The position numbers and the translations under genes are program-made. DNA of 63,723 bases from positions 232,992 through 296,714 of the forward strand of contig NMRA01000059.1 of assembly GCA_002633005.1 (NCBI GenBank), written 5' to 3'. Below the pieces are notes generated by a model. That model searched no databases and had not been told where the DNA came from. It saw only the letters and a program-made list of their open reading frames with translations. The stretch is from Phoronis australis (lineage: Eukaryota; Animalia; Phoronida). Shown here in pieces: positions 1 through 63,723 of this stretch (position 1 is its first letter; each line of letters begins with the position of its first letter).

Positions 1-481
1 GATACAGCCACAGGCGAAAAAAAAAAAAAAACTTCCACTAGGTGGCGCCACAGTAGTCGAAATCGTCGGAAAATCATCGTCAACCGTCCTCTAGATAGTA
101 AGCATATACATGCAAATTTTCACAATCATCCTTTGAGCGGTTTGGTTGATAGAGGGGTTGATGCACAAAAACACACTCGAAAACACTAAAAATGGCCACC
201 AGGTGGCACAAACTATGTTGAATCCATCTGAAAACGGGAGGATAGCGTCATCTCACTAATAAGTGTCTACACACCAAATTTCATGAAAATCCGTTCAGGA
301 CTTTTGAAGATACAAAGGTAAGCGTAAAAAAACTAAAATTGCCACTAGGGGGTATGTCAAAGGGTTTTGGAGATAGAGCAGCGGACGCCGGACGCCAGAC
401 GCCGGACGGACGCCGCCCGCACGGACGGACGGAGATGACGGCATAATGCGTCCACATATAAATATGTGGGCGCATAAAAAT
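1..481 (-). mobile_element. Non-autonomous dispersed repeat (Helentron-associated HINE/DINE-like organisation)
   Basis: Terminal T-tract, hairpin GCGTCCACATAT-AA-ATATGTGGGCGC, (GGAC)n microsatellite, internal CCACTAGGTGGC repeats; related pieces at ~8200-8810, ~23285-23305, ~45560-45850, ~48700-49260. Confidence 0.5.
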
Positions 482-797
482 CAAGCACTATATGACAATT
501 GACATATTGACATATAAGATATGGGGTCATGTTAGCACCAAATAAATCATGAAATTTTTAGTTCAGAAAGACAGCTTTCCATTAACTCTTAAGTTCTTGT
601 ATTTCAGCACTGACAGTTACTTTTGGTGACATTGCAGACACCCACATACACCTTGTCACCCACACACACCTTGACACCCACACACACCTTGACACCAACA
701 TACACCTTGAAGAGGTCCAGGAACACCATCCAAGATGAAGAATTACAAAATCAATATTAAAATTAGAAAAATTACAAAGTTTCAAGAAGACACAAAC

Positions 798-854
798 CCT
801 TCAAAATGTTCTCATCAACTTCCTCTGCTAGTCTAACAGCTGAAGCTCTTAATC
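798..854 (-). CDS. KMT2A: Possible small KMT2A/trx exon
   Basis: TTTCAG|GLRASAVRLAEEVDENILK G|GTTTGT, 57 nt, phase 1-1 compatible; no recognisable motif. Confidence 0.45.
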
Positions 855-3800
855 CTGAAATCATTCAAACATAACCATATCTTACAAACGTGATATTGAT
901 AACCATACCTTACAAAGGAGATATTGGTAACCATATCTTACAAAGGTGATATTGATAACCATATCTTACAAAGGAGATATTGGTAACCATATCTTACAAA
1001 GGTGATATTGATAACCATATCTTACAAAGGAGATATTGGGAACCATATCTTACAGAGGTGATATTGATCACCATATCATACAAAAGTGATATTGATAACC
1101 ATATCTTGCAAAGGTGATATTGGCAACATTAACTAATACTCAATATCAAATTTTGTAGGAATACATTTCAAAATATGGAGAACTATCTTTAAAAATAGTT
1201 CAAAAGTAAACAACCGAGGCACTAGTCAGCATAACTACACAATAGAAATATTAGTTTTATTTGACCAATCAGCTAAATCCATGTTTCAATAAAAAATCTA
1301 AATGAGTGAACAAAACAGAAGAGCTCCGGGTAGTAACACTCTTTGTTATACAATTTGGACAGATTATGTTGTTACAAACCTACCAGAGGTCCCTACATTA
1401 CCACCGTACCTCACCAAAGTCATTTCATGTCATTCAGATTGTGATCTTAAACTATGCACCACTTGGTGAGTACAATCCAGTGTCAAGGCAACACATCATG
1501 TTAATCAAATAAATGCTGTGTTCCAACTTTCACAACAGACTTGAGTGTGTGCACACTGAGTGAGCCGACACACTTTAGTGTGTGCACACTGAGTGTGCTG
1601 ACAGGCAGAAGGCAATGGATGGTTCTGCACTAAACTTTGTATGACCCCAAACATATCTTTTTCAGAATAAATCGATTGTTTTTTTGTACATTCTGAACAT
1701 CTCGAAGTTTTTTTCAAAATATTTCCACGTTTTGACTGCCTGAACAAGTGAATGACATACCACCACAAGCCCAAATATAACCTCCTTCCATAAATTACTT
1801 TAATTTAATCATGTCATAGAACAATAACTTACTTTCACCAGGGTCTTTATCGTATTTTTGGTTCTAAAAATCCATTTTAACTATGGCAAAAGTCAATAAT
1901 TGTATATTTACAAATACTTGCAAGAAACATCTCCCAAATAACTTTAAATTGGCTCTTACCCTTATCGGCCAATCTCTGCACAGTCCTCCGTAGGGGGTAA
2001 GTCTTCAACACACTCTTGGCCTTGTCACCCAAACTACTGTCAGCCTTCATTTCCTGCTCATCCATAACATTCACCTGAGTCTCACGGTCACCATTCAACA
2101 ACTGTGACTCGCACTCTTTCCACTCTCCAGGTTTCTCCACTTCCTCTGTAGTTCTGGATTTCTTCGTTACCTCGGATAGTTGTTGGTCCACTTCCTCCGT
2201 GGTAATCCCTGACATTATCGACTCTTTCACCTTATTGGTCAGTTTATCTAAGACTGGCTTTCTTTTAGAGATTTCGTGACCTATGATTACTCCAGAACTG
2301 TTGTAGACAGGACGCGCCTCTTCACCACTCTCTGTGTACATCTTTCCGTCCTCCCCAACCACAAAGGTCTTCTTTGTCTCAGCACCTCGCTTTGAACGTC
2401 GCCGGTCTACAGTCGACTTCAATGACAACTTTTGGTTATTGTTGTTCATGTTCTTATTTTGGGTTGGAGGAGGCTTCACCTCAACTATTTCAATCACGTC
2501 ATCGTCGTCATGGTTAACCTTCGTCGGTGCCTCCATGAGTCGCACACCAGTAGCGCCACCTAGCCTCCCACGAGATGACTGCTTGTCTGACTGTTGTGCA
2601 GTCACAACAGTGTCATTACTACATCTGACAGGCTTGACAGTTTTGCTCATGTTTTGACTGTCCTTGTCTGCATCAGACACTTTAGAAGAAATCTTCACCC
2701 TGTTTCCTTGACAACGTGGAGTTGTTTCCGAACTGCACTGGTCTGTATCAGGCACTTTAGAAGAAAAGTCCACACTGTTACCTTGACTACCTGGACTTGT
2801 TTCAGTGACAGGTTTATCCACTTTTAGTTTAACTTCTTTAATGCAGTTGTAGTTATTCTTGGAGTCGAGGTAATACAAGTACTTGAATGACTTGGCAGCA
2901 TCAGTGGCCTTCATATTGGGTGCATTCTTGGCATCAACACAGTTCTGGGACGAGACTTTCAACGCAAGAGAATCACGCACGGATTTTTGTGATAACTCGC
3001 TTAGTTTTGACGGTGAACATTGTTCAGTGTTGTTTGTCTGAAGACCAAAGTGTTCAGTTATGGAAGATTCACCGAGGACAACACTACCACAAGCAGTCTT
3101 TGTGGCTTCACACTGTTTGACATTATCACTTGTACTTGTTACTTTAACACAACTTTCATTGGTGTTGCTACCTTCAACTGTCTCATTACTAGTGCTTTGT
3201 GATTGGCTGATCAGTAGATCTACTGAGGGTGCTTCATCACCATCACCAGAGATTACCCTGCATGACTCTGTACCACTTGCTACAGAGTCACTCCTGGCCA
3301 TGTCACGACCCACACTAGTAGAACATTTGGAAAGTGGGTTATCTAAACTACTAATCACTGATGTTGAGTGCCTGTCTGAAGCAACAACGCTAACAGCCAG
3401 TTGACCCTGTGATGTGACAGAGTGTGAACTTGACACATGAGTGACAGGAGTCAATAAGGGCATTGTCAGATTGTTCCCGTTTGATTTGTGAGAACCATAA
3501 GACCTGACATCTGACAACGTGGGTGGCATCAAGTCATTGTGTTGATCACCTTCATTATTATCCACTGCAAGAGAAACAGAATCATTCTTTTCTGCTTCAC
3601 AGCAATTAGCAACAATTGGAATGTTAGAGTACAATAGCTCTTGAGATGACTCAGCACTGACACCATCTCCACCTTTACATTGTATATTGTTTGCATTTGC
3701 TCGTTTGTCTGACGTAAGGGAAGATGTGACCTTTAAACCAGGCATTAAGTCATCAGTCTGTACAGGGTGTGAAGAAGACCTCTCTGGCCCAACGACAGCC

Positions 3801-6800
3801 TGTACAGGGTGAGACAAAATTGTCTCTGGTTCTCCACCAGTCCGTACAGGATGAGAATAAGACCTCTCTGGCTCACCGACAGTCTGTACAGGGTGAGATA
3901 ACATTGTCTCTGGTTCTCCACCAGTCTGTACAGAGTGAGGTATAGTCCTCTCTGCCTCTCCCTTGTTCTCTGACACTGGTGGGAGGACCTCATCCATCTT
4001 GGTACCAGAAACTCCAACAGAATCCATATGAGTTAAACAGGAGAAGTCCTCAAGACTTGGCACCTCTGTTGTATCCTTCTTGTTATCTTCAGTATTTTCA
4101 GACTTCTCTCCTGATGAAAGCTGTGTTCCTGAACCAAACTTATCTAGATCGTCAACAGAGACTTCTATGAAATATGACTCCTCTGTTTCACCAACAATTT
4201 GCCCCTCAACAGCGGTTTGCATGTGAGCGTCGTCATCTCCAGCCAATAGCAGTACTTTATTGTCAACCACTGGCAGGTCACCACAGGGTGAATCAGAAGT
4301 TGTAGTCAAGTCAATACAGGGTGAATCAGAAGTTGTCCGGCCAATACAGGGTATATCACCAGTTAAAGACTGTCCACCTGCACCGCCTCCGCTCCATGGC
4401 TCACTCATAGCACGGCCACTTCTTTTCGCCTGTTCCCTGGCAACAAATTCTTGTGTAAAAGACTCCACCCTCGGTCTTTTGTTTTCCCGAGGAATAACTG
4501 AATCGTCCAATGACAACACCCGCTTTCGCCGAACTGTACTAAATGCCGCAGCCTTGTTTAGAGAATTCACCAATGACATTAAGTTGCCATCGATGTCATC
4601 ACTACCTTTCTCAACTGTTTCTTTGTCAACAAACCTTTCAAGATTACTCAGTCCCAGTAGTTTAACAGTGCTGGCAGAAAGTCGGCTCAGATCTGGAACA
4701 CTTCCACGCTTCGTTTTGGGCCAGGACTGACTCAAATTAGACTCCTTTTCTAACGATTTACTGAATCCTTCTGGAGCAGAGAAACTTGAGCACAACCTTT
4801 GCGGCAACTGAGAAGTTTCCGCAAGTAGTGCTGGTGACCTTTGTTGTTTCACTGGATCAATTGTAAGCGTGTTGAATCCCTCAGGGGCAGATCCACTTGA
4901 TGCAAGTCTAGCAGGACTACCATGGCCAAAGTTGGAGCCAAGGTCAGGGTCATCTGTAAAGAAAAAGCCACGCACCTCAGAACAACCCACGCACCTCAGA
5001 ACAATTTCAAGAAGAATGCTTCGTGTTTTAACATTACAAGTTACTTTTCAGTTCCGTTACAAAGTGGCAGTGACTTTCAAAAATGCTGACAAAACAGTCT
5101 CTTAACTGCCAAGACTGACACAATTGTGAAACAAATGACAAAGGTCTCTTGGTCCCTTATTCAAATGACATTCACGTCCAATATTGTTAATCTGCATTAA
5201 GTTCCTTTTAGAGCAAAAACTACTAAAAATAAGTACCAGAATGGAACACAATGTCATATTTATGCCGGCCTGCCCTCTTCTGGCATGGAGACAACAAGGA
5301 TGGCACAAGGTCAACTGGTGTGTAGTCTGGGTGGCCGGGGTCATGTACAAAGGTCGTGTCAGAGGTCACGTGCACTTGCTGAGACTCATCCTCCATAGGG
5401 TGTACTTCGATGACACGACACGTGTAGACAGTGCGACGACGGAAGTCACTGGTACTCCAGTAAACACGGGCACAGCTGGAGATGATGAAGATAAGGAAGG
5501 ATATAAAGATGACAGGACAACAGACAGGACAACAGACAGGACAAAGTCACTATATTTGTGGCTTTTCACAAAGAACTTAAGTAGACAAAAGTCTCTTCCT
5601 ACACTAACAACCATCAAACCTCCAGTCATACAATTCAAAGGTCTCTTCCTACACTAAAAACCTTCAAACCTCTATTCAAATAAAGACAATTTCCTCCACA
5701 GAATTTTTATGACACAATGTTTCCAGCAGAAGATGAAGCAAAGTGAATACTTCATTAATCACAACACCACATTTAAATAAAAGAAGTATATACATGAACA
5801 AAAACATAGAAATAGAACAAGGCAATTCAACAGACTAGTGTTAGAGTAACTACATCCTCTGCACGATCAACTTAATAATATTGATAGCTAGACAAATATT
5901 CAATTGATGGACAAGGCAACACAGCTCTATTTACAATTAATGTAAAGATATAATCCTACCTGAAACCAACTGGAATTAGATGTTGTTTAAAGTCAGACTG
6001 GTGGCTTAACTGGCCAAGGCACTCCACGGTCAGGGAACCTGTATAAAGAAATGACACAGTGAGGGAACCTGTATAGAGAAATGATAACCGACTGGAAAGA
6101 TGAATGTTTTGTGAATATGCCAAATATGCTACTGAGTATAATTTTGCAAAGATAACCGAGATCAAGAAACGAGTCGGCAAATCTCACACGACAGCTGGAA
6201 TTAAATTTTCAAAAATGGCACAGAACACCTCTAGCTGTATATATCAAGTCAAGCCATATTAATTTCGTGTAGATTGGGCGAAAAACCTTCAGCACTAGTT
6301 GAGTGGTCAATAAAGAGAGCACATACCAACAACAATGTTGATGAGTTCTGGGTAGAGTCCTGATGACCAAGACTTCTTGGACATCTTTACATTGTCACAG
6401 TTGATGCATACTCGCCGCAGCACTGAGAATTGGTCTTCTTGGATTGGCTACAAAAAGCATTGGAGACAAGATTGATTTGCTGCATGATCCTTGTGCCGAC
6501 TTACAAAATATCGTGATTTCCACAACATCCGTTTGGCAGTGCTAGGTGAGCCAACTCACCATGCACAAGCACCACCTAGTGACTACCAGTTCTACAAAGC
6601 GCTTACCTGGCTATCCGCATCAGCCCAATGTAGCTTACAGAAGACATTCTTGTCATCCTGGAAGTAGCAGCCATCTCGTCGTGAACACATGAAGTGGAAG
6701 TTGGCCTGACAGTAACTACTGCAGCAGCCAACGGTGGCGCCGGTGAGACTGCACACATTACACCTCTGAATGAACAAGAAGAAGTGATGTCATCAGATAG

Positions 6801-6966
6801 GAGGTTAACAATAACATGATGAGTAGAAACGATGGAACTATGTTATGCCTGTAAAATATGGACTTTGACAGTAGCCAGCATGTGAAAACAGTAACATGGA
6901 TAATTACGATAATAACAGAAATGGTCTCGTAATACTAAATCAATAACGGTGATCATATTACAAACA

Positions 6967-7012
<46 letters not shown>

Positions 7013-10000
7013 TGGCAAGAAACGTTTTTATTGAAGGAGAGGTGACAAAACTTTGATAAATAAATGATATTACTAAATGTGCACATTTAACATGACAAAC
7101 AGACAGACACTGAGTGAGTGTTCATTCAAAGATCAGAAAGACACTGAGTAATTGTTCATTCAAAGACCAGACACACACTGAGTGAGTGTTCATTCAAAGA
7201 TCAGAAAGACACTGAGTGAGTGTTCATTCAAAGACCAGACACACACTGAGTGAGTGTTCATTCAAAGATCAGAAAGACACTGAGTGAGTGTTCAGTCACA
7301 GACCAGACATTCATAGACCATACACACACTGAGTGAGTGTTCAGTCACAGACCAGACAGACACACAGTGAGTGTTCATTCTCCTGACCAGATAGAGACTG
7401 AACATGTGTTCATTCACAGACCTTACAGACACCGAGTGTGAGTTCAGTCACAGGTCACTCTTACCAATTGTTTGCCACGTGACACTGCTGTATGTACATT
7501 CTGCAGCGAGCCGTCAGCCAACTCGTACACTTCTGCCGACCAGAGGGCGCAGTTAACGTGAACCCACGTGTCATAGCCAGCATAGAGTAATCGGCCAGCT
7601 TCCTGTAAGGAAGACAGTTTACGGTTAGAGAAGTTAAAACAATATTGAGCACAGTATCGAGCACAATATTGAGCATGGAAAAGGTATAATTTTTTAGCAC
7701 ACATCAAATGACATTTTTCTTTATTAAGAGCTTCATAAGTCACCCACTGCAGCTACTTATCCACTGAAAAAATTGCCTGATGATGCTTTACAACAGGATA
7801 GAACAGATATGTGAGCAAGGCATGAATGTTTGAAGACAGATAATGTCCTGCAACTGATCTGTGAGCAAGGCGTGAATGTTTGAAGACGGATAATGTCCTG
7901 CAACTGATCTGTGAGCAAGGCGTGAATGTTTGAAGACAGATAATGTCCTGCAACTGATCTGTGAGCAAGGCGTGAATGTCTGAAGACAGATAATGTCCTG
8001 CAACTGATCTGTGAGCAAGGCGTGAATGTTTGAAGACAGATAATGTCCTGCAACTGATCTGTGAGCAAGGCGTGAATGTTTGAAGACAGATAATGTCCTG
8101 CAACTCACATAAGCTTATCTAACTTTGCCACAGTGCTGATAATTTCAGTCATTATAATTGGTAACATCTACCTTCAGAGAGATGCCTTTTTATAAACAAG
8201 AGCAATGTGGAGCCTTGAAATATACCCACGGCTGCAACGCAAACAGTGTGCTTCTAGGGTATTTATATCATAAATAGAGGCCATTAGATGGCTCAGAATA
8301 CAGTGAACCCATCCACAAATGGGAAGATGTCATCTCTCAAAACAATTTGCCAAATTTCCTGAAAATCTGTGTCAAAGAACTCCAATGATACAAAGGCAAA
8401 TGTAAAAAACAAACTGCCATTAGGAACCACAACAGTAGTCAAATCCATCCATCTGCTGCCAAGGTAATAGGAATACAATTGCAAAAGTTCAAAAACATTT
8501 TGCAAGGAGTTTAAGAGATACAGCCGTAGATGCAAAAAAGTCACTCGAGGGCACCCCGTACTTGGACCCATTTGAAAATCCATGTTCGTCATGCTCTTGT
8601 CAGTAGGAACACATCTGACAGTATTTCACAGTGATCCTTTGCATGATATGGCAGATGCAGAAGCAGACAACAAAAAACAGACTAACATACATCAAAGCGT
8701 TTTGGAGATAGACCAGCAGACGTCAGATGCTGGACGGGAGGCGGATGGACGGACAGGGTTGACGGCATAATGCGCCCACGCCTCCAAAATTTAGCGAGCA
8801 CGCAAAAATGATAGAGATGATTTCAAAACTACAATGCATGACATTTAACATTTCAACACGGAAATATGTAGTTGTTACAACAGGTGCAAGGCCAAGTTTG
8901 CTTTAATTCCAATACTGGTATATCAAGAAAAATACTTCCAGCAGGCGTTGGGAATCATTAAACGAAATGTTTATTGTATGCAGGGCTTAGCTTCATTACA
9001 CAGTTTACATTACAACTTTACAATGATAAAATTTCAGCTCTTAGCACTGTTGTGCCAGGTTACAAAGATCATGGCTTTGAAATAATCTATCTACACTGGC
9101 ATGATCCGTCATATTGGACAGTACTAAGAACCACTTACATTGGGATCAGCATCACCTACAGTCTGACACAGTAAACACCGGCGGTTGTCATTGTCAGTAG
9201 TTTCCATGGGCTCTACTAGAGGCACTGCCAGCTCCATGCAAGGTTCAGACTCATCCCCACTGTTGTCACCAAATGAGGCTAAATACAGGAAACAAAGAAT
9301 TGTCAAATTTGACAAGTGTTTCTTTGATGAGAAGTTTCAGGCAAATGTAACCTCACTGGCAGAAGTCGCGTTAAACTGATCAACACTAGACAATTCTCAA
9401 ACCAACAAAATATGGAGATTTTTCCATTCTGAACTAAACAACACATAGACATTATGTAACAATACATTTTAAAAGCCAAATGGCATGCCGTTTTAAATGA
9501 ATTCCACATGACAAAGCTCACCTGCAGGGGACTTGGTCTTGGACCTGGGGGTGACCGTCACCCTCTTGAAGGGCGAGGGTTGTGGTGATAAGGGTTCAAC
9601 CACTCGTCTAAGCCATTGGGCGTAGGTGTGATCAACAGTAGGAGGAAGGATAGCATTGTCCAACATGTTTCTGAAGGAATGTGAAGGATTAATAATCAAA
9701 TTTATAATTACTACAGTTATTTACCATGTACAGTGGTTCAGATTTGTTGAACTTATGTTTAAAGCAGAAGACAAATCTGTGCATAACTAGAGAACTAGCC
9801 AAAAATTTTAGCCTTAAAAATAAAAATTGGTCTGAACAAAAGACTGAAATAAGAGAAAACAGCACAGAAATAACAAGAGAAATGAAATCTGAGAGGCAGC
9901 AACATAACAATCTGAGATCCACTACATATGGGGGAAACAATTGCTAAAACATTTCAGGTTATAGTTTGCACTCACATTATCCCTCTTTACTAATAACATT

Positions 10001-13000
10001 TTGTTCAGTTTTAAACTCATCCACAAATTTCATTGCTTGAAGGTTGTAAACTGCTGACTACTTACGGGGGTAAGTTTTTATTGTGTTCCCACAGACTAGA
10101 GCGGTTGACATTAAACCAAGGAAAGACATTAGCCATTTGCTGCAAAATACAAAAACATGAATAATGAACAAAAACTTCAAATAATAATGAGAGATCGTCT
10201 GAATCATTTAGGGTCATACTACTACAGTACACTGCAACAATAATCAGACAAAAAACACTCCCCTTCAAAACCGGTAATGACCAGTCATGACTGGTAATGA
10301 CCAGTCATGACTGGGCATTCTATATGTTGTGATGGTGAATTACACTTGTGCCCAGCCATTCTGACAGGGAATCCCAGGTCATTTTGTCTGATTATTTTAA
10401 GTGGGTACAGCACATATTACTCCATCATCTGCCAAAGCATGGTTTCGTGAGGAATACAACATAAGAAATTTTACAGTAAAAACTCCTATAAGGTTGGCTT
10501 TGTATGCTTACTAATTCTTGTCGAAATATTTTACAAAGACTGATGAAAAAAGGAAAATTGTTCTATTGCCCAAATAATAACTAAGGTGTGTATTCATGAT
10601 CATACTATTCCAGACATTTTATTTTGTAAACAGTCTACAAATGCCATATTCTCGTCTCTTTGTAGTTTTTGTTTTGCCCTTCAACCAGAAAAACCAATTT
10701 TGGTTTATCACACATTTTGGTGCCTTGGCCCAGATCAACTCAGACAAGTTGCCCTAAAAACAATTAATGGCAACGCATTTAGTAGCACTGAACGTATTGT
10801 TGAGATACTGTTTCATTGTTATCAGTATCAATAGGATTACATCAACAATACTGATGTGTGCACCGTCCTAGTTATAATTTATGAGTACACAGTCCAAGTT
10901 ATAACTGGTGTGTACACAAGCCTAGTTATAAATGATGTGTACACAGTCCTATTAATGACTGATGTGTACACATTCCTAGTTATAAGTGATCTGTACACAG
11001 TCCTCGTTACAAGTGATGTGTACACAGTCCTAGTTATAACTGTGTACACAGTCCTATTTATAACTGATGCATACAGTCCTAGTTATAACTGATGTGTCAC
11101 AGTCCTAATTATAACTGATGAGTACAGTCCTCGTTATAACTGATGTGTACACAGTCCTAGTTATAACTGATGTGTACGCAGTCCTAGTTATAACTTATCC
11201 ACAGTGAAAAAGAACATAAACTCACTGACTTGAATCAAACTCATTAGGGTAAATCACAAACCTTAATGAACATTGACCGAACAGAGCTGGTGTTCTTTCG
11301 CAGGTTGCCGGGCAGTGATTCATTTTTCAATGCCTTCTGAATAATTCGCACCAAGTCATCATTGAATTGTTCCTGTGGAAATAAAAAGACCAACTACGAT
11401 TGACAACCACCAATTAAAGCGACCACATACATTGTAATTTAAGACACATTTTAGTTAGAAATTATCGTTGACAACCTGACAACTAAGTAACAAAAAATGG
11501 ATTAGGTCATTTACTCTCATAACAAATTCTCATAACATTCATTAACATTATGAGCATTCCTTAACATTATGAGCTTTCATTAACATGACGAGCTTTCATT
11601 AACATGACGAGAATTCACTAACATGAGATTTCATTAACATGATGAGCTTTCATTAACATGATGAGCATTCATTAACATTATGAGCATTCACTAACACGAT
11701 GAGCTTTCATTAACATGATGAGCATTCATTAAGAAACATGATGAGCTTTGATTTCAATTACTAACAACAACATGAAAACCATCAGCGACTCAAGAAAATG
11801 TTTCTGAGTTTATTGACGTTGGCCAACACTAAAAATGCAATTTTGGACGCATGTATGCATGCTCTGGTTTGGAAATTGGCCAAACCTAAAAATATGAGTT
11901 GGAAAACAGCACATGGATGTATTTTCTGGTATGGAGATGGGCCAGGCGTAAAATATGAATTGGAAAACAGTGCATGTACACATTTGCTGCGACTTGAGTC
12001 AGTAACAAAAGTAGAATCCTGTCACAGTAATGAATATTATGAGACTCATTACATAACAGTAAAAGGCCTAATTTAATATCGGTTTTACATCCAGATAAAT
12101 AGGGTGAAATGGAGCTTTAACAGTGGCAAACTACTGGTTTACATCACAACACCTACTGTGTAATTCAACATGTTTGAGTTGGCAAGAAGTCAACTTTATT
12201 TCAGTCAACTACGAATTGGTCAATTTTCAATAACATAAATCATCACAGCAAAAACTATTGTGGAAAAGATCACATAGGCACAGTCGATCATACAGGCACC
12301 GTCAAAAGCACAAGAAGTAGTAAAACTAATTTACTCTTTAATGCTAGAACAAATTTGTTGACTTCTGAGTTCTCTAGTCAATTAGTTGGTTACCTCATGT
12401 TAAATAAAAGAACTTAAAACAAACATATTTCACATCAACCTACTTCCTCTATAGTGTTTGCTTCACTTACACTTTTACACTGTGAACTGCTGCAAGAAGT
12501 CAACATGACTAAGAGAGCTAGACTAAAAATAAGCAATGACTAACAACAAGCAATGACTATCAAACAGATCAAATAGAGCAGAATTGTTGACATCAAGACC
12601 TAGTTTGGCTCAAGAAGGAAATATATTCACTGTACCCCTTATGGAGCATGATGGCAGGGCTTTAGTCATGTCTGTGAAACAGAATGAGGTGATACGCTTA
12701 AGCAGAGTGGACACGCATGAACATATGTATTTAAATATTCTGGTGAATGTCAACAAGTGGGAAATTCTGAATCTGTTGCAAGATGCGGGACTAAGCTTCA
12801 AAAATCAGGACAGTTGGCAAATATAATATTGGTTGATAAGACACGTCATTAAATACTTCAACTCACCACTGTTGTGTAGAGACCAAGTAAAGCTTTGTTC
12901 ATCACAGTCTGCAAATCATATGGATTACTGGCTTCCCCACTTCCTTTTTCAGGTGTGGAAGGGAGACACCTGGCGAGCCGTACCTGAGGTAGCGCTACAG

Positions 13001-16000
13001 ATGTAGACAACACCACCTGAGTAGATGTCAATGATGGTGAAGTAGTTTCCATAGAGCCAGAATGTTCAGTGTCATCTGTAGCCTTCATCAGACATGAGTC
13101 TGACTTACCAGGGTTAGAGCCAGAATGTTCAGTGTCATCTCCAGCCTTCATCAGACACGAGTCTGACTTACCAGGGTTAGGCAGCACAGTATCATCAGAG
13201 ACAGCATTCAGAACATTAGTCATCACGAGATTCTGGGAGTCTGAATTATTATCAACCTCACGTAATAATAAACTATTTGTTTCTATTGTTGCACATCTTT
13301 TCTCAATGTCAACCATACCAGTCTTACTATTGCCCAATGAAATCTGACTAGCTTCCATACTGCTATTACTTTGGTTGCCAGTCCTTTCTGATACAGTATT
13401 GTCAGTCACATGATCAGTCATGTGACCGCAACTAGGGTTAGTCTTGGTAGCATTGGAGACTATCACCTCACTCCATTGCACTTGAGTATTGCTCAGCTCT
13501 CTTGAACACGTATTTTGTTTCCATTCACTGTCAACATTGTTCTTGTCCGACCCTGACTTACTGAGTTCCTCCCCCGTGCTACACAGTTCTTCTTTGTCCG
13601 AACAATCAGAGTCGTCATCCTCCTCAATGACCTTAACCGTGGCGCCTGACCTTAGTTTCTTGACCTTGGTCTCCTCCAGTGTAATCTCAGGCATCTCAAA
13701 TACATTCCTGTAGATCATCTCGGGCTCAGATTTTGCAGTTTGCACAGACTTCAACTGAAACATGGTGAGTACATAAAGGATCAAAAGAAAGTAGTCAACA
13801 GATGGCGCAATAATAAAAACAGTGCGTACAAGCATACCTTCTGATTTCAAAAGCTCGCCATGAAACTGACCAAGAACACGGTTAGATAAAAAATTCTGAA
13901 AAATACTGATAAGTATATTTCCATGACTAGAATAATGATTTAGTCTCCAATTAAACTAACGAAGAGAAACATGTGAAAACAATAATAAAGTAATTTGGAT
14001 TACGATTGCAATGAACACTAATTTACTATTTGTCATAATTACAATTATATCCCAATATACGATTTGGTACACTGAAAAGAACATCAAAAATTTAACGCTA
14101 TGTGCGATTCAACAGAGCACAAATACCATGACAGTGAGACATAGGTGTCTCGATAACAGTCTGTGATAGAAAATATTATAAAACCTGAAAGTCTTCACCA
14201 CAACTGTGTCTAGTGAGAAACATTATATTGATACTCACCACAGATGAGAATTTTTCCGTAGTCACCAAATGTTGGGCACATCTGGCCCCTACAAGAGCCT
14301 TCATAACCGCAACACAGCCTTCTTGAACCTGCTTGTCCAACGTGGGGCGCCACAGGTCCATGCCAGTGTCTGGACAACAGTTCTTGCACGTATACTGGAT
14401 GACCTCTTCAGGTAGGTATGACAAGATCTCGTACATCTCATCTGCAAACAGACCAAAATACTTAAGTAACGTATTGGAGACCACAACTTTGTTATTGTTA
14501 CTATGTGACTCAAAGAAGCATTAATGATGATAATTACGCCAAACATATCACATCACAGAAGAGTCTGCCAGCCTAATACATTGAACACACAATTGTAATA
14601 TGTACTGTCACTAAGTGAAGTTTGAACATAAAGACAATGTCTATATTTGTTATCAAAAGTTGGAACACTAAGACAAATTGGAATGGTATAAGTAACATTT
14701 CAATATAAGAACAATTATTAGTGAACATACAGCATTGGTACAGGAGCTGGATTATGATCCAACAGAGGTCACTCTACTAGTTTATGATCCAACAGAGGTC
14801 ACTCTACTAGTTTATGATCCAACAGAGGTCACTCCACTAGTTTATGATCCAACAGAGGTCACTCTACTAGTCTACTAGATAATAAAACTGCTCTCAGACA
14901 GCTTTTGATTTGCGTCAGTTACGCAACTAACATTCTGCTTATTGACAAACACATATAACTGTTCACTCAACACATGTTATGAGAAGGAACTACACATACC
15001 TGACATGTTCTCACACTTGGCATGTACCCTGCTGATACATACCTGACATGTTCTCACACTTGGCATGTAACCTGCTGATACATACCTGACATGTTCTCAC
15101 ACTTGGCATGTACCCACGCCTCACACTTGGCACACTGTACCATCTTACTCTCCCAGTCATCATCCGAGTAGCACTTGCAGCAGATGGGGCAGTAGTTACC
15201 TGTCAAATATACAGCAGAGTCAACTAACATCTACTCACAATGAGGCAGCAGTTACCTGTTCAATATACAACAGATTCGACGAACATCTACTCACAATGAG
15301 GCAGTAGACAAACATACAGCAGAGTTGACTAACATCTACTCACAATGAGGCAGTAGACAAATATACAGCAGAGTTGACTAACATCTACTCACAATGAGGC
15401 AGTAGACAAATATACAGCAGAGTTGACTAACATCTACTCAGAGTTGGCCAACAATGATTAGTGTTATCAAAGGAGCTGCCACTCTCACACATCTCCATGT
15501 ATGCAAGAATAATCCTGCACTGCACCTTTGCAGTATGGACACATAAAAATACAATTTCAGCAGTGCAATATCTGGTAGTCAAAACATTGGTTGCCAACCT
15601 CAAGTTGGCAAATGCAAACTCAACATCATTAACAGGCATTCCTTTGATGCCCTACTGGATCCAGTTCCTTCTTTACAGTAACTGTGTCCAATACTGAAGA
15701 CTCCTAACACTAAAGAAATGGAAATATGTCTTTGACTTATGTTATCCATGTCTTGCACTTGTATTTTTATTTTTTGTCTTGTGTTTGCTTTCATGTTTTT
15801 CTTTTATTTCTCTGTACTTGTGTGATTCTAATAAGCTTATTATCATTATCGTTATCATTGTTGTTATATAGAAGGCAGGTAAGGCACACAATCTCACTAA
15901 CTCACCTTTCTGCATCAACTGTCCACATTCATAACAGAGAGAGAAGTCATACGTCCAGGAGCCTGAGGGGCCAGGTGTGGTGGCTCCACAACTACGACAC

Positions 16001-19000
16001 TTGACACATTTACTACACACCTGAGATTAAATAAAAATGAGCTCTAATCAAAAACAGTATAACTGCTTGTTTTCAACTCCGAAATATTTTTTTCTAATTG
16101 AGTGAGTTATCTTCACAGCAAATTGCAGCTTTCAATATCGACATAATACACTTAGTTTGTGCACAGAATGTATTATTGTATCACTGACACTCTCTAAAAC
16201 AGGATGCATATTTGTTGATCCTTCAAAGAGAAACAATAGGGGCAGATCACTTAGAGACAAAGCAAACAGGATATATAAATATACGTAGCGACAGCTATAC
16301 ACAGACTGTTCAAGCTTCATGTTCAGAAAACAAAATCCTGACTGGAACTAAAAATAAGCTCAGAAAATCACTACAGTCTCACAACTCACAACCATTATTT
16401 GATCCACAATTACAATAATAATGATTATGATGATGATAACAGTAGTGGGGTCATTCTTGAATACTTAGTGCTATTTTGAAATTTTTACAATAAGAAAACA
16501 TGAGGATAGTCCAAGACAGGACTTACCCAAATATTTTTCTTGGTCGGTTTAGTGGGATACAGAGGCCCTAGACACTGTGGGTGATAGTGTTCATGGCAAC
16601 GGTCACACTGCAACAGTTTCTGAAATAAACCAATATATGTTGATGTTGGTCAATCACTGTTAGTTCATTCACTACATTCTAATGACCACCTTCAACACTG
16701 GCAGTTATTAACAAAATAAAATGAAACAAAATCAGACCTGTGTATCGCCAAACTGTTTTGGAGTATTCTGCATACCAGACTTGAAGACTTTAGTGAAGGT
16801 TGGATGATGGTAGTGAATATTCATAGAAGCGACTTCATGATTCACGAATTGTCATGTGACTGAAAATGGCTGACAACACAATGTCCACAGCCACGCCAAC
16901 TTGAGTTATTTTTTAATCAAATTTAAGAAGCAGACATCATTTTTGAATTTTTAATCAAAAAGCAAGCACCCGCCTTCCATTTTAACGCTACACTCATCAT
17001 TTCCATTATGCAATAGTTACAGAAACAAATGGATTAACTAAGTTGATTTGATGTGTATTTTTGAAGTCAATACACACTTGCATACTACTAGTCAATTTCT
17101 CTGCTACTACGCCCGTTATACATATGATACACAGGTCTGCACAATAAAATGAAATGGTGCTGTCTAGAAGACTTACATGTTACATCTGGTACAAAGGTCT
17201 GCACAACAGAATGAAACGGTGCTGTCTAGAAGACTTACATTTTACATATGGTACACAGGTCTGCACAATAAAATGAAATGGTGCTGTCTAGAAGACTTAC
17301 ATGTTACCTATGGTACAAAGGTCTGCACAATAGAATGAAACGGTGCCGTCTAGAAGACTTACATTTTTCCTCAGTCCACACACACTGCAGTAGCGACATT
17401 GTCGACAACACCAATTGGACACATCATCACTCTGCGGTCGCTCAGTCTCCTCCAGGCAAAACTCGTGAAATGGCTCACAACAGATTGAGCAGAACAGAAA
17501 CTATAAGGATAGAATGGCTGTGTGTCAACAATGGATCAACAAATGTAGAGAAATGGCTGCGTTCTCATTAACAGACACAGAGAGTCTTACAACTACACTT
17601 TACACCTACAAAGAATATGAAACAAAAACTGTAAACATGCAAGCTAAACAAGTGATGTGAAAAACTTTTATAACTGAATGTCAAGTCGTCAAAAATGAAA
17701 TCTAATGAACTCCCCAACTAACCATAAAGGTCAAGGACAATTTACAAATGGCAAATACCCTCTAGCAGCTAAGCTTTGATTACAGTCCATCTCCTCAAGT
17801 TTTCAGGTCACCATAGACACTTGTTTACTGTATACAAGGGCAGGAGGACTTACCTGATGTTTACCAGCAGAGCCACACAGGTAACACAGTGTTCTGATAC
17901 ACATGGGTGTTGATGCAATGAGGGCCATACCATGTAACCAGGCAGTGTCTACATTATAGTCATCCTACAGAGCAACATTAATGAATCATAGAGTTACAAA
18001 GTAGACACACAAAGTACAATGACGTGTTAAAACAATGTTTGTTAGTTACCACAATATGTTTATTCCCGCCAACCAAACAGTTTTACTGAAAATGTCAATT
18101 CGCAAAAAATGACGAATCATATACTTGCCTTATGTGACTTGACAACATTAAGACACAACTGTAGAGTTGAACAACAGACAGTATACGTTTACCTTCTTTA
18201 AACTATTTGACCAATTCTTTATCATCTCATCATTATACAAATCACCTTAAAGTTGGCCATGATCTTATGTTCTTTCCTCTTTGTCTCAAGATGTTTATCT
18301 TCCTTCTCTGACTCAAACTGCCTCACTATCAGGTTCTGACTATCCACCTTGTTCTTATCTGCCATCTTCTCTGCCTGTAACGTGTCACTCCCATGTATAT
18401 ATATATATATATATACCATAATACAGATGTGAATTTTATCTCCAGCAAAGGGCTTCAATAATTCATGAGCTACAGAATATGCACAACCAAAAAATCTACA
18501 GAATGGTACATAACCCTTTGTGATAAGATCTATATGACGGTGCAAAACCCATTGTAACAATTAGTGCTATCCAAAGGAAGAAACTAGTCTATTTATTCAC
18601 CAGAATCTGCAATGTGCATACATGTAGCTAAATTGTATCCAATTCCAAGTATAACAGAGACCACACTTTACAGCAAATTGCTCCATCTAACTTTAAACAG
18701 ATGCCAAACTTTAGAGGCTCTGATAGAAGATAGTGACAGTAACACACCAATCAACTGACAGTATACGAAAGAGTGACTATACACAAAGACCATGCAAGGA
18801 ATAATTATCACTCACTAGTCTCTGGTTTTTTCTCTGTAAAAGCAATGTCTTCTTTTTCTTCAGCACATCATCCATGTCCGCTTTCGTTTGACCTTTGCGT
18901 GACACGTTTTCATCCAACTTTACATCAGTATCAACCTCCCGCTGAGCATCAGTAAATCGGAATTCAATGTTTTGTCGAGCCCTCTTTGCTGTCTCATTTA

Positions 19001-22000
19001 CTAAAGGGCTTTTATCTTTGCTTTCTTCAACAACTGGTGTTCGCTTTACTTTCTGTTGCCGTGGAGATTTTTCCCCAGCGTTCTCTTCAGCGTAGTGCGG
19101 ATTTGTACATAGACGCAGACTTTAAAGATCCAAAAGTTACAATGAAAACAAAAAAACTTAACAAACATATCAAAGGTCTAGACAATGTTGAAAGACTTGA
19201 TCAATGCCAACCAGTCAACCAGGTTTGTTGCAAAGAAAAATCTGTGGAAGATTAACAAGTTGACAAAAATGCGACATAGCAGGGATGTAGGCACACATGG
19301 TGCAGCAGAAGTACAGTCATACTTTTAGAGTTGTTTTAGATGTTCAGTGGAAGACTTAACAATTTTATTATTGCATAAAACTACCACAAGAGCTATTTAA
19401 CATTAACTATGGAAACTTTATTTTATAGAAAGTCAATAAACTATTAGAATTATAAATAGAAACCAACAAAGCAAAGTGAAGAAATAAGTAACAACTGTTT
19501 CAAACAACGATTCTATGTCTATTTCTAACACATGTAGCTTGCTAATACAACATTGGAGTTTAATAAATATACAAACTATAGTTGCAGATAATGTAAGCAG
19601 TTGGAAAGATTATACAGAAGATACAAAAAACACAAGAATAATTCTTATGAAATCAGTCCAGAAACTGAGCCAGCCATCACAGTTAGGGTCAAGGTCATGG
19701 TCAACGTCACGGTCACCATCACCACTAGTCAAACCACAACACTGAGTGGGTGTACATGGTTAGCAGCTCAGTGATAATGTTCTCTTGATTAGGAATTTTT
19801 CTTAAATGCATACTTTGAACAAAGTGTTAACACAAACACACAACAAAGTCGTTAAAGGAGAATGCCACCCGATTTAATTAGTTTTTTTTGCCCTCTTGAT
19901 CAGTCTATATCCACATCGCCTCGCATATGGTCGACCTTACCTTGCCAAGAGGTGTCGCATTAACCTGTGAGGAAGGTGAGAAACGACGCTAGCGACGTCA
20001 GTGGTTCATCTGCAGAGTGAATGCCGCTATGTTGCGGTGCATCGTTCCCGCTTGTCTGAACTATGCAGCTGCGAGAAAAGCGGGTATATCGTTTGTTTCG
20101 ACTTCCTTGAGAGACCGAAATGCTTAGGAAGTGGCTCGTGGTAGTGAAGAATGAAAAGTATGCTATAAATAGCAAATATGAGGCCGTGAAACATCTCCGT
20201 GTCTGTGGCCTGCAGTTGTCGACAGTGCCTGATGAATGCCGGCTTACTATCCAATCCATACGTTCCGTTGTCTGAGCTTGTTCACGGCGCCTCTCTAGTA
20301 TTTCTTCATCACTGTATTCCTGTTCGAATTGATAGCCCGTGAAACTTAACGATCCACCCGCTAAGTCTCCGTAGGGATTGACTGATGAGTTCTCATCTAA
20401 GTCAGGATTGCGAGTTGCCATGTTGATGTTTATTACTTAGCGTTCTGTTTCAAAATTATTATTCTCATCCTAACCAATACTTATATAAAACTGAAACAAA
20501 GTCTGCCTCATTAGATGCAATTTGTAATGCCTTTGGAGTGTTCGTGAAAGCAAAGACTTGAGAAGCCACCAATGAATAAATCACTGCGTTAACGGCTTTA
20601 GGTGCAATAAAACTAATTGACGGGACACCGAGGCCGTGTGAGCTCATGCTAATTTAGTGTTTGCTGGCAGAAACTGTTGTGAAACAACTCAGTCGATTTC
20701 CACCCCACGGCCTGGTGTTAGGGAAATCTTTATTCACATTTACATTACTCAAATAATGATTGTCAATGTACAACTTCGGCCCTAAAGCAGAACCTAAATT
20801 CGTGGCTCCCGACAAGAAAGTAGATTTGCAGTTTCGTGGGTAATTCACCAACATAATCACGTGCGCATTACTTTGGCTCACTAGTATAGTATTTTCTTGA
20901 CTGGAAGTTTAGTTTCCAACTATGGCTGGTTTATGTTCGTGATGTCTGATCAGTTTCCGAGCCACTGAGCAGGATAGCGAGACAATCCGGCCGGCCGTGA
21001 CGGGCCTGATCGGGCTCCGAGCCACTGGCCAGGATAACAAGCGTTTTGTGTGTTTCGAACTCAAAAACAACACAGATCTGGGTTATCCTGTCCATATCTC
21101 ACGAAAAATATTTCGAATTTGTCTCCGAACAGACCCCAAACTCCTGCTACGGACCTTATTGGTCTGCGGAACTTTGTAGGCTATGGTGTGTCCAAATACC
21201 AATAAATCCGTAACAGCGAAATATAACAACATGTTTTTATAAGAACGCGGTGTACTTTTAAGGGTTTTACATCGAAGTTTGATGATTTATTGGTGTTAAA
21301 CGATGAATTCAAGCGATAAGCTGACACCAGTTACCCGTGTTGTGAACTGCTGAACAGATTGCGTGTGAAACCAATTACGTCATTGGATAATTTCAACACC
21401 TCCGTCTGCCGTCAGGTGTCAGGTAACGCAACCGTACGTGCCGTTATGGAGCAGAACTACTTGATCTAAATTGATAAAAATTAGGTTGTTTTTTGGGTGG
21501 CATGCTCCTTTAAAACAATAGGTATGTCAGGCACTGTAATTAGGACAAATCCAGGTCACCAGTCCAATTAGCCCGACATGCTCTGTGATGTAATTGTACC
21601 AAATTAACAATGACAAGTAATCAGACTAAAATACTGTGTAATGTATTATAAACAAAGATTGGTTTTAAAAATGACACCATACGCCAAATGTAACAGTTAC
21701 TGTTGCAATAAAACAAACTTGTATGCCAGTAATAAGTCAAATATTTTGACTTCATGAGTTTCAATTGAAAACAACAAGTGGTTAAATAAAAAAAGCTCAT
21801 TTAGAATTTCTGAAATCCACAATATTGAGGTATGGTGAATTTTTTGAAACACTACATAACTAATAAGATTCGTCAGTTTAACAGTTCTCAGTAAGTTAAA
21901 GGCAGGAAAGTCTTGTGTGTAGGCAGGAGGCTCTGTGGATACTCATAAATGATTGGCTCCACGATTGGATATGTGACAAATGGGAGGCTTTGTGATTGGA

Positions 22001-25000
22001 TATGTGACAAATGGGAGGCTTTGTGATTGGATATGTGACAAATGGGAGGCTTTGTGATTGGGTGATTGGCACGTGGGTGTCTCTCTTGATTGCATCACTC
22101 AGATAAAGAGGGTTCCATGACAAGAAAACAGGCAAGTGGGTGACAGTGACTAAACGACGACAGATTGAGTCACTATTCAACATGTTCAGAAATATGCACT
22201 AAAACTATAGCACACACACACAAACACACACACACACCTGTGAAAGCGAGTTATGACCAAAACCAAGCATCAAAAGAACCAAGACAAAAAGCTACAACCT
22301 AAGCTATCCAAACTCCAACTTACTTGCACGACTGTTTTAACACACCCCGTCCGCCAAATTTTGGCATATCTCTGAAAAATTCAGCACGATATTTTAGCAT
22401 GACATTCAACCTCAACTTACACGCAGGCTTGTTTCATGGTTCCTGGTCCGCCAAACTTTGGTTTATCTCTGAAATGATTAGCACAGTCAAGAAGCAGAGC
22501 CTGCACTAGGTTCACTGACATTGCGTTAAAAGATCATATTCAAAAATAGACAAGTAAAACTGCAGAGAACAACTGGTATGGGCACTAAAGGGAAGTATAA
22601 CGACGGACTTGAGAGAGGTAAACAATTGAAATAAAAACTCAATAATCATAGTAACGATATGCTACTTTCATTTGAAGGAATATGCCAGAGTGCCATTGAT
22701 TCCATTCAATCTCATCACTTGTTTACTTACAGACAATTTCTGCAGGTGCCACAATCTGGTGTGTTACATCCTTTACACTGGTTACAACGCATTCGTCGCT
22801 TGCGTCTGCCACTTGGTAACCTGGGTGCATTTTCATCAGCAGACAGCCCGACCTTGACCTTGACATCTTGACCCACCTGTTCACTGATAGGCACCTCGTC
22901 CATGTTGTCTTCTGTAACACAGTATGCTCAACAAAATACAGCGACCTTCACAAACGTGCGCATTGCTTGAAAGCAGTGCACAGCACAACTACGAAACATG
23001 TGCCCATTTAGATCTATGAGTCTCAATATATAAAGATGTGCTTGGATCATTTAGATCTATGAGTCTATATATATGTAAAGATGTGCCTAGATCATTAACT
23101 AGACACGTGTCTATATGTGAAACACTTCAGTAAAACCAGGGAACCAACTCATAAACTATTTTGCAAGTGCAACTTGACTTTTCCTTTAACAATGCTACAT
23201 GTTGACAATACTCAGTAGGACATACTATTAACATTAGCAAGACAAAGTCTTGATATTAGGCTCAAGACTGCAATACAAATATAAACATGTGGGCGCATAA
23301 AAATAAGACTGCATTGATGGCTCCACATTTCATGAATTTCAAAATTGACCAAAGAAATCCAAAAACAAGGAGGCAAGCGTAAAAAAGCCAAAGGTGGAGT
23401 GAAAGAGGATTGCTCACCCTTTTCCCTGGCATCCTTTTCTATAATTTTATGCTTGTACGTGTCTGGTAGTGCACTTAGATGGAACTCAGGTTTAGAATCA
23501 AACACAGCTGGTGACCCCAGAGCTATGGCTTTCTTACGACACACATGTTTGATCCGTGGTCCTCGACCTAAAGGAAAATGGAGAATAGACAAGTGGTAAC
23601 ACTAAAATATAGAATGAATATAACAAAGATGATGGGTCACAAAACAACATTATCTAGAAAGCAAGACGGCTTCAGCACAATTTCCTAGTCCGCATTGTTT
23701 TACACATGACTTTGGGACATTAATTACAAATCTATGCTTAGTCAAAATTGTTGGTGCGTTGAATTTCAATTCAAAATGAGGTTAAATCGAATAAATCAAA
23801 TAAGTCTAATGAAAAACTCTGAACTAACTTAACATTATATATTAATACAAACTATAGCAAACAGAAAACAGACAAAGTAATTTTGAATTCCATAATGTCC
23901 AATAATATTAATACGCGTTGAATACATTGTTTCCATATTGAACTCTCAGGACTATTTTTAACAGCGCCCTCTGCACTCAGACATGGAAAGTACAAAGAGT
24001 AGGTCAATGTCGATTCAACGTCGCTAACGGGCTTGATCATAAAACTTTCCAACAATAGCGTAAAGTTCCAAAATGGCAACACTATAAATAACACTAAACA
24101 TGCAATCAGGTACCAAACATAACATCTGGTAAAAAACTGTTACTTTTAACACTTCTGTCTCAGTTTTATTTGTTACAATATATCGTCTGCAACTCAGGTG
24201 CCAATCCCTCGGTAACTAAAATGTTGAATATAGATGGTAATTACTTTCAAAAATGTAAGAAGTTCAGTGCGCAGTTACTGTTGTTGTCATCTTTGTTATC
24301 TCTTTTCAAGTCATAAATCATTACATTTAATACTGTTTTTTTACTAAAGTAAACTTATAGCATCACGCGCAAGTACATACACTACAGGTTCTGATACGCC
24401 ACATAAAGTCTGGGTGAAGTATTTCAAAAATGTACCAAATAATCAAAGAAACTAAGAGCTTGAAGTATTGAAGTATAAAGGATGAATGCCTTCGTTCTCA
24501 GTCGATAAGTAGAATAAGGTCGAGTGGGATCATGATATTATTTCATTTAGGCCACTCACAGTATGTTTTGTGTACTTCTAATGAAATGACAAGTATTGTT
24601 AATTCAATACCTGAGGAGGCAGATGCCACACTACTGGCNNNNNNNNNNNNNNNNNNNNNNNNNNNNNNNNNNNNNNNNNNNNNNNNNNNNNNNNNNNNNN
24701 NNNNNNNNNNNNNNNNNNNNNNNNNNNNNNNNNNNNNNNNNNNNNNNNNNNNNNNNNNNNNNNNNNNNNNNNNNNNNNNNNNNNNNNNNNNNNNNNNNNN
24801 NNNNNNNNNNNNNNNNNNNNNNNNNNNNNNNNNNNNNNNNNNNNNNNNNNNNNNNNNNNNNNNNNNNNNNNNNNNNNNNCCATAGGTGGACAAGTACTTG
24901 CGGTAAAACTTGCGACAACTGTCACAACTGGGAACACCATAATAGAGGCCATTACTTGACATACACAGCCGAAGGTGACCGCACACTGCACATCCCACCC

Positions 25001-28000
25001 CTGAAAATACGACAGCCACTAAAGTAATTCACAAAGAGTCTTCCCTAGCCCAGGAAGTTGCAAGGTAAGAACAGGAAATGGCCGTCAACAAAAAAATTAT
25101 ATTTGCAAATATCTGTCGTTTAAAGAATGTTCACCATTTATTTTTGCATTACTCGAGACATAAACTAGGTAGACCCGTGTCTAATTATAAAAAATCCTCC
25201 ACATAACCTTACAGATCAACAAGCACCAAATGATCCTACAGTTCCCCCTGAGGGCCGTAACTGGAACTGACACAGAGGTGCTCTACTTTGCAGTGGACAG
25301 GACAGGGCAAAATGACATGCATTTCAAAGTCAAACTATGAATAGATCTTACTTTATGTGTTTGAACACAGTGGATTTGCTCCTCATCAGTTACAAGACAA
25401 CCAAGAGTCAGTCATGTCACCTGACCACAAACTATAGTTTTGTAAACATCATAAATTCCGTGTTATGTTGCGTTGGCATAAGAATGACATTCAAGCAGAA
25501 TTGTGATCCAGGATAGTCAACAATACAAACTAGACAATAGCTAGTAAAACTGCAACAGCACAGTGCCCATGTGTCAATTACATCCAACAGCACTGTGCCC
25601 ATGTGTCATTTACATCCAACAGCACTGTGCCCATGTGTCATTTATTTACATCCAACAGCACTGTGCCTATGTGTCATTTAGATCCTGTTACAGCTGTACA
25701 TGCACAGACAATGTCACGTTTTCAACACAGGTTGATGACAAGTGAAAGCACTGGATCACAGTCCAATATTTGAAAAGCGCGAGTTTTTCTGCCCTTCTTC
25801 AAGATGATTGAAATACAGGTATGTGCACTTTTTATTCATTGGCTCTAAAAAACATTCTGAGCAAAGTGAACCTAATGTACAAGTAGACATAAGTAACTTA
25901 GTTGTTAGAATTGTAAGAGGAAAATTAGGGTGTGAAAACATGATGAAAAGTTTGAACCATCAGATTCAACGTCAGTTATACTGGTGAAGTACTTATTGAT
26001 TATAAGTTAATATTTTTCAGGAAACGATGCAGTGGAACCACGTCATGTGGCTCCCTCTATTGCACATCATTCAGTGTTCTCCAAGACCGCTTTCAATGTG
26101 TCGCAGCGTCCTGTTTGGCCGAAGGCACATCCTGTTTAAATGCCCCGCGTCCTGTTTAAAAATGCCGCGACCGATTTAAAAATTAGACCAGTTTGGAAAA
26201 ATGGCGTCGGCATTGTTAATAAGGTCTTCATTGGCTCAAACAATGCTTGACAGCAACTGCCCATAGCCCATTGAAAATGATAAATAAGAGCTAAGTGGTC
26301 AATTGTCGAAAAAATAATCACGAATCTAGCTCAAGCGGCAGACTGGGCCGCTCGTCTATTTATGGTGCAATGTCGCTTGTAAATAATTGCTCAATCATCT
26401 TTTGGGTGACCCGAATTTTATTTTCGTAGTACATTTTTCAATATTCCGTGGGCCCCACGACACTGGTCTGACTTACCGACGCCAGTCTCAACCTTTGCAT
26501 GGAAACGCTTTTGATGACTCTTATTGGTTGTTGTTTGGCATTTCTCACTTGGATGAATATTATTGGTTACTATTGGTGCATTGAGACAGATTGAGCTCAT
26601 CTTATTGCCTTCTAGGGAGTTTTGTTGGCAGCTTGAGCATTATATCTGTAGCCCATACTCCCTCTGAAAACCTGCTAAGCCAATCGCAACTAACTCACCT
26701 TACGTAGCGGCGTGTGCGACGTTTGCGGTTTCGGGGGAGTAATGCCGAGATTTGAGACAGCTAGTTCAATAATATATGTCTCGCGGTGAGAAACTGTAGC
26801 CAAAATCACGTGCTCTCATTGAAAGCGCACGGTAATATCTTGCGTAATCTCGCAAAGTCTAGTCTGGCTTCAGTTACTGATTAACATGCACATTCTACAT
26901 ACTTAGTAATGTCGTCTGCCGTGTGAAGGCGTAGAAAGACTGCGAAGAATCATTTTAAAAACCGAGAGATGTTTCAGATATTGACAATGACTCACACGCC
27001 GATAAGACAGATCCACATGGTGGCGACACTACCAAATCGCAAATATCCGTGCCATTAACGGTGGACTGAATTTTTTTCAACTGACAACATCCAACATCGG
27101 CATTCTTACAATTCTCTTGAACTTGAGAATAAATAGTTCTCAGCTGGAACAATGAGTTGGTGACAATCCTGAAAATTGTGGGAATGCCGGAGTTGCAAGT
27201 GTATAACAATCCAGTCGATATCTTTCTAGAAATATTGCTTTTCATCAACAGGCCTAACACTCCTGTCCATGTAAATGGAAAACGCACGTTTACTCCACTT
27301 TATTCATGATGCAAGACTCGCATATTGTGCACTTTTTACAAGAATTTTGGTGGTGCACAGGTTTAGTGTTGTACCAACTTCAGAACATCGAATTCAGACA
27401 GACAATGTGGGCCGGAGTATTGAATATAAGAATGCTGTGCAAGACATTAGACTGAGAGAAAACGTAGACTTGGCTGTCAACACATATAAAAATGCGACTG
27501 GCTTTACCAAGACACTTCACTCGGACGGTCTACTTCGTGGGAAAAGTTTAGCTCAATGTTAGACTTTTTGGACTTGGTTGACAGTGACATCACAAGAATT
27601 AAGCAAAATATTTCCGCATACTGTTTCAAACACGTCTGCGTAGACTTGCATTTCAAAGTCATTGACTAAACAAATGTTTTTTGTGATATGTTTGTGAATA
27701 AGTCCACTGCCACCTTTTAAAAATAAAAAGTTGAACAAACATAGTTATTTTTTGCACTACTGTGCATTACTAGCCTACTGAGAGCGTTGACTGTCGCGCG
27801 GTTCTGGCATGTTTGTAGCAGTTTTTACGCGCACGACCTGCTTAGATTTTCAGATGTGGAGAACACAGTGATTAAAATCAAGTAAGATATGATCACAAGC
27901 TTTCAATAGTTTTGATTGAACAGCTACACAACAATCTGAACCATTTTTGGACGTTTGTACAATGAGAACGCTATCAAGATCTAACAATTAACTCTGCTTA

Positions 28001-30533
28001 GTAAGTATGAGAAGTACGTCATCTCACCCTCATGGGACAGATTACTCTTCGCGGCTCCTTTCACTACAGTCTTGTCTGACTGCACCTGTGTTTTTTTCTT
28101 CAGCAGTTGTTGTTTCGCCTTCTGAACAATCTTCAAGTATTTTTTGCTACCACATCGCTTCTCGTCTACTTTCCTTGTTGTTGCTGTTTCCCGGGCAAAC
28201 CGAATCGCTGAATTTTCATCCAAAACCTGTGTGAAAAATAAGCAGTTGCAGTCACAAAACACAGAACTTTAGGTAACACTCACTCGCTCTGAAAAATGAA
28301 CAAAACAATGTTTAGTGAACATGATTATGCTTTGAATAAATCAAAGTAATTTGTACATAAGTCAATGGTTTTGTCCAAATCTATTCTAACTTCACCTCTT
28401 TCCGTTTTCCAGATTTTCGTTTATAAAGTTCTGGAGCACCAGTGGTCAACTTGTTCACCAATTTCACAGAAGGCTTCCTTGACCTTTTGCCCTCAGCAAC
28501 ATGTGGAGAGTCCAGTAATGTAATGGAATTCTGTTCATCATAAACAAATAATTTAGATGACTTCTCAGGTGTTGTGCTGTTTCCAATGGATACATCCAAG
28601 TTGTCTGAGAGTGGCTTCACTCGAGTGAACACAGACCGAGACTTAAACTCTTCCTCAATAAAACGCTTTGATGGAATTATCGTCCTTGATGACCGTGAAC
28701 TTTTTTCGGGAAGAACAAATTTATGAGGGGTCCTTTTGTGTACAATTGTTGGTGATGGACCATCTGGCCCACTCTTATGCTGTGCTTTAGTCTTAGCCAG
28801 TTTGTTGTACTTATCACCAATCTTCTTGCCAGGAAGGACTCCCTTAGCAGATTTATTTTCCAAATATTTTCCAGGCACTTTTTGTAATCTCTGCAACTTT
28901 TTCTTCTCTTTGAGTTTGAGCTGCTTTGCCAACTTAGCCCTTGTATTTTCCTTCAACTGTTTCTTCATTTTCTGCATCTTCTTACGTTTAAGTCTCTTGA
29001 CTTGCTCAGAAGATTCAAAATCTGAATCAGATTCAAGTTGATACAACACTGCCTTGACTGATTTCTTCTTCTTTTTCTTTTTGTGTTTTTTATCTTCTTT
29101 CTTATACTTTGAAATCAAATTACTCAACTTTTCATGCTTTTTAAACACCAACCCTGGCTGTTTGACTTTGTACTTGGCCTTGAATATTTGCTTTTGAGGT
29201 TTAACTCGTGTCTGTGTTGTGGGATCACTAATGTCTATCATGGAACACTTGACAACACCCTTTCTAGCCTTCTGGGCCAGACCTTCTTCAATCAATCTTT
29301 TATAAGACTTTTGCATGCGTTTCCTTTTGCCATCTGGTGTCGGCTGCAGTTGGAGCTTTTCCAATTCAGGATCTTCCTCATCATCAGTTATTTCAACCAT
29401 TTTCTCGGCCATTTTGTACATCATGTTCAGACGTTTTTCACTCTGCCGAATTTCCAAATCAGTGAATCCAACAAACTCATCTTCCTGCAAAATATACAAA
29501 TGATTAATGTGCATGTAATCCTTTTAACACGTTTACAACAATGGGAATTAAAATGTAACTAAAGTCAGTTTTTAATGATATTCCTTGCTGTTCTACCAGT
29601 CATTCCATTAGTCACTCCTGTACTGCAAGCTGCTTACAATCACCCTTTGGATAAAAAGAGAATTACTTTGAGTTATGACCACTTTTGGATATAACATTGG
29701 TCTCAACTCGTTCCTTGAACTCAGATGAGTAATGATATATTGGCTATAGTGACAATTGTGTAGTGAGACCATGCTGTGTTAGTCTTCCTATAGTTATCTG
29801 GCCTGGCTAGTGTTGTATCACCAGCACATAATAATGTTGTAGACGTGCTTCTAGTGAATCATGTCAGCCTCCGTTAGCCACTCACTAATGGGCAATTGAA
29901 TGGTTAGCAAGCTTGCCAATTTTATTGGGGTCTCTGCTCTGGTTCAACGCGTAATCTCGGAAAATACTACAATAGCACAAAACCCGGCCATTACACTCCT
30001 TTCCTTTAGACTGTCTATGGTGCATTCACTGCAGAGACTTTTCTAACAGGGTTGACATATTTTGTTGTAGGTGCAGTGATCTAGGCCCAGTTGCTACGTG
30101 CTCTCACAAGGATGATTGAAATAAACATGCAGAAATGAGAAATTAATTCACCAGACGTAGACGATATTTTTCGTCTTGATTAAAGTGAGCAACGTAAAGT
30201 AACTTTGATCTTAGAATGATGAAAGGGGGATAAACATTGTAGTGAAACATAGTTGAAAATCCATCGAGCACAACTTCAATAATTCATTCATCTCTATCAC
30301 TCAATAAACCATCAACTGGTCAACTGTCTCACTGAAAACGGGCCCAACACCATGGGAGACTTTACCTCATCTGAAGCACCAAATAGTTCATAAAACGTAA
30401 CAAGACCACGATGCACATTAATCAAGATTTCAGTCTTCCCATCTGCCGATTTTAAGCCATCATCGACAACGTATTTGGGGTCAGTTCTGTCAAATCTCGG
30501 ACCAGGTCGGCCAGGAAAACGTAAGCTCGCCAT
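798..30533 (-). CDS. KMT2A: Trithorax/KMT2A(MLL1)-family histone H3K4 methyltransferase, multi-exon, 3'-partial (continues beyond window start)
   Basis: Phase-consistent GT-AG exon chain: 30366-30533, 28396-29484, 28028-28226, 24611-25000, 23418-23567, 22731-22911, [22421-22468 | 22324-22371], 18816-19119, 18246-18374, 17854-17964, 17363-17500, 16527-16619, 15906-16020, 15086-15199, 14239-14441, 12867-13754, 11262-11372, 10066-10139, 9522-9670, 9139-9278, 7465-7602, 6607-6765, 6327-6447, 5960-6038, 5237-5475, 1960-4953, possibly 798-854. Domain order and motifs match MLL1/Trx. Probably co-orthologous to vertebrate KMT2A/KMT2B. Confidence 0.95.
873..1123. repeat. 28-bp minisatellite, ~9 copies
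   Basis: AACCATATCTTACAAAGG(T/A)GATATTG(A/G)T. Confidence 0.9.
1960..4953 (-). CDS. KMT2A: KMT2A/trx giant exon (998 codons, low-complexity Ser/Thr-rich region after FYRN)
   Basis: Lies within the 1037-aa ORF; TTTACAG acceptor, GTAAGA donor, phase 1-1; same position as the giant post-FYRN exon of MLL1. Confidence 0.88.
5237..5475 (-). CDS. KMT2A: KMT2A/trx exon, FYRN C-terminal part
   Basis: CARVYWSTSDFRRRTVYTCRVIEV; the donor at 5236 gives phase 1, matching the next exon. Confidence 0.85.
5960..6038 (-). CDS. KMT2A: KMT2A/trx exon, FYRN
   Basis: GSLTVECLGQLSHQSDFKQHLIPVGF; a duplicate acceptor lies 30 nt upstream (6068). Confidence 0.88.
6327..6447 (-). CDS. KMT2A: KMT2A/trx exon, start of FYRN region
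   Basis: FSVLRRVCINCD...GLYPELINIVV G|GTATGT. Confidence 0.88.
6607..6765 (-). CDS. KMT2A: KMT2A/trx exon, PHD4
   Basis: RCNVCSLTGATVGCCSSYCQANFHFMCSRRDGCYFQDDKNVFCKLH. Confidence 0.95.
6968..7010. repeat. (AAT)n microsatellite
   Basis: Direct reading. Confidence 0.95.
7105..7450. repeat. ~34-bp minisatellite
   Basis: CACTGAGTGAGTGTTCATTCAAAGATCAGAAAGA variants. Confidence 0.9.
7465..7602 (-). CDS. KMT2A: KMT2A/trx exon, ePHD (C2HC pre-PHD)
   Basis: EAGRLLYAGYDTWVHVNCALWSAEVYELADGSLQNVHTAVSRGKQL. Confidence 0.95.
7805..8105. repeat. 59-bp tandem repeat, 5 copies
   Basis: GTGAGCAAGGCGTGAATGTTTGAAGACAGATAATGTCCTGCAACTGATCT...; produces the spurious ORFs at 7753-8108. Confidence 0.92.
8200..8810 (-). 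mobile_element. Degenerate copy of the same HINE-like family
   Basis: GGACGGACAGGGTTGACGGCATAATGCGCCCAC matches the 421-455 motif. Confidence 0.4.
9139..9278 (-). CDS. KMT2A: KMT2A/trx exon, start of extended PHD
   Basis: DNRRCLLCQTVGDADPN|GTAAGT. Confidence 0.9.
9522..9670 (-). CDS. KMT2A: KMT2A/trx exon
   Basis: MLDNAILPPTVDHTYAQW (cf. MLL1 MLPNAVLPPSLDHNYAQW). Confidence 0.92.
10066..10139 (-). CDS. KMT2A: KMT2A/trx exon, end of bromodomain
   Basis: QMANVFPWFNVNRSSLWEHNK. Confidence 0.9.
10850..11195. repeat. ~27-bp minisatellite
   Basis: GTGTACACAGTCCTAGTTATAACTGAT variants. Confidence 0.9.
11262..11372 (-). CDS. KMT2A: KMT2A/trx exon, bromodomain
   Basis: EQFNDDLVRIIQKAL...VRSMFIK. 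Confidence 0.9.
11535..11750. repeat. 19-bp minisatellite
   Basis: CATTAACATGATGAGCTTT variants. Confidence 0.9.
12867..13754 (-). CDS. KMT2A: KMT2A/trx exon, long insertion followed by bromodomain helix
   Basis: 296 open codons, ends PYDLQTVMNKALLGLYTTV|GTGAGT (cf. MLL1 PLDLEGVKRKMDQGNYTSV). Confidence 0.88.
14239..14441 (-). CDS. KMT2A: KMT2A/trx exon, end of PHD3 and start of bromodomain
   Basis: DEMYEILSYLPEEVIQYTCKNC...WRPTL. Confidence 0.93.
14752..14872. repeat. 30-bp tandem repeat, 4 copies
   Basis: TTATGATCCAACAGAGGTCACTCTACTAGT. Confidence 0.92.
14995..15115. repeat. 43-bp tandem repeat spanning the PHD3 exon donor
   Basis: CATACCTGACATGTTCTCACACTTGGCATGTA x3. Confidence 0.9.
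15086..15199 (-). CDS. KMT2A: KMT2A/trx exon, PHD3
   Basis: GNYCPICCKCYSDDDWESKMVQCAKCEAWVHAKCENMS. Confidence 0.94.
15190..15440. repeat. 49-56-bp tandem repeat starting at the PHD3 exon acceptor
   Basis: ...ATATACAGCAGAGTTGACTAACATCTACTCACAATGAGGCAG x~5. Confidence 0.88.
15906..16020 (-). CDS. KMT2A: KMT2A/trx exon, PHD2-PHD3 zinc knuckle
   Basis: VCSKCVKCRSCGATTPG...WTYDFSLCYECGQLMQKG. Confidence 0.94.
16527..16619 (-). CDS. KMT2A: KMT2A/trx exon, PHD2
   Basis: KLLQCDRCHEHYHPQCLGPLYPTKPTKKNIW. Confidence 0.94.
17116..17365. repeat. ~61-bp tandem repeat, 4 copies, abutting an exon donor
   Basis: GGTCTGCACAA...GCTGTCTAGAAGACTTACAT. Confidence 0.88.
17363..17500 (-). CDS. KMT2A: KMT2A/trx exon, PHD1/PHD2
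   Basis: FLFCSICCEPFHEFCLEETERP...NWCCRQCRYCSVCG. Confidence 0.94.
17854..17964 (-). CDS. KMT2A: KMT2A/trx exon, start of PHD1
   Basis: DDYNVDTAW...RTLCYLCGSAGKHQ|GTAAGT. Confidence 0.92.
18246..18374 (-). CDS. KMT2A: KMT2A/trx exon (pre-PHD)
   Basis: TTACAG|AEKMADK...HKIMANFK|GTGAT; resembles MLL1 HRIRVDFK. Confidence 0.85.
18816..19119 (-). CDS. KMT2A: KMT2A/trx exon, end of CXXC and linker
   Basis: AAG|T LRLCTNP supplies the final RxC of CXXC; open frame to QRL|GTGAGT; phase 2 to 0. Confidence 0.82.
19856..21509. mobile_element. Internally deleted Kolobok-like DNA transposon in a KMT2A intron
   Basis: TTAA on both sides (19852-19855, 21510-21513); 15-bp TIR AGGAGAATGCCACCC / GGGTGGCATGCTCCT (14/15); AG...CT termini; decayed THAP on + strand and second ORF start on - strand. 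Confidence 0.8.
20029..20217 (+). pseudogene. Decayed THAP zinc-finger (transposase N-terminus)
   Basis: MLRCIVPACLN...GIS / frameshift / FRLP*ETEMLRKWL...HLRVCGLQ fits the THAP C-x-V-P-x-C...F-x-x-P...W...RVC pattern. Confidence 0.7.
21960..22062. repeat. ~31-bp tandem repeat, ~3 copies
   Basis: GATTGGATATGTGACAAATGGGAGGCTTTGT. Confidence 0.88.
22324..22371 (-). CDS. KMT2A: KMT2A/trx CXXC KFGG-loop exon, variant B (48 nt), paralog of variant A
   Basis: TTTTCAG|A GAT ATG CCA AAA TTT GGC GGA... = DMPKFGGRGVLKQSC(N)|GTAAGT, phase 2-2. Confidence 0.85.
22421..22468 (-). CDS. KMT2A: KMT2A/trx CXXC KFGG-loop exon, variant A (48 nt)
   Basis: TTTCAG|A GAT AAA CCA AAG TTT GGC GGA... = DKPKFGGPGTMKQAC(V)|GTAAGT, phase 2-2. 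Confidence 0.9.
22731..22911 (-). CDS. KMT2A: KMT2A/trx exon, N-terminal half of CXXC zinc finger
   Basis: RRKRRMRCNQCKGCNTPDCGTCRNC(L)|GTAAGT, phase 1 to 2. Confidence 0.93.
23418..23567 (-). CDS. KMT2A: KMT2A/trx exon (SNL2-like motif)
   Basis: GPRIKHVCRKKAIALG...LSALP, conserved MLL1/Trx motif; TTTAG acceptor, GTGAG donor. Confidence 0.93.
24611..25000 (-). CDS. KMT2A: KMT2A/trx exon with nuclear-receptor-like C4 zinc finger, interrupted by assembly gap
   Basis: TTTTCAG|GVGCAVCGHLRLCMSSNGLYYGVPSCDSCRKFY; after the gap ASSVASASS G|GTATTG; phase 1-1 matches both neighbours. The gap could hide an intron. Confidence 0.75.
24639..24879. other. Assembly gap (241 N)
   Basis: Run of N. Confidence 1.
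25555..25680. repeat. ~29-bp tandem repeat
   Basis: CAACAGCACTGTGCCCATGTGTCATTTACATC. Confidence 0.85.
26072..27868. mobile_element. Probable old non-autonomous TIR element (hAT-like)
   Basis: CAGTGTTCTCCA ... TGGAGAACACAG (11/12 inverted match); short subterminal repeats CCTGTTTAAA; faint TTF-zinc-finger-like fragments near 27280-27440; no TSD recognised. Confidence 0.4.
28028..28226 (-). CDS. KMT2A: KMT2A/trx exon 3
   Basis: ACAG|VLDENSAIRFARE...HE G|GTGAGA, phase 0 to 1. Confidence 0.8.
28396..29484 (-). CDS. KMT2A: KMT2A/trx exon 2 (LEDGF-binding FxGF motif, Lys-rich region, SNL1-like motif)
   Basis: TTGCAG|EDEFVGF... KFVLPEKSSRSSRTIIPSKRFIEEE; open 363 codons; donor GTGAAG. Confidence 0.9.
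30366..30533 (-). CDS. KMT2A: KMT2A/trx exon 1 (start codon, menin-binding motif)
   Basis: MASLRFPGRPG matches the MLL1 menin-binding motif RFPARPG; ends FGASDE|GTAAA, phase 0. Confidence 0.92.
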
Positions 30534-31484
30534 CTTGAAAATGCAAGATGGCGGATGTCCCTACACTTATATTCCCGCGAATTTCTTCCATGTTTCAACA
30601 ATGTTAGATAAAAGAAATGCGCGCAAGAGGATGTCACAAAACAACAAAATGATTGAATGATCGGATGAGTGAAAATATATTAATTTCTTATACATGAAAG
30701 GACAGTAATTTCAGCAATTTAATCGTTCGACAAGGTGCTCGTAGTTTCTCTTCGCGAAGGGATTACCCGCCAAATTTGTAAGACGCACATGAAACACCCA
30801 AAAGATGCCTATTAGGCTCATGAAAACGAGAATTAAGTTTTCATAATTTAAGAATACAGTTGAATTTAGCTTCTTGTAACTGTTGTGCAAAATAGCTTTT
30901 ATGCTTTCACGAAATATTGTATTCAAATGAAAACATCATCGACTAGAAATTCGCCCATCAAGAGGAAATTATTTACTGTAAAATAAAAGAAGAGTTTGTT
31001 ACGGCAAGTGAAAAAATGTAATAAACTGCATCTATGAAATATCAAATTTAAAGTTAACCACTTGGCGTTATGTTTCCTTTGTACGTTTAATTGGATGTTG
31101 CATTTGAAATCTTAGTTGTTCGATTGTTGAGCGGATGGACATAATATTTAGATGGAAGTAAATCGTCATTCAAGTTCAGAGCCCCGTTGGATTGCGTGCA
31201 AATGTGGGCAAGTTACTCCGCGTAGAGATATCGATTACTGTTGTGTTTACAAATGAAAAAGCCGGTAAAGAAAGTGGAAAACGGTGGTTATTTTCTTTGC
31301 TAAAGATTCTTTTCTGGCGTCTGCTAAAACATCGCAAACTCCAGTCAAAATGCAAACAACATCTGTGACTATTTTTGGGCATATTTCAGCCCTTGATAAA
31401 TAAAGTAGAGTTGGTCAGTCGTGAAACCCAGACGTTCAAGTCAGTCGTGTTTATTTTGGGTGACAAATGACAGCATAACGAAAG
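30534..31484. promoter_or_regulatory. Divergent (putative bidirectional) promoter/5'UTR region shared by KMT2A and DIXDC1
   Basis: Head-to-head start codons ~950 bp apart; YY1-type CAAGATGGCG motifs at 30528-30553. Confidence 0.6.
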
Positions 31485-31787
31485 ATGAATACAGCTCCGT
31501 ACGCGAACGGCAGCCCTTCTCGGTTAAGATATCTAAGCAACACGCCAACAGAGAGGCTTTTTCAGAGTATGCCGTTTTTGGCTCACAGTCAAAGATCGCC
31601 TGTTAACCTGCCAAATTGGAGTAATAGAGATGTTTCGCCTGCTGGGAGTTCTCCCAACATGGATAGGAGATTGTCACCGAGAATTGTGAGCCCCAGGGAC
31701 GGCGCTGTGGCTCGCGGGCTGCAGGACTTAGAGCTGGAAGAATCACGTGCAATTGAACAGCGTTCTCGAGAAGAAAATCGACGACAG
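31485..31787 (+). CDS. DIXDC1: DIXDC1 distal first coding exon (1a)
   Basis: 101-codon ORF start [11 protein letters not shown]...EENRRQ|GTACC, phase 0, in frame with the CH exon; no recognised motif. Confidence 0.65.
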
Positions 31788-34700
31788 GTACCCTATGTGT
31801 CTGAACATATATGACTTACAGTTTTCTGTTAACGGACTGATCGAGGATTAAACTTGTACGTGTAATCCTGATTTGTAGTCCAGTCAATTTATGATTTGTG
31901 CGCCGCCTTTTCTATGTGATTTTTGAATTGAAGATATCTCTTGTCTTTCCTCCAGTCAGTTTACTGCTTTGATATTCCACTACAAAACTTGAAAAAAATA
32001 ACTCTTTGAAAGTATTCGCATCGTCGCTTCAGTAAATAGTTTGTCGTTTTTTATTTTACTGAGATGTTATACAAATGAAAGAAAAGCGTATATATTATTA
32101 ACGCCTAAATGGACAGCTTATGCGTAGTATAGTACACTTGGATCTTAAGGTAAGCATCTCGTAAAGACATCGATCGAAGCGCACTAAGATGCTCTCTAAT
32201 GCAATATTGAACAGCCCGACAGTGTTGACACTTGTAAGAAATTTCTCATTGAACCAACGGTATTATTTTCAAACCCTTTCTTCGAACAGACTTGCATTTT
32301 AACGGGCGGTCGATATGAGTCTCAATGAAGTTTTGATGTCGCTGAATGAAATAAGCGCAATTTAAGAACAACAGTATCATTTATCGGATGGTATTTAACA
32401 CGCAGTGGCTAAGTCAAATAAGGCCATGTCACAGTCGGGGCTGGCAATAAATGCCCTTTAGAAGATGTATTAAACTCTAAATGTTCTCCACCCTGAACGA
32501 CGTGTTCAGCATTAAACTCATTAATTTAAACGATCAGTACAAATCAAATTCTAGGGTTTGTTACTCCAAGTCCCCCGTGCAGAAATGATCGAAATCCAGT
32601 GGAGTCCTTTCTCAAGCTGTGTCTCGGACTTTAGTCGCACTATCGTAGAATTAGTCTAAGCGATAAGCACCGGCAAAAGCAAACACAGGTCGGGAGTGAC
32701 TTTTAATTCTGACACCTTAGAGTTTCCACTAAATACATGCTACCCTCTCGTGGCTTTATTTGATTAACGACTCTTGTCAAATTCCAAACCCTGACAAGTG
32801 TGGACCATTGTACTTAAATTGGGACAATACTGTGCACAAGTCGCTTAATTTTCATTCCTCTCATCGTATTAGGAAACATTGATTTTATTTTTCCTGCCTT
32901 TACCTGGATCGTCGATTGATCCTTGGGATTTGTGTTATCGTAATCTAAGTGGACCGGTTATTAATTGGCAGTTTTAAATAGAAATTTCTTTCTTGTGTCA
33001 TCAACTGTTAATCGATAACGTTACCTAGAATATAATGACTCTATAGCGATTTTAAAATCCTAGATCACGGCACACAAGGTATTTGTTAAACAGCGAAATG
33101 ATTTTACGTTGTATAAATAGCGTTGTTTGCTGTGTAGAGAGGTCGCCACCTTTAAAACATACAGACAAGTGCAAACATTGATCTATTTAGCATCTTGCAA
33201 TGAAAAGTATTTTGTATAATTCCGAAACTCAATTGACCACAAACGGTCTACGAGATAAGCTTTTAGAAATAAAAATGCACTGCCTTCTGTTTGTACCCCA
33301 TGCAAAACCATAATTGAACTAGGTCACTTACCCCTGTAAAATCGGTCTCGAAATATTTTTAACTATGACAGAAATTCTATTCCGTTTCCAGGAGGAATAT
33401 CCAGGTTATTCACGAATCAAATAACGCTGAAAATCTGCGTAGCGCTTGCGCGATATGCCGAAATGTGACCAATTTAATTCATTAGAAAGTTAGCTCTCAA
33501 TTCCAACTGAAAATTGAATCTGATCTATGATGACAAGTAAAGTTTTAAACTCAGCCATTTCCTACTCTGGTATATTTCTTAATTTCCATTTTAACCGGTA
33601 AATGGAATGAAAACACAGCTTTAATTAATTATTTGCTTAAAAGATTTTTTCAGTTTCTGCAGTCTCTGGTGTGAGGTGTATCAGCACATTAAACGACTTG
33701 TAACTTCTGGAAGTTGGACCAATTCTTACCACTGCACCTCAATATCACCTCAATATCACCTCAATATCACTCAATACCACCTCAATATCACCTCAATATC
33801 ACTCAATATCACCTCAATATCAGCTCAATACCACCTCAATGTCAGCTAGCGCGTGGCATTTTCAAGGATAATAAACTGGCAGGTTTCGGAATATTTCAAG
33901 TTCGCTATTTGACCGAGTTCATCTAATTGTTCAAAACTGAATTTAAAAAACATCATGGATCACTTGGGACAACGACTGGTTTTGTTTCAGTTTATCTCAG
34001 TGGCGGATTTAGAGGAGGGCCAAGGAGGCCATGGCCCCCTAAACTCTCCCAGATCCCATTTGGCAGTTGGGGGGTGCGAATGTCTGACGGGCAAAATCCT
34101 GACTAATACTTTGCCCTGCCCCCCCCCCAACTAAAAATCCTGGATCCGCCCCTGTATCTTATCCATAGGTGTCGTTTTTCTGTTTTATTCCTTGGGACAA
34201 TATTTTTTTTGTGAGCGAGAGCTTTAAAAAATCTATACTAACGACGAATTCTGTTTTAATCACTCCCTGACTTTAGATATTGTGACGTTTCTTCAATCAG
34301 TCTGTGTTTTGAACTCCTTTTTTCATCACACAATCGTTTTCACGGGAAAACGATCGGCATTACCTGTACAGAAAACATAATCAGGCGCACGGTATATGTT
34401 GACGTCGTTGTCTGAACTTTGGAGATAGGTTCATGTTATTCCCATGGTCTATATATGGTTTCAAACCACGGGTTTGTGTATTGCGATTAAAATTCAGTAA
34501 AGGTTGAAAATGCAAGCAGTCACGCGAGGTCGCACTCAGCAGTGATACGGCAGGCTATTGTTTGACATTCTCAAGTTACCTGACAGTACAGAGTCCTTTC
34601 AAACGTTCTGCATGTTTATTCGGTGATCAATTAAAGCACGGACAAGCATTAGCAAACATCTTCTATTCTATGGTCACTCACAATGGACGCGATTTTCTAT

Positions 34701-37700
34701 TTATTTTTGTAAGCCTCGCATTTATCTCGCTTAGTTAGTTTTGAATTGCCGGAATTTTGCAAATAGTGAATACCGTTCAGGGGTAATTCCCATTGTAGTT
34801 TTGAAAGTGTCTTGCACTACAAGTTACATGCAAGCATCGCGGCATGGATCAGGTACTTGAGAATCAAGGAAATCTTTCAGCTCTTTTAGTGTTTTTGAAT
34901 AGTGAAAGGAAAGATAATGTTGGCGTTCTTTTATTCAACTAAAACGCGAATGATTCAACGCTACGTGTAAATATAATCTCAAGTGCAGTACTTGCGTAAA
35001 TTGGTATTTTTATTAGAAATTGTTTCAGTCACTTAATAATCCGGCAAACACAAAAACCTGTTTTTTCAATAAACAGTTTCTAGGTTTAATTCAAGATGTT
35101 CGTGCAAAGAGTTTGTGTTTAAAGTTACAAAACGATAATTCGAGGATTTCTCTGCCGGAAAGCTTCAATCAGAAGTATACGCAGATTCAAATTTTAAACT
35201 AGGGTCCTCCAAGCCCTGATCCTCCAATGAATCGCAACAGATCTATAGTACAAGTTACCCCAGAATACGTTATGCACGCACTGGAAGACGCGTGCGGGCC
35301 AACTATGATGTGTGCCAACATTACTACAAAACACACTGTACTTTTATTTTACCAGTCCAGAACCAAGACCAAAGCCTCGTTTACGTGGTCAAGATTTACC
35401 TTGGATGCAAATGTCCACCTGGGTGCAATCGTATTTTTTTATGGATTTCCATGACTTGTAACAAAACGAAAAATTGTATACTCAAGGCCATTTTAAGGTT
35501 ATATGGGACCTTATCGACATGCCTGTGCATTTAGTAAAATATCTAAAAAACTGTAGATTTTAAGTCAGTAAAAGTATATATTTTCTGAAAGTAGAAACAT
35601 TGAAGAATTTGACTTTCGACCAATCTGTTATTGATTGGGTCACGTGACCATGCCTTTTCAGTAAAATTTAACAAAAACAAAGGAACAACGGTATCAATCA
35701 CACGACCAAAACTTATTTCATCGAAATGTTCGAGGTGAGATACCAAAAACTCTGTTTCGTTTTCGTTTCATGCAACATCAAAAATTTTCCATATAAATCA
35801 TAACAGCACTATGTTTGATAGACCCTCACGCAAAAGTGCAAAATTTTAATTCTTTACAGCGTGCTTGAGAAAAGGGCATAAAGCATTGTATCGGAAAGCT
35901 CAATGTGAATCCGATAAGCCGTTTCTGAGGAAAGACGTTTCGAAGACCACCAAATTTGGTCATTTTGCTATTGTAAAAGGTGAACAGGGTTGGCATGCGT
36001 GGTGAAAGGCATTTCTGTTAAGAATGTCAAATGTCAGTTGATGCTGGTTCATTTCTACATAGAACGGACTTTGTTCCTACTATACGGGGTGATTACTCGA
36101 ATGAAAATAAACTGGTCCATCATTTTGCAAGCCGAGTGTGATCACTACAACAATACAATGTAGCAGTACATTAGACTGTGCAAGCCACGTTGCTGGACCC
36201 ACTCCACGTTAGAACTAAGAAAAATTCACGAGAGTCTTTCCGTTGGTCATCATGTTATTCGTAAAACAAGTTTCAAGTCTGTTGGTTGTGTTTGGTAACT
36301 CCAATTTCTAGTCTAGACGAACAAAATCTTATACACACAGACAGATACAAACTTGTATTTTTGTTATTAATGACGGGTAATCGTCATCACCCGCTGGATG
36401 CAACCTAAGTCCTAAACGACAGCCCTTCAAAATATGACTTGGCGTCGCTATAATGACAACAGTGTTATGGTTATATTGAAGAAGTCTCCGCACGATCTGT
36501 GCAAGGTAAGAAAGAGACAGATTCTTGCGTGGAAAAAGCTTTAAGAATGTTATTTTAAAATGGCACTTTGGCAAGAAAAGTGGTTTACTGAGGTCAGTTC
36601 CAACAACGAAACCAGAACTCACAATCTCATTGGATGCTCTACTGGCGAAGCTACTGGCGAAGCTAAACCTCACTCTATCAAAAAAAATATATTAAGCGTA
36701 ACGTGGTAAAGTCATGGATCTCTTTGTTTTCTCCAAATGGCTGCCAGACACCGGCGAGAACTGGCGATTTGTAATAAAATCACAAAACAACGATTTTGTT
36801 GTTTTATAGGTCTGGTTAAGGGTAATACCTTCAAGAAGTGTATTCCATCCAAATAAGTGATTTATAGCTTCTGATGCACCATAGCTACTTGGTGACCATC
36901 TTTACTCCGCCCCCTCCATCCCTCCCTACCTCTCTCCCTCCCTCTGAATCAATTTGTACATGTGCACATGACTAAACTGAAAGAATGAATATAGAGTTGA
37001 GAAAAGGGATTTTTGAAACATTTTATGATTGAAGGCACGCTCCGCTGAGGTATCCGTGTTCTGAATGAAAGCTGTTATATAAAGTGTTTTTGCCATGAAA
37101 TGAGTCATTGAAACGTTTGTAAATAGTAGTGAAATAGCATAGGCTCGCTGAAAATTGCAATTTGCTGATGAGTTTAGAAACAACATTTCTATGTTATCTC
37201 TCGCATATTATTCATGAGCTCGCTTTAAAAGGCCAAAAATTGGAAATTCAAATTACTGAGGTTAAAGGAATTGGAAACTTTAATTTATGATTATTTTATA
37301 TTATTGGAGGAGAAAAGTGAGTTGTATATATCTTTTATTATTTTCTTACAAAAGTCTTTCATCAGTGCACGTCCCTAAATGAGCGTCCCAGGTGGTGAAC
37401 GAAGTTTACTTCATGTCAAAATACTGTGCTGGTCCGCTCAGCCTTAGGTGTATACTTACTTCTAAATTTAAACACTGTGCCCAGCAGGAACCAAATTTAC
37501 AGGTGTTACAATTCAAGATAGGTTATAAAGCTTGGCTAATTAGATGTCGGGACGTTTATTGATTTCAGACGTGCTCCAGACCAGGCCTCTGTTAGAGAGG
37601 TGTCTGTTGAAAACCTACAAGGCTAGGTCTTTAGTCTACGATGACAAACAGAAAAAAATCGCTTTTGTCAATTATCCACTCCAAGATTGTTTCACGTGAT

Positions 37701-40700
37701 TACAGGATAGGCTAAGGCAGACCTAGCTAGTCGGAGACCCAGCCTCTGTGGGTGAGACCTGCCGTGCGTTTTCAGGCGTGATACTCCTCGGGAAAACCCA
37801 AAATTACTCAATAATTTTCGAAACATCGCCATGTCTTTTGGCGAAACACATTTCACAATAGCCCCGTTCTTCCGGGAACTTCTTTCGTCTACGGAGTTGG
37901 CCCTAGCTTCCATTGGAAACCCCGTTGAATTTCAGCGTAGGCCTACCCCAGTACGTAAACTTCGGGGTTGCCTCAGTGGCCAGAAACCTAACTGGCCTCT
38001 AATTTGCTGTACACGCGCATCCAATTTAGGCCTTTGCAGGTGTATGTGAACAGATATTCGAAAAGGTGTTTCACATACAGGCGCGTGCGCCTAGTAGTGC
38101 TTCTCGTTGCAGCTAGGCTCAATAGCTCAGTTCTCTGTCTTGGTTGGTGTTGATGACGCACCAGTTAATATCTATCGCGTCGAAAAAATGACGATTCACT
38201 CACATTTCACTTTTGTTTTGGACAGTTATTCAAGTCTAGGCGCAGCAAAAGTGGCCAGTCTTATCCAGAACAAGACGCACTATATGCTAGCCTATGTTTA
38301 TTGTTCGAAGATTCCTTGCTTTTTTAATTATTCTACATTTTTGTTTTTTTGTGTTCCGGATGACGACAGCTTCGATTGCTATAGTATTGGCTTCACCACT
38401 AATATGCAGAAGTCGAACAATGTGATAAAAATTTTCAGTTTCATTATGAAAATTCCGCCCTCACTGGTCTAGTCTAGTCTACTAGAGTTACATTATTACT
38501 GAATGGTAGTCCTAACCTTGACTTCGTTCTCAACGAATTCCTCCTAAGCAACGTTAGCAAATTTTTATGTACCGTTTATCAATATTGTTCCATCTGATTT
38601 CCCTACATGAATCTGTACATATTTTTGTTTTTATATATCTGTAATAGCATGTCTAAGTATTGGAATACTTATTTTAGATACTACTTAATTGTATATACCT
38701 CTATGTATATAAGTTTCATTTATGAATTGCTTACAACCCAGATATAATGCTTCGCGGTTTCTGGGTTTTTTATTATTAGTCTTTGTACTGGTCTAGTTGG
38801 CTGACCGAGGGTCAGACTCGATTACCTTGGTGTTCACAACAATCGCACTATTAAAACGTAATCGTGTCGGAACGTGCTCTGAAAAACGTGACGCAAGAGA
38901 ATGGCGATTATACTGACAATTTCAGCTCAACTTCAATGAGCTATGGTCAGTTGTTGGGTTAGCGAAAACAGAATTTTGTGGTTCAGGAAAAAAGTTGGTC
39001 AGAGTAGCAAGAGGCGAAAAATAAGACAGGGCTCCACCCATTGTGGATTGGGAAAAGACTACCCTTTGAAGGGAAATGCGGAAAATCCCGGCCTTTCGCA
39101 AAATTTTGTTCCGGAAACCGCATCGCCGGGGCACCGTCTTTCCGTCGCAGGTCAATATTATATTATTGAAGTACACTTATGATTAAGCCGAAAAAAGTTA
39201 AGGTCAGCGCCTCTTGGATGTACTCAGAACCGGACAGCATACTTGTAGTCCAAAATCTGTGCATGTTTTGCAACCTTTAAAAAAAAAACGGTTCATCAGA
39301 CTTGTTGATCTGTGTACATGCACGAACCTAGCTTAAAAATGAGGGGCTCGAATTTTTCAGAACGCGGACCTAAGTTTTACGGCACCGGACGACGACCGGC
39401 CGCCTTAGCGCCGCGTTCAAGCTAATGTGCATTCGCCGAATTTTGGTAGTTCCTGCCATTTCAGTGTAATTTTGTCTCGTTTTCTATTTTTTCGGAGTTT
39501 TTGTTTCTCTGAGGCGTACCTTTTTGCCCACTTCGCCAAATGGGGGGCGCGCATCGAGTGTTGAGTGTAGTGTGAAAACCGCGGAGGCTACAACATTAGT
39601 AAGTTCGGAAGACTATTTATTAGTCTTCTTGTAAGCCATGTGAAATTTGTTGTTTCGAGCTGTCCTAGAAAAGGCACTCTTTTATTAATTGAATGGGAAA
39701 GGCATTCTTCGGAGGAAAAGTCATGGTGCCGGAAAAGTCACCCCTCTGTGAGCGGCTCGACTCAGTCGTACTGTTATCTCTCCTTGAATGGATTACCAGT
39801 CAAGAAATCGAATAGGCTATTCTTACAGTACACTTCCGGATCTGGATAGAATAGCCTCAATCAAAACATTCCTTGAAAAGCTTCACTTCAGAGGCTAAAT
39901 AATTGACTGACCTTTATAGAATCTCTAAACACGTTATACGTTTCAATTACTCTTAACACTAGTGCACAATACCAGTTCTACTTGATTATGGCTTTCTGTT
40001 TTGTTAGCTATCGTAAGAGACTAGTTTTATTGCGGCCATATCTAAACAGTTTGCATTCAAGACTTCGGCCCGTCTTTGGAAACCAGTACGTCGTGTATTG
40101 TGCGGTCGATTATTTAAAACTTAAGTGCGAAGCATCGCGGGAATGTTAGCAATCAATGGCGGATCTTTGACTTTTCATGTTTATTGAAAATGGCTGAACA
40201 AGTGTTGAAATGAACGCTCACCCGTCATCGCGCGATCGGATTTGGAGTGTGAGCGTCGCTGAACTCTGCAGTGTATATATAAGTGAAGCCGACTGGTAGT
40301 AATTATTGAGGGGCATCACTGGCCATAATCGACGCGTTTAATTTTGATTTTTTAAGGAGCCCACATTAGCAACAATTATGTGTGGTTTTGAGCAGACCAA
40401 CTCTCATTTTGACCTCGGATCAATAGTTTATTAACATACTGCATGATAAATAGTGCCTGAATCATCTGTGTTGGCTGTCGTTGGCACAATGACGTCAAAG
40501 TTCGTTTCTAGTCACAAAGCTGGTACAGAAGTTACAGGGTCACAGTCATGGAACGAGTGGACGGTGCGTGCAGTCTTAAACGATTAGTAAATATTAATCA
40601 GAAGTTTTCAAATGTAACTGGCAACTTGGAGTCAATTGCACAAGATTTTTTTTTAAATGTGCTTTGTTGACTGCCATTTTAATTCAGCAGGGTGTTTGAA

Positions 40701-43700
40701 TTTGGGCATGTTGTCATAGTCTCATTAGTAAGGTTTCACAGGAGAGACCCTGGATGATCATCTTGAGTAACAGATTTTGGTTGTTTTTTTTTGTATTTTT
40801 TCAGTTGAAGTTGACTTCTTGCAGTAGGCCTATAAAAATTTTTGTTTCACTGTGAACCTGAATATCCATTCAATTTTATATGAAAAGAATAAACTTAGGT
40901 ATCCTAAGCATTTTAAAAGTATGACTGTGTACATGGCTAACTGTATTGTAAGTGATGGTGCATACGCCAAGTGATTTTCTACAAATTACGCTTAACACTC
41001 GTTAAATTATAAAAATTACGTTACAATATGTATCTTTTGAGTAAAGATGGACACCTTTGGAGGCAGTTGGAGTCTTTAAATTCTTCCAACTCGAACAAAT
41101 ATTCAACATTTTTTTAATAATCCTTATTCTGTCAGTGAATTTGAAGTGCAAGGGGTTATGGGTAGGTCACCCGTCTGCCAGCTACGTCAAGACACAGCAG
41201 CACAGACAGGAAACCTGTCTTAGAACTAATTTTAACATACCATGGACAATTTGATATGAATTGTACATGCTTAAGGCTTACTCTCTATAAGCAATAACAT
41301 CTCATGGATAAATGTTATTAAAACTATTGAGGTGAAGAGGTGAGCAGTTAGTTGAAATGTGTTAGTGATCTCTGAGGGTGATGATAAGGTTGCTAAGCTT
41401 GCAAGGCTAAACTGATGTTTTAGAGGGCTGACACCCAATCACTCACTTTGTACATGTGTCCTCTGCTTTGATGTTCTGCTGTTGTAGACTAATCTGCTCA
41501 GATGAAATGTGTATTACTCCAATGACATTACTTCACTGACATTACTTCACTGCATTAGTCCACTGAGATTATCCTGAATTATACTAAAGCAAAATTAGGA
41601 AGTGACAGTTGGTACAAAAAATTTTGAATGCTCAATCAATTTTTCAAAAGTGACTAGGTTAGTGTTATCAGAAACATCAGAATTGATTGAAAACACATTA
41701 AAATGCAGAGTAAATTAATGTTTGTGTCCCTTCAGTGTTCAGTTTCAACACATGACATAATTCACAGTATTTGGTTGGTGAGTTGTTGGTAGTTATAGTT
41801 AGCACTATTCAGTGTTGGCTTTGTACTTCCAAACACTGTTGTCCAGTGGACCTTGATACTCATATCAATTTACTGAGGCTTGAGAAAACAGTCATAAATC
41901 ACTGATGCTACTACAGGAGTGCTAGCATTGTTGCATGGTATTGTGTATCATTGTTGAATGGTATTGTATATCATTTTTGATCATGAAAATTTTTGTCAAA
42001 GCTCCAGTCTGATTTGTTGTCAGTCATATACATGTACTACGAGCAAAACCCTCATAATGTGCCTGCACCCTACTTTTATTTAACATGACCCTCATATTGT
42101 ACCTGTGCCCCTCTTTTATTTAACACAGCAGTCATAAGGTGCCTGCACCCCACTTTTGCTTGACACAGCTCTCATAAAGTCTGTATGTGTCTTTCTAGCT
42201 TAGTTGCATCAAATGAGGCAAGCCTGTAGCCTCCAGCAAACGATGCACTATGTTCTTCAATCATGTAAAAATGGACACAAAGATAGACAGAATTTATAAC
42301 ATTGCACTGCTTTTCAATTTCCTGTCAGTATGACATGACCTTGTTATTCACTTTATTATTCCAGTCTCAGCTTCATGCCTATATTGCCTGGGTGAACTCA
42401 CAGCTGCGAAAGAGACCAGGATGTCGTCAAGTGGAAGAATTGAGGCACGACATGCAGGATGGAGTAGCACTCGTACAGCTTATAGAGATCATAGGTCAGT
42501 GGTGCCCCCTGTTGGTGGTTATTGCTTGTTCGCTTATATTACATCAGTTTAGTTACCCATCTCAGTTGGGTGTTCTAGTTTCTGAATTCAACTCTTTTAT
42601 TGCAGATGTAAAAGTGCTTTGTATGATTGACTATACTTTTTGAAAGGTACGGCCTCTAACACATTTCTGATTTGAGACGGACAAGTTGTAGAGAGCAATT
42701 ATCGTACACCACTCAGTTTTTCAGAAATGCTGGTCAGGTGGGAAGAGGACCATTAATTGTTCTCAGTTGATGGTTCGTTAGAGCAGACACGCCCTCTACA
42801 AGAGCAATCTTAATACACAGTCAGTGTTGTTAGTTTATGGTTGGTTAGAGGAGGCATGGCTTACATGGGCAACATAATTGCACAGTCAGTGTTATTAGTT
42901 TATTGTTGGTTAGTTTTGACATGTAAACCTTGATGACACTCAGTAATGAGTGTTGAAGTGAATTATTCATAGATTTTGTTTCTGAAATGTGGCAAAGATC
43001 CTTGTGAGTCGGGTGTAGTGCAGTATTATCTGATGTGAGTAAATATGCCCGAGAGCAAATGTTCGGCCCGTCATAGCTATTGTGGGAGTCTTTAATTTGA
43101 TGAGGGATTGCTGGCTTTTAGATTTGCAGATGTTATGCAGATTTTTAAGGAGGTTCCGGCTCATTCACAGTCACGTGTTCTGAAGTTAAACCATGCATTT
43201 TTACGTCATTCTCAGTCTTGAAATTCCATTCCAGCCCAAGAGAAGTTCCTGGGTGTGCACTTGAATCCCCAGAACACGTTGGAGATGAGAGAAAATGTTG
43301 AGAAAGTGTTACAGTTCATGGTGTCACACCGCATACGCATGCATCAGATCAATGCTAAAGGTATACTCAAATCATACGCATGCATCAGATCAATGCTAAA
43401 GGTATACTCAAATCATACGCATGCATCAGATCAATGCTAAAGGTATACTCAAATCATACGCATGCATCAGATCAATGCTAAAGGTATACTCAAATCAACT
43501 TGCAAACGTAAGGTACTTTTGTAAAAAAACAGCATTCCTATTTGTTTTTGTTACATTACGCAAAAGCTAAGCCTTCGTATCAAAAATCCTAACGGCGTTT
43601 TTGAGTTGTTTACGTCACATAGAGCAAATTTTCTGTTTTAACTTGATCGTCAGTGATGTAGTGACCTTGTGCTGCTATTCCTTTGTAATATATTCAAATA

Positions 43701-46700
43701 ATGTTTATCTATTTAGTATACTAATATATTCAGATAATGTTCATCTATTTAGTATACTAATATATTCAAATAATGTTCATCTATTTAGTATACTAATATA
43801 TTCAAATAATGTTTATCTATTTAGTATACTAATATATTCAAATAATGTTCATCTATTTAGTATACTAATATATTCAAATAATGTTCATCTATTTAGTAAA
43901 CTAATATATTCAAATAATGTTCATCTATTTAGTATACTAATATATTCAAATAATGTTTATCTATTTAGTATACTAATATATTCAAATAATGTTCATCTAT
44001 TTAGTATACTAATCTGATGGTAAGTCATTTGATGAATCTGTACAACATCCAGATACGGATAATGTTCACCATTGATAGAGGCTGGTGAAGACGAAGCCTT
44101 GGTATCAGGTGATAAATGTTTGTTGATAAGATACATTTAAGATTTTAGAGTGGCCCTTTAGATATGATGGTCGTTGAGCACAGGTAGTGTTATCTGGGGG
44201 ATTGCATAGTTGGAATAGTTAGTCCACGCGTATTGACACAGTTTGTGTTGTCATGACAACCAGTACTCTAGTCTTGTTTTTTTAACCTGCAAGTAACAGC
44301 TGTGATGACCCAGTCATCAACATGACAAATTATTAAATACATTAATTTTAAGAAACCTGAAAAGCTAGTTGAAGAGAATTCTGAGGTTGATTTGAAGACT
44401 TTTTTAGAGCGTTGAAAATATTTTTATTGATGTGGGATGTGCAATTGTAAGGAAATATCTTGTGTTGTTTATGTTCAAAAAAATACATCTAGTGATGTGA
44501 AATAGCCTGACCTTAAATAGAGAATATCTTGGTCTTGTGTCGCAGATGTATGATAGCTATGCGTAGTCACATTCTATCATGTCTTGGTCTTCTTTATATA
44601 AAAACACAGAGTCTTGGGTCAGCAAATATTTAGTTATGTTAAATTGGATGACAACCTCTAGTTTTTTAACACTGGTTTGATATGACTAATACTGTTTGTG
44701 TGCATGTTAATTTATTGACTTTCCATAGAAGAGGTACTGGATTTAGACACCGGGTGTTGACACTGGAGTGGCCATCACCATCACTTGGTTGTTTGATTCT
44801 TAGATTTTTTCTCGATTTACTTTTTAAATAAGCCAGTACCGAAAGTTTTAGTGGGTGTGGTAGTTTTCAAAAATGACGAAGATGGAATTATGGGGGATAA
44901 TTCTTTGTGAACTGCCAACCAAAATACTGTAGTAATTTAAATCTTTTTCCACAAGCCTCAGATCCACGGTGCATTGTTTTTACATTGAATACCAGTCATC
45001 CTAGGACTACTGTATGTAAGGATACAAGAAAGTGGTTACATGTCAGATTGTTTCACTTTTAATATTCAAAAGCAGTTTAAAGAATATATAAGGATGCACC
45101 ACTGTGGTCACACAGCAGTGTCTAGTTTAATGGGGTACCTCCACTAATATACACTGGCGGATTTAGAGTTGTCGGGGGCCCTCTACGGTCTTGACCTTAA
45201 AAACAAAAAACAAAAAGAGAAGAACAAAATGGTGCCGATATCCCATGTGAAGGTTTCCACAGGCACCTCCGACATCCTAGGTTAACCAGTGACTTATTTC
45301 CAAGAATTTTTTGTCCCAGCAATTTATGGAAAGTTGATTTTGCATTTTTTCTGTGCTTGACCAACTCTCAGTTATGTGCATTTTGTCCAACAGTTGAATA
45401 ACTAGTGTTTGTGTATATACAGGTCCATGACTAAACAATTGTCCTTCTTTACTCTTAAATTAGTGGGTCTAATGGAGATAAGCCACACTATGAGTACCAT
45501 TGTTGCTTGTTATGTACCAGTGTGGTCACACACTGCTATGTATGCAATAACATATATGTACATGGGTGCATATTGCCGTCATCTCTGCCTAGGTGTACGA
45601 TGCCTGTGGCTGTTTTTCTAAAACACTTTGAAGGATCATGTGACAGTTGGCAGACGTGTATTGGTGGAGATGATGATGACTGTCACATAGATCCATTCCA
45701 ACTATTGCTGTGCCCCCTAGTGGCAATTTTAGTATTTTATGTTTAGAATTTTGCAATAGGTTTCTCTCAATGAGGCAACAACGTCTTCCCATTTTTGGAC
45801 AGATTTAACGTATTCTGAGCCACCTAGTGGCCTTTTTTATTTTACAAATCTGTTGCGGGATCTGCTTTTTTATCTACTAAATTGGATAATTAATCGCTTG
45901 ATGGATCATTATAAAATTGATGTATGTGTTCTGGCTGTGAAAGGCACAGCTGAAATTGATTTGTAAACGGGTCATATTAGCATGGCATCATCTAGAGGTA
46001 ATTTATATGTTTTCAAGGTGTTGTAATGCTCCTGTTATGTCTTTGACTACTGCACTGCAGCTATTGTCGAAATATGTTAACAATAAAAGCTTAACTTTGC
46101 TTGTTCTCACACTAGTCTCTTCAACATGCTAGCGTGTACTGTATCATATTGGTGCAATTTTACTGTATATTTTCATGGGTATTGTAGTTCTCAAAACATT
46201 ATGGATATTGGTAAATCGGTGATATTGGATAAATTTTTTTGACCAGTTGTTTAATGATTCCGTTCTCTTCACATTTTTTTCCCAGTTTTGTCAGAACATG
46301 CTACTGTATTAAACTTCAACGAGAATTTATTTATTATTTTAGAAGTATCACATACAACTAACTCAAATTGCCAATTCTTACTGTTTCTATTCCAGAAATT
46401 GTAGATGGAAATCTGAAGGCCATTATGCGTCTCATCCTGGCACTTGCTGCTCACTACAAGCCGGGAAGTGTCAAACAATCTGCACACCAACAGTTCCGGT
46501 CCCCGCGGGCGAGTCCTATGGCCAGCATGGCCCAGGGGGCAGCAGCAGCTCTGGCTGAGATAAGACGGGATGCAGCCAGTGTTGGACAGAAGATTCGCCG
46601 ACCGAAACAGTTCCCCGGTGACAATGTGCCCAGGTAGTAAAGACTTTTGCAGTTATGTTCTGCTTTGTTTGTTTTGAATTAAGATACTTACTCTGAGTCG

Positions 46701-49700
46701 TATGTTTCTTGATGTTTTGAATCCTTATGTGGTTCTTTTCAGTCAAAGGATCCATGATAGTGACATATGGAAGGTCTTGTTAAGTTTTCAAATGTTCATT
46801 TCCATCAAGAAACACTTTGATGGTTTAAAAATTTCTGAGCCATCATCTCTTGCAGGTACTATGGTAGTAGCTCAGAGCAGTTGAGTGACTCTGACCAGAG
46901 TTCAGTGTCACGAGGCCGTGCTATGCCCCGTCTTCGTGATCAGGATAGTATAGATGGCGCTAGTGCTAACAGTAGTCCATCAAACAGTGCTCAGCACTCA
47001 CCGCGGGGCAGCATCAGTCTGTCCATGGTCAGAAGCAGATCAGACTTCAATGTGCATCAAGGTGACTATGGTAATTATGGTATACACTGGGTAAAATGAC
47101 TAAAGGTTTTCTGTGTTGTAACACATACTAATACTTAAGACTTTTACCAAATGTTATGATCTTTAATGACGTCATTACTTTGCCAACTAATGTGTCTGAA
47201 AAATGTAACTAGATCATGGCTCATACAATCCTGAGAAGCCCTTAAATTTACAGTCTTGACCCTGAAATGTCTTTGAATTTCGAATCTTTGTCTTGGAATT
47301 TTAGCTTTTTATCTAGAAGATATTTGAAAGACCTTAATCATAAGTAGGTGTCTATGATTTTAGTTTTTGGTTGCTTCAAAAAGTTGTTGTAGAAGTCATG
47401 AACAGGAGCCATTTTTCTTGATGTGCCATTACATTTTATGCATGAGAGTAATTAAAAATGCATGACGCCAAGTTTGCCTTTTTGAGTCCCTGGTTTTAAA
47501 GATTTTCACAGTTGTGATTGGAGGATTGGGATTAATGCACTCAAAGTTGTAATATAACGACCTTAAATTTGTTTTGAGTACACTTTGAATTGCCCCCAAA
47601 AGTCTCTGAATTTCTTTGTCAGAGTTTTGTATCAAACATACAAATCAAATTCTTAATTTGTGGTATATAGCAAATCTAGAATTCAAACTGTCCTACTCAG
47701 ATGCCCTGGTGTTACTTACAGAGGACTTGGCACATCAAGCAATGGAAAATGAAGCTGAGAGAAAAAAGAAAGAAAGTCTATTGCAGGAGTTGATGGACAG
47801 CCATATAGACTTGGATGAAGAGATAGCAGCCACTAAGAAGACAGTGATGCTGCTTCAGGAGCTGGTGGGTGGAGCTATCCTGTAGGGATGTAGTGGGCGG
47901 GGTTTAAGAGGTGGAGACTTGCATAAGGAGATAGCAGTTGTCAAAAATGCAGCGATGCTGTTTAGGTATTGGTAGGTGGAGCAAGCACTTATGAGAATGT
48001 TGTGGGCAGGGCTTCAGGAATGGGTGGGGGAGCTTGCATGTGGATTATGGGGATATAGTGGGCGAGGCTTAGGATTGATGAGTGCAGTAGACTACTATAC
48101 TGAGTTAGAAGAGCAGATTATGGATATCTATTCTGCATTCAAGTTTTGTTTGCTAAGTAAAAATTTCTTTTGACTCATTCTGCTTCCTGTCATTTTTGAT
48201 TGGACTTGTATTCTCCTTTTGATATCTGATAGTTATCACTGTACATATCTGAGAGTTAGCACTGTATATATGTGAGAGTTAGCACTGTTTCAATCTGATG
48301 TTTAATTGTCACAATTTATTTGCAGTTGTTGTCTGGCCGAAGTCATGATGGTGCAGATGAAGAGGAAGGAGATGTTCCATTTGAAGGATCCACTCCCTCT
48401 GAACAACTGGTGAGTAGAAACAGCTGGTCATAGTGATGGTCACAAAACCGACATGGCTATTTTGTTTAGCGAGACAACTAATGCATACAACTCGTGTGCC
48501 TTTTATTAAGCGAAGCCATCTGTGAATTGCAACTGTGAGATAATGGATCTGACAGTGCTGGTTTTTTGTTGTTCATCTTGTGGTAATCTACACGTGGTTC
48601 TTCTACACTTTTCAACATGGTTCAGCAAAAATACAGTCTACACTTATTATCTGGCAGTTTTATGTGTCCGTGTATATGTATGTTATATTTGACTATGTGT
48701 ATGTATATCTGTGGGAGTGTGTGCGTTCTGTCATCAACTCTGTCTGGTCATCCAGCATCTACTGCTGTATCTCCTAAGCCCCTGGCAGGATCTTCATGGA
48801 ATTTGGCATATGTGTCCCTATGAAGCTGAGAGATGGCAACTTCCACTTTGCTCCTTAGTGGCAATTTTATTTTTTTGCTGGCATCTTCGGAGTTTCTTGA
48901 CGGATTTTCCTGAAATTTGGTAAATAGGTTTCTAAGGAGACAACAACGTCATCGGACATTTTTGACCTATTCTGCGCCACATAGTGGCCATTTTTCTTAT
49001 TTTCAATTCCATTTTTTACTTGTGCCTCTCTTTACACCAAATTGTTTGAAGGTTTATTATCAAAATTGGCAGATGTGTTCCTGTTAGCATTGATTTTAGA
49101 TCTCATCTGGCTACTGTGCTGCCTCTAGTGGCCATTTTTTTTCTTAACATATGACACTGCCTTTGGAACTGACTACTACTGACTTATAAACACCCCTAGA
49201 AGTGTAGTTTTTGTGGTTCAGTTGTGGGGCATTTCAACGCATTGCATAACTCCCGTTTTAAACACAAGAGAACTCTGAACATGATATGTGTACACATTAC
49301 TTAAGTGGAGTCGAGAAGCTGAAGATGAAACTTAAGTAATGTTGTTTTATAGAATTTCAATCCAGCAACTTATAAGAGTGGACCACGAATACCATGCCAC
49401 TGGGCCACATTGGCTCCTATATGAATGCCATGCCACTGGGCCACACTGGCTCCTATATGAATACCATGTCATTGGGCCACACTGGCTACTATGTGAATGT
49501 CATGCTACTGGACCACACTGGCTCCTACATGAATGCCATGCCACTGGACCACACTGGCTCCTATATGAATGCCATGCACCTGGGCGGCCACACTGGCTCC
49601 TATTAATCCATTACTTGTCTTCACACATTTGTTGTGTGCAGCCTTCAGTCTCCCCGCTTGTCTCTACAATGGCCCGTTGTCTACTTTGTACATTCACAGA

Positions 49701-52700
49701 TTGTGTTACGCAGTCGTCTTCAACAAACTACTGAACTATGTAATGATCTCCGTGATGAACTGAACAAGTCAAAGAAGGAAGTAATGCAGTTACAAGGAAC
49801 CAAGGTATGTGATGACGGTCGGTGAAGGTAATGGTGGTTGTGTGGAATGAAACGTCTTAATACTCTCAGATGGTTCAAGTTTTAAATGACCATTTTGTAG
49901 TTGTTTTGAATTGTGGTTAATGTGTAATGCAGAATGCCCACTCCACTACAAACAGTGCTTTTTACTGGATACTATCAACTTGGTTGTGATGTTTTGATCA
50001 GTTTCACGTAACACTTGGCAACTTTCGTCAACCTAGACAATTTTTGAGCATTTTTACAAAGGATACTTATTCTGCCATAGAACAGATTCTGTCTCAACAT
50101 AGAAACAGTCTGTTGTAGAATATATATACCTCTTCACATGTATTAGTTCTTGATTGTCCGACTATTGTTCTGCCACAGCTTCTTGTTATTTTCATCCATT
50201 ACCTTTAGTGCCATATTATTTCTATCATTAATATGTTTTTCACTACCTCTAGGCTGGACTGCAGCAAAGGTTGACAGAGCAAGAGAACTCCTTGTTGCAG
50301 ATGAAGGCGGAGCTACTGAGGATAGGCTTCTCTCAGGAGAGTCTGGAGGCGGAGAGGGTAAGTGTCACTCAGGTCAAAGTGGAGAGTCTGAGAATAGACT
50401 TCTCTCAAGGGAGCCTGGAGGCGGAGAGAGTAAATGTCATTCTCTGGTCAAGGCGGAGCCTCTCAGGTTAGGCTTCTCTTTGGACAGTCTGGAGGCGGAA
50501 AGGGTAAGTCACTCACAGGTCAAGACAGAGCTTCTGAGGATTGGCTTCTCTCAGCAGAATCTGGAATATTCAGTGGTCACTTACACTTATTCCCTTTCTC
50601 AGTGCTACAAGTGGTAGCACTGTGAATTGATCCATTACATGGCTTCTCATTGGTTAACAGCATGAGGGAAGATTCAAACTGATTGGTTGAAAAATTGCAT
50701 TTTAACTTTCCGATTGGTTGATGTCGAGAAATGGATCTGTACGCTGCTCCATCTATTGAAAAATGTTCATGTGGCTTGTGTTGGTGCAACCACAAGAATA
50801 GACTATATCGATCCATTCAACACAATTTTGTTGTTTTTTACACTCCCAGGATTTTAAAACATCAAAACGATTCACCATACTTTTCCTTCTCATTCCTGTG
50901 TCATGTGTAAAATCCAAACCAAGACATGCACACTGATACACACACGCACACTTCTATGTGTTGTTCATCACCATTTCACTTGGTCACATTTCCAAATAGT
51001 TTGGACACATCGTTGTCAGCTTCTTGACATGGGATCTTTTGTAGTTTTTGTAAATCACAAATTTAGTATTAACTCGTGGTACATTTGTCTTGTAATGAGT
51101 ACTTTATCATCTTCTGATGTTTATGGATCAGAGTCATCTGTTGGTGTTTATGGATCAGAGTCGTCTGTTGATGTTTATGGATCAGTCGTCTGTTGGTATT
51201 TATGGATCAGAGTCCTCTGTTGATGTTTATGGATCAGTCGTCTGTTGGTATTTATGGATAAGAGTCGTCTGTTGATGTTTATGGGTCTGAGTTATCTTTT
51301 GGTGTTTATGGATCAGAGTCATCTGTTGATGTTTATGGATCAGATAACTCTCAATGGTTGCCTTGTATGTTGTGTCAAGTTGAATGTTTGTATGGCTCTT
51401 CTTTCTTAACAGAATGATCTTCAGAAAAAAATACATGAAAAAGACAAAATAGCGTTGGAGCAAAGGAAAGAATTGACTCAGAAGGACCGCATTATTGAGG
51501 AGCTCAAGGTGAGTGTCTTGATGTGTGGTTATCAGTTCTGCGAAGACCATCTCATTAGAAAACTTAGTCTCAATATTTGGATATTTGAGTCATCTGGACT
51601 GTTATTGAGGGACTCAAGTTGAGTCTCAAAATATGACTATCAGTGGATTACCTCTTGCACACCAGTCAGTGCTGCCATCTTGCTGCAGAAGTTGTAACTG
51701 GTTCTATCCCTTCTTAAATTCATCAACACACTGAATACAGAGTCAAGTACACATTCTCAGNCAACCACAAGAATAGACTATATCGATCCATTCAACACAA
51801 TTTTGTTGTTTTTTACACTCCCAGGATTTTAAAGCATCGAACAAAACATCAAAACGATTCACCATACTTTTCCTTCTCATTCCTGTGTCATGTGTAAAAT
51901 CCAAACCAAGACATGCACACTGATACCCACACACACACTTCTATGTGTTGTTCATCACCATTTCACTTGGTCACATTTCCAAATAGTTTGGACACATCGT
52001 TGTCAGCTTCTTGACATGGGATCTTTTGTAGTTTTTGTAAATCACAAATTTAGTATTAACTCGTGGTACATTTGTTTTGTAATGAGTACTTTGTCATCTT
52101 CTGATGTTTATGGATCAGTCGTGTGTTGGTATTTATGGATCAGAGTCCTCTGTTGATGTTTATGGATCAGTCCTCTGTTGGTATTTATGGATAAGAGTCG
52201 TCTGTTGATGTTTATGGGTCTGAGTTATCTTTTGGTGTTTATGGATCAGAGTCATCTGTTGATGTTTATGGATCAGATAACTCTCAATGGTTGCCTTGTA
52301 TGTTGTGTCAAGTTGAATGTTTGTATGGCTCTTCTTTCTTAACAGAATGATCTTCAGAAAAAAATACATGAAAAAGACAAAATAGCGTTGGAGCAAAGGA
52401 AAGAATTGACTCAGAAGGACCGCATTATTGAGGAGCTCAAGGTGAGTGTCTTGATGTGTGGTTATCAGTTCTGCGAAGACCATCTCATTAGAAAACTTAG
52501 TCTCAATATTTGGATATTTGAGTCATCGGGACTGTTATTGAGGGACTCAAGTTGAGTCTCAAAATATGACTATCAGTGGATTACCTCTTGCACACCAGTC
52601 AGTGCTGCCATCTTGCTGCAGAAGTTGTAACTGGTTCTATCCCTTCTTAAATTCATCAACACACTGAATACAGAGTCAAGTACACATTCTCAGCATTTCT

Positions 52701-55700
52701 GTTCAAAAACAGGGGAAACTTTCATTGTCAAGAAAGTTGTGTCATCTGCTATTTTGTTTTGTTGTTGATTTGACATTCAGACTTATACCATACAGTAGAA
52801 ATGCTGTGGAATTCAAGCTTTGAAATTTTCACTGATGTAACCAGCACAGCAATCCATCTTTTTCTGTAAAAATTGAAACTATGCTCGTATATTTTTGTTA
52901 TTTACTCTTTGGATCCACCACCGTCAGCCAAACCACCTGCCACCACTGCTTGAAAGATTGATATCAAGGTTTTTTACTTTTGCTTTTGGCACTATGCTTG
53001 AAGTCCTTTGAAGTACATTCTTCGTTTAAGCACTGTCCTTTAATTTGCCTGGCTTTGTAAAACTCAGTAACAGAAGGTGAATGATTTTTTAATTTGATGC
53101 TGCTATATTATTCGCCATTCAAAATGCAACATCAAATGTTATCACCTCCATTTGCCTGTCACCCTGTTGGCTGACCTCTGTTTGCATATCACCCTGTCTA
53201 GGCTGACCTCCATTTGCATGTCACCCTGTTGGCTGACCTCTATTTACATGTCACCCTGTATTCTGACCTCTATTTACATGGCACCCTGTAGGCTGACCTC
53301 TATTTACATATCACCCTGTTTGCTGTCCTCAATTTGCATATCACTCTGTTGCCTGATTTTACATGTCACCCTGTAGGCTTACCTCTATTTACATGTCACC
53401 CTGTTGGCTGACCTCTATTTACGTGTCACCCTGTTGGCTGACCTCTATTTACATGTCACCCAGTAGGCTGACCTCTATTTACATGTCACCCTGTAGGCTG
53501 ACCTCTATTTACATGTCACCCTGTAGGCTGACCTCCATTTACAAATGCAAGAGAAGGATGCCGCTACTCGTACACTCAGGACACAACTGCATGATCTTCA
53601 TGACAGCTTACAAAGGGTGGGACAAAATGAGGTATGTACACTGTAGTAGTACATCTTGACTCCTTCACTTAAAGTACTGTCCCATATTTGTGCATGTTTT
53701 ATCAAGGTATATTAAGTTCATAAAACTTGTCAGCTCAGTAGGCTAATAGTGGACAAGCTGATGAGGTCAAACACGTTAATAGCATAGTGTGATGGTTTTT
53801 GTTTCTTTCTTGTAACTGAATTAAAGTATAAAAAGTTGTGTTTTCTTCATTGTTCGTAAGGTTCATATGGTTTGTCACCAAATCAAGTTTCATAAACTTA
53901 AGAGTATTTACAAAATAGAAGAAAGACGATATTAGAGAATATTTTTTCCAAAATTGAAGAATTTGTCATTCTGTATACCACTGTTTGATTTACAAATGAT
54001 GGAAAACTACAACTTAGGATAATGAATGCTAACCAGCGGTGCCATAGTTCAACTTGACCTTAACCTTGTTCTGTCATGTTCAGTCTGCTCTGTCATCACG
54101 GATCTCGTCTCATGACAAGAAAATGAGCCAATTGGAAGACAGGTTATCACTGGCCCTGCCTACTGAGCCACGCCCTCCTGCCACTGGGGCACAGGTGAGT
54201 AATCAGGGCTGTCACATCCGATGGGCGATGTTATGTTATGTTGTATCCACAACTACCTAATACAATTTGTATGTAAAGTGGCTCAAACTGAGCATATTCA
54301 TCAACATCCCTAGTAATGCAGAGAAATTTTAATAAACGCTTCTAAACTGGGCACAAATACTGGCCTATGTCTTGCTGTTATGCCAGTTATTAAAAGTTTT
54401 CCTCTGTATTCAGTTTTAAATACTTTCCTTGCGTTCAATATGCAATGACATCGTCAACCAATTGACTGCCTTTGGGTGTGTTATGTTTGGTTAATATTTA
54501 ATAATTTATTATTAAATTAATAATTTACAATTATTATTAGTGTTGTTTTATTATTATTATTATTATTGTTATTATTAATATCATTCTTATTCTTCTTATT
54601 ATTATCATCATTCTGTCCTTCAGAATGGTGCAGAGGAAGAGTTAAATCATGTTCGAGACTCACTGAGAACCATTCGAGGTGGTTACCATGGCAGCCACCC
54701 CCAACAGAAGGCCATAGACACGCTTGAGCGCAATATTTCCTCCCTTTTGGACCGTCTCCAGTTGAATGAGGGGTCACGACCTCATGGCGACACAGGAAGA
54801 CTTAGTGTGGACCGAAACCACCGAGTTCCAGGTTAGTCCTTGTTATTGGCAGCTATCTATAGCAGTCGCTGTCTATAGCAGTCACTGTGAATTGTAAATC
54901 TTTCAAACTGTTTCATAAATAGGAGAAAACATTATAAGTTACTTGGTACAGCACTGTTGAATGTGTTTCATAAAAGACTTGATGTTCCATTATCAGCAAA
55001 TTGTTAGCAAGCACTGTAAGATGAAAGTTTCTAATCAGAATGCAGCAACAGAGATATAGGTCATGATCCGTTATGTTCTTGATTTTTGTCAACTTTGTAA
55101 CAGCAATTTACTGCTCTTGATTCTGTATAAATTTGTTGTGATTGGCTAGATGATTGATTGATTTATTGATCGACAGCATGACATTGAATTACAGGTCATC
55201 AGTCTGTCCACAGTGATGGTGACTCATCTACTGTGTACAAACCTTGCACCAAGGTGTTGTATTTCACAGATCAAAGTGACACGCCCTTCATGAGGTCAAT
55301 ACACAAAAGGTAGGGCTGCTGCCCCCTATTGTCTGATCAGTGTATTGCTTCATAGACCTGAACCTCTCAATTCAATTATTGAATGACTTCTGATACTTGT
55401 GTCCTCTAAATGAATCCCAGTCTGACAACTTGCACTATAGCACTGTAATGACCAACTTGCACTATAGCACTATCTAAATGACCAACTTGGTGTGGAACAT
55501 CACGTTACATTCATGTCGTCTGGATGGCACATGTTGCTATTCGCCATCTGACCAATGGGACACTGTAGAAACCATTACTACCAAACAAGCAGACAATGTC
55601 AGTGCATCAAAGCAGGCTAACCAATAAGAGAGGGAAACAATTGTGAAAGAAACCTCAGTGGTCCTGTAATAAAACAGTTTATATCCCTTATGTGTATCTG

Positions 55701-56828
55701 GTCATGTGGACCTCAGTAGAGCAATGTTGCAACGTCACTCTCTCTCTAACTCTATGACCTAACATCACCTTCAGAATTGGCCAGTATTTATAATTAAATC
55801 ATTTCCAACATTTCTTGACCCATTATATATGATTTTTGCACTGCACTGTTATTACATAATTGTTCTTATGCTGTCAAAGTAGTTTGTATACGTTTGATCT
55901 GTTTTCAGATTAGGCGAGATCACTCTGGCAGATTTTAAGAATTTGTTTGACAAGCCAGGACGATACAGGTACCACTTCAAGGCCCTTGATCCTGAATTTG
56001 GAACAGTTAAAGAGGAGGTGAGACAATACTCCTGAGTTGGGCCAAGTTGACTCTCGCTGATTAGTTGCCATTTTGGATGATGAAATTCTTCTGTTGCACG
56101 TTTCGTAGAAGTGACCCAATTTCTTTTAAATCACAAATTTAGGACACAAATATGGTGGACAAGTAAAACTTTATTTTTCATTTTTTTCATGAAAACTATT
56201 TACCAATTATAAAGTTTACATGTTCAAGGTCTGTACCATTTTGAAAAAATTAGATATCTACAACAAAGTTACAAGTATTTGACAAATTAAATGTGGCCAT
56301 TTTGTTAATTATTTTTGTCCAAAATTGGTGATGTTGGTGAAGTGTTGTTATAGTCAATGTCAACATGATCAACGCTTTCAGACTGTAACTTCTGACAAAA
56401 CTCAGATTTTTACAATTTTGAGACTCATAGTAAGGATCTTGAGACAATTGTAAAGCAAACATGTTTTCCCAAATCACTGTACTTTTGGACATGTATGCTA
56501 CTTTTTACAGGTAGACAATGAGCATTATAATATAGTTTTTATTGCAACACATGTATAAGACAATGCAACAATAGTGCAGAGAATTAATCCAAAAACGAAT
56601 CATTATATACTAGGCTTCAGGCTACTCGGTCTGTGTTTAAAGAAATCAGTTTGGACGTTTGATTGATTGTGCTTCCTGAGTATTGTAACTATGCTCTGTT
56701 ATTAAGATGCAGTATTGTAACTATTCACACTTATTAAATTACTTGTTTTTCAGATAACATGCGATGAAGACATTCTGCCTGGTTGGGAGGGAAAGATTGT
56801 GTCATGGATAGAGGAGGAACATGGATAG
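31485..56828 (+). CDS. DIXDC1: Dixin / DIX domain-containing protein 1 (Ccd1): CH domain, coiled coil, DIX; complete multi-exon gene
   Basis: Exons: 31485-31787 (or 40489-40563), 42365-42494, 43235-43360, 46396-46633, 46856-47061, 47722-47864, 48326-48409, 49700-49804, 50253-50357, 51413-51508, 53527-53631, 54084-54194, 54624-54831, 55195-55309, 55909-56017, 56754-56828. Phases consistent. CH motif [13 protein letters not shown] and DIX motif [18 protein letters not shown]...[14 protein letters not shown]. Confidence 0.95.
33735..33840. repeat. 11-bp minisatellite
   Basis: CACCTCAATAT repeats. Confidence 0.9.
33998..34154. mobile_element. MITE (157 bp) with 5-bp target-site duplication
   Basis: CAGTGGCGGATTTAG ... 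CTGGATCCGCCCCTG imperfect TIRs, flanked by TATCT on both sides. Confidence 0.75.
40489..40563 (+). CDS. DIXDC1: DIXDC1 candidate proximal alternative first coding exon (1b)
   Basis: ATG...[25 protein letters not shown]|GTGCGT, phase 0; TATA-like TATATATAAG at ~40274 upstream. Confidence 0.55.
42365..42494 (+). CDS. DIXDC1: DIXDC1 exon, CH domain
   Basis: [43 protein letters not shown]. Confidence 0.95.
43235..43360 (+). CDS. DIXDC1: DIXDC1 exon, CH domain
   Basis: [40 protein letters not shown]. Confidence 0.93.
43332..43497. repeat. 41-bp perfect tandem repeat, 4 copies, spanning a DIXDC1 donor
   Basis: CATACGCATGCATCAGATCAATGCTAAAG|GTATACTCAAAT. Confidence 0.93.
43685..44013. repeat. 36-bp AT-rich minisatellite, ~9 copies
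   Basis: TAATATATTCAAATAATGTTCATCTATTTAGTATAC. Confidence 0.92.
46396..46633 (+). CDS. DIXDC1: DIXDC1 exon, end of CH domain
   Basis: [25 protein letters not shown]. Confidence 0.94.
46856..47061 (+). CDS. DIXDC1: DIXDC1 exon, Ser-rich linker
   Basis: TTGCAG acceptor, open frame, phase 2 to 1; donor could instead be at 47070 (same phase). Confidence 0.8.
47722..47864 (+). CDS. DIXDC1: DIXDC1 exon, start of coiled coil
   Basis: EDLAHQ...[18 protein letters not shown]|GTGGGT. Confidence 0.87.
48326..48409 (+). CDS. DIXDC1: DIXDC1 exon
   Basis: [15 protein letters not shown]...PSEQL|GTGAGT. Confidence 0.87.
49385..49605. repeat. 36-bp minisatellite
   Basis: GAATGCCATGCCACTGGGCCACACTGGCTCCTATAT variants. 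Confidence 0.9.
49700..49804 (+). CDS. DIXDC1: DIXDC1 exon, coiled coil
   Basis: [35 protein letters not shown]. Confidence 0.9.
50253..50357 (+). CDS. DIXDC1: DIXDC1 exon, coiled coil
   Basis: [35 protein letters not shown]|GTAAGT. Confidence 0.9.
51110..51345. repeat. ~23-25-bp minisatellite (also 52100-52278)
   Basis: TGTTTATGGATCAGAGTCGTCTGTTGA variants. Confidence 0.85.
51413..51508 (+). CDS. DIXDC1: DIXDC1 exon, coiled coil (second identical copy at 52346-52441)
   Basis: [32 protein letters not shown]|GTGAGT. Confidence 0.85.
53145..53543. repeat. 30-bp minisatellite (~13 copies) ending in a DIXDC1 acceptor/exon start
   Basis: GCTGACCTCTATTTACATGTCACCCTGTAG. Confidence 0.92.
53527..53631 (+). 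CDS. DIXDC1: DIXDC1 exon, coiled coil
   Basis: [35 protein letters not shown]|GTATGT. Confidence 0.82.
54084..54194 (+). CDS. DIXDC1: DIXDC1 exon
   Basis: [21 protein letters not shown]...GAQ|GTGAGT. Confidence 0.85.
54624..54831 (+). CDS. DIXDC1: DIXDC1 exon
   Basis: [40 protein letters not shown], conserved DIXDC1 segment. Confidence 0.9.
55195..55309 (+). CDS. DIXDC1: DIXDC1 exon, start of DIX domain
   Basis: [21 protein letters not shown]. Confidence 0.93.
55909..56017 (+). CDS. DIXDC1: DIXDC1 exon, DIX domain
   Basis: [36 protein letters not shown]. Confidence 0.95.
56754..56828 (+). CDS. DIXDC1: DIXDC1 last coding exon, end of DIX and stop codon
   Basis: [27 protein letters not shown]. 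Confidence 0.95.
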
Positions 56829-59800
56829 TTAAAGTGGTTGAACATGTGTACAGGAGGAACATGGATAGTTAAAGTGGTTGAACATAGGACAATTTTAGTA
56901 GAAGACCATGAACAAGTGGTGGATTATGGGTAATGATAGTGGAACTACATGGCCACGCATCATGGGTATATACAGAGAATGATAATTAAGAAAGAAACGG
57001 TGATATTTCACATTATTTACTGCTATATTTATACGTTTATTGCAAAATGCAAGGTAGTTTTACCATTGGAGATGTTTTTTAGTTTGAATAGCATTGTGTG
57101 TACTGTCAAAGTGGACACTAGGTGTCAGTCACGCTGTGCTGTAGGAAGTCTTCCCTGCAAGTTAAATAGCTCGGTCACATGACACTTTCTGTGGTTGTTT
57201 AACTGTGCATCAGACGCTGCTAGTGCTTTAAAAGGTATACATTTACAATTATCTCCCCTTCCTATTTGCCTTTGCTTAGAAAGTTACAGCATACATTTAG
57301 TACTATTTGTGAATGTCAGAGTGTGAGTACTGTAACTTTTAGTGATGCAAACTTTTGCCTTTCTTTGAATTGCTGTTTAACTCTGTGTAGACCTATTGGT
57401 CGTCACTCTGTGTGGGTGTGTGTTTGTACAAAGTTTAACATTAAATCAGGGTACTACATATAGGGCCATAGATGTGTTTTAACATGTTAAATGTTGTAAA
57501 TCTGTTTTAAAATGTCGTTAGCTTTTTTGCTGCTTGCTGACTATTTTATGTCAAGTCATAGAAAATGTCAGATGGCTAAAACTGGAAGAAGCTGGATTTT
57601 TTAAGTTCAGATGTACCGGAGCTGCTTCCATTGACATTCAGTTGTTTAGTCATTTACTATGAAAGTATGCAACTTTATCCTACAAGGAGTGATGTTATTG
57701 GGAGTGATGTTATTGCTGTTCGTTAGTTCATAGTCTTGTGGTGCACATCATCATACATTTGGCAACTTGTACGAGTGCCAACTTACTCCACTGCTTGGTA
57801 GATGGCAGTGCTACTGGTCGCGTTTGGTTCGTGAAAGCTCTCCATTGTTTGAACCAGTACTCTCATCCATCACATAGATACATCATCCTTTCAAGAAATA
57901 TTTCAGAAAATATTCTTGGTTTTAATCCTACAGTACAAGACAACAGTAATCATTCGAAATACTGTCCATCACCATCACAAAGGCTCAATTAACAGTAGGA
58001 ATGACTGGTAGTGACTGTTGGGGACAAAGTTATTATTACAAAATGACTTACTCACCTTACCAACTGTCCTGGTAGTGACTGTTGGGGACAAAGTTATAAT
58101 TACAGAATGACTTACCCACCTTACTAACTGTTGTGTTACCCTTCATTGTGAGACACTAAGGAAACCATTCTGACGAGGACTTTGGCTTCTGCCCAGTCGT
58201 CATGGAAAAGGAAATCCAGCTCATTTAATGGTTTGAATAATTTTGGCTTGTAGTTTTGTAACTCTTTTTGGTAGAAACCATAATTAGTGCTTGTTTTGTT
58301 TTAATTGGAAGTTGTATTTTGCATTCTTACATCTAATTTATCCTGTTTGTTATTACTGTTGAATAAGTTTCAGATTCTATCTCAATATTTTTACTCAAAG
58401 GAACATTACATACATGTATTCCTCTTTCATCTGATAAATGTTGCATCCCTGTGTTCCACCTACATTCCCATGATGCATTTTATAAATGAATGATCAATTG
58501 CCTGTCCAATCATCTTTCACTCACATTTCTGCAATCTACACCGTCCATTATGTTGAGACTCTATATTGTACTCGGTTGATTTGCAATTTTCGTCCAGAGT
58601 TTTTGTTTGTTTTTGTTTACTTTTTCACCACGGATTCCCCTATCTTTGTAATTTTTGTGAACATAGTGTCTTTTTACTTACTATGTGAACAATATGTGAA
58701 GTAAATATATATGTATCTGCTGTTCATCAATGTGTTGATTTCATATAAACAATTGATGTTTCACTAACATGACCTTAACCATAGATACTTACAAGGTCAC
58801 CAAGATTGGTGCAGTGGTTACAGGAATAAGTTGTGACGTCAGACTTATACAAAATCTATGGACCACATAAAGACACGTTGAGAACAATTGTACACTCAAT
58901 AATACTTGCTCCAATTAGCCCAGTGTTTGTTGTTTTCTGTTTCTTCTTTAAGAAGTATTTTTGTATCAAACATATGAATGACATGCTGATATGAGGTGGT
59001 TAAGCAAAGGCAGGCGCTGCAACAAGTCATTTTTATACTTCATTTTCAAAACAAACAAGTTGTTGAATAAAAACGAGTCCCAACGATTAGTGTAACTATT
59101 GTCTTTCAATCCACTTGGACTATTTTTAGTGAGTTGATTGTGTCACAGTCACAGTAGAGCAATATTGTGACTCGCCCGTATCTGTAGACCAGATCTAGGC
59201 ACCAGGTTGACAGCTTGGCGTTTGTTGGTCGTGGATCTGCCACTAGTGGGAGGGAGGTAGTTGGAAGTAACTTGCAGTTTCTCCTAAGATCTTATGCAAC
59301 GCGCTTGAAGTGTTATACTAAGGTGAGGAGTAAGTCAGGGACATGTTTATTGTAGTGTGGGGTAGAAACGAAACAAGAGCACGAGTGCTTTTTACCGTCA
59401 CAATATACATTGTTTGTAGACAGGTAGAGAAGGATACACACTAAACAAGTGGTAAAGGTATTCAAAGAATAAACATCAGTGGTTTTCATATAAATCGAAG
59501 AACATACAACTAGGGTGGCTAGACAATGGGTGGTGAAGTTGACATTGTCTTCAGCATACTTATAGGTCCCCACGAGTGCCTACTGGAAACTCACAAGCTG
59601 CGCAGCCCGGGGGTAATCAATAGCTTTTTCACCATTTTGGCAAAAATTTGGGGTGTCATTTTAGAGTAGGAACAAAAATGTCATGAAAAAACATTTGTTT
59701 TGCTTGATGTTTGGGTCTGATAATTCCCTGCTTTTTATTATGAATGCTGATGTCATTTTAAATAGCCATTAATTGAAGAGAGGATAGGATTTTGAGTAAA

Positions 59801-61573
59801 CTTTTCCAGATGTGGTATAAGTAAGTATGGGTCATGATTCAATTGGTAGACAGAAATGGGACACATCGTAGCTCTAGGTGTTTTTTACTTTTGGCCATGT
59901 ATAAATCCGTCCCTCATATTTTGAAGCCCAACTACGCTTCTTAAACTGAATATGTATTTCCCCGGGCCTGACGGTATACTACGTACGAGTCGCATTCTGC
60001 AGCCAGTCCTTTAGACCAGAATTGGTTAAACTGGTGACCGAATCATCGGACTATGCTCAATTCGATATAACATAAGTCAGCAACTCCAGTCATATGCAAT
60101 GCGCATGTGCGCCAGTTTTTTTGCAATCTTAGGGTTGGTCAGCCTCAAAGAACTCCGAGTTTGCAGCTTTCAGGCTTGTTGGTAGCATGTGACTATCACG
60201 ATAAAATACTTTGAAACCCATACAAGAGAAAAGGACGAGTTTCGTTTTTATCGCCAGCTAAACAGGGTGATATGGAGCTTAGTAACTGTGTGCCGTCAGG
60301 TTACTTTAGGACGCCTACTCTGTAATTCAACATTTTTATGAAACCAGCTTTCTCGCAATCGACTCTCAGTAGTACTACAAACGTTTGTTAGTTCGAGGTC
60401 CAACCTAGAGATTGAACATCATTTTGACCATTTATCGATTGGTCTCAACTTATTCAGTCTTTACTCACACGAGGCGTGATTTCTCAGTGGGTTTGGAGAG
60501 AACTGACAGTTCGTCTCCTCACACGAGACAGATCCTATGCTAACATTTGGGGTTTTGTTACCCCCCAACACCTATAAACGAGCCCAAGTCAGACAGCGAC
60601 TAACCCGTCTTAATTAATCGATTTACCGCAAATGCTCGTGGCTTGATCGCAATTCTGAAGAAAAAAATATTCGCTAATTTCTATTATAATGCATCGGTTT
60701 CAAAATTTCAAAGACGCTTATTATTTACTTTTCAATTTTAAAAAACATTCATGTTGGTCGTTTGCCTATTACTTATTGTTCGTTTTTTACTTTGAAACTC
60801 GTACGCTGAACAGGAGTGTTGCCGCGGGTTTACGACCACAACCACTATCTCATTCAGCACCCTCCTGACTCAAGCCATGAATAGCAACTAGCTCAATTTA
60901 ATCAAGGTATGTATTACGATCGTACTACAATCCTTGCTTCAGTCAAGCCTTTGGAGGGGTACCATAGCATTATACGCTCGAGTATCGCATCATCGGGTAC
61001 GACCCATTTACGAAGAATCATGCATATGACCCAAAAATCACGCGTACCAACAAAAATCATGCGTGCGAACCATAAAAACACACACGAACATAAATCATAA
61101 GCACTAGCTTCCCAATCATACCCATGAACCACGGCTTGTTCAGAGGGTGTTGTCGTGCTGGTCGTGACATTATACAGCTATCAATTTACTCTTGTCATTT
61201 CGGGGATGCCGGAATAGCATTAAATAAAATGACCCCGTGAAAAAGAGAGACATGGGTTACTTCTTGACTATTAAAAATGACTCCAGATATTCCTTTCACA
61301 GGGTTTAAAGATAATGTGAGAACTTTCAACCCATGAAAAAGTGACTCCACGTCGAAAACTTGTTCTGTTATCATTCAACGGTTCCCCCGCAACAGGAGGT
61401 TGGGATAAGTAGACATGTCACCCACAATATAGGGGACAATCAGTGTTCGATACGCGAATGTTTGTGTTCTGGGGGTGACATCCGGGGGACGGCGGGGGAG
61501 TGCTGGCGTGGGTTGGCTGTCGAAGAATAAAACCAGCAAGTGGGTTAAGTGTAAGCTATAGCCCCCCAGCCTC

Positions 61574-62900
61574 CTATGGTGCGCCGCCCATGTACCATAC
61601 GGGGCGCAGCACTAAAATAAGTGGGAGGGCGGGGCCGGGGCTATCTGATACCCCCCAGCTCCCTATGATACGCCGCTGATGCAGCGTGCGAAGGTATAGG
61701 ATATAAGGTGCTTGAGTGCAAGGACGGGAGCTGGGTTGGTTTCTTCGCGAGTCACGACCAAAAGAACTACGTTCGTGAAACGCGACAATTAAAGAGGGGG
61801 ATTGCCAGATAGGGGAACAGCGTGCTTGAGAGAAAAATTTTGATGGAGCACTTGCAAGGGAGCATAGGGACGGGGTTTTTAAAGCCAGGTGACGCAAGAG
61901 AATGGAACGGCGCCGCGAAGGTACAGAAGGGCGGAACCCGAAAGTGCGGGAGCAGAGCTCGGGTCCCCGGGAGCATGACTGAGGTTTCTCAAGTCGAGAA
62001 ATATGTCTGATGATTGCCAGCACACATCATGTCTTCTGAGACGCCGGCCTCAGGGCAGTACGGATTACTGATTTGCATTCCGGAATAACGTACCTCGCCT
62101 GAGTTGCGGGACACGCGGCCTTTCTTTAAATTTTCAGTATATGAGAGAAAGTAACGACGTGCGGGCCAATGTGGGAGTTGGCCGGGGCTGGTCTGTTCGC
62201 GAGTAAAGCATGGATTACTAGGCCTATATTCGTGACTGTTGAGAAGCGAAAACTGTAATGTTGCCTTAGCTCGGGATCGGGGAAATTTAAATCCGTGGAC
62301 GAGAGAAGAACTTTAATTTCTGGGCTGAGCAGCGCGCTGTACGGGAAGTGGCGGGAGGAAAAGCCAGTTTGAAATAATGTGTGGGAGCGGGGCCGGCTGA
62401 TCTTTTGCGACGACTGAGACACCGGCGGGTGTGCCGGGGAAGAGTACTACAAAACGCCGAACCTGAGTGTCTGTTGTTAGATCAAGGGAACTTCAGTCGA
62501 TAAGAAACTTTTCAAAGGTCACATATTTTGGTAATTTTTAAACTTTTGGGTGTTAGTAAAACAGAGGCCGTGAACGCCGGGAACCCGCCACTAGAGGCAG
62601 AGCCGTTTGAAGAGAAAACAACTGACAAAGTATGGTTGTGCAGTATTTTTCGCCACGAATTCGAATAAAATACCCAAAGTGACCTACGCATACTAAAAGT
62701 AAGAAGCTGTGATTTTACAACTATGATCACTGCTCGCCGGGAGAAAGAGCCTGAACTATAGTGACTAGCCTCAGAGCCCGAGCGGCGTGCGACGGTGACT
62801 GAATTTTTGAAAGATGGCAATCCATCCCGAGTGACGCACAGGAAAGGAAGTCTGTGTTCTTTGCTTTTTAACCTTTTAAAAAAGCCTGTCACTTATTTAT
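61574..62900 (+). mobile_element. GC-rich decayed retroelement-like sequence (possible gag/ORF1 remnant)
   Basis: Abrupt rise in GC; at 61677-61719 a 1-nt shift restores C-AA-C-EGIG-(Y for H)-KVLE-C, a CCHC knuckle spacing, preceded by RGYL. Boundaries uncertain. Confidence 0.3.
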
Positions 62901-63723
62901 AAGTAAAAATGACCCCATGGGATCATTGTTTAAAATGCTATGTTGGGTCGGCGCATCACGGCATCCCGGCGTCCGAGTCCACCGACAAGTGCTCTAATCA
63001 TCCGCCAGGTGACGCAATAGTCAGGTATTGTGAAATCGTAGCGGTGATAACGATAACGGTTCTCGGTTGAACGTACGCATTGTGTCGGTTTTCCAACATC
63101 CTAAAGTAAATTTCTGGTTAGGTAAGGCGAGATTTGAGTCTATCACTATCATATTGATACCTGTCAATAACTAATATTTGTGTCGTAATGATACAAACAA
63201 CGTAGTAGGCCTAATGTTTGAATCACCATTGACTGAGTCATCGATTCGATAGTGTCGTCAGCCATTTTTGTCGTGGCTGCCTGTGGTCGTGGTCAAGTCG
63301 TTAAGTGTAAGTTTTTATATTGACGGTTGTTCGTAAACCCCATACCTCCGAAAACATTTTATTTCAGTTTATTCAGACATAAAAGTTAAAACAAAGAACC
63401 CTTTCATATTTGCAATGCATGCTGGGATAACCAAGTGGACCTGTGCATTGACTTGTTTTGAAGTCGAACAGCATAGGACGTACACTCCGAAACCCTATAG
63501 TCGTCCGCCTAAGCATAAAACCGGCTTGTTGTCTTACTCACCCAATTATTCCACTTCAAAGTTATGATCTGAATAGGACTTGATTTAACTCTCACAAATA
63601 TATAGTATTCGTTGATTCAAACGTTTTCTTTTACTTAAGCCGAGTTGTTCAACTGTGCATTGGTTTTCGGCAGCCATTTTATAATGACACCTATGGTCGT
63701 CATGTGCTGCCGCCTTTTGAAAG

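Follow-up and report, generated by a model that had tools for sequence, protein, structure and literature searches.

A tandem pair of 48-nt exons predicted to encode alternative DNA-contacting halves of the CXXC finger in a trithorax/KMT2A-B gene of Phoronis australis

The window, by which we mean the whole 63,723-nt stretch of Phoronis australis contig NMRA01000059.1 that was analyzed, carries on its minus strand a gene body (1880..30533) that by sequence comparison is a trx/KMT2A-B orthologue. We searched it by tblastn with 22 trx, KMT2A and KMT2B proteins, each of which matched in 11-19 pieces. The matches to the trx proteins of Haliotis, Liolophura and Lineus are colinear with the gene, and three alignments that we viewed in full ran colinearly from 30533 to 5300 or beyond. 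Summed scores ranged from 830 to 1101 for the molluscs and the nemertean and from 664 to 862 for the deuterostomes and the chelicerate, a difference that makes a lophotrochozoan origin of the gene probable. The gene is laid out as an N-terminus, a zinc-finger-like exon, an exon encoding GPRIKHVC, the CXXC finger, PHD1-3, an extended PHD and FYRN, the last being the only domain that Pfam recognized on single exons. A preliminary description of this DNA, made from its letters, had called the gene trithorax/MLL, and the colinear tblastn matches through CXXC, PHD1-3, extended PHD and FYRN bear this out. The gene exits the window before SET, which lies outside, and its identity as a methyltransferase would follow from orthology.

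Head-to-head with trx, a second gene occupies about 31400-54900 on the plus strand; it has an exon with a Pfam CH match (42287-42640) and coiled-coil exons, and it may be DIXDC1-like. A tandem block at 51160-51760 and 52093-52693, 99% identical, with one coding exon duplicated and a single N at 51761, is probably an assembly overlap. A tandem repeat (14970-15130, minus strand) takes in the PHD3 exon's 3' end together with its donor and supplies look-alike donors at 15086 and 15043. A transposon (19852..21513, unstranded) sits inside the intron between exons B and D described below. Its terminal inverted repeats measure 19 nt, TTAA stands at either end, and the termini are presumably Kolobok-like. 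Its five ORFs had no Pfam match, it attracted many diverged reads (90-99%) from other copies in all the RNA runs, and it plays no part in the exon mechanism.

The CXXC finger is encoded across two constant exons and a pair of short ones, all on the minus strand. Upstream, exon U (22731..22911) contributes six Cys, the N-terminal half of the finger, and ends in a phase-2 donor at 22731; downstream, exon D (18816..19119) holds the last zinc-ligand Cys and has a candidate donor at its 3' end, 18816. Between them lie exon A (22421..22468) and exon B (22324..22371), which encode the KFGG...KQxC half of the finger and are separated by an intron of 49 nt (22372..22420). Each is preceded by the acceptor TTTCAG and followed by GTAAGTTG. 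The preliminary description had read these as two tandem 48-nt phase 2-2 exons identical at 32/48 nt, and our coordinates and a pattern scan agree with it, down to the peptides as written there. In that scan, which combined splice sites with the protein motif, only A and B matched in the window and nothing matched in 100 shuffles. Moreover, a repeat search found a 77-nt direct repeat over A and B with 71% identity and a spacing of 97. One mark of homologous mutually exclusive exons is that they stand in tandem, match in length and phase and each leave the frame open, and A and B bear this mark.

The peptides of A and B differ in 5 of 15 codons but retain D, PKFGG, G, KQ and C, and their net charge is equal. 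After KFGG, A reads P-G-T and B reads R-G-V. Comparison of the two exons gave pS 0.71 and pN 0.20, rough values from 15 codons, with synonymous sites near saturation and both frames intact. This pattern fits selection on both copies, as had been proposed from the sequence.

We then considered the possible transcripts. U-A-D and U-B-D are each in frame and each contain eight Cys, KFGG and KQ. Sections of PMC3685328 give eight Cys, KFGG and KQ or RQ as the hallmark of the type-1 ZF-CxxC, and by these marks both predicted forms would be of that type. The transcript with A and B together is also in frame, while retention of the 49-nt intron leads to a stop. Skipping of both exons is in frame and leaves seven Cys. 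The shortest of the other introns that could be placed has 159 nt (6606-6448). The earlier statement that all other introns measure at least 159 nt thus stands for placeable introns; it does not extend to one near 28300, where two possible acceptors give ~107 or ~166 nt, nor to a gap of N at 24639-24879.

To follow the use of the exons we scanned ~18-19% of each of three raw RNA runs (X1, X2 and X3) that carry the same species label and belong to one study; joints were listed from a floor of 3 reads, and mates may count twice. Reads for both exons were found when the junctions were mapped. In X2, three reads with three different starts crossed the joint 22468-22731 (U-A) and covered all 48 nt of A, and three loose ends past A read into the start of exon D. 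The joint 19119-22324 (B-D) was crossed by three X1 reads, again with three starts, and by one X3 read, but by none of X2, bringing the spliced reads across the three runs to seven. The depth of X2 on A and B is fully explained by its three spliced reads and two unspliced ones, which run across B, the 49-nt intron and A and are the sole coverage of that intron. X1 and X3 have zero depth on A, and the contigs of X4 showed no depth on either exon. On exon U the depth stops at both edges, with a loose end behind 22912 in six reads. X1 has two second-mate reads on U together with a first-mate B-D read and none on A; these mates, whose pair identifiers are not shown, are consistent with U-B-D fragments.

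A and B are therefore each spliced into RNA without the other, although the U-B junction (22731-22371) was not seen in the scanned ~18-19% of X1-X3. Neither an A-B nor a U-D joint stood among the joints listed (seven spliced reads, floor of 3 reads, seven further rows of joints masked by transposon reads). At this low depth exclusive use of A or B is probable, and A-B or U-D joins may occur at low frequency. Of the mutual exclusivity proposed at the outset, the single splicing of each exon is upheld, by three U-A-D reads and by four B-D reads from runs with no depth on A. Likewise, the double skip that had been put forward as a CXXC-dead form is possible by frame and by its seven Cys, but its joint is absent among those listed. 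Comparing A in X2 with B in X1 plus X3 gave a Fisher p of 0.029 (0.10 for X2 against X1 alone), which at most hints at a regulated choice, spliced A having come from X2 alone and spliced B from X1 and X3.

The arrangement recurs in other animals. Metagenome contigs, when scanned, yielded 63 loci with a 48-nt phase 2-2 exon, 60 of them with one copy and three with two; pattern scans of genome contigs and of viral contigs gave 0 matches. The two-copy loci represent two organisms, L004 and L043 belonging to one and L053 to the other, and their A-B introns measure 55/56 nt and 70 nt, respectively. Flanking exons, closest to those of Ruditapes and Mya, identify L004 and L043 as trx; L053 comes without a flanking exon and is a putative trx. 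P8 and A14 mark the first copy, and V10 the second, in 3/3 organisms, the window's included. Same-position copies share 24, 23 and 23 of 30 residues across species, against 22, 20 and 21 for crossed copies, so that same-position copies are the more alike in 3/3 comparisons, with small margins of 2-3 residues of 30. Exon B of L004 and exon B of L053 are identical at 42/48 nt. As judged by these comparisons, the pair is probably older than the split of the window's animal from bivalves.

A separate case was found in the hemichordate Ptychodera flava, where RefSeq isoforms X1 and X2 (XP_070548619 and XP_070548620, 2748 aa each) differ in three residues, all in the loop exon, and isoforms X3 and X4 likewise differ in three residues, all within it. 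The Ptychodera loops are closer to each other than to A or B, which likely reflects an independent duplication. A second exon in relatives, which the preliminary description had asked for, is thus present with introns of 55-70 nt in L004/L043 and L053 and as isoforms in Ptychodera. The distribution of the pair across animals is nevertheless patchy: in 19 of 20 protein clusters (among them those of Haliotis, Ostrea, Octopus, Mytilus, Branchiostoma and vertebrates) no species had more than one loop, as counted from annotation, which can miss a second exon. Pinctada has a P-G-T loop where oysters, mussels and scallops have R-G-V, and unionids have P-G-L in contrast to Mya and Ruditapes; a second exon may lie hidden in these bivalves. 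Two observations from the protein collections stand apart. In an unnamed 499-aa protein (P0407), two CXXC fingers of the KFGG type, both complete, follow one another, and the Mytilus models P0020, P0149 and P0152 would yield a trx without the first half of the finger.

The 60 single-exon loci, many of which repeat one sequence, comprise 24 with P-G/AKK, 21 with R-G, 11 with P-G-T and 4 others, and single-exon orthologues carry a loop of either type. The P-G/AKK and R-G classes both occur in trx-type genes, whose upstream exons differ between the classes. Among 35 assemblies with either class, 10 have two loci, and in 10/10 these are one of each class, the metagenome assemblies not being independent of one another. 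The R-G class agrees with B of the window in up to 14/15 residues; the P-G class is loosely A-like, with 10/15 residues shared with A of the window and 12/15 with A of L053. A tree built on 139 columns and 31 rows of flanking blocks, from which 10 loci having one block or none were omitted, gave 100% support to each single-exon class, did not join the P-G and R-G classes, and left the window sequence unplaced. No decayed second copy was detected in the single-exon loci, where the best other match reached at most 28/48. The gene pair fits isoform separation after gene duplication, as set out in parts of Abascal 2015 (PMC4494069), with a P-G-only and an R-G-only trx gene in 10/10 assemblies. Unlike the cases in those parts of that paper, descent from a two-exon ancestor is here unsupported by the tree, and no remnant exon accompanies it. 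As a side observation, KQ has become KK or RK, with Lys in place of the Gln that reads CpG, in the first exon of L053, in the 24 P-G loci, in Pinctada P0017 and in Littorina P0016; by sequence, this change could relax or abolish CpG reading.

Introns of 50-60 nt are spliced in many invertebrates, and the intron between A and B has 49. Within it, measured from the donor of A, candidate branch points, taken as consensus matches with no mapped lariats, lie at 15, 27 and 40 nt, and candidates less than 50 nt from the donor are also present in L004, L043 and L053. A donor-to-branch-point distance below 50 bp is the criterion of potential steric interference in passages of PMC5740500, a limit that derives from human data. 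Frameshift surveillance cannot account for the exclusion, because A and B together are in frame. No convincing case of docking-selector pairing was found around the exons of the window, L043 or L053. Given a branch point closer than 50 nt, a joint A+B frame that stays open and the lack of conserved pairing, steric exclusion is the best explanation that we can infer. The preliminary description had proposed the same; the whole intron, at 49 nt, does fall below the 50-nt limit, and intron length is the only feature from which steric exclusion of A+B is drawn. Other signals differ between species. L004, as well as L043, has an identical 13-nt element upstream of both acceptors, which 0/500 shuffles reached in L004 and which could be the trace of a gene conversion or a regulatory site that serves both exons. 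An 8-nt element is common to both acceptors of L053 (11/500 shuffles). The elements of L004 and L053 are not common between species and have no counterpart in the window (100/500 shuffles). The 13-nt element combines a branch-point-like sequence with a UG repeat.

The differences between the two exons fall at informative positions. With residues numbered by alignment to KMT2A, counted from K1186/Q1187 as these appear in passages of PMC9249231, A and B have K/M at K1176, P/R at R1182, T/V at I1184, M/L at K1185 and A/S at C1188. The best PDB match of A was the CXXC finger of human KMT2B (4pzi; P-N-T) with an E value of 2.4e-4, against 0.13-0.17 for KMT2A. For B the matches were to KMT2A (R-N-I; E 0.01-0.02), KDM2A and FBXL19, with no KMT2B among 9; both queries carried 4-5 intron-derived residues. 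Judged by named proteins and these matches, A resembles human KMT2B, and B KMT2A, at the loop positions. According to sections of PMC3685328, in the type-1 CXXC finger KFGG provides rigidity, KQ reads the CpG, and the backbone of the residue that precedes KQ makes a further DNA contact; the K1176A change reportedly compromises DNA binding of MLL1 (PMC9249231). Since KQ is kept in both A and B, core specificity is unlikely to have changed, and both loops should still bind unmethylated CpG. Their differences would lie in backbone and linker contacts, not in core base reading, and we infer tuned affinity or context rather than a new specificity. Of the two different DNA-recognition loops described at first, five differing residues remain; the identical KQ speaks against distinct core recognition.

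Taken together, we give a probability of roughly 0.6 to the reading that A or B is included singly, likely by way of the short intron, yielding two full-length proteins with a predicted difference in the strength or context of CpG binding. In one trx/KMT2A-B gene, a pair of the tandem-duplication type encodes that half of the CXXC finger which contacts DNA, and the 49-nt intron would be too short for removal, leaving A or B singly. A has Pro-Gly-Thr and, at the K1176 position, a Lys; B has Arg-Gly-Val and a Met at that position, a change that may shift positive charge along the DNA face. It is unlikely, though well worth weighing, that the exons are exclusive and the loops equivalent, the pair persisting since a working finger results from each copy, while double inclusion, which would be harmful, is blocked by the short intron. 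The residues common to A and B and their equal charge would suit such equivalence, as would the many lineages with a single exon and the occurrence of either loop type among them. Near-saturated synonymous sites behind intact frames, residues kept by position across species and the different use of A and B between runs all argue against equivalence, and K1176, important for MLL1 binding in the cited parts of PMC9249231, is among the residues that changed.

The unseen U-B junction also admits that most transcripts reach B from a different first or upstream exon and encode a protein shortened at its N-terminus, with an incomplete finger, and the Mytilus RefSeq models P0020, P0149 and P0152 do fuse a short alternative N-terminus directly to the loop exon. 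We hold this to be quite improbable, as B has the phase and length to complete the finger after U, X1 has reads on U and on B-D with none on A, and the Ptychodera flava isoforms represent an equal-length substitution. Least credible of all is an origin of the pair in misassembly or in confused alleles, or the decay of one of its copies. Near-identical tandem blocks do exist elsewhere in the window (51160-52693, 99%), but individual reads run through B, the intron and A, the two exons are only 67% identical, both are spliced, and the pair recurs in other animals; RNA reads and recurrence in other loci contradict this reading.

Returning to single inclusion of A or B with different binding, a broader and decidedly tentative extension, more doubtful than probable, is that of an old lophotrochozoan switch, re-evolved in hemichordates, which would provide MLL1-like and MLL2-like readers by tissue and whose exons one lineage would have split between paralogues. 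If so, splicing, invertebrate duplication and the vertebrate KMT2A/KMT2B pair would be three routes to one two-state loop, and the placement of H3K4 methylation would depend on a short loop that can be tuned.

The preliminary description knew of no such arrangement in KMT2A/trx, and our literature search, which did not cover subscription papers, found no description of exclusive loop exons in trx/KMT2 either. KMT2, MLL and CXXC are absent from PMC5740500 (text and 10 supplements) and PMC9741552 (text and 1 supplement), and from the main text of PMC7954323 and PMC11701043; the exclusive-exon catalogues among these (PMC5740500, PMC9741552 and PMC7954323) center on human and model species, where a listing is not expected. 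An annelid survey of histone modifiers lists kmt2a/b in the sections cited here and used the longest isoforms (PMC12153100). The Ptychodera flava pair is already in RefSeq in the form of automatic models. What we describe is a known splicing class at a gene location for which we found no description.

The pair is like the exclusive exons with short introns reported in passages of PMC5740500 (57 clusters, 9%) in being tandem, of the same length and phase, and with less than 50 nt from donor to branch point. It is also like exons 16/16b (18/18b) of FOXP1, homologous exclusive exons that alter part of a DNA-binding domain, a switch for which part of PMC8989529, citing Gabut 2011, reports altered DNA-binding specificity. 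Unlike that forkhead transcription factor, the protein affected here is a chromatin enzyme with a CXXC CpG reader, its KQ is unchanged, and the functional difference is predicted. The closest parallel is that between KMT2A (R-N-I) and KMT2B (P-N-T), whose loops are set apart by two positions after KFGG at which A and B differ as well; vertebrates have two genes for what is here one gene with two exons. This likeness is probably convergent, because the loop of shark KMT2B reads R-N-T. In excerpts of a review (PMC8401916), swaps of the CXXC between MLL1 and MLL2 change localization and genomic binding; the cited text, as far as those excerpts go, does not assign the PAF1 and targeting differences of the two proteins to the loop itself. 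MLL1 and MLL2 target genes differently while the CXXC of both binds unmethylated CpG, and the natural A/B pair, with proteins otherwise identical and five loop residues different, makes the contribution of the loop testable. It would also represent a chromatin reader diversified by exon swapping in invertebrates, of a kind that single-isoform annotations overlook.
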